A DNA stretch of 47,127 bases, the filler included, from Jimgerdemannia flammicorona (Eukaryota), in assembly GCA_003990765.1 (NCBI GenBank). It is 2 parts of 2 records of this genome, joined end to end, with 100 filler letters (N's around TTAATTAATTAA, not from the genome) between each part and the next. Parts side by side here need not be neighbours in the genome. Positions count along the whole stretch, not along the records: positions 23,626 to 47,127 come from RBNJ01001099.1; 1 more part is not named here. One strand, given 5' to 3'. Every line of letters begins with the position of its first letter. The first letter of the stretch is position 1. Below are positions 1-47,127 of this stretch, piece by piece. The notes beneath the pieces were generated by a model. The model was given only the letters and a program-made list of their open reading frames with translations. It was not told the DNA's origin and did no database searches. A program made the position numbers and the translations under genes.

Positions 1-60
1 AAAAAAAAAAAAAAAAAAAAAAAAAAACTAATTATATAAATATATTTATATAATTATATA

Positions 61-1593
61 TTTAGAACAGTCTATGAGATCTTCTAAGAACTAACATCTA
101 TGCAACTATAATATCTGACCTACTTTACCAAATTAAGCAGAGTGTTTAGAAGTATTTAATTGAATAGTTTCAAATACCTCTATAGTATTATTATTTAGTA
201 AGAGATACAAATTAGTATCTTGATGAATTGGATATACAGATTGCTCTGGTTCCTCACTTTTCAGGCATAAAGAACTTTTCTAATAAAATTCAAAATTTAC
301 ATCAAATAACTGCTAGAGAATATATAGATATTATGAAGGTATATATTTTATAATATAGAATTATTAATATATAATTATCTATTCTATTTTAATAGATATT
401 TCTTCTCTGTACTCATAGTATTTTCACAGATGAGGAGACCTTGAGGACAATGACAGCTATTCAAATCTTTATTAATTGGTATATGATTATATCATTACTA
501 GTATAAAGTGAGTATACTCTAAAGTATATAGAGGAACTTCTGAAAGAGTTTGATGAGCTGAAAGAGGAATTTCACAAGGCTGGATGCTCTGTAGATATTC
601 CTAAATATTATTTATAATAACACTATAATCAACATATCAGAGACTTTGGAATACTAGATAATTTTGATACTGAATTTAATAAATATCAACATATACAATA
701 TAGTTATAATTCTTATCAAATATCTAATAAATATAATGAAATACTGCAGATGGTGCATTTTGTTCATTGATGTACTATTATAGAGTTGAAATATCAATAT
801 TTAGAAAGTTTGAGTAGAGTTTCTTCTAGCTTAGAATCACTACAATCTCTTCAAACATGCTCACTAAGATCTTAAGTCTAGAATGGAATCAAGTCTATCA
901 TAGCTGTGAGTCAGGATAATAATCTAAAAGGATTAGAACTTAATATTAGAATATTTCTCTATAATCTACAGTTTACATTAAGTGAAGGTTAAAGATATAT
1001 TATCAAGAAATGAAATCTTCCAGAGCTAACTAATCTGGAGATAATTATATTTTAATTCTTAATACTATCTTTACATATTATCCAACTTTCAATTAATATA
1101 TATAGTATATTATTTATATAAATTATATTGTTTCAAAGCTTGAATTTGAGAGTTTAAGATATCTGAAATAATGGCTGTCTTACTTGGTATAATTCATCAT
1201 TTCACAAGCATTGCTATTATAACTAGATTGCTCTTTATAATACTCAGATCAAGGAAAGAAAAGGAGACATTTCTGATATTAGTATTGGGCAACTTTAGCT
1301 ACTATTTGAATTAAAACATAAAGATGTTACATTTTCTCTTACATATATACAATATTTTATAAGACAGGCATCCCATGATAAAGAGACTAGAATATCAGTA
1401 TAGAGGTGTACAAATATATTTGAGGTTGTTTCTATTACTGAAATCATATATTACATTCACTTTATTCCTTTTTTTAAAACTAAGAGCAGTGCAAATGATA
1501 CTCTCAAAGTTAATGGAGATGCTTACAATTTTTATTTTTTTCTTCTTTATCATCATAGTAATAGATTTACATTTTTCAATTTTAACAAAATGA
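61..1593 (+). pseudogene. Plavaka-type DNA transposase relic (C-terminal two-thirds), intron-containing
   Basis: Manual translation gives degenerate Plavaka motifs in order: RTNIYATIISDLLYQIK (cf. IxxxIxPDxLHQ), ELDIQIALVPHFSGIKNFS...TAREYIDIMK, a GT..AG intron at 339-395, DIPKYYL..HYNQHIRDFGILDNFDTE...SNK...QM (cf. PKxHxxxHYxxxIxxFGxxDNFxTE), and IGQL.LLFEL...LTYIQYF...IHFIPFF. Many stops arise from C>T/G>A. Confidence 0.8.
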
Positions 1594-2205
1594 AAATCTG
1601 TAATGATATAGGTATTATATTAAATAAAAGCACTGAGAATTTCATCCTTTCAGGCAATGTGATCATCATAGTAGATAAAGATAGTAGAGATAGACAGATT
1701 CATAGAGAGGGTGTTGAGTGCTATACAAAGTCTGATAAGAACATTTAGCTTTAATATTTGGATGTCATCAAATATAAACAGAACCTTGAGGGCAGAGATA
1801 GCTGGAGTAGATTTGGCATTATGATGATATAGAGAGAGTAGTTGGTGTTCTGTAAGTATGAAGTTCAGCAGTATCTGTGAGATTACATATCATTTATATC
1901 TACTCTCATAATCATTCACTTGGCTCACTCAGCTATAAATATTTTCATCTTCTTTTCTGTCCACTCTTTACTCAATATCTTTTCCATAATATACTTAATT
2001 ATCAGTAAGACTAATATCAAAACCTGGTGATCAATGACCTCTAATACTGTATATAGATATTGAGCAATTTTGCCAGTATCACTCTATACCCATATACTAC
2101 CACTATGATCTCCAGGCACACAGCAAGGTATACAACAAACCAGATACATTATACTAGAGTAGATATATATCTAGATATATATTTAGATATCTGGATACAG
2201 TATAC

Positions 2206-2653
2206 TATAATATAGCAGATACTTAATCTTAGAAGTATGTCAGATTTCTGTATCTTGAAAACTTAATCTTCTTTGACTCTGCAGAGTCCTTGAGATATAG
2301 GGGTGGGTGAGTTCAAAATGTATCTACCTGTAGACTTACTAGTTTCTTTACTTTCTCTTTGCTTTGAACTATTTCAATCTGAGGTTTATTCACTCTAAGA
2401 TACTGGGTTATTTATACAAGTTTACTAGCTATAAGGTGGGTGACTAAGTTATAAGTTATTTCAAAAGTATTGAAATATTTTGATATTGTTGAAATACTAT
2501 ACTATATTGAGTCTTCAATTTCAAATCTTTCAAAATATTTAGGAATTATCAAAATTGGAGACTGCTAACTATAAGGCTATGCTAATTTGGGACTAGTAGT
2601 GATCAAGTATCTATTCTCTATTTCTTTCTTTCAAATTTGATTCTACTATTACA
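2206..2653 (-). repeat. 3' LTR of the Gypsy element
   Basis: Direct repeat of 8432-8879; TG..CA ends partly mutated (tataat...attaca). Confidence 0.95.
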
Positions 2654-2690
2654 ACTTCTTTCTGAATAGATGGTCTCATCTCTGAAACAT

Positions 2691-3134
2691 CTATTCAAAT
2701 TTCCAGGCCTCAACAGTCTATATAGTTTTGTACTATATAATCTATTGTATTATTGTCTTCCAATGATATCATCTTACTAGCTCAAAATTAGTAAGAGTTA
2801 TTCCTTGCAGGTGGACTAGTACTGGTTCATCATCTCAAAATAACTTATGAATTCTTTTGGCAATAGTAATTTGTGAATAAAAGAGCTGACACTCTGTAAT
2901 CTAATCATTCTTAGTCATTTCTGGGCTCTTGTTGAGTATCTGTCTAAGTTTGAAGTACTCTTGGAACTCTGTCTAATAGTAGTAGGCCTTGAAGTGTGAA
3001 ATTCAAGAGAGATGGGTCTGTATGATACTTTGGATACTATTATAAAATTCTTCTATAGTCAGGGGTTCTGTGGTATTCCATTGTCTCTCAATGGCTCTTT
3101 GAGTAGTACCAGTGATCTTGACTGCTGTTGCTAT
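2691..3134 (-). pseudogene. Post-integrase accessory ORF ('ORF3', ~147 aa) of unknown function
   Basis: 444 nt in one frame from ATA (likely ATG) to TAG with no frameshift; internal stops are all derivable from CGA/TGG/CAG. The amino-acid sequence is conserved with the copy at 40589-40824. Confidence 0.75.
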
Positions 3135-3139
3135 GCTTT

Positions 3140-5600
3140 AGTTATTAGCAATGGTACTTCTTGAGTCAGTTTTGGTAGATGGAAGTGGGGATGATTGTGT
3201 CTGAGAGTTTTCATAGCCAAAAGGTAGTTCCTTTTATATCTTGTACAAGGTAAGGTCCTTCCTACTTAGACTTCAGTTTTTATGATCATGAAGCTTCTAC
3301 TATATTCTGGTACACTAGGATCTTGTTTCCTATCTTGATAATCTCCAAGGACTTGTAAACCTTTTCTACATTATTCTACTATAGTGTCTATATCTTGGTT
3401 ATATAATTCTCAGCCTTCTTCTTGATTTGGTATAGTCTCCATATTTCTTCATTTATACATTTCTATATAGCATCTCTATTAGATAATAGGATTTCTTGAG
3501 AACTTTCTTCTCTGAACAATATTTCCTGAGGAGTGAAATGGGTGCTTTGTGATCAAATATCCCAGAGAGCAAATAATGCTATTGGTAGATAGTGATCCCA
3601 GTTTTCATAGTTATTACAGATCTTGGTAATAATATTCTTAAGGGTCTTATTGGTCCTTTCAGCCTATCTATTTTCTTAAGGATGGTATGCTGTAGTCTAA
3701 ATATACTAGATCTTATACTTCTTATAGAGAACCTCAAAGAACTGGTTCATAAATTCTATTCCTCTGTCTGTGGTTACTTATATTGGGGTCTTGAACTAGC
3801 AGATGATTTATTTGCAAAAGAAATTAGCAATTGACTGTGCATTGACTTCCTTGAGGGGTCCTGCCTCTATCCATTTTATGAAAAGGTCTATGATGACAAT
3901 GATATATCAGTTGTCAGTTAAAGTCAAGGGTAGAGGGCCAATTACATCTATTGCAATGTGGGTGAATGGTGCTGGTTCTATATATGCTGATTCTGGGGCT
4001 TGATTTTATTGATCTTATTTCTGTTTCTGACATTTGTTATAGATCTTGACAAATCATCTGATATCTTCCTCCATTTCTGGCCACCATATTGTTCTTCTTG
4101 CTTTATTATATGTATTTGTTCCTTCTAGATGGCCAAGTTCATGTACTGATTTCATTGCTTGCTCCTTCTTGTGTTCTGATATGACTAGTAGCTTTTCTTT
4201 CTTTAATATTTCTCCATCAGTTTCAAATTATTTCCATGTTCTGTTGATAATTATTTGTGTCCATTCTTTCAGATGTTGGGGTATCTATTGCTGTCCCAGA
4301 TAAGTGATAATTCTGTAGTAGAGCTTCTTATTCATGATTGATTTACTGGTTAGGAGTTCTTTAGGATATCTATAAGAGGGCATCTGTATTGGCATTGGTT
4401 CTTTCTGAGTAGTGCACAATGGTTACATCATATGCTTACAACTTTATGATCTATCTGGCATAGATTCTTTGAATTGCTCTATGGTTAGTAGCTAAGTGAG
4501 GGCTAAGTGGTCTGTCTGAATGGTGAAGTATCTTCTACAAGATAGTAGTAGAACTTCTCTATAGCCCAAATAACTGCAAGACATTCCAACTTGTAGGATT
4601 CATATTCTTTTTCAGCTCCTCAGATTCCTCAGCTAAGGTATATAATAATATACTCCACTTTGTCTTTCTTTTAAGCTAGAACTGCTCCTAGTCTCTGTGC
4701 ACTTGTATCTGTCTATAGGATAAACTCTTGAGTCCAGTCTGGTCTTCTGAGAACAGATACTTGAATTAATCTTATCTTGAGTTCATTGAATGCTTTTTGT
4801 TATCTACTAGTTTATTGAAACTTGATGTCCTTCTTATTGAGTTTATAGATTGGACCTGCAATATTGGAGAATTCTCTAATAAATCTTCAGTAATATGAGG
4901 TGAGTCCCATGAAGGCTTGGGTTTCAGTAACAGTAATAGACTTCAGGTATTCTGCTACTACTTGTATCTTGAGAGAGTCAGTATGTGTTCCATCTTAGTT
5001 AATGATGTGACCAAGATAGGAGATCTCAATTTCAACAAATTTGCATTTCTTGGGCTTGATGTATAGACCATACTTTCTTAGCTTTTCCATTATCTGCTAG
5101 ATATATTGCAGATATTCCTCTGGTGTCTGACTGTAGATAATTACATCATCCACATAGACCATCATCCATCTTCCCATATCATAGCAGAAGATTTTATTCA
5201 TCATTCACTAGAACTTACTAGTATATTGCATATTCCAAATAATATTCACAGATAGACATAGGTTTCATCTGGAGTGATGAAGGCTGATTTCTCACTTGCT
5301 GTTTCTGTGAGTCTGATTTGGTAGAATCCTGAGTACAGATCTAAGGTGCTGTAGTACTATGCTTCATCTTCTAGAGTTATAAGAATGTTACTGATGAGGG
5401 GTAGTGGTTGGCAATCCTTCTTGGTGACTACATTGAGCTTTCTGTAGTTAATGCAGAGTCTTGGAGTAAATTCTCCAGACTTGCTTCCTTTCTTTGAGGT
5501 TAGTATAACTGATGAAGACCTGGGGCTGCTGGCCTTCTTAATGATACTAGCTTCTTCTATCTGCTTGATTTCTTCTCTGAGCCACTCTCAGTAGACTGGT
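3140..5600 (-). pseudogene. Gypsy pol: RT, RNase H, integrase
   Basis: VYVDDVI at ~5143-5159, RLCINYRKLN, RNase H region ~4400-4760, and integrase C-terminus KLKSK.EGPYLV...N.LKKYH. Confidence 0.9.
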
Positions 5601-5849
5601 GGGACAGGTCTTGTATTCTGATAAATTGGTTCAGTATCTCTAGTATCTATATCATAATAGTAGTGTGGAGTCTTTTCTTTGATATTCTTAAAGTCTGTAG
5701 TGAAGATATTCTCAAATTCATAAAGTATTTTCTTGAGCTCTGTCTTGAGTGGGAATTCATTTCCAATAGTGTAGCTATGCTTATTTATAGTTTTCTCCTT
5801 TTTGTACTCCAGCTCAGTGATCTTGATACTGGTGAATACTTCTCTTCCT

Positions 5850-6260
5850 ATGAATCTAAATTCTTTCTTTCCTCTCTCTGTTTCCTCTAGCTTCTTGACT
5901 TCTATGATCTTTGGTTGTAGGATCAGAAAGATCAGCATCTGTGCCAACCAGTCCTTCTTCTTGACTGGAAATGGTATTGTAAGATTATGGTTCCTAGCAA
6001 TGAGTAGGATTTCTTCAGTATAATCTGAATCAATGACTCCTCCTTCAATCACAATTTTGCTCTTGGCCAGATTGCTTCTTGTCTTGAGGATCCTGACATA
6101 ATCCTTTGGGATTGTCATCTCTAGGCCAGTTGTGAGTAGAGTAGTTGTCTGAGATTTGAGTACAGTTTCCTCCACTATAGTAATATCCATTCCAGCTATT
6201 TTTCTGACTTGTATTCTGGTAAGACTGTATCAGAATAAATCTTCCAAATCTTGATCTTGA
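5850..6260 (-). pseudogene. dUTPase domain within Gypsy pol (between protease and RT)
   Basis: IKIWKIYSDTVLPEYKSEK/AGMDI (motif 1, frameshifted), TGL..IP, RSNLA (motif 2), GGVIDSDYTEEI (motif 3), KDWLAQML (motif 4), TERGKKEF (degenerate motif 5, RGxxGFGSTG). Confidence 0.9.
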
Positions 6261-6639
6261 TTTCCTCTTCATCATCACTGTCTTTGAGGAGAGCTGGTGG
6301 TTTGTCACCCTCTTCTTCTTTCATTTTTTTTTTTTCTCTTACCTGTTTCTCAAGGGCCTTCTCTCTTCTTTGGTGGTAAATCTCCTTTATTTTGCCAGTA
6401 CACTGGTAACACTCATTGACATACTCCATATAGTACATTTAGATCCCATGGGGGCAGACTTCTTGTGGTATATATTCTTCTATAATCTTCTTACACCAGT
6501 CTTCTTTACTCATCTATCTAATTTCCTTCTTCTTTTTCTGAGTTATCACCATATAGGCTTTCTCTTGTTTGTTCTCTTCTTTCTCTATCTCAGATAGAAC
6601 TCCTTTGTTGATATTGATGGGAATTCATATCTTCTATCT

Positions 6640-8380
6640 ATGGTAGATGATTTATATCTTTTAAGTATTTAGATCAATTACTGTCTTGACTTTGTAAAGT
6701 TATTAATTGCTAATAAAGATGTTATAGTTGGTTGCATTGGTCATGATTACATCTACTGAAATGATTGCTCTTCCAAACTTGATGGGAATATCTCAGATCT
6801 TTCCCAGAGATGTAGCTCTTGTATTATCTGCTATGACAAACACCAATTTGGTTGCTTCTTCAACTTCCCAACCTAGGTGGTCTGCTGCTTTCTTACTGAT
6901 AAGACATTCTTCTGCTTCTATATCAATGATAGCCTCAAAGACTCTATCCTCAATTTGACAGGTTGCATAGATAGAGATTTTATGGTTGTCTTTACTTTCT
7001 TCTCCTAGGTCCTCTTGAAAATTATTGGTCTCAGTTATCTTCCATTCTTGCTCATTGGTTGTTTCAGCAAGTCTGTATCTGAATATAGGTATTTCTACTA
7101 GCTGACCAAAGATTGCATTGAGTTTTTGTTAACTGAGGTCCTTGAAGATATTATACTTAAAAGTCTTGGTTTTGTGAAGCTTCTTCTTCTTTTCTCCTTT
7201 ACTGGCTAGAGTGATTCCTTAGATGATATCTTGAACAGCCTGTTCTAGCTCTATATCTTGATCTGTTTCTTCACCTTAACTTTCTGTAGCAGTCTCTATC
7301 TGCTTTTCTACAGAGTTCTTCTTAGATCTCCCTGGTGGTCTCTTGTAGAGTTATTTATAGACATCTTTTCTGATAGTCTTAGTAGAGTAGGCTTTTTATT
7401 TCTCTTCATCTGATTTCCCAATCTCCTCAAAGATAATGATGTTAGCCTGTTTCTTATTTTAAGTAGTATTGCTTGGCTGTACCTTGTGCTTAGTTTTACT
7501 CATACATTTATATAAGTACTGGTCCTCTTCTCTACAAGTGTAGCAGGTACCTCTCTTCTTGTCTGAGGTGATAGTAAATTTCTGAACTAGGCAGCAGTCT
7601 CTTTCTTTGATTTTATTTACTATATCTCCTAGGTAGGCTGTCATTTCAGCAAACTTCTTGGCAAGTTTCTCCATGGGGTCACTATTTCTCTGTTGTTTAG
7701 TAGTTCTTAGTTGAGGTATATTTTGATTGATTACTATAGTAGGGATCATGCTAGTTACCTTGGGTGCTTCAATTCTGACTCTAGTGACTCTCTCTATTGT
7801 ATAGTCTTGTAGATGTCTGGCTATCTAGTATTGCTGAGTATAGATAACTTTCTGTATCAGATCCAGAACTATTGGTAATGAGTGAATGGCCTGGGCTATC
7901 TCTGGGTGGATTTCTTTCGAAAAGATTACTTATGGCTACTTGATCTCTAATGGCAGCAGCATAATTTGCAAGAATTATCTAATATTGGATTCTGGTGTAG
8001 AATGTGTTTGAATTCTTACTTATTTCTTAGCATATTGTTGAGCTAATTCTTTAATGCCTGCTTGATCTTGTCTATATAGTATGTGGCTTGGAGCCAGGTT
8101 TTCTGTGCTGCTAGTATAGTATCATTATCATTTCTTATATAGATTGCAGCTATAAATACTGCTCTTACTGATCCTCAGAGACTGAAGAGTATGAGGATTA
8201 CTTGCTGCCTTACTGAGGTCTCTTATAGTGATGTATTACTTGAAATTATCAATGAAGGTAATAATTGACTCCTCTAAAGTACATATAACCATAGAATATT
8301 GGTAGTCTTATATCCATCTTATCTAGATATTTTGGTTCAATTTATATGGTTGTTTGGGTGGTAGAAGTTGTTCATTATTT
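6640..8380 (-). pseudogene. Gypsy gag and aspartic protease
   Basis: Degenerate zinc knuckle CYTCREEDQYLYKC (intact as CYSCREEGHYSYEC at 42210-42251). Protease AIIDIEA at ~6920 (AIIDTGA in the copy at ~42835-42853). Confidence 0.85.
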
Positions 8381-8431
8381 AGTTTGAAAGTGAGGGATTC
8401 ATCTTAAATCATCAGCCAATAGGTACTAAGT

Positions 8432-8879
8432 TGTAACATAGTAGATACTTAACCTTGGAAGTATGTCAGATTTCTGTATCTTGAAAACTTGATCTTCTTT
8501 GACTCTATAGAGTCCTCGGAATATAGGGGTGGGTGAGTTTGAAGTATATCTACCTGTAGGCTTACTAGTTTCTTTGCTTTCTCTTTGCTTTGAACTATTT
8601 CAATCTGAGGTTTAGTCACTCTAAGATACTGGGTTATTTATATAAGTTTGCTAGCTATAAGGTGGGTGGCTAAGTTATGAGTTATTTTGAAAGTGTCAAA
8701 ATATTTTGACATTGTTGAAATACTATACTATATTGGGTCTTCAATTTTGAATCTTTTAAAATATTTAGAAATTGTCAAAATCAGAGACTGCTAACTATAA
8801 GACTATGCTAATTTGGGACTAGTGGTGATCAAGTATCTATTCTCTATTTTCTTTTTCCAAATTTGGTTCTACTATCATA
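8432..8879 (-). repeat. 5' LTR of the Gypsy element
   Basis: tgtaac...atcata. Followed on the minus strand by acttagtacctattggctg, which is also present after the LTR at 41315 (possible degenerate PBS, TGG>TAG). Confidence 0.95.
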
Positions 8880-9009
8880 ATACATAACATCTAAATTTTG
8901 AATATATATAAATATATCCAAAGATATCTGGCTATATCTGCAGCTAATACAGATATCAGATATATATAAATATATATACCCAGAGCAGATATACTTAGAG
9001 CAGATGTTA

Positions 9010-10030
9010 GGAAAATTTTCATAATATAGACTGAAGACTTAAATAATTGCTGATCTATAACTAAGAACTTTTTTTCAATTAAACAACAAAGAAGTTATTT
9101 TATAGCAAATATATAAGCAGAGTTCAGTAGTAATATCATCTATATAAGTAGAGTATCAAGTATTATTCATAGTAACAAAGAAAGTTATTTGACTATATTA
9201 GCTATTAAAGAAACTCATATTTGATCAGAAATAGCACTTTATACTCATTTATTAGAATAACTAATCTATAATTACTATGGTAAAAAACTCTATTCATTAT
9301 AGTAGAATTAAATATATTAATATATGATACTATTATATAAGAGAATATATAGAGAATAGAACTATATACTTAGAATATATTTCTATAGTGAATATTATTG
9401 TAGATTTACTTACCAAAGCTCTTCTAGAACCTAAATTCTAGTAATACACTAATGAAATAAGTCTTATAGTAAACTATATACCAGTATTAAACTATATGTC
9501 AGCAATGAGTAATAATAAAAAGGAAGTAGAAAAACAATATAATATATCTTTTTACATCTCTTTCTCTTTAAGTATTATATTATAGTTATTCACTGGTTCT
9601 TCTTCTTCTTCTATATTTGTAATTTTCTACCATTAGAACCTATTTACATTTTTCATTTTTACTATAGTTTCTAATATTTTAAGTATGAGTAAATAGTATT
9701 ATTTTAGTATATTCACAGTAATTTTATAGTTAATTCTTGATTACATTACCTTGTATTTCTACTTATATTATATTCTTTCTTATATATTATCTCATTGAGT
9801 GAGAGTATTGAAATTCTCATTATTATAACTCAATAATGTAACTTATATATAACTACATTATTTTTGATTATATCACTAATTCTAATATATAAATATGTAC
9901 TATCTGGAATAATAAATAATACTTTCTCTCTTCTCTCTACTCTATATTCTAACTAAGATATAATAAAAGAATTTTGTAATAAGAATACTACTTTATTCTT
10001 ATATTTAGAGAATGTAGAGCTAAGGTTACA
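9010..10030 (+). mobile_element. Ty1/Copia 3' relic: RNase H, PPT and start of 3' LTR
   Basis: EYISIVNIIVDLLTKALLEPKF..YTNEISL (cf. copia xxADxLTKAL). PPT-like gagtgagag (9797-9805) followed by tattgaa (TGTTGA-like) at 9806. Right boundary uncertain. Confidence 0.7.
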
Positions 10031-10299
10031 ATATATTCAGTATAGATATATTTGAGGTTATATCTAAATATAGTATGCTAGATATATCTATATATATTTA
10101 TACTATTTTAGATAACTATGACTACTAGTTGGAATTTTTATAGAAATTTCCATAGAAATTTCTATAAGAATTTCTGTCAGAATTTCCAGTGACTTATAGA
10201 TATATAATAATTTATTATATTCTTCCCTTCTTTACCTAAACCTACTCATTGAACTCAGTACTAAACTCTAGATACTTATCAAACTAAAGGGCAGTATAT

Positions 10300-10620
10300 T
10301 AGACTACTTGAAAAATAATATTACTTTATTATTCATAACTCAAATTAAAAATGTTCTTGGAGAATACTCTATAGAGATAGTTGAGGACTTAGGATTAGGT
10401 GCAGAAAAGAACATAGAGTCTTTTGATAATAACATAGATATGGTTATTAATAAAAAGACAGACTTGTTGTTTGACAGTACTGAGAGTAGCTTATTAATAG
10501 ATAAGAAATTCTATCTCCTAGTATTTCTTAATTCTTATTAGTAGCAAAAAGTCTAGAAATATTAAATCTTTCTAAGATATTGTCAGACTTTATTTGGATC
10601 TGAATCTCTAGAGATTTATA
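10300..10620 (-). pseudogene. Highly degenerate homolog of Gypsy ORF3
   Basis: V.QYLRKI.YF.TFCY..EL aligns with IQTHLSRISHFKAYYYWTEF. IIKRLYVLF-x6-LNYLYRV...NIIFQV aligns without gaps with IAKRIHKLF-x6-LVHLQGI / NIITQI. Confidence 0.55.
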
Positions 10621-10869
10621 TGTTGACAGAAAGTAATTTGATAGAATTCCATTGGTAGTCAATAACTATAAGAATAGTAATACCAATCTTATTCTTAGTT
10701 TATTCTCAGTATTATTACTAGATACTTATATTGAGAGTAGGTTATCTATATGAGATTGTTTCAAAATATTTATACTTCTCTTCATTGAGATATTATGAGA
10801 TATAACTGTCTTTTAGGAATTCTATCAGAATTTCCATTATACTAGAGATCTGTATTAAGTTACTGCTTC

Positions 10870-13800
10870 TTTTATATTTAGCAAAATATTGTCTTCTTTT
10901 TTTCAGATAGTATTATATTCAGGATATTCTTTCCATTTTATGAGATAGTACTGAGTAAACTTAGCAGCTTATCCAAATCAGCAATCCTTATAATCTAAGA
11001 TATAGTCTACTTCATATTCTGATTACTAATTAATAATTACTAGATCTGAAGATAGTATGGTTCGTCTTTTAAAGGTATTTGGAGTATATAGCTGAAGTTG
11101 AGATATATAAAATACTGGGTGAATTCTCTCTAATATTGCTGAAATATCTAACTTATATATAACAGGTCTATATTTTTTAAGAATCTTGAATAATCTAATA
11201 TAGTAGAGTCTAAGCTTCTTTTTAGAGTCTATATTATCTAGAATTAGGTACCAGATACTGAGTAATACTTATTCTCCTTTTTGGTAGATAACTACTATTC
11301 TATTTTTGTCAATATATACTACTTATATTCTTTATACCTCTATGAGAGCATCTCATGCTTGCTAGATGTTATCTTGTATAGTATATATCAGTAATTTCTT
11401 ATATAACTAGTACTATAGTTTAAGTGACAACTATAGAAGTTTATTAATACTATCTATAGTTTAGATAAAATAGTATCATCTTGATACTTATACTTAAGCT
11501 ATTATTATATATGAATTTAGCTAGCTTTTTATTCTAATTATTTTACTTATAGCCATAATAGATATAAAGTATCTACTTTAGAGTTTAATTAGTTATTTCT
11601 ATCTATCTATTTGTTTACAAATAGCATGCTATAGACATTTTCAGTTACACTTCTAGGCTCTTGAAGAGTGCTTGCCAAAAGTTACTTGTGAATTTTATAT
11701 CTCAGTCTGAGGTAATTATTGATAGTAGTTTGTAAAGACAGAACATAGTATCAATAAACAGCTATACTATTTCTAATACTATTGTAATAGTAGTTATTAT
11801 AAAAATGTAGGCCTGCTTGCTGAGGTAATTAATAAAGATAATAATTATATCTCTTCTCTTCTTAGTTTTTGGCAATTAGATAATAAAGTTCATTCTGATA
11901 TGATCTCAATTTTGAGTGAAAATTAGTGTATAGCTACCAAATAGTTGCTAGACTTATATCTTTAATAGATATTGTAGAATATAATATAATTCTTAATGTT
12001 AGATGTTATTTTAGACTAATAAAAGTCTTAGGCAATATGCTAATATGTTTTGTCAAATTCTATATACATATCTAGCTATAGATATATCATATAGTTCTTG
12101 CAGGATTCATAAGTAGATAAAAGAGTCAGAGACTTAAATTCTTATATTATTAAGATATATATATTTATTTTGGACAGATATATTCTTGTAGATCTTCTTT
12201 ATAATATTGTTGCCTTCTTTAAAGACTTATTTAGCAATTTCTTATATATTGATATTATTATTTTTTTTTTTTTAGAGATCAATAGATATTTCATGATGGG
12301 CTGAACTTACACAGAACATTATTTGGATGGCAAAATATAATATACTATAGAAAATAGACAAAATTGGATAAAAAACCAAATAAGTAAAAAAAAAACATAA
12401 TACTTTTTCTGCTCTTCAAGTTGATAAACTCAAGGAGAAAAAGAAGCTATATACAAATATGATAGCATACTATCCCCATTTTGAATCAACCAAAATCTGC
12501 CATAGACTACCACCTCTTTTCTTTATAAGATCTATTTAATCTATACAGAACTCCACTAATATCTTCTAACTAAATACTTATACACCAATACACTCACTCA
12601 CTTCCCCTCTCCTGCCTCTTCCTCTATATTGATACATCATGACCTAATTGATCTTATCTCATCAAACCTCTCATCTCAAATCCTCCTAAATACTCTCTAA
12701 GTCTTTCACCAAATCTCTCTTGATACAACATACCTCTCTCAATATCAATCCAGATAGGATACTCTGTAGTACCCTCCTACATAGTTCTGATAGTGACCAT
12801 CTGGAGCTGTAGAGAGTTATTGATCTAACTGATAATGTATCTTCTCATTAGGACTTACTAAATTAGTTAATGGTATGACTAATATGAGAGTGATAGTTGG
12901 CAGTGAGATAAAGCAGATATGGTTAGATGAAGATAGCAACTGGAGTGGCTTCCTATACAAGTAAGGCAACAAGAACATTATCTATCAAGAGAAGCCAGTT
13001 AAGTACTTTAGATATGTATATACTTATAGATAATATAGTATATAGGGGGGGGTAACTGAGTGGAGTATATATTAGTATTCTTGGTATACTTCTTGACTTC
13101 TTCAAATAGACTAGTGATAATATTATCAATTGCAGTAAAATCATCTTTCTGAGAACTCTGAGAGAGTGTATCAGCTACTTCATTCTTGATTATAGCAATA
13201 TACTTGATTTTAATATCAAAGAGTACAAGGATCTACTTCTAACAGATCTGTCTTTCTATAATAATTGGCTATATCTAAATATATTAGAAGGCTTAACAGT
13301 CTGTCTATAAGATAAATATTTTGCTGAGGAGAAAATATCTCTATACTTACAAAGATTGAATGATGATGAGAAGTTTCTTATCTTACATAGTATAGTTTCT
13401 TTCATATTCATTGAGGTTCTGAGACAGATAGGTAATAGGGTATTTATATTGAGTCAGGATGGCTCTAGTGGTAATATTTGAAGTATCAGTAGTAACTACA
13501 AAGAGTTTTGTTGAATAAGATCTGATCAAAATTAGTATATTAATTAATATTCTCTTGAGGGTATTCATAGCTATAGAGCATCCTTCTGTCTATTCTTTTT
13601 TGACATTGGCTCTCTTCCTGGAGGCTTGTGAGTAGAGAGGTAATTATAGAAAATTCTTGAATAAATCTCCTATAATATCCTGCTAGTCCCTTGAATCCTT
13701 ATAGAGACTTGAGGGTCTTTGAGATGAGCCAATTATAGATTGCTTATATCTTCTTAGAATCAACAGCAATATTATTTTCTGAGATAATATATCCTAGGTA

Positions 13801-14165
13801 TTCAATTTTCTTCTTAAAGAAGTAGTATTTCTTTCTTTTGCTGAGAGCTTATATTCATAGAGTATATATGTAGATATGCTGGTCTGGTTTTCAAATCAGC
13901 TTCTTCATCTGAATGGCAGAGATAACATCACATCTGGGCTTGGGTTTCTTCTTGGTATATATACTTGGGTTGTAACTTGATATCTCCTAGAGAGATTATA
14001 TTGGTTCACCAATCAATGTGGAAATTTTCCTGAGTAAGCCAGGATTTTCTGAGGATGAGGTTGTGTCCAGGGAGATGTGTGATGTTAAAGGTTTGCTTTG
14101 TGGTGTAATTTCTGAGTTGTAGGAGTGTATTCTTACATATATTGAAGAGTTTCTGTATTCCATTA
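10870..14165 (-). mobile_element. Chromovirus-type Ty3/Gypsy relic (PR, partial RT, RH, IN, chromodomain), interrupted by a LINE
   Basis: HNLILRKSWLTQENFHIDW (protease end, ~14000-14070); FVVTTDTS...PITYLSQNL...ERNY (RNase H, 13383-13570); SD.DIKFTSNFWQALFKSL (integrase); RIHPVFYISQL; EVDYILD...YLIKWKEYP (chromodomain, ~10890-11015). Confidence 0.85.
12262..13382 (-). mobile_element. 5'-truncated non-LTR retrotransposon (LINE) relic inserted in the chromovirus
   Basis: Poly(T) at 12262-12273 (poly(A) tail on the minus strand); degenerate RT-like segment (..PLS..PLY...DNVLV); splits Gypsy RH from IN. Confidence 0.6.
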
Positions 14166-14769
14166 AAATAAAAAAGGTTTTACGATGCGCCGGCTGGAAT
14201 TTAATGTTGATCTGTATTGAAAATTAATTCGTAGAGTCAGCGTGAATATCTCCTTCGCTGATAATCCCTCATCGGAGATTCTGCTAGGATTTCGCCTCGG
14301 CATGGTAGTTCCAATTCACCGATAACCCTGACCTTTTGATTAGATTTCGAGGCGCAAATATCCGAAGTACAAGCTACCGCATCATTTTACGAACGATTGA
14401 GTAATTTATTCATGAATGAGGGGTTCCTTGGCCTGATTGTTCAATCCTGGTGCATATTACCCGCCACAGCAGACTAGTGAAATCGTATATTAAATCAGAT
14501 ATTAGTGCAGAATGCTGTGGCATGAGATGTTTACTATTAAAGATCCATCCGATGGACCGTCGCACATTAATTAATAAATCATAACGCAAGCCGAATTCTG
14601 CACACCTCATGAAATGCGAGTGGAGACAACCGCTCCTGCCATGATAAAAAGCCCAGCCCGATATCCTGAAATCCTCATCCAAGCATCCACTGCTCCTTCA
14701 TTACAAACCAAAGCCAAATCTCAAATACCAACGCACCCCTCAATCCTCAACCACAAACCATCAACCGAA

Positions 14770-15471
14770 ATGAACCTCACCCGCTCTATTCTCCTCCTCG
14801 CTGCCGTTGGTGTGGCTTCCAGCATCCCCGCTCCGCCTCAGGACTACGCCGCCGAGGCCGTCCACCACGACGGTCCGCTCGCCGGTGCCGACGTCTCTGC
14901 TCAGAACAAAGCCGACTTCGAAGCCCAGAGGTGGGGCTGGGGTGGCTACGGGTTCCGCCGTATGTACGGCTTCCCAAATATGTTTTCACGCCCTTGGTTC
15001 AATAGGCCCGTGTACCCGCCTTTCTATAACTATTTTTATGGCGGCCCTTATATGGGAGGTGGATTCGTCCCCTTTTCCGAGCCCGACTACTCTACTCAAT
15101 CTGTTCCTGATGAGCATAACAACCCGGCCCCGCAAAGCGTGGAGAGCTTGGATGCTGCCCCGCTGACAAAACGTGACACTCAAGACAATCGTAAGCCCCA
15201 CGGTCCCTACGGTCCTCACGGTCCTTACTACTCCAACAGTCCTTACGACTATCACAGTCCTTACGACCATCACGGTCCTTACGACCATCACGGTCCTTAC
15301 GACCATCACGGTCCTTACGACCATCACGGTCCTTACGACCCTCACGGCCCTTACGACCCTCACGGCCCTTACGACCCCCACGGCCCTTACGACCCCCACG
15401 GCCCTCACGACCCTCGCGACCCCCACGGCTCTCGCGACCCCCACGGCTCTCACGACCACCATGGTGTTTGA
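14770..15471 (+). CDS. Secreted 233-aa protein: signal peptide, acidic spacer, Gly/Tyr/Phe/Pro-rich peptide, Kex2-like KR site, His-rich (PYDxHG)n tail
   Basis: Intact single-exon ORF with C-ending codon bias and CpG retained. ATG at 14770 in GAAATG context after a C/A-rich 5' UTR. MNLTRSILLLAAVGVASS is a classical signal peptide. LTKR precedes the repeats. Confidence 0.9.
   Translation: MNLTRSILLLAAVGVASSIPAPPQDYAAEAVHHDGPLAGADVSAQNKADFEAQRWGWGGYGFRRMYGFPNMFSRPWFNRPVYPPFYNYFYGGPYMGGGFVPFSEPDYSTQSVPDEHNNPAPQSVESLDAAPLTKRDTQDNRKPHGPYGPHGPYYSNSPYDYHSPYDHHGPYDHHGPYDHHGPYDHHGPYDPHGPYDPHGPYDPHGPYDPHGPHDPRDPHGSRDPHGSHDHHGV
15196..15468 (+). repeat. 18-bp coding tandem repeat (~14-15 units, e.g. 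CCTTACGACCATCACGGT)
   Basis: Directly visible; encodes PYDHHG, PYDPHG and PHGSRD variants. Confidence 0.95.
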
Positions 15472-16399
15472 GGTCAATGCTCCCGTCATGAAGTAAAGAA
15501 GCTATCTTATGTTGTAGCCGTCGAATATAAATGAGAATTTTTTTTTTTTTTTTCTCTTTTTTGAAAACCACAATAAATGGGAGTTCGTATGGTCCTTAAC
15601 CGGTTGGTACCAGAACAAAATCGAGATTATTAATCAGAGTTTTATGTCGAGGGCCCGACAAAAAATTGGCGGCCAAATATGTTTGCGATACTCAACGAAA
15701 ATGACAGTTTTATTTCTGTCATGACAGGGGTAAACATAAAAAGGAAATATCCGAACCTGTAGGTTAATACTATACACTAGCTATGAATTCGCCGCGAACG
15801 TAAGTTCATGACATGTTTATCAGCACACGTTCAATCAGAGCCTATATGTCTGCCTGTAAGGGACAACCACATTAATTACAATATCATATATTCATGTTTC
15901 TTGCGAACAACAGCGTAATAACTAAAAAAAAAAAAAAAAAACATCGCGTGTGGACCGGATCATTAATCGCGAGCAAGGGAATTCCGAAATGTATATGAGA
16001 TATACTCTCGCTTCTATTCATTTGAGAAACGTGGTATTGTCCACTCATTCGAACACAAAGAGCAACTGGACGTATTTTCAATTCCTACGTCAGATAGCAA
16101 CCAACTTGTCTCGCGTTTCTCTACTGGCAGCAAAGAAAGGTTCGGGGAGACATTTACGGCGAGATATGGTTATGATAACATATTTCTTTCTCTTGTAATG
16201 TGATGTAGGCTATGTCCCATTACATATTGAAGTTGGAATGGATTTGTATGGGATTGCGACGATGTGGCCCAACAATATCAGTTAAGCTAGTATTGGCGTC
16301 CAGTATAAATGATGAAAACGTGATTGATTGTTCCCTAAAGTTGAGGATATTGTGACAAGCAAATACTATAGTATAGCCAGATGATGTACAAAGAATACT

Positions 16400-17819
16400 T
16401 AGCATAGTTACCCCACATAGTTATATACATACACCACAATTTGTATAAATAACCAGCTGTACTAAATTGGATATGTTGATTTTGCTCCAGCTGGAATACT
16501 CAATACTTATCCTGGTCATACTATCTCTAAATTAGCCTTACTGTATATTCTATAATTACCCAGATAGCAACCAGATAGCAACCACACTAGTATAGAATAT
16601 TCTGAAGATTTGAGTAAATAAACCTCAATCTGAAAAGTCAAAGAAAAGCAAAAGCCAATTATCTGATATACTTAGGAGAAATATCTACCAAAAGCCACTT
16701 AATCTAAAAAAGATTACAATACTTAGAAGATATGTCTGCTAATAAGCCACTGTCAAAAAGTTCTTTTTTACTCCAGTCTACTTCTGATATAAAGAATTTT
16801 GCCAATTTTGGTCTACTTATCAGATTAAGCCAAAAGAACTTGAATTATCTGCTATTTTTGTCTGCTTGCTAGATAAAGTCAGAAGAACTTGAGAATTACT
16901 AAATATTTTATTACTTTTTGACAAAGTAACTAGGAGCTTAAGCCAATCTATATAGTTGTTCTAATCTTGTAATTTGTCTCTATTGAACTAATATATTATA
17001 TTTGAGAGCTTAACTGGAAAGATTTTGAAAATCTACATAACTTTCAAGTTTATAAAAACTCAATAATCAAACTAGATATATTTAATATAATATCAATCTC
17101 TGTAACTATAGAAGAATGAATCATTGATAGCATTTGGACAAGATGAGAAGTAATTACTTTAAGACTTACCAACTATTTACTATCAGAAGAATTATAACTG
17201 AAAGCTAGTACAGCACAGAACTCTCTACTATTATTAGTCTAATTATCAAGATTATAGCTTATAAATATATCAGAAGTACTAGCAAACTTACTACTAAAAG
17301 ATCTAATTCAGTCCAACCTACCAGAAAATATAGATAACCTTATCTAAAACTTTGATAAACTTGTATAAGAACTTGAAGACCATATTGTCTAATTCTGATT
17401 TCTCTTAAAAGTCCCACCTATTTCACCTCTATCTAGACCAGCAGATTTTCTAAGTCTAGTATTCCCAAGAATACCAAGTAGTATATCTATATTTCAGAGA
17501 TCATGTACTTATTCCTCAACTCTTAGCAAAGCAATCAGACTCAGTATACTTATGGAAACAGTAACAGAAATAGATTTAGAAAATGAGAAAGAACTAGAGG
17601 ACAGTGATGATAAATAACAGTACTACTATCTATATTTACAGAATATCTAGAAAAATATCTAAGAGAATTTCTCAATACTTTTGAAGAAATTACAGCTCTA
17701 AAAGATCTTACTCTCAGAAGACAAATTACTATCTTTGAAGTATAGTTGAGAGAGCTAGCTAAAGGAATCTTTATCAGAATATCAAATGATCTGAATTCTG
17801 ACCTAAAATCAGCCCTAGC

Positions 17820-17821
<2 letters not shown>
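16400..17821 (+). mobile_element. Degenerate probable Gypsy gag/protease-side segment
   Basis: CpG-free, A-rich sense strand, upstream of and co-oriented with the pol at 21133-22790. No clean motif recovered. Confidence 0.4.
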
Positions 17822-17884
<63 letters not shown>

Positions 17885-20800
17885 ATCACTTATTATCAAA
17901 CCAATCTATACCTATATAATATAATAACAAAGCTCTACTGCCTATCTCATCCCCCCACAGAGACTACTTCTACTCTCTTCTTAATTAAAAGTAACTATCT
18001 TTCTAATTATCCAAACTCTCTCTCTACTCTTTATATATATATATTCTTCCTATAAGCCTATAGTATAGACTCCTCCTGGGTCTCTACCCAGCCTACCATC
18101 TATTTAACAAATCCAACAATAGCCACTCTCATCTTACCATACTCATACCTAATGACAATTTTTAGTTATCCTCAAAAACTATAGCCAATGTCCAGAAAGA
18201 CCAACTTAAACTATAAGAGCTCAACTTATAGAAAGCTACTCATTACTAACATCCCCTATCAGTCTCAATTAAAAGGCACTCTACTGCTCTCCATCTACCC
18301 CTCTTGCAGACTATACTACTAATTGACCTCAATAGCTCTCTAGAAATCTAATAGTATCTTATACTCATTCAGCTAATATTTCAAAGTTTATACCACCCCT
18401 CTCTCTTATCTAATATTAAAACACCCTCTTTTATATTTGAATGAACTCTCTTCTACTAAGTAGTCTGATCAAAAGTTTAGTATTATATTCTATTATAGGA
18501 GCCACCACTATACTATCTAGAACTTGAGAGAGAGTTATCTTGATATTATCTTACACTATAACCAGATATCTGTCCAGTCTTATACTTCACTGATATCTAC
18601 CATCTGTCAGCTCTTAGGTCACAGATCTCTCTCCTGCTCCCTCTAATACTCTATACTATTCTTAAGTCAAAAGTCAATCACTGGGAAGTCTCTTAACAAA
18701 AGATGATCTTATAGCTTTATCTCTGATCCCTAGATCTCCTCTCCTTTACTCTCTTACCAGTAAACATCAATTTTATGAGCTCTATCTGCCACCCCCTACC
18801 AGAAGTCCTGATATCTTATTTTATGGCTCCTCTCTAATATTACCAATAATAATAAGTCACTTCAGATATACTATATGAGGAGTACTCAACTCCTGTCCCC
18901 CAACTTACTGGTTTTTTTCAATCATTATACTCATAAGTAATACAAGCACTTTGTAAAGTCCATAAGGCCCAGATCTCTCTGGACTACTGATAGTATCAAT
19001 ATGTTCCAGCTCACCTGACTCTACCTTCTGGTCTAAATCTAAGATCTGGTTATCTTCAGAAGTCTCTTTACCACTTATACCAGAAAGTCTAGGTAATATC
19101 TCAGATATCATAGCTTAGGCATCTAGTATATATTCAGCACCATTACCCTCCTCACTAATGAGATATATCATTCTCCCTACTCCAGAAGAGTATTCTCCCA
19201 TTCTATCAGCTTCTGCTCCTACTAATCCTTGGGTAGCAATGAGCTATTTATTGAGAAATTGATCTCTAGATATTGGACTACTCTTCCAGCTGAGACAATT
19301 GTTCTAATTATATCTCCACCCACTACTTCACTACTAAGTACTAATGTCTCACACTTATATCAGTTAAGCTTAGCTCTCAAGCACCTCTTATACTACTCCA
19401 TAATTTCCTTTAATATAGCCACATCCTCTATAAAGCTCAGTCTGACCACTATGTTATCTGCAAAAGCTCCCATCTTCTAATTCATCCTCAGAATCATCAA
19501 CCTATCTACCCTGTACCTGATTCTATCTAGCAAAGGTTTCAAGAATAAGTATAGATGATAGGTGATAATAGATCTCTCTAGGATATCTCTCTGCTCAAAG
19601 AGAATGAAACTCCCCTTTGACTATTAACTAAGATAGCCACCTAGCAATCCTCTAATAGACTAATTAAGGAATACCTAAAGCCCAGAGAAATGTTAATATA
19701 ATATAGCATCCAATCCAATCATATTCTCTATACCAAGTTGTACACCTTCTTCTGGTCCAGAAAACCCAGCTATCTTTCCAGCTCTATAGCTCTGAACTCT
19801 TTAATAATACTATGAATCAAGGCTGTCCCATCCTGAATCAGATGCCCTCTGATAAAGCCCTGTTGTTTCTCACTCAACATCCTTTACATCATATACTATA
19901 GTCAAGCAATGATGACCTTTTTGACCAGCTTTTGATCTATGTCTAACAGTATAATTAGGTGCTAATTCTTCTACTTCTTTCTCTCTCTCTTGTCTTTATA
20001 ATAGAGATACCAGTTCCAAGCATTGGCCACTTATCTATACTTCAGAGTTTATAACTCTATTGTATATCAACTCCATCTCCCCTAGGACTACCTTCATCTC
20101 TACTATTTATTTCCAGAAGTCTCAGAATAAGCTATTCTCTCTGGGTGCTGTCCTAAGACTAAACCTAGCCAAAACCTTGAGGACCTTGTCTCCCTGTACC
20201 AGAGCACCCAATTCTCCTAGTTCCTCTGCTGAATCTTAGTACCAGTCCTCCAAGTACTGTACAATAGCCTATATATCCTCACTCCCCTCCTTCTCACTTC
20301 ACAGTGATCTTTACTGCTCACTCAGCTATTTCAAGATACTCTGAGTTCCCACCATCAGCTCACCCTTCTCATCCAATATATCATCTCAGTACTGATATAC
20401 TCCTCTCACTCAAAAAAACCTCAATAGAACTTTATTGGTTATTCTCCTTCCTCTAGGCCCTGTAAATGCAGTCTGACTGCTATATTCTATACTTATATAC
20501 TCTCTTCCACTTATAGAGTATATTGCAGCTCCTCTACCTCTAGCTGAGCATACCTCACCCTTTAATCCTCTACTCTCTTACTCTCTAATAAGTCTATCCA
20601 TTCTTTCAGGAGCCTTCTCAATCTGCTTAAGGCCCATCCTACTCATTCTCTTCTCTAGATACTCTACAGTCTTCCCACTTCTCTCCAAAAATATTGAGCT
20701 TTAGATTTTAGCCTCTACTACTAATTATCAATAGTAAGACCCTCTCCTCCTTTATACAAGAGCCTTGGGTCCAATATCTACTACCCAAGACTCCTATAAG

Positions 20801-20960
20801 AGAGACTTATTCAATAGAGAAGAATTTCAGCACTAATGTCCAGGCCTCTCTCCATATTTTCCAAACTGCCCTCACTCTATAAGACTTCAATTATCTGATT
20901 AAGGATACTACTCAATCTTTAATAACTTCCAGATATTATCACCCCAGCACTCAGTAGTCA
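17822..20960 (-). mobile_element. L1/Tx1-like LINE relic (3' part of endonuclease, RT, C-terminal region, ~59-nt poly(A))
   Basis: Poly(T) at 17822-17880. Homologous on the minus strand to the LINE at 29932-31840 (e.g. GAFADN..V.L, FLDQKKVY). SDH-like endonuclease end near 20890. Confidence 0.85.
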
Positions 20961-21132
20961 GAATCTGTTTTTAAGAGAGTAGAAGTAGAAAAGAGAGAGT
21001 ATGTTAGAGTAAAGTGGGGTGGAATTGGGTTGGGCTACTAGTATGATATGAGAATCTTATATTTGTTATAAATTAGTTAATAAAGGGGCCTAGTATTTAT
21101 AAAAAATAAAAAACAAAAAACAAAAAAAAAAA

Positions 21133-23350
21133 ATATATATACAGATTCAAAGAAAACCAAAAAGATTAATAACTAGCCAGTATCTAAGATTCCAAAAGAA
21201 GTACTATTCTTTCTAATACTAGTATCTTACTATAGAAAATTTATTAGAAATTTTACCAAAACTACTATACTAATCTGAATCTTACTCAAGAAGAGAGTAC
21301 TATATAAATAAAAGAAATCTCAAGAGCTAGTCTTTAAAGAACTCTTGTTCTCATATGTATAATCTAACTTATAGAAGCTATTTATCTTATATATAGATAT
21401 CTTCAAAGATGACCTTAGTGCAGTTCTAGCCTAAGAAGAATCTGATCAGCAGTATTATATTAGCTTATATAAGCTAAGCTACCAATAAGTAGTAAGCCAA
21501 TTATGGTAGCATTAAATTGAAATATCTTATAGTTATATAAGCAGTCACTCTATTCAAGCATTATCTTATTGAAAACATATTTATTCTGATAACTGATTAT
21601 ATTATCTTTAAATTACTATTCAACTATAAAGAACCTATTGGAATTCTTATCTACTAGATCCTAATTCTATAAGATTACAAAATCACCATCATCTACAAAG
21701 TAGGAAAAGCTTATAATAATGTTGATATACTTTCCCATAGAACTCAATAAACCAGAAAAAGGGTGTATCCCAAAACTATACTCTAAAGAAAGTTTCTATA
21801 ACTACTAAGAAGCAAAAAAACCTCATCTGACAAGAATACCAAAAGATTCATCAAGGACAAATAAATATGAAAAAAAAAAGCCACAAAAGTTACACTAACA
21901 CTGACCCTATCTCAGAATATAAGTTAGAAATATACTTAAGAAATATAATATCTACTAGAAGTATTAAAGAAAAAAGAACTATCAGATATCACTATAACTG
22001 ATCACACCATCTATCTATATCTTCTAAAGATAAGAAATAGATATTATCAGACTCTTACCAGTTATACTAAGAAGAATTAAATATATTTTAGTATTTGTGA
22101 AATATCTGACCAAGCTTATCCAATAGAAATCACTAATGTCTTGACCATTATTGGTCTTCTCTATAAGCTCATACTTAGATATAGATTCTCAGAAGAACTT
22201 ATCTCTAACAGTAGTACAGAATTTGTTAATAAGTTAGTTATAACTTATATATAAATTCACTAGATTTACTTAAAAAGAACTATATTATACTACTCTCAAA
22301 TTAATGATATAATAGAATAAATAAACCAGACTATCAAGAAAAAACTTATCAAGATCAATTCTATTAATTAGGACCTCTACTTATCTAAGATCCTAGAATA
22401 CCTCTACTATCTCAACTAAATAAAAGTTATTCAAAATGATATTTATTAATAAAACCAGAACTACTGACTATGAGAATCTCAAAGAACTTTTTAGATAAGA
22501 CAGAATAATTGTAAAGTCAAGCCTGAGCTCAGATAATCAAGATCCAAGAAAAACAGAAGAAGTATTATATTCAAAAATAGAAAAATCAGAAGATCAAAAT
22601 TGAAAATCAAGTTCTAATTTAGAAAAATATAATCAAAACCAATTTTACTACTAAACTGAAATACAAATAAAAAGGATCTTATCTTATATATATAATATCA
22701 GAGAAACAGTATATATAAGAAATATAGATAGATATATCTTAAGGACTCTAGTTTATACCAATTGTCTCAAGATATACTTTACATTAATACAATGAACCAG
22801 AGAATTGATCAGTATCTCTAGACTCTTATTTTTAGCTTTTTCTAGACTCTACAGTTTTCTCTACCCTAGTTCTATAAAATCAATAGAACCTATCTCCAAT
22901 AAATCCAGATATATATATTAAGAGAACCTTATTTTAGTAGAATATCAACTACAGATTTACCAACTGTAGGTCTATTATATCATTAGTGAATAGTTATAGA
23001 ACCTCTTAGCCTCAGAACAGGTCTATATCTACAATACCACTGGTCTGTCTAGAAAAAATTCCACTATCACAGATAGACTCTATATAATCTATAAGTAGAA
23101 TATCATAATACTAATGCTGGCCCAGTTCTTTCTGAGATATATATATATAAAATAAACATAATTATCTATTTGAGTATCATTAATCTTGTTGAAGTCCTGT
23201 TCTCTAAAGAAAAAGAAGAACTCTTAGAATAGAGTGACTTAGATACTGAAGAAGATATCAGTATAGATATTGTTATAAAAGATACCTATAAATATCAGAA
23301 TAATGACTAAAAGATAGTCTGAGATAGACTATTTTTTAGTGAGAGCTAAT
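21133..23350 (+). mobile_element. Ty3/Gypsy pol relic (RT end, RH, IN) plus post-integrase ORF
   Basis: PKEVLFFLILVSYYRKFIRNF, RNase H .LSAVLA., YKVGKAYNNVDILS, integrase core, KGSYLI...VYTNCLKIY, then ATG at 22792. Confidence 0.85.
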
Positions 23351-23369
23351 ATGATAAGTAAATACTAAA

Positions 23370-23525
23370 ATAGTGGGGGGAGAGTGGGGGTCGTTGGTGA
23401 AAGAGTGATTTTCATTCGTGAGGAGGTAGGGAGGGGCCCCCCGGTGGGGATTGGATAGTGGGTCAGAATGGTGTATAAGTATTCATAGACTGGTAATAAA
23501 GGCAGAGTCCAAGTGACTATAAAAA
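23370..23525 (+). mobile_element. 3' end of LINE family with poly(A)
   Basis: ggtaataaaggcagagtccaagtgactat(a)n matches the LINE 3' ends at 31748-31775 and 32140-32167 (reverse). Confidence 0.7.
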
Positions 23526-23625
23526 NNNNNNNNNNNNNNNNNNNNNNNNNNNNNNNNNNNNNNNNNNNNTTAATTAATTAANNNNNNNNNNNNNNNNNNN
23601 NNNNNNNNNNNNNNNNNNNNNNNNN
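23526..23625. other. Artificial 100-bp gap/linker (N43-TTTAATTAATTAA-N44)
   Basis: N runs flanking a multi-frame stop spacer; a concatenation or scaffolding artefact. Confidence 0.95.
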
Positions 23626-25426
23626 TTTTTGCCACTCTGTTCGCTTCAGATTCCTGAATTTGGTTTCTTGTCGCAGCATGTCAAATGTCAATACCTTCAT
23701 TTCCTTCCATGTGTTATTCTTTTTTTCTTTGTAACAATTTATCTACGTTGCATACTTACATTTTTAACATTGCATCTGGTCACCTGCTTTTTTTTTTTTA
23801 CTTTTTTTTGTAAAATTCTTGTACAAGCTCATAACCTAAATTTTGTTTTTTGTTTTTGCTGATGCACATCATGTTCATGGTTTGCTTTCGTCTTCAATCT
23901 TTTGCAAGCTCGTACGTAGATAATATTTTATTACTGGTCATTTCATTGTAGTTGTAAATAGCAATACTTGCATCCAATGCTGCACACAAAAAAATAAACC
24001 TAGAAAATGTAATGGATGTCGGATGTCACGCTGTTTTTGCATAGCACTGATAGTGTCAAGCGATGATAATGCCCAAAGTGCGCTGTCATTTGTTGCGCAT
24101 TGTCGGTCGTTCCAAAAACCTCGTCGTAAAAAACCGAATGGCTGGAAAAAAAATAATAAAATAAAATAGAATAAACGACGGCTTGGATCGGAACAACTTT
24201 CAAACATGCCAACTTGGTAAATGTCTACAGAGAACCCGTATCCAGGCTGGCATGTAATGCCGACGGCATCACAGGCGATTCCATTGAAATCTTTTGTAGT
24301 ATTTACATATCGGTTAGGTGCGCAAAAAGAGTTACGGCGAACTACAAATAGTAAAAGTACAATCTATACTACATAAATTGTTCCATGTATCGACGCCTTC
24401 AGCGAACGAGATCCAGAGCATACACTGCTTACCATCAACATAAAATATAGGCAGTTAATCAGAACAAAAAGCTAAGCTTCGCAATTTTCAAGTCTGAATG
24501 AAACAGTGTAAAAGACGAAATATGGTTTCTTACGGATTAAAAAATAATTGATATATCCCATAACTGTCATACTTACGAGCAATGACGACGAGTTGGATAC
24601 ATTTTGAGTTGTAAACAATGCCATCTAGCTGATAAGTCCAGTTCTCTCCTCTAGCGATTTATCTTGCCACCGTAGGTACAACGACCTTGTAGAGCTCGAG
24701 ATCGTCAGGATCAATACATTTGAGTGCGTTCTTTTTGAAATCTCAATGGCCTTCCTGAGTATAAAGATACTGTTTTTTTTTTCTCGGGATCACGACTGAG
24801 AGGAGACACCGCAGAATGATTTCCGTCATACTGCCTGTTCATAAATGAAGAGGAATACCGATTGTGAAAAGGAATGTAAAAAGGGGAGGACACCAACTTG
24901 ACATACGAAAAGGCCAAATCGACCAAGAATGAACTCTTCAAATTGGCCAGAATGCCGAAACATGTAATCAGCGTAATAATCGTCGAAAGGCAAGAACACT
25001 TAGTCTTGGGAATAACAGGTAAACAACCGTAGAGAAATGGCGTCGAAGCAGCAAGCAAAGGAGAGCAGATGTTGCGGTTCGAAAACGTCGACAAAATAAA
25101 ATGGAGCGGGAACATTATATTCGGAAGAACGAAAAAGGCGAATTGTACCCGAAAACGCCGAAACGTAACATAAAGAGAGGAAGCGAAAACGTCGGCGTCG
25201 AGTGCGTAGAACACACCTGGTACGGTGATAGCATCATACCATCCACAATCACACAACCTGCATTTGATCCTTAAAAGTTTTTATAATATTTACAGTGAAT
25301 CCTTAATCTTCTTAGTCAGATTATATAATAATATTAAATTATTAATATATAGATCTAAGAGAAATTAAATAATAATATAAATATTTATATTTAATGTACT
25401 AGATACTTTAAAAGAAATATAAAACT

Positions 25427-26500
25427 GACGGCATTGGGGACCAACGGCATGACTACGACTTTCTGTTTACCGAACTTACCCATTGGTCACTGCAGAATAG
25501 TACTCACTCCGGAACCGGGCCCGTCCGTGGTTTGGAACAACCTGTATTGATGCCACCAGTGACAATACAGCCAACGAAAATACCGTGGGTACAAGAAAGA
25601 GACACTGCAGACCAGGATCCCAATCACAACTACACAGACAACTACCTTTCAAGAAACCACCACAATGTTGAAAAGATAAGCCAATGGATGAGGACACTTT
25701 ACCTGAACAGAAGTACAGCCCTTAGCCACCCTCCCCCCAACCTATGACAGGAATGGATATCAATTCCCAAGGTAGCAAGAAATCAATAACTGAGAACTGC
25801 ATTTTCAGGCAATAAGATATTACAATCATGGAAAACACCCAGACTCTAAAACTGTTTATATCAGAAGATTTACCTCAGCCAAGATGTTACAATACATATA
25901 ATGAAGAAAGGGGATAACAGAGCTCAGATCTGAAGAAACCAGACCAAGAAACCAAAGAAGAAGACTCTCAAAATCTATAATCTGAGAGATAACATCCTAG
26001 CTCTCATCAGATATACAATCTGTCAAGAATGAGTAGAAGCCTCAGATCTCATAAAAAAAAGAGTGATCAATTACCTCCAAGACCCCTCTACTGGAGTCAG
26101 ATGGCTGCATCTCAATCTTAAAGTCTGGGAGCTTATCTCTACTGAAGCCTCAGCTCAAGGACAACTCAAACTCTGTAAAGATATCACCCAATATATCTTG
26201 CTATATTTAATAACCAAATCTCTAACAAAAGCTTATCAGGAAGATATGAGATATGATCTTCATAATATTAAAAATAAATCTATCAAGCCTGAAAAAACAA
26301 TAGTACTTAGTATAAGACTAGCTATATAGCCATCCAAAGAAACTTACATCCAACTGATCTCAAGGTCCAGACTCATTAGATAAGGAATAACTATAGAAGG
26401 AAAAACAATAAACCCTGGATATATAGACAAAATTAAGATCATTTTGAATAATAGTAATATAGAATAGTACTAAATCTATAAAGGATAAAAGATTACTGGT
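25427..26500 (+). mobile_element. Probable 5' UTR/ORF1 relic of a LINE
   Basis: CpG-containing 5' end fading into CpG-free coding-like sequence ending in ..GITIEGKTI-like RRM-type ORF1 motif. Weak. Confidence 0.35.
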
Positions 26501-27779
26501 TCACTGTTATCACCCTTCCTCCTATCTGTGATAGCCTTCTCTCCTCCCATCCTGACAATATCTGAAAAACAGTTACATATGCCAGAACTGCATATGCCAG
26601 GAAGCTCACCAAAGCCAGAAGGCTCCACCATAGATACTAAGGACCTACAGATAACCTATACTAGGCACTTGATGCCCAAGGTTGACTAACTCTCTATATA
26701 ACCTATAATGTACTGAGACAATACCTTATTGGCAATAGTAAAAAGAAGAAGGTGTCTCACCAAAATGAGTATACCCCAGATATAGCTAAAGGTATCAGAA
26801 ACTATGAAAAAGTAGAGAAGATACTGATCTGATACTGATAAAAGGGCAACTCATTACTATTGCCTGCCTCTCACTATACTCTTATAGGCACAATAAACCA
26901 ACCCAAGATAGAGGGAGTAATAATAGAAGAAAGAGACTTAAAAGATTGCTTACCAAACCTAGTGACTGGTAAGGTAGTAGAGAAAGGAGCTAAGTTCTAC
27001 TAATTATTACTATTACTGAGATATCAATTCTTCTTTAATATTAGTAAAAGGCTTCACTTTCTCCTAAATTACAGAAAGATCTTTTCTTTCTTCTGAGACC
27101 TTTTGCCATTTCCCAATAGGTTTAGTTTATAGACTTCTCTGTGAGTTTGGTTGAGATAGGGCACCAGATAGCCTATAATAGTTTCTTTTAGCTGAATGAG
27201 ACTTTCTTAGCTTTAATTAATTACTTGAGAGTAAACAGAATTCATCTTATTAGGAAACATATACTCTTCTATATCTAAGTTCTCATTAGATTTGAAGAAG
27301 AGGTTTTTAGGATCAGATAGTATAAAGATTTTAAAGATAGTCTGCTCTCTTGGTTCTAAGATAAGGTTCTTATATAGCTTGACTAATTGGTAGTATATAT
27401 ATTTGTTGAGAAGTATTCTTTTTAAAGTAGTTAATCTGGAAAAGGTATATTTCTTTCTTATTAGAGCTTCTAAATTCTTCAACTTGTCTTATATTTTGAG
27501 TCAGTTTAGAGACTTCTTATAGTTGGGGAATTTTGACCTTTATGAAGATTACTTATATAGGGTACTAGGCTGGGGGTGGTCATTAGGGCTAAGGCAGATG
27601 TTACTTCAGTAGGGCCTTTTGATTGGTGCAGAGTAGTTAGGTGGTAGGTATCACTCTCAGCTTCTTTTGGCAATATGTGGGGTTGGGCCCTGGTCATTGG
27701 GGGGGGGGGGTCAGGGGGCCTGAGGCTACCTATTTCAGGTATCTTGGCTATACTCAACTAGAACTAAGAGCTGATATAG

Positions 27780-28248
27780 CAATGTGATTGAGACCCATAG
27801 ACTTGAGTAGTGGAGTATTGAAGGTCTCCTCCTGCCTTACATATAAGTTCTTTACTTACCTATCTGAGAGAACCAGGTCCTATCTACTATGAAGTACTTT
27901 GATGAGGGATTTTTTTTTTGCCTGTCATTCTCCTTGGAGTAGCAGGGGCTAGTGCTATTTGGCTCAAGTGTGGTCTTATATGTATATACATTGGAGTTTT
28001 GGGCATGTGCTTTCAATCATTAACATATGACTGAGTTCTCTTTAGTGGTAGGGAGAGCATAGTGTGCAGAATGAGATACAGGCTACTATAGACCCTGCTA
28101 TATCTGATATGATCAGACTACTGGACAATAGTTAGCCTAAGTTAATAGGGGGGCAATGCTTAATGGGTGGTGGGAGAGGGTTTTGGTCTATATAGTCTAG
28201 GTTTTCTTTTAATAAAAATCTGTAAGACTCTGAGTCTATAAAAAAAAA
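27780..28248 (+). repeat. Dispersed repeat, probable 3' end of a second LINE family (copy 1)
   Basis: Colinear with 44490-44850 (..caatag.tagcctaagtt..aataaaa..). Ends in AATAAA plus an A tract. Confidence 0.65.
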
Positions 28249-28329
28249 CAATTAGTAGAACTCTTTTATAAATACTAAGACATATTTAATATAGACTATA
28301 ATAACCTATTATACAGCCTCTCATACTAC

Positions 28330-28960
28330 TATAGTATAAATATATGAAATACAATACTCATCTAGTAGAAGTCTTATAGAATATCCTATTACTAAAAAAT
28401 ATTTAAGAAAGAACACATTTAGAAACTCTTAGACAATAGAGTTATCCAACTCTCTACTAGCCCCTGGGCTAGTCTTTTACTTATTATACTCAAGAAAGGA
28501 GAATAGAAACTCTAAGTAGATTACAAAAAGCTCAACTTAGTTACAGAAAAAGATATCTATCTCTTGTTCAGAATTGATGATCTTCTAGATCAATTACAAG
28601 ATGCCAGATACTTCAGTAGTATAGATCTCTTTGTAGAATTTTATGAGATCTCTATAGCCTCTAAGAATATTTGGAAAATAGCTTTCCTTATCCTAGAAAC
28701 TTATTTAAATATCTCCAAATACTTTTTGAACTCTATAATATATCTCCCACTTTTTAGAAAATGATAAACTCAATCTATAGTCTACTAATCTACTACTGCT
28801 TAATTATATATAGACAATTTTAACATCTATTCAGCAAATTTCAAAGAATATCTATATTGTCTAGAAGAATTCTTCTATAAGAACTATCTAAGATTTAATA
28901 CTAAAAAATACTATTTTGAAAAACAGAAACTTAAATTTCTTAGATTTATAATATAAGAGG
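28330..28960 (+). pseudogene. Ty3/Gypsy reverse transcriptase fragment
   Basis: SPWAS...KK...VDYKKLN.VT.KD.Y.LFRIDDLLDQLQDARYFSSIDL...YIDN. Confidence 0.85.
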
Positions 28961-29931
28961 ATACTTTGTTAAAGTACTATTATGTTGTTTTGAAAGAGTT
29001 TTCTGGAAGTTCTGAATATTCTAGAAGACTATTTTCTTTAGGTCAAGATTAATTTCATATAGAGTATATTCTCTATACTTATTGATTTCAAGATCAAGTT
29101 AATATCTCAACTAAAGTCCTTTTCTCAGACTTGTTCTGAATGTTCAGGATTTTTCTTATTTCAAAAAGTTAAAAAAACTAAGACCAGTTTAGTTAAATTG
29201 ATATATTGTTAAAAATAATACCTAATTAGAAAATTTCTTAATCTAGTTAAAGTAGGAACTAATACTAGAAATAGTATATAGAAATATTTGTGTAAGAAAG
29301 TATTTATCTAATTCTTATTTATGTTCTTATCTTTATTTTTGTCTGAGTTTCTGAGATCTGAGAGAGGGGGTATTTATACTAATGAGAGGCTATCTGAACT
29401 AGACTAAATATAGATATAGTATGATAAGTTAGAATATAGTTATATAGTATAAAGTGTAAACTGATATATTAAGAGATTTTTTAACTACTGAGTCAGAATA
29501 TAGTTATATAATACTAAGCTAATCTAACTATACTAATGACTGCTATACTATTTATAGATTAAGATACTATCTGAGTAGTTTTTAATGAGATTACTATTAA
29601 TGATATCATCTCTAATAAAGTGATCATCTAGAAAGAGTAATTCTTAGCTTATACATATCTCTCTATTCAATTATATAATAGTATATTAGAATGAAGTGAT
29701 TATCTCATAAGATAATATCATCTGTCTCATATATAGGATATAGTATTGGTAGGTAGAGAAGAGATATATCATCTTTGCTTTTATTAAATTCACTATTAGT
29801 ATACCTTTAGTAAGTTATAGTACTATATATTATAAGATTATAGTATACTAATAGTTATTCTTCATATTACTTATACTTAGAAGGTAGGGTTGTTAGTTCT
29901 ATCTTAAGAGTTATCTGGAGATATAGATTAT

Positions 29932-31771
29932 CTGGGGTTCCAAGAATCATTAATCGGCCTCTTGGAGGACAGTCAGGTAGTATTGGTCATCAATAGCCAC
30001 AGAGAGTGACCTTTCTCCTGGGGCGTGGAGTGCCGCAAGGGGACCCCTTGTCACCCATATTGTATGCCCTCTCCTTGGAGCCCCTACTGGATAAGATTTG
30101 GCACCAGATTGGGGGTTTGGACATTTTAGGGATTAATTGGAAGGTGGGGGCCTTTGCTGATAATATGGTGGTCAGACTGGACTCTTTGATAGATGTGGGG
30201 GAGTTATAGAGATCAGTGGAATAGTATGAGAGGGGTTCTGGTGCTAAACTAAACTGGCACAAATGTGAGACTCTGGTGCTGGGTGCTGGAATTGTTGGTG
30301 GTGATGTAATTGGGACAGTAGTGCTGGCTGGTGAACTAGTGCGTTATTTAGGGATCTACTTCTTGGTGTTTGGATCTCTTCTTCCCTATGCATAGTGGAA
30401 CTGACAACTTCTGGAGTGGGGAAATATTCTGTTGCACTGGGGAGGTCAGCATATGTCCCTAGCCAGAAGGGTGATGGTGCTGAATATGTATTAGATACCG
30501 AAGCTGTAGTATATGGGGTATCATTTGGATTTCCCAGCTTGTGTGGTCAGGGGGCTGGTGAAGATGGTGAGGTCATGGATCTGGGGAGGGCAGTAGAGCC
30601 AGGTAGGTTGGGAGGTGCTCACACTGCCCATGGAAAGAGGTGGGCTGGGTTTAGTTGACTTTACTAAGCAGCTTCACTGCTTGAGAGCTTGGTGGTTAAG
30701 GAGAGTGAGTGAGCTAAGAGGCTGGGAGTGGGTGCCACTTATGCAGAGAGTGTGGGAGGTTTGGTATTCCCCTTGTGGTGACTCTGGTGACCTGCTTATA
30801 ATGGTGTCCATGGATGGGAGTAGAAGGATGTAGTTTATGGGCTTCTGGTGGGGGGTGGTGGATGGCACTAAAAAAATTGGACTTCGGTGACAAGGTGATG
30901 AAGCTGAGGAGGATTGGGGACCACAGATGTGGCAGTGAGACAGGCTTCTACTGGGTGGTGCTCTGGTGGAGGATTTTCAGCTTGGCAAGGGTATGGAGTG
31001 TCTGCAGGGCTTGAGTAGAGATCTGTGGCCTATAGCCTGGCAGGGGGTTGGAATTGATGAGGAGTGGGATTGGAACAGACTCTGGCTTTGGAGCAAAAGG
31101 GTGAGGCAGTGGCTACCCCCCAAGTTCTGAGTAGTGTGGTGGTGAGTTCTACAGTAGAATGTGATGTTGAACTATTGGTCTGAGCACTTGGTAGACAGTG
31201 GAGTTTTCGAGTGCGAGAAATGTTTTAACATCAGTCAGAAGGGAGGAGTAGTACAAATGCCTGAACATTGGCTTGGCAAGTGCGAGATTTTGGAGGAGTT
31301 TTAGAGATGTATCCTGGACCAGTTAGGGCTGTATACCTTGGAGGGAGGGGAAGGGAGGAGATGGGGAGAGCTCCACCAGAGACTGATGGATGGGGTTAGA
31401 GATAAATAGCTGACTCTTAGTTGGGTTCTGGCCATGTAGGTTGGGCTGGCTGGGCATTGGATTCATATATTTGAGGAGGGACAGTGGGTTGGGATTGGGG
31501 CTAAGGTAGCATATTAGGAATAGTTATTATTAGATATTTTGAATAGCTGGTGGCAAGGGTGGGGGCTGGGTGGGGGGAATTACAGGGGTTTGGTATAGTG
31601 TATCTCCCAGAAGAGTAGTGGGAGGATTCAGGTAGTGGGTGATTAAGTTGTGCTTAGGCAGAGAGAGGTTGAGGAGAGAGGGTTAGGTCTATGGGGCATT
31701 GGTTGAGGGCTTGGGGTGACATTGTATTGTTAGAATTATAGATGGCAGTAATAAAGAGCAGTCTAAGGGAC

Positions 31772-31840
<69 letters not shown>
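29932..31840 (+). mobile_element. 5'-truncated L1/Tx1-like LINE with 15-bp TSD
   Basis: TSD GGAGATATAGATTAT (29917-29931 and 31841-31855). RGVPQGDPLSPILY, GAFADN, RYLGI, RGGLGLVD, and a C-terminal CxxC...HxLxxC zinc motif. AATAAA and ~66-nt poly(A). Confidence 0.95.
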
Positions 31841-31842
<2 letters not shown>

Positions 31843-32097
31843 AGATATAGATTATGTTCTCTTATTTCTTTATTATAGTTAAAGTAGTTAAGTGTAAATA
31901 TAGATTGATATTTATATCAGTGATCATTATTTTAATAGGTCTTATAGATAGTTATAAACTATTATAAGTCTATTGATAAGGATAAAGTGATTAGAGTTAA
32001 TAGAGATTTTTGACTGGAGGGCATATTGATATTAAAGAAGTCATTGTCTTCTACTTTATTATTATCAAACTGAATTATATTATAGATATCCTTTATA

Positions 32098-32100
<3 letters not shown>

Positions 32101-32142
<42 letters not shown>

Positions 32143-32218
32143 GTCTCTTGGACTGCCCTTTATTACCGAATCTATAGTGTCTACAATATAAGTCACCCAC
32201 CCATTCAACCAATGCCCC
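32101..32218 (-). mobile_element. Very short (~120 bp) 5'-truncated copy of the same LINE family with 12-bp TSD
   Basis: TSD TCCTTTATAGTA (32089-32100 and 32219-32230); poly(T) plus the reverse complement of the LINE 3' UTR. Confidence 0.9.
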
Positions 32219-33639
32219 TCCTTTATAGTATATCTCACTTGGAACATCTGCAAGATATGGTCATCTGGGTGCAGAAAGGGTCTATCTATAGTTCAAATAT
32301 ACTTAATATACTTCTGGTTGAGTTTTTATATCATATTTCAATTTGGCTATAGGTTAGAGTAGTAATTATTTTAGTAGTAATAACTTAGAGATAGAGAATA
32401 AAGATGCTATACTTATAAAAGAGTTTCTGGTATTTATATGTAATGAGTTTCTGGTGTTGAGATATTTCACTAATATCAATATTATAACTATATCTTTGAG
32501 GAGACAGCTGATCTAATAGTAGCTTGAGATTTGTCTAATTTGGTAAGTTTTGCTAAATATGTTCAAGATATTTCATTGGGCTTCTATAAAATAGAGGAGT
32601 GCTAAACTATGAGAGTGCTGTGGCCAAGTTGATAATAATATTCTAAATATTAATATAGATATAGTTATAGACTTTAGTAGTTATAGCTAAATATATATTT
32701 GAGAGTTATAGTTATTATTTGGTTTATTATAGTTCTCTATTTTGATATACTATTTATCTGATATATATGTTTTTGATCTTAATTGATAAAGTTTTATTTT
32801 TATACATTTTGTATTCTGTGACTTTGAGTTAATTTAGCTGATAGCACCAATTTGTTGAAGTATTTTGCTGACTTTATTAGTCCATTTGGCTTTCTTTAGA
32901 AACCACTATCATTTTTGATACTTAGTATTTTATTTAGTACTAATAGCAGCTTTTTATTTCATTAAGATTCATTCTCTATTATTAGAGAACTCTTTATTGC
33001 TAGCTAGAGATAGTGATGATATTATTCTTGTTTTATTTATATAAAACAATCCTTCATTAGCTGTAATTTATATTTTTTTCCATCTTATCTATATAGTAAT
33101 AAATATCTAGATTTTATTGATAGTATTAAGAATATTATTTAGAAAATCAGAACAGTTAAGTTACAGATCCATTCTGATAATAAATACTATTTATTTATTA
33201 TTTTTTTTATTAGAGTAGCCATACTTACTAGTTCTCAAATTTCTGTATATTTTATAAACTAAATTACTAAGAATATAGACAGATAAATACAATATATAAA
33301 TTATAATTTCATAATATAAACTCAAATAACTGTAGATACAAACTAATAGATACTAATAGATTTGTTTTCTTGAAAATACAGTTATATGAACTAAATAGTA
33401 AGTATATAGATAGAAACTTATAGTAATATGAACTAAATAGCTATAAACTCAAACTATATTAAATAATATAAACTCAAATAGTTATAAATACAAATTAGTA
33501 AATATGAACTGAAGTTTTTTTTCCTAATAGAGAGTAGAAAGAAGTAATAGTGTTATTTATTAATTATTCATATTTTTATATATTAAGTAATATATATAGC
33601 TTAAAGATAATATAGTTATATAGTGCTCTGAATGAGTCA

Positions 33640-33960
33640 ATTCGAATCAAATCTGGATTTGATTCATCACATGATGGTTTGATTCGAATCTCAAATCCAA
33701 AGCCATCCGAATCAACTTGGATTTAATCCGAATCACCCCATCTGAATCACCCCATCTGAATTACCCATCTGAACCACTCCAATCCGAATCACTCAATCCA
33801 AATCACCCCATCTGAATCACCCTATCCAAATCACCCATCCGAATCACCCATCCAAACCACCCCAATTCGAATCCTCCAATTCAAATCCTCCAATTCGAAT
33901 CCTTCAATCCAAATCCTCATCTGAATCCTTCAACTGAATCCTCCAATCCAAATTCTCCAC
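33640..33960. repeat. Left subterminal repeats of the hAT (ATCCGAATCACCC-like units)
   Basis: Many ~12-14-bp units; related GGATCAATCC/TTCGAATC units at 39735-39900. Confidence 0.9.
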
Positions 33961-34054
33961 ATGACTCATATGCTGGATGTATCCACAATACAATACACAC
34001 ACACATGTATACACACACATGCATATACATGCACATACAAACACGCAAACACAC

Positions 34055-36638
34055 ATGTCGACAGATCAGTCTTCAACAGTTCACAGTACCGATGATGCTT
34101 CAAGTCAAACATCCCTGATAGTTCCACACCTTCCATGCAATCCTCACTCCGAAATCTGACAACATTGTGCTAAGATAGGAGATGATGTTGTTTGTAATTA
34201 TTGTAGGTAAAAAATTAAGATGCACCTATTGACACTTTGTTTTGACACATACATAATATTGTTTTGACACATACATGATATTGTTTCATCCACCTCCATG
34301 AACTGCACCAGCCAGAAGTTCAAAATGCTTGGGGGTATAACTTCAAACATAAATTGACACATAAAAGACAAGCACTCTGACAAAATCAAAAAGAACATGG
34401 AGACAAATAAAATCGACATCCAAGCTGTAGTGGGTATGTTTATCTGATTGCCTGATCATTTCTGTACCAACAATGCCATTTAATCAAAAATATTTAGCCA
34501 TACTCTTCGGCAGAATTTCGAAATTGGCTCATTTGCTGGATTGTGTGCACAGACCAGCCATTCACAATCATTGAGAGTGATCAATTGCATAGCATCTTTG
34601 GCCTCCTCAAGCATGATTTATATTTGCCAAGTACCGATACTATTCACAAAGATGTCCTGGAGGCCTATAGGAAGGAGCATGACAATCTCCGCCAGATACT
34701 TCAGGTAAAATAAGGACAGCACCATGACCTTTGCAAGCTGAATTATATAAAAGAGCTCACCAATTTAACCTCACATTCAATAAGCAGAATTCAGCAGGCA
34801 AAATTTCGTTTATGATCGATACATGGATATCTCCCAATGCAATTTCATTTCTGGGCATTACCAGTTATTGGATTGACCTCGATTGGCAGCTTAAATCTCT
34901 CACCCTTGACTTCATCAAACTTGCTGGCCCTCATTCTGAAGACAACATCACAGATGCTTTTATTAGTTGTATCCGGGAGCTTAGGATCACCACCAAGGTA
35001 AAAAAGGAGGGCTTGCCGTCAGGTCAGTGTTTTGAGAGAGGTCCTAAACCAAACCAGATTTTATTGGTTACTTATTTTCACATAAAATTGTCAACCAAAT
35101 ATTTCAAGTATAGATTTTGGCCATTATGACGGACAATGCCACAAACAACTCAACATTTTTCCAAGATTTAGTGGCCAGCCTCAAACAGGAAAATGTGGCC
35201 TTCAGTATAGAAAGCTGCCATATGTGATACCAGGCCCATGTACTGAACCTCACTGTTCAGGACTATCTTACATACATAGACAAAACATCCGAGAGAGAAG
35301 AGGCCCTGAGTATAATTTCCAAGCTGCACAAACTGGTTGTGTCGGTCCGATCATTCCCACAATGACAAGACAAATTCGCTGCGCAGTGTAGGGCAATCAG
35401 TTTAGCCCTGAAAGAGCTTATATTGGATGTCTGTATATGTTAGAACTCAACATTTGCAATGATCTAGTGTGCACTGGAGTTTGCTGTGGTATGTATCCTT
35501 TTTTTCTTCAGTTGGCTGAAGCAACTGTTTTGGATGATGGAAGATTTATTTTAAAAAAAAAAAAAAAAAAAGCCAATAGATTCAATGATGGCTGCCAACA
35601 AGGAAATACAGACCGAGGCTCTAAGTGAAAGCGAGTGGGATGTACTTAGGAATGTTGTCAGAGTTTTGGAAGTAAGTAGTAGTTGTCCTGGCTTCACACT
35701 CGTTTTGTCTACCTCTGTACAATGCAACACCTCACCACATATAACTGCCAGTGTTTCGACGATTGTACAAAGGATATAGTCAAACAAACGACCCTGACAA
35801 TAAGCTCTGCGATACTGGTATACAACCTTCTGATTGACTGGCTAGAGGAAAAGCTTGAGGACAGGCTGGAGGGTTGCAGTGATTTACGGTTAAGCCCGGA
35901 TCAGAGAGACACCATAGAGGTTGCTCTAAGTAAGCTTAGAAAATACTACTTCCAAACAGATACCACCGTATACTCAATTAGTACAGGTATATCGATGTTG
36001 GCATGTGGCCATTGCCCCTTCCAAAACAGAGGAAACTCCGCAAAAACTCACTCTCCTTTTCTTCGAACAGTGCTGGACCCATGCTTAAAGCTACAATACC
36101 ATAAAGATCAGGGCTGAGAGCAGCACTTCATTGAGAGAACCAAGCAGGCCATAATTGAAGTGTACCAGAAAAACTATACACCACTGCAAGGTTCTGGCTG
36201 AAGTCCGGATGAATATGCTGAGGGATCCCTCCTGTCCCACATTTACTTCGGCAGAAAGAGGAAGAGGGAGCCATCAGTGGAAGAGCTGCCATCAATAGAC
36301 GAACTTACCATTTACCTCGCCAGCAACCGTGTGGTCCTGCTGGAGAGCACAGAGGTGCTCAACTAGTGGAAGGTGAGTTGTCAGGCGGGCATTGGGCCAA
36401 TTTAACCCACCAATCTAACTACCGCTCTACCCACTGGGGCATACAGCTACATCAAATGGACTTCCCCAGCCTGTATGGTATGGCTCAGGACTACCTGGTG
36501 ATTCCTGCCTCCAGCGCTCCCATCAAGTGGGTGTCCTCAGATAGGGTGGACCTTGTTGCCCCAAAGAGGTATGCGCTGAATGCTAAGACAATCCAGGCAT
36601 GTATGTATCTGAAGTCTTGGTGGGGCTCAGGCCGCTAA
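34055..36638 (+). pseudogene. hAT transposase (BED zinc finger, DDE core, dimerization domain), multi-intron, inactivated
   Basis: SEI(W)QH..VVCNYC..HLxxxH; DQPFTIIE; ISFMIDTW; MTDNATNN; (R)YQAHVLNL; (W)NSTF.M; VLDP; FPSL..MAQDYL.IPASSAP. Introns at 34705-34787, 34998-35113, 35489-35572, 35672-35751, 35987-36070 and 36373-36446. The catalytic ER reads KW (GAG CGG>AAG TGG); several premature stops. Confidence 0.95.
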
Positions 36639-36769
36639 AATTCGGCAGGTCTGCAGATAAGTCGGTTGGCCTTGTAGAATATTTAATACCTTTCAAAATA
36701 ATAAAAAGGAAAAAAAAACCTAAAGACTTGGCCCAGAGTTTGTGGCCAAAGTGGGGTGGGGTTGGCAGC

Positions 36770-37240
36770 AGCGATGGAGAGAGCACACAATATTTGCGGC
36801 CCTCAGCCAGCAGCAAGGGACAGCCCCAAGCTGCCAGTGCCCGGGTCAGTAGGCAGGTCGGTGGGCAGGTCGGTGGGTTGGTGGGCAGTGGGCAGGTCAG
36901 TGGAGGGAGTGCACAAAATTTGTGGCCCTCTGCCGGCAGCAAGGGGCAGCCCCAAGCCACAAGTGTCTAGGTCGGGGGGTAGGTGGAGGGAGTGCACAAA
37001 ATTTGCAGCCCTCCACCAGCAGCGAGGGGCAGCCCCAAGCTGTCAGCGCCCAGGTCAGTGGGCAGGGTCAGTTGGCGGGCACGGAGTTGGTGGAGAGAGC
37101 GCGTAAAAATTTGCAGCCCTCCACCAGCAGCAAGGGGCTGCTCCAAGCCACAAGTGTCCGGGACGGGCAGGGCAGGCAGAGGGAGCATGCAAAATTTGTG
37201 ACCCTCCACCAGTGGCATAGGGGTAGCCCCAAGCCACCAA
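36770..37240. repeat. GC-rich tandem repeat (5 units of ~80-130 bp) between the two convergent genes
   Basis: Core GCACAAAATTTGCAGCCCTCCACCAGCAGCAAGGGGCAGCCCCAAGC at ~36783, 36911, 36993, 37101 and 37188, with G-rich spacers. Confidence 0.9.
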
Positions 37241-37542
37241 GGAGTCTGGGGTGGAGGGTGCTTCTGGCGGTTGAAGGGTGCTTCTGGCAGTTGGAGGGCA
37301 TTTCCAGCAGTCGAAGTTGCCAGTTTGGGTCCTATGGGCACCCTGGCCCTGTACTGCAGTGCTGCACCAGTAGCACTACAGAGCAGGGCTGAGGGGCCAG
37401 TAGGGCCCTGCATAACAGCTAAGCTAGTGCTACATAAGAGGCACCCAGCCCAACCCCCCACATAAGACTACCCAACCCACACAAAATAGCTGTCTAACCC
37501 TCACAAAAGATTGCCTAACCCTCACGAAAGATTGCCTAACCC

Positions 37543-39533
37543 TCACAAAAACTGCTCCACCCACCGGTCCCAGGCCTTGATGAGCCTGTCGTCTGTTGTG
37601 AGTGCGACGACTGTTGTGTCTGAGCTCTTCTCGAAGGCGACGGTGCCATGGTGGTCATGTGGTTGGAATAGGACAGGTGTTGGCCACAAACAGGACCCCA
37701 AAACCATAGATGAGGTCATACCAGACTCCACCGCTATCCTCCCAGATTGGGCCCTTCCTTTCTAGGATGTAAAACATTACTGGGGTGATGTTGTTATCTG
37801 TGTATGTGGGTAGAGAAAGGTTGTGCCCGATATATCCTGATGTGATGCAAGCATACAGTTAGGTGAACCCTTGGCCCAGGACCTCATACTGCCAGGCTGT
37901 GCTGGTGGATGCCTATCCTTGGTCCAGCCCCGGGAGCCCCGGCTTGGAAACCTGCCAAAATGGACAGCAACTGGTTAGTCCTTTTTGCCTTCGGGGGGGC
38001 AGAAACCCCCCGGGCTGCAGAAACCCCCCGGGCTGCAGCACCCCAAAAAAGCAGAGCTCCTCACCTCATACAGCATTAAATTGCACCAAGAATGTACATA
38101 CAGCTACACCAAGATCACCACCAAGCTGGTCTGCCATACGCTCTACCAATCTGCTCAAAGAACCCCAGATCATAGCCGCCATCGCCACACAGGCCGTGTC
38201 ATGCTCACGCATAGTTTGCTCTTCGATGGTACTTCTAAAGTTCTGGTAGGGGTACAGAATCTTGTGTATCTCTGGAATTGTATCAAAAAGAGTATGTCGG
38301 CAAAGAGTGTGATTTATCTGGAGAGGGGTTAAAAAAAAAAGAGAAACGAGTGCAGGGGATTTCAGAACTCCGGAACCCACCCTTCGCCAGTGTTGCAGTA
38401 TACCCAATTCCCATCCAAACCCCCCCTCCTTGCTTTTTTCACCCCCTCTTTTCTGCCACCTAGTATTTGACGCAATCCTCGCAAATCTCGTTGATGTGGC
38501 AGTGAAGCTCATTGCCATAGAGGTTCCTTACCACCATCACAACCACCTCTCCACGTTCATTAATAAAGATATGGTTCTCTTCATCATTGGTTACTCCTAC
38601 TGGCTAATGGACCCCTTGGTTGAGTACGATTGGCTCTGATTCGAATGTAGACCCCCAAGTCTTGATGATGATACTGGTACTGCTCATGCTGAACATCTTG
38701 TCCTCGAATTTCTCTATTTGATCGGATGCCAGATGTGGTTGAACTCGGAAAACTTTGAACTCTCCTTTTTAATGGAACTGAGCCCTGATCTGAGAGACCG
38801 AGATAAGTATGTGGACAGGTTGCATGCAGGCGGGTTGCATTTGGGCAGGTTGTGTGCAGACAGGTTGCATGCGGGTTGCATGCGGGTGTGAGTGTTTTTT
38901 AGGGGGAGACTATGTAAAAATGAAATTAAATAAAACACAGAGATGGGTATTTCAGAAAAAGAGTATGAGTGAGTAAGCTGCATGCTGACAAGTTGCATGC
39001 CGACGAGTTGCACGAGTTGCACAAGAATTGCTCATGAAGGCTTGCTTCTATTCCTTTTGAGACCTCTGCCATGCAATGCATTGACTCAACAGCTCAGCCA
39101 CCAAAGGCATGCTCCACAACATCTGCCAGCCTTTCTTCATCTTGACCAGATATTGTGAATAAAGTTGGCAGACCTCGCCGTAGAGCTGTAGACCCTAAGA
39201 AAAGCATGAGGTGAATTGGGTCGTGCTGGGGAAGTTTAAATAAACACAAGTAAACAAGTGGCAGCTGAGTGAGCAACCTATATCTACTATCGGCTGCTTC
39301 AAAAAGGCTGCCGCATATATAGCTGTGAGGTCTGTGAATTCCGAGGTTCGAAGGGCTGCCATGAGTTGTTGCTGGAATTCTCCCTCATCTCTGCCATTGC
39401 CATTGCCACCGCCACCACCATCGCCCCTTTGGCTCTCGATGAGCAGCTTGTGTGCTATCCATATGAGAAAGAATCTAACATTGTCAGCAGAGAGTGTGTT
39501 TCCACCTTGAATACTCCCTCTTTTGACAATCAT
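37543..39533 (-). pseudogene. TET/JBP-like 2OG-Fe(II) dioxygenase cargo gene, intron-containing, inactivated
   Basis: Reconstructed exons: IFINERGEVVVMVVRNL...GVWMGIGYTA; EHDTACVAMAAMIWGSL; GHNLSLPT[Y<H]TDNNITPVMFYILER...SGGVWYDLIYGFGVLFVANTC/LFQPHDHHGT...VVALTTDDRLIKAW. HxD position at 37804-37796; distal HGT at 37650-37642. CTAAC branch point and AG acceptor at 37971-37978. 5' start uncertain. Confidence 0.7.
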
Positions 39534-39979
39534 TGTAGGGTGAAAAATGAGTAGACTGGACCAACATACAAATTAAGGGCTGCTGCTTTGTTTGCTCATG
39601 ATGCGGCAGGAAAGAACAAAGAAAAAGAACAAAGAAAAGAGAGGGAACAAAGAAAAGGGTGATGTCACCAAAGTGCGGTAGAAAAAAAAAAACAAGAGTG
39701 AAATGAACAAAAGAAAGGGTGACGTTACCAAAGATTTCAATCTGGATGGGTCAATCCGAATGGGTCAATCCAGATGGATCAATCCAGATGGATCAATCCA
39801 GATTAATCCAGATCAATCCGGATCAGATCATGAGACCAATCCGAGTTGATTCGAATCTATCACATGATGAATCTGAATCAAATCTCATCCAGATCAACTC
39901 CATTCATTCAGAGCACTATAGTTATATATATATAAGCTATATATAAGTTACAAATTATTAAGATATAATAATTTAAATA

Positions 39980-40079
39980 CTCTCACTCAATGAGATAATA
40001 TATAATAAAGAATATAATATAAATGAGAATATATAAATATAATATAACTAAGTATTAACTATAAAATAACTATAAATAT
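39980..40079 (-). repeat. Fragment of the same Copia family 3' region/PPT as ~9712-9812
   Basis: aatactctcactcaatgagataatatataa.. is the reverse complement of 9780-9810. Confidence 0.7.
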
Positions 40080-40825
40080 TATAATATAGTAGATGCTTAA
40101 CCTTAAAAATATATCAGATTTCTGTATCTTGAAAACTTAATCTTCTTTGACTTTGTGGAGTTCTTAGGATGCAGGAATGGATAAGTTTGAAGTATATCTG
40201 CTCACAGGTTTACTAGTTTCTTTGCTTTCTCTTTACTTTGAACTATTTCAATCTGAGGTTTATTTACTCTAAGATACTGAGTTATTTATATAAGTTTGCT
40301 AGCTATAAGATAGCTAAGTTATGACTAAGTTATGAGTCACTTTTTATAAGTATTAATTTTTAATATCTGTTAATTTGATAACTATGAATTTTTGACATTT
40401 GTGAAGAGTTTAACATTCATGAAAACTTAACATTTATGAAATGACTGCTATTTATAAGGCTATACTATATTGGGAATTAAGTTTAGGTACTATAATCAAA
40501 TGTCTAATTTCCCTGATCCTTATTTCTAATTTGGATCAACCATTATAACTTCCTCCTAAATAAGTGATTCATCTCTGAAATATCCTATTCATTTGAACTC
40601 TTAAGCTTCTACAATTTGTATCTCCTTGTACTGTACAATTTGTGTTATTATATTCTCTCAATAGTATCTCTTGATGTATCCAAAATCTCCTGGAACTACT
40701 CCTCAGAAATGGACTAAAGCTGCCTCATCATCTTTGAATAGCTTATTAACTCATTTTGTAATTGTGATCTGAGAGTAGAAGAGCTGGCACTCTCTAATCC
40801 AGTCTTCTTTTCTCATTTCTGGCCA
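40080..40825 (-). mobile_element. 3' LTR (40080-40547), PPT and ORF3 C-terminal half of a related Gypsy subfamily
   Basis: LTR homologous to 2206-2653. PEMRKEDWIRECQLFYSQITITK.VNKLFKDDEAALVHF.GV...NIITQI at 40589-40824. Confidence 0.9.
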
Positions 40826-40855
40826 CTATATCATTTTTCTTGCTTTATCATATAT

Positions 40856-42857
40856 TGTGACGGTACAGCCAAATTTGGAAGAAGGAAATAGGGAATAGAC
40901 ACTTGATCGCACCCATTCCCAAAGTAGTATAGCCTTATAGTTAACAGTCCTCGATTTTGACATTGTCTAAATTCTTAGACATTATCTAAATCGAACACCC
41001 TGATTTAGTATAGCATTTAGACATTGTCCAAATATTTCGATAAAGTCCATATGACTCATTTATTACTTAGCCACCCTCTCATAGCTAGCAAACTTGTATA
41101 AATAACCCAGTGTCTTCGAGTGAATAAACCTCAGATCAAAATAGTTCAAAAGTAAAGAGATAGCAAAGGAACTAGTAAGCCTATGGGCAGATACACTTCG
41201 AACTCACCCACTCTCCCCTGCAACTTCAAGAGACTCTGTGAGAGTCAGAACAGTCAAGTTTTCAAGATACAGAAATCCGACGTACTTTCAAGAGTAAGTG
41301 TCCGCTACATTACAACTTAGTGCCCATTGGCTGGTGATTCAAGACAAATCCCTCACTTTCAAGCTGAACAACGAACAACCACCACTATCCGAACAACCAT
41401 ACAAACCGAGCCCCAATACCCAGATAAGATAGATATGAGACCACCAGTATTCCATGGATATACATATACATACCTCAGATGAATCAATCATCACCTTCAA
41501 TGATGATTTCGAGCAGTATGCTGCTGTAAGGACTCTGACAGCAGTATAGCAAGTAGCCCTCATGCCCTTCAGCCTATGAGGCCCTGCCAGAGCAGCATTC
41601 ACAGCTGCAACCCATGCAGGAAATGATGCCAATGCCATACTGACAGCACAGAAGACCTGGCTCTGAAATATATATTACACAGATGAGATCAAGCAAGCCC
41701 TGAAGGATCAGCTCAACACAACGTGCCAAGGAATGAGTGAGGATCCAAACACATTCTATACCAGAATTTGATATCAGATAATCCTTACAGATTATACTGT
41801 TGCTATCCGAGATCAAGTAGCTGAAGCAACCTTCATGAAAGGAGTCCATCCAGAAATAGCCATGGCCATCTGCTCATCACCAGTGATTCTGGATCTACCA
41901 CAAAAGGTCACCTATGCTCAGCAATACTGGATAGCCAGACACTCACAAGACCATACAATGGAAAGAGTTACAGGAGTCAGAATCGAGGCACCCAAGGCAA
42001 CCAGTGTGATCCTCACCACAATGATCAATTGAAACACACCTCAGCCAAAAGCTACAGAGCAGCAAAAGAACAGTGACCCTATGGAGGAACTGGCCAAAAG
42101 GTTTGCTGAAATGACTGCCCACCTGGGAGATGTGGTAAAGGAAATCCAAGGAAGAGATCGCCGCCCTGTTCAGAAGTTTGCCGCCACCTCAGACAAAAAG
42201 AAAGGTACCTGCTACAGCTGCAGAGAAGAAGGCCACTACTCCTATGAATGTATGAGTGAAACCAAACATAAGGCTCAACCAAGCAATGCCACATGAAACA
42301 AGGAGCAGGCCAATACAATCACCTTTGAAGAAATCAGAGAATCTGATGAAGAGGAATGGGAGGCCTATCCTGCTCAGACCACCAAGAAGGATGTTCGCAA
42401 GGAACCCTACAAGAGACCACCAGGAAGACCCAAGAAGAACCCAGTAGAAAAGCAGATGGAAACTGCCACAGACAGTCAAGCCGAAGAGATGGACCAAGAT
42501 ATTGAGCTAGAGCAAGCAGTTTAAGATATCATCTGAGGAACCACTCCAGTCAGTGAAGGAGAAAAAGAAAAGAAGCTTCACAAGACCAAGACCTTCAAGT
42601 ATGATATCTTCAAGGATCTCAGTCAACAAAAGGTCAATGCAACCTTTGGTCAGCTTGCAGAAATCTCAACATTCAGACAGCAAATGAGGTTTGAACTTGC
42701 CAAAACAACCAAGGAACAAGGATGGAAGATAACCAAGACCAATAATGTTCAAGAGGACTCAGGAGAAGAAAGTGAGGACAATTGCAAAACCTCTGCTTAT
42801 ACAATATGCCAAATTGAGGATTGAGTCTTTGAAGCCATCATTGATACAGGAGCAGGA
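40856..42857 (+). mobile_element. 5' LTR (40856-41314), gag and protease start of the same Gypsy family, less mutated, truncated
   Basis: TGTGAC...TTACA LTR retaining CpGs; CYSCREEGHYSYEC knuckle; EAIIDTGAG, then abrupt loss of homology. Confidence 0.92.
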
Positions 42858-42904
42858 CAGGAAGCTTGCCAAAGCCAGAGGGCCCTACTACAGATACTAA
42901 GAAC

Positions 42905-44210
42905 CTGCACGGGCAACACAGGCAACATGGGCAACATGGGCAATACAGGCAAGACAGCAAGATGGGTGACATGGGCAAGACAGGCAGATGGCAAGACAGG
43001 CGACATGGGCAAAATGGGCAAAACGGGCAACATGGGCAAAACGGGCAATACGGGCAACATGGGCAATATGGGCAATACGAGCAATACGGGCAACACGGGT
43101 AACATGGGCAACATGGGTGGGCAAGACGGGCAAGACAGGCAAGATGGCAAGACGATAAGATGGGTGACATGGGCAAGATGGGCAAGATGGGCAAGATGGG
43201 CAAGATGGGCAAGATGGGCAAGACGGGCAAGATGGGCAAGATGGGCAAGATGGCAAGATAGCAAGATGGGTGATATGGGCAAGATGGGCAGACAAGATGG
43301 GCGACATGGGCAAGATGGGCAGATGGCAAGACAGACGACATGAGCAAGATGGGCAAGATGGGCAAAATGGGCAAAATGGGCAAAATGGGCAAAATGGGCA
43401 ACACAGGCAACATGGGCAACATGGGCGGGCAATACGGGCAACACAGGCAACACAGGCAGGCAATACGGGCAACACAGGCAATACGGGTGGGCAACAAGGG
43501 CAATACGGGCAACACGGGCGGGCAACATGAGTAACATGAGCAACATGGGCAACACGGGCAACATGGGCAACATGGGCGGGCAATACGGGTAACACGGGCA
43601 ACACAGGCGGGCAATATGGGCAACACAGGCAATATGGGTGGGCAACAAGGGCAACATGGGCAACACGGGCAGGCAACACAAGTAACACGGGCAACACGGG
43701 CAACACAGGTGGGCAAGACAGGCAAGACAGGCAAGACAGCAAGATGGGTGACATGGACAAGACAGGCAGATGGCAAGATAGGTGACATAGGCAAGATAGG
43801 CAAAATAGGCAAAACGGGCAATACGGGCAATATGGGCAATATGGGCAACACAGGCAACATGGGCAACATGGACAACATGGGTGGGCAAGATGGGCAAGAT
43901 GGGCAAGACAGGCAAGACAGATAACACAGGCAACATGGACAACATGAGCAGGTAACATGGGCAATACAGGCAACACAGACAACATGGGCAGGCAATATGG
44001 GCAAGACAGGCAAGATGGGCAATATGGGCAAGATGGGCAAGACGGGCAATATGGAGAACACAGGCAACACGGGCAGGCAACACGGGCAATATGGGCAACA
44101 TGGGCAACATGGGCGGACAAAATGGGCAAGACAGACAAGATGGGCAAGATGGCAAGATGGCAACACAGGCAACATGGGCGGGCAAGATGAGCTAGATGGG
44201 CAAGACAGGA
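42905..44210. repeat. Satellite of ~9-bp units (ATGGGCAAG / ACGGGCAAC), array 1
   Basis: Directly visible; over 100 degenerate units with higher-order blocks. Confidence 0.95.
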
Positions 44211-44214
44211 AGCA

Positions 44215-44458
44215 CTAATAGGGGTAGGTCAGGTGCACTAGATGCCAAGTACTTGAGGTAGTTGGGGCTCACAACCCATACCCACTAGGTGGAGCAGACC
44301 GGATAGGAGGATCTAGTTACTCAGGCAGTGAGGTCGCAACTCACACCCTAAAGGTGCAAGGCTGGAAGTGGATTGAGATTGGGGTAGAATAGGACTACTG
44401 ATGTTGTATGAGGATATGTGGCATGTTATAGATAGTTAATAAATGACTATTAAAAAGG

Positions 44459-44487
<29 letters not shown>
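44215..44487 (+). mobile_element. LINE-like 3' end with AATAAA and poly(A)
   Basis: G-rich sense strand, aataaa at ~44438, A tract at 44459-44487. Confidence 0.55.
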
Positions 44488-44489
<2 letters not shown>

Positions 44490-44492
<3 letters not shown>

Positions 44493-44850
44493 CTAGGTTC
44501 TATCTACTATTCTATACTTTGAGGAGGGTTTTTTATCTCTCTTTGGAGTGGTGGAGACTATTCTATTTGGCTTAGACATGGTCTTATATATATGTTATGG
44601 TTTCATATACATATGTGCTAAAAGTATATATTTATTACTCCCTAGTGGTAGGAAAAGCATAGTATATAGAATGAGATGTGGGCAAATCTGCCCTACTGTA
44701 CCTAGTATGGTCAAGCTACTGAACAATAGCTAGCCTAAGTTTAATAGGGGTATAGTACTCAGTGAGTAGTGGGGGGGGGGTTTAGTCTTTATAGTCTAGG
44801 TTCTTTTCCAATAAAATCTACAGAACTTTGGGTCTATTAAACAAAAAAAA
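44490..44850 (+). repeat. Dispersed repeat, probable LINE 3' end (copy 2 of 27780-28248)
   Basis: Colinear similarity with 27870-28248. Confidence 0.65.
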
Positions 44851-44869
44851 GATACAGAGTCTAGTAGAG

Positions 44870-45235
44870 AGGCTCTTGGAAGTAGTGGTAGTATGGCTGG
44901 AGAAGTTATAGCTAGAGAGAGTAGAACTACTGATGGAGGGAGAACTGCTAATTTGGAAAAAAAAAATCCAGATATAATAGCTGATGGTGGAGCTGAACAG
45001 AGGCAGGGCATGAGGCCTAAAGACCTAACTGATGGTATAATAGGCCTGGTGGCAGTACTATTACTTAAGAAATTGGTATCTAAATTTACTGTCACATTAT
45101 ACTTCTAGGGTCTGATAATTATAGTAAGGATGATTCTAGAGCTACTGGCTCAGAAGGTGAAAGGAGCTGTCTCAGTAAAGTTCTTGAAGGGTCTGGAGGG
45201 GGTTGAGGTAGGGTTTGAGAAAGAGGAGTTGATAC
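44870..45235 (+). pseudogene. LINE ORF1 fragment (paralog of 45680-45950)
   Basis: AVSVKFLKGLEGVEVGFEK versus AVSVKFLKSLEGVEVDFEE. Confidence 0.6.
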
Positions 45236-45249
45236 TACCTTTCTCCTAT

Positions 45250-46200
45250 ACAATTTACATTACACAAACTTCAAGCAATGGTTTTCAACACAACTTAGAG
45301 AAAAGGTACTATAAAAATGTCATCAAGCAAGAGTTCTGATGAGTGTGCTAGATCAGGTAGACCTGGAGCTTTTGGCTGGCAGCATGTGGGGAGAGGTTAT
45401 GGATTGGGGATGGGGGCTTTTGGAGGGTTGAAGGGTGGTGAAGGCTCTGGAGGAGGACCAGTGTCTAGTGGATCTGGGGGAAGACCTGGTCCCTCCAGCT
45501 TTGCCAACAAGATGAAGGTAAGTAGATAATCTACTGAAACCAAGGCTGGTGCTGCTGAGGGAAAGGACAAGACTAGCATCAGGAGGAAGAGTAGCCCTCA
45601 GGGGGGAGAGGTAAGCATAGGGGCTAGAGGGGCTGTGGCTGGGGGTGTGACTGTTGATGGGAGTGTGATGGGGGATTAGAAAAAAAAAAGAGATATGATA
45701 GCTGATGGCCAGGGGGGGCAGGGGTTCCTAATGCGGAAGGGGGACCTGGCAGATGGTGTAATAGAGCTGGCAGTGGCCCCATTGCTTAAGAAGTCAATCT
45801 TGGAGTTTATAGCTACCTTGTGCTTTTGGAGCTTAGTGGTGATGGCGAGGATGGTCCTGGGGCTGATTTTGAAGTAGGTGGCTAGGGCGGTCTCAGTGAA
45901 GTTCCTGAAAAGTCTGGAGGGGGTTGAGGTGGACTTTGAGGAGGCAGGCCCACTGGATGAGGCCCTGAAGACTGGAGTAGTGGTTGGAGAAGTGGTGGTC
46001 TCCATGATGTGGTGCTTGAGGTGGGACCCCAGGCGCGACCTTTCACTCAGACCAAATAGTTGGCTCTGCATCTAAGCCACCAGAATGGTGAGCTTCTCAA
46101 GTTTTGGAGGCCACAAATATAGGCTCCAAGGAGTGCCGACAGGTGTACCTCATCTCTTAGGTATAGGAGTCCCACCTGGTCTTTTCGGTGTAGCCATAGC
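45250..46200 (+). mobile_element. 5' end and ORF1 of an L1/Tx1-like LINE
   Basis: C/A-rich leader, ATG at 45317, SSFANKMK motif, RRM-like VEVDFEE...ALKTGVVVG and KYRLQGVP. G-rich sense strand like the other LINEs here. Confidence 0.6.
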
Positions 46201-46237
46201 TTCTAGTTTCAGCAAGTTACAAGGATTTCAAGAATTT

Positions 46238-46797
46238 CGGGGCAAGATGGGCAAAACGATACAGGCAAGACAGACAACACAGGCAACATGGGTAACATGG
46301 GCAACATAGGCAAGATGGGCAAGACGGGCAAGATGGGCAAAATGGGCAAAACGGGCAAGATGGGCAACATGGGCAAGATGGCAAGATGAGCGACATGGGC
46401 AAGATGGGTGACATGGGCAAGATGGGCAAAATGGGCAAAACGACATGGGCAAGACTGGCAAAACAGGCAAGATGGGTAACACAGGCAAGACGGCAAGACG
46501 GGTGATATGGGCAAGATGGACAAAATGGGTAAAATGACAGGGCAAGACTGGCAAAGCAGGCAAGATGGGCAACATGGGCAAGACAAGATGGGCAACATGG
46601 GCAAGATGGGCAAAACAGGCAAAATGACAGGCAAGATGGGCAAGATGAGCAAGACAGGCGAGATGGGCAAGACAGGCAAGATAGGCAAGATGGGTAACAT
46701 GGGCAAGACGGGCAAGACGGGCAAGATGGCAAGATGGGCGACATGGGTAAGATGGGCAAAACGGGCAAAACAACATGGGCAAGATGGGCAAAATGGA
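46238..46797. repeat. Satellite of ~9-bp units (ATGGGCAAG), array 2
   Basis: Same unit and orientation as array 1. Confidence 0.95.
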
Positions 46798-46799
46798 CT

Positions 46800-47127
46800 G
46801 CTTGGGTAGTGAAGAGGCTGATGAAACTGGCTAGGGACTGGATTTGGGCAGGTAGAAGGGCTCAGATCAGTTGGGATACCCTTGTTGAGCCAGTGCTTCG
46901 GGGAGGCCTGGGCCTTGTGGATTTCCCCAAGCGTCTACACTGCCTGCGAGCTTGGTGGTTGAAAAGGGCTGTTGATCTACAGGGAGGAGGTTGGGTGCCG
47001 TTGATGATGAAGGTGTGGGAGATGAGAGTCGCTCCCCGGGGGTCCACAGGGGATCTACTCTCTTTGGTGGGTCTGAATGGAAGCCGACAGCTACGGTATA
47101 AGGGCTTCTGGTGGGGAGTGGTTGATG
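46800..47127 (+). pseudogene. L1/Tx1-like ORF2 fragment (post-RT region), runs off the window
   Basis: WIWAG...ISWDTL..P..RGGLGLVDFPKRLHCLRAWWLKR, homologous to 30560-30870. Confidence 0.9.

Follow-up and report, generated by a model that had tools for sequence, protein, structure and literature searches.

Canonical hAT elements such as Ac, hobo and Hermes are flanked by an 8-bp target-site duplication, have short terminal inverted repeats (TIRs) starting T/C-A-R-N-G, and possess subterminal repeats and a C-terminal dimerisation domain. Among other DNA transposons, the KDZ (Kyakuja-Dileera-Zisupton) and Plavaka elements of basidiomycetes were reportedly associated with TET/JBP genes by Iyer et al. 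in 2014. The closest described systems come from a survey of three fungal classes (Kojima, 2025; PMC12730594), according to which TET/JBP genes were gained by a dozen or more lineages of fungal transposons, hAT included; twenty TET+ hAT7 families are described there across six Puccinia species. PE-type domains, whose carriers described there are all non-hAT lineages, gave HHpred e-values of 1.4 and 19, and their AlphaFold DB models match the structures of CMD1, NgTET and CcTET with e-values <1e-5 (PMC12730594, section 3.2.3). An anti-silencing role was proposed in the same paper, where it is stated to lack experimental validation.

TET/JBP-carrying hAT elements are already known from this survey, and the element described here is a further example; the claim of the preliminary description of this locus that no hAT carrier had been described is overturned by the Puccinia hAT7 families. 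We read positions 33621–39918 of the window, which is the whole 47,127-nucleotide (47-kb) stretch of Jimgerdemannia flammicorona DNA that was analysed, as one decayed copy of a two-gene hAT transposon with a PE-like TET/JBP-type cargo, and give this reading a probability of about 0.6.

Two convergent pseudogenes and the relatives of the second

Inspection of the window sequence delimits an element of 6,298 bp bounded by perfect 15-bp TIRs. On the plus strand, a hAT transposase pseudogene of several exons, modelled by eye, occupies 34055–36638, with about nine in-frame stops in its motif-bearing frames (34157, 34355, 35225, 35363, 35441, 35465, 36115, 36199 and 36364). The region 36222–36638 encodes a hAT C-terminal dimerisation domain (Pfam PF05699, Dimer_Tnp_hAT; E 3.2e-9, with a score of 36.9 bits where the cut-off is 21.4) and weakly matches the C-terminus of the Hermes transposase (E 0.3). 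The strings DTW and DNATNN were spotted by eye in the transposase frames; a profile search of these frames for the hAT catalytic (DDE) core gave no match. A GC-rich spacer with 83–126-bp and 20-bp tandem repeats (36768–37298) separates the ends of the two genes.

The second gene is spliced, lies on the minus strand and converges on the transposase. Its last exon (37543–37942, defined by homology) contains the HxD site, which reads YTD here, followed by GG-x-W-Y, HHGT and a C-terminal helix, and ends in a stop codon at 37545–37543; a 21-bp tandem repeat of 4.8 copies (37455–37555) lies just 3′ of this stop and overlaps it. The middle exon (38135–38269) is free of stops, covers a helical insert region and aligns with residues 168–212 of the relative P0004 and 49–94 of the relative P0020. 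The first exon with homology support, 38379–38768 (38604–38768 by eye only), holds the GEVVVMVVRN block and the G.W.G.GY block (GGGVWMGIGY), both conserved and both aligning with P0004 and P0020. The preliminary description had drawn the gene from ~39533 to 37543: about 38768–37543 has homologues, and the 5′ part, 39533–38769, is matched by no relative. All the peptide strings quoted in that description were found on the minus strand.

The lesions of the second gene amount to five in-frame stops (37915–37913 and 37861–37859 in the last exon; 38606–38604, 38462–38460 and 38441–38439 in the exon at 38379–38768), one frameshift and one His-to-Tyr change. The frame shifts between 37680 and 37676, within the last exon, and the uninterrupted relative P0002, which reads through as ANTAVLFQP, fits the 2-bp loss proposed earlier. 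The TAC codon that had been singled out as a decayed His codon is indeed present at 37804–37802; it occupies the first putative metal-binding position of the family, at which each of the seven intact relatives in the alignment has His. The window copy is dead, the transposase and cargo genes both being pseudogenes, and because it is a pseudogene it is unable to act in anti-silencing itself.

Relatives of the second gene were sought with its last exon among 1.84 billion proteins. Using phmmer, four matches were obtained at E≤0.001, the best being a metagenomic protein with 71% identity (E 2.8e-39). A match at this level among so many proteins excludes chance, and the cargo gene is real, a pseudogene with an identified family. 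It is colinear with a 374-residue relative; the proteins aligned along it are P0004, over residues 92–328, and P0020. A soil-metagenome locus (L001) has three exons as in the cargo gene, with breaks at matching places. Two related loci were found, both in metagenome contigs; prokaryote genomes and viral contigs yielded none. A word-index protein search gave nothing with the window's cargo piece, only P0020 with P0004, and only P0004 and P0002 with the family alignment A2. A search of sequencing runs gave small shares (0.16, 0.06 and 0.05) in only three soil-metagenome DNA runs, all of one study, and listed no RNA run.

A WD40 identity was also considered for the last exon, which when read through matched PDB sequences by phmmer with E 3.5e-8. 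All of these matches fell on residues 73–98 (DDRLIKAWD). This candidate was ruled out: no stretch passes alone, Pfam detects no WD40, and the string is missing from P0004, P0005 and P0020.

Resemblance of the second gene to TET/JBP-like dioxygenases

The preliminary description interpreted the second gene as a TET/JBP-like DNA-base dioxygenase. Searches with profiles did not bear this out. At E≤10, Pfam returned nothing relevant for the window cargo pieces, Tet_JBP (PF12851) and 2OG-FeII_Oxy_6 (PF20515) included, nor for P0002–P0006, P0020 and the L001 exons, so that the proposed check by a DSBH/2OG-Fe(II) profile was negative for the window pieces and five relatives alike. A PHROGs search likewise found nothing relevant, and family profiles had no match among PDB sequences at E≤10. 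Two AlphaFold2 models, built from alignments of only 8–9 sequences, were too low in confidence to be of use (mean pLDDT 37.6 and 40.0); with the latter model, Foldseek found no match at E≤0.001, and the chains that it listed were unrelated (TM ≤0.2).

In the ESM Atlas, with the full-length relative P0004 as the query, the top match was a Basidiomycota cluster that scored 0.96, shared 209 of 256 features and has PF20515 on 15% of its members; a literature search for that term found no paper. At rank 11 stood a cluster with Tet_JBP (PF12851) on 16% of its members, and the ten best family-bearing matches all lay within one family or clan. Mucoromycota clusters, too, were among those to which this search led. 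The recognition value of P0004 was 2142, where most known families reach 2300, and a 67-residue ORF from the window gave no lead (best score 0.85).

The family alignment, of the window sequence and seven relatives, contains the HxD…H iron-binding layout, which the window copy itself has lost through its Tyr. H-x-D is found in six of the seven relatives, in variants that include THVD and THTD, the exception being H-V-N in P0005, and H335-G336 is invariant in all eight rows. The presumed 2-His-1-carboxylate site, formed by HxD and a downstream His, would be shared with CcTET, NgTET, TET2 and CMD1; the family differs from these enzymes in having no sequence match to PDB chains and no Arg at the usual place. 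The preliminary description had cautioned that the canonical Arg is not evident. In the cargo family the position that opens the last core strand, where PU-type domains carry the Arg for binding 2-oxoglutarate (in R-L-G), is taken by N, H, V or T. An Arg 8–9 residues further on (DDRL) is present in the window sequence, P0002 and P0003 and absent from the P0005 group.

By eye, and unscored, six motif blocks occur in matching order in the cargo family and in the PE-type domains given in Table S1 of PMC12730594: GE.V..V.RN; R...G...SAG; LPR.D; Y..R..H.[ED]; GG.F...N[TS]..I[WF].P...HGT; and GL...T..RL. The DDRL Arg has a counterpart in the PE-type SRL, and neither the PE type nor the cargo family is recognised in ordinary profile searches. 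They differ in that the PE hallmark is HxE where the cargo family has HxD, and in the stretch from HGT to the GL block, which is about seven residues shorter in the cargo family. AG-type domains of the same source are not colinear with it.

Such a resemblance could be superficial, the second gene encoding a transposon accessory protein of another fold and function. The lack of any Pfam, PHROGs or PDB-sequence match, models that gave no fold, the absence of the canonical Arg and the HVN of P0005 are all in keeping with this. Nevertheless, the high-scoring ESM Atlas neighbours converge on a single family or clan, the six blocks are colinear with PE-type domains, and the putative metal ligands are kept in relatives as distant as P0004 and P0005, each of which is only 34% identical to the window's cargo piece. 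We consider an accessory protein of this kind unlikely. A TET/JBP-like dioxygenase is a plausible identity for the cargo, suggested by the HxD…HGT layout, the ESM Atlas neighbours and the order of the PE-type blocks.

Integrity of the element and its insertion site

Both genes lie within one pair of termini, as the preliminary description had stated. The left TIR, TAGTGCTCTGAATGA, occupies 33621–33635 on the plus strand, and its perfect reverse complement the last 15 bp of the element, 39904–39918, on the minus strand. The repeat TAGTTATA abuts both ends (33613–33620 and 39919–39926) and is likely an 8-bp target-site duplication, or one of 7 bp if one base is assigned to the element. Tandem repeats lie internal to both termini: on the left, a 14-bp array of unit ATCCGAATCACCCC and a variant, in about 10 and 7 copies, was found by a repeat scan at 33726–33959, and on the right, 14-bp and 10-bp repeats of unit TCAATCCAGATGGA at 39737–39825. 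Inverted-repeat comparison shows the two sets to be related, and those on the left are putative transposase binding sites. These features establish the boundaries of the element. Its start, TAGTG, fits hAT termini of the YARNG type, and the TIRs, the duplication and the PF05699 domain identify it as a hAT transposon, as previously described.

The observed/expected ratio of CpG is 0.27–0.44 within the element, where the ratios of TpG and CpA are 1.1–1.6, and 0.04–0.11 in its flanks; the insertion site is old, AT-rich, CpG-free repeat DNA.

An alternative is that the cargo gene was a one-off capture, or a nested fragment of another element such as Zisupton, EnSpm, Plavaka or a Helitron. A single copy was examined, no other being present in the 47-kb window, and its GC content is 0.43 in the transposase part and 0.50–0.58 in the cargo part; moreover, no hAT is among the PE-type carriers described in PMC12730594. 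Against a nested fragment, the cargo region is not bracketed by an internal TIR pair or duplication, the internal inverted repeats being ≤30 nt and mostly 70–81% complementary. CpG decay is also similar over the two genes (0.36 and 0.44), and two convergent genes within one TIR pair is the layout of the TET+ transposons published in that source. We therefore doubt that the gene is a one-off or nested insertion, and favour a two-gene transposon of which it would be a regular cargo.

Chance pairing of the TIRs and flanking repeats around two unrelated neighbouring genes, for which AT-rich low-complexity flanks raise the odds, is very improbable, since of six matches to the 15-mer at ≤3 mismatches in the window (shuffled sequences average 2.5) the two without mismatch are the element's ends, inverted and each abutting an identical 8-mer, the other four all have three mismatches, and the subterminal repeats of both ends are related.

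Possible role and relation to described elements

In intact copies of a transposon of this kind, the product of the second gene, a member of a small Pfam-less family that has the HxD…H(G)T layout and whose blocks follow the order of PE-type TET/JBP-like dioxygenases, would bind Fe(II), with the HxD and HGT residues as ligands. The DNA of the element itself might then be its substrate, 5-methylcytosine or some other methylated base being oxidised, and such oxidation would counter both silencing by methylation and the C-to-T decay to which methylated DNA is prone. Transposon-borne demethylase-like enzymes of this sort would amount to a counter-defence against methylation-based genome defence. 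To the TET/JBP-carrying transposons the present element would add a further lineage of hAT together with a divergent clade of enzymes, which standard annotation misses for want of a Pfam model and because the matches are metagenome fragments. Its presence suggests that TET/JBP carriage extends beyond the three fungal classes covered in PMC12730594. As the window copy is dead, it is useful for pointing to a family rather than as an active system.

Like the TET+ hAT7 elements of Puccinia, the element combines a hAT transposase and a TET/JBP-like gene within one TIR-bounded unit, in a fungal host with C-to-T decayed repeats. It also differs from them. hAT7 elements have a 7-bp duplication, whereas the flanking repeat here is 8 bp; they start CAACGGTGGG or CAGCGATGGG (termini CA[AG]CG[GA]TGGG), whereas this element starts TAGTGCTCTG; and their cargo is of the PU type (GG.MW.IGWRK, H.D and R-L-G-x-S), strings such as GWRK being absent from the cargo family. 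In Table S1 of PMC12730594, motifs of the cargo family are absent save one unrelated WYDL in AG-type rows, and TAGTGCTC was not found in the first 400 bases of the consensus sequences. What sets the element apart from hAT7 is its termini, its likely 8-bp duplication and a predicted PE-like enzyme that has HxD in place of HxE.

A more far-reaching, and in our view doubtful, interpretation is that the second gene and its metagenomic relatives represent a fourth, so far undescribed, transposon-borne TET/JBP-like type, captured independently by a canonical hAT lineage with 8-bp duplications. It is similarly a tentative proposal that this type would be PE-related with HxD, lack both Pfam coverage and the Arg at the usual place, and occur outside the fungi surveyed. 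By analogy with CMD1, an enzyme of that type may use another co-substrate, or may produce a base modification other than 5hmC.

With KDZ and Plavaka elements the present one shares a DNA transposase accompanied by a dioxygenase gene, the transposase being of another superfamily. With Ac, hobo and Hermes it shares the 8-bp duplication, the short T/C-A-R-N-G TIRs, the subterminal repeats and the dimerisation domain, and it differs from them in its second, unrelated gene and in being a non-functional copy.

Structure and decay of the element

The hAT transposon copy at 33621–39918 (6,298 bp) carries a second gene, of a conserved family, that converges on its transposase, and both genes are now broken. 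The TIR pair claimed in the preliminary description is present, and so is the perfect 8-bp repeat taken there as a target-site duplication. The left TIR, TAGTGCTCTGAATGA (33621–33635, + strand), has its exact reverse complement at the other end (39904–39918, − strand); when the 47-kb window was searched for this 15-mer with up to 3 mismatches allowed, the only two zero-mismatch occurrences were those at the element ends, and the remaining four of six matches each carried 3 mismatches. An identical repeat, TAGTTATA, abuts both ends (33613–33620 and 39919–39926) and reads as a target-site duplication. Conceivably it is instead a 7-bp duplication plus one base belonging to the element, since the repeat is of 8 bases and was seen in a single copy; no further copy of the element lies within the 47-kb window. 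A repeat search revealed arrays of 14-bp repeats inside both ends of the element (33726–33959 and 39737–39825). Two A-rich 54-bp direct repeats at 39620–39733, each with GGTGA[TC]GT[CT]ACCAAAG at its end, sit between the cargo start proposed earlier and the right subterminal repeats, and may be promoter elements.

The transposase frames are hAT-like and run on the + strand from an ATG at 34055 to a TAA at 36636–36638, with short introns between them. The last exon matches Pfam Dimer_Tnp_hAT (E 3.2e-9, exceeding the curated cut-off) and, weakly, the C-terminus of the Hermes transposase (E 0.3). Approximately nine in-frame stops interrupt the motif-bearing frames, a count that rests on an exon model drawn by eye; because of these stops, the transposase is a pseudogene.

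CpG o/e is 0.27–0.44 in the element interior, with TpG and CpA in excess, as compared with 0.04–0.11 in the flanks. The element has therefore been hit by C-to-T decay, yet less than the DNA surrounding the insertion. Window positions 1–14000 and 32001–33620 show CpG o/e of 0.01–0.05, GC of 24–33% and TpA o/e of ∼1.0–1.2; as this CpG loss is far stronger than that inside the element (0.38), the surrounding repeat DNA is older than the element.

Relatives and identity of the second gene

All of the − strand peptide pieces originally quoted for the second gene were found in the sequence. A HMMER search of 1.84 billion representative proteins with its last exon (37543–37942, stops as X) gave four matches at E ≤ 0.001: P0002 (136 aa; E 2.8e-39; 71% identity to the window piece), P0003 (134 aa; 5.5e-15; 50%), P0004 (374 aa; 1.3e-08; 34%) and P0005 (128 aa; 9.6e-05; 34%). 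P0020 is a fifth relative, and on each of two soil-metagenome contigs, L001 and L002, the gene lies in three exons. Residues 92–328 of P0004 are colinear with the window's gene, whose exon breaks fall at the same positions as those of L001. This comparative evidence shows the second gene to be real. Upstream of ∼38768, which covers the proposed 5′ exons up to 39533, no relative matches.

L001 (1–2716) and L002 (156–2870) derive from two samples, match at 99% identity over 2.7 kb and share the three-exon relative, the L002 copy having two in-frame stops. Both have a GC content of 34% and a CpG o/e of 1.2, so CpG decay does not show in their host, in contrast to that of the window.

The window copy has − strand in-frame stops at 38606–38604, 38462–38460, 38441–38439, 37915–37913 and 37861–37859. 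The frameshift suspected in its last exon was confirmed between 37680 and 37676 (− strand), where P0002 is unbroken, and the reading of TAC (Tyr) at 37804–37802 (− strand) as a former His agrees with the His found in seven of seven aligned relatives.

The family alignment shows conserved P-T-H-x-D and a GG-x-[FW]-Y strand-loop, followed ∼50 residues later by an invariant H-G(T/S). A match to Pfam or 2OG-Fe(II) profiles, the check proposed in the preliminary description, was obtained at E ≤ 10 neither for the pieces from the window nor for the relatives; PHROGs gave nothing relevant, and family profiles had 0 matches among PDB chains. Two AlphaFold2 runs on the family, whose alignments comprised just 8 and 9 sequences, reached mean pLDDT values of 37.6 and 40.0; Foldseek with the second model, which is too low in confidence to be informative, returned no match at E ≤ 0.001. 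In an ESM Atlas feature search with P0004, the top match (score 0.96; 209/256 features common) was a Basidiomycota cluster with PF20515 2OG-FeII_Oxy_6 in 15% of its members; the following clusters were unnamed and fungal (Basidiomycota and Mucoromycota), and that at rank 11 had Tet_JBP in 16%. The recognition value for P0004, 2142, falls short of the 2300 that known families typically reach, and the result therefore serves as a lead and does not amount to proof. Indirectly, the conserved residues, the ESM Atlas neighbours and the motif order shared with PE-type domains point to a TET/JBP-like 2OG-Fe(II) oxygenase.

Comparison with known TET/JBP-carrying transposons

Kojima 2025 (PMC12730594) established that DNA transposons from many superfamilies carry TET/JBP genes, and Table S1 of that paper gives domain sequences for three types, PU, AG and PE. 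By eye and unscored, the PE type and the second-gene family have six blocks in common, in the same order: GE.V..V.RN; R...G...SAG; LPR.D; Y..R..H.[ED]; GG.F ... N[TS]..I[WF].P...HGT; and GL...T..RL. One PE-type row has ANTLIAWQPKDWHGT where P0002 and the window have ANT..LFQP.D.HGT. The PE hallmark is HxE, in contrast to HxD in the second-gene family, in which the stretch past HGT is also shorter. Recognition of PE-type proteins as TET-like is reported from HHpred alone, at weak e-values. The AlphaFold DB models of these proteins reach e-values <1e-5 against CMD1, NgTET and CcTET (PMC12730594, section 3.2.3). The enzyme clade of the second gene may merit its own type.

The earlier caveat that the canonical 2OG-binding Arg is not evident was borne out: at the position of the R-L-G-x-S Arg in PU-type domains, the family has N, H, V or T, a third difference from the PE type. 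The PE-type SRL Arg aligns with a later DDRL Arg of the window, P0002 and P0003, which is absent in the P0005 group. Because the usual Arg is absent, the second protein could conceivably have another co-substrate or product, as CMD1 does.

The view that hAT carriers had yet to be described is out of date, because twenty TET+ hAT7 families are published from six Puccinia species (PMC12730594). The element falls outside these families: hAT7 consensus 5′ ends are CAACGGTGGG or CAGCGATGGG (Table S1), its duplications are of 7 bp (section 3.1.2), whereas the repeat here reads as 8 bp, and its cargo is of the PU type. Within 400 characters per cell, TAGTGCTC is not at the 5′ end of any Table S1 consensus. 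This copy of the element is no longer functional and represents a new family among DNA transposons with TET/JBP-like genes, a kind already known. We consider the best explanation, at a probability of roughly 0.6, to be a decayed two-gene hAT copy whose cargo family is a TET/JBP-like dioxygenase with the PE-type block order.

In intact copies of such an element, the second protein would act as an Fe(II) dioxygenase on methylated bases of the element's own DNA, and this oxidation would relieve methylation-based silencing and the ensuing mutational decay. An anti-silencing role was proposed by Kojima, who states it to be without experimental validation (PMC12730594, section 4.2).

Other features of the window

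A dUTPase domain (PF00692, E 3.3e-19) at 5588–6229 (−) lies in a retroelement-like remnant, in a region with CpG o/e of 0.01; gag- and protease-like ORFs adjoin it, and neighbouring ORFs occupy 6793–7824 (−). Two N runs of 44 each (23526–23569 and 23582–23625; 88 N in all), within the filler joining the two records, were read as assembly gaps. The sole island with normal CpG (o/e 1.09, GC 47%) is at 14578–15471 (+), where an ORF with no Pfam match begins like a signal peptide and contains a long HGPYD repeat run; it may be a genuine host gene, unmethylated and encoding a secreted repeat protein. Long short-tandem-repeat arrays at 42797–44228 and 46209–46934, with strong GC and AT skew and several open frames on both strands (LPILPV..., GQDGQD...), probably represent satellite-like DNA and not genes.
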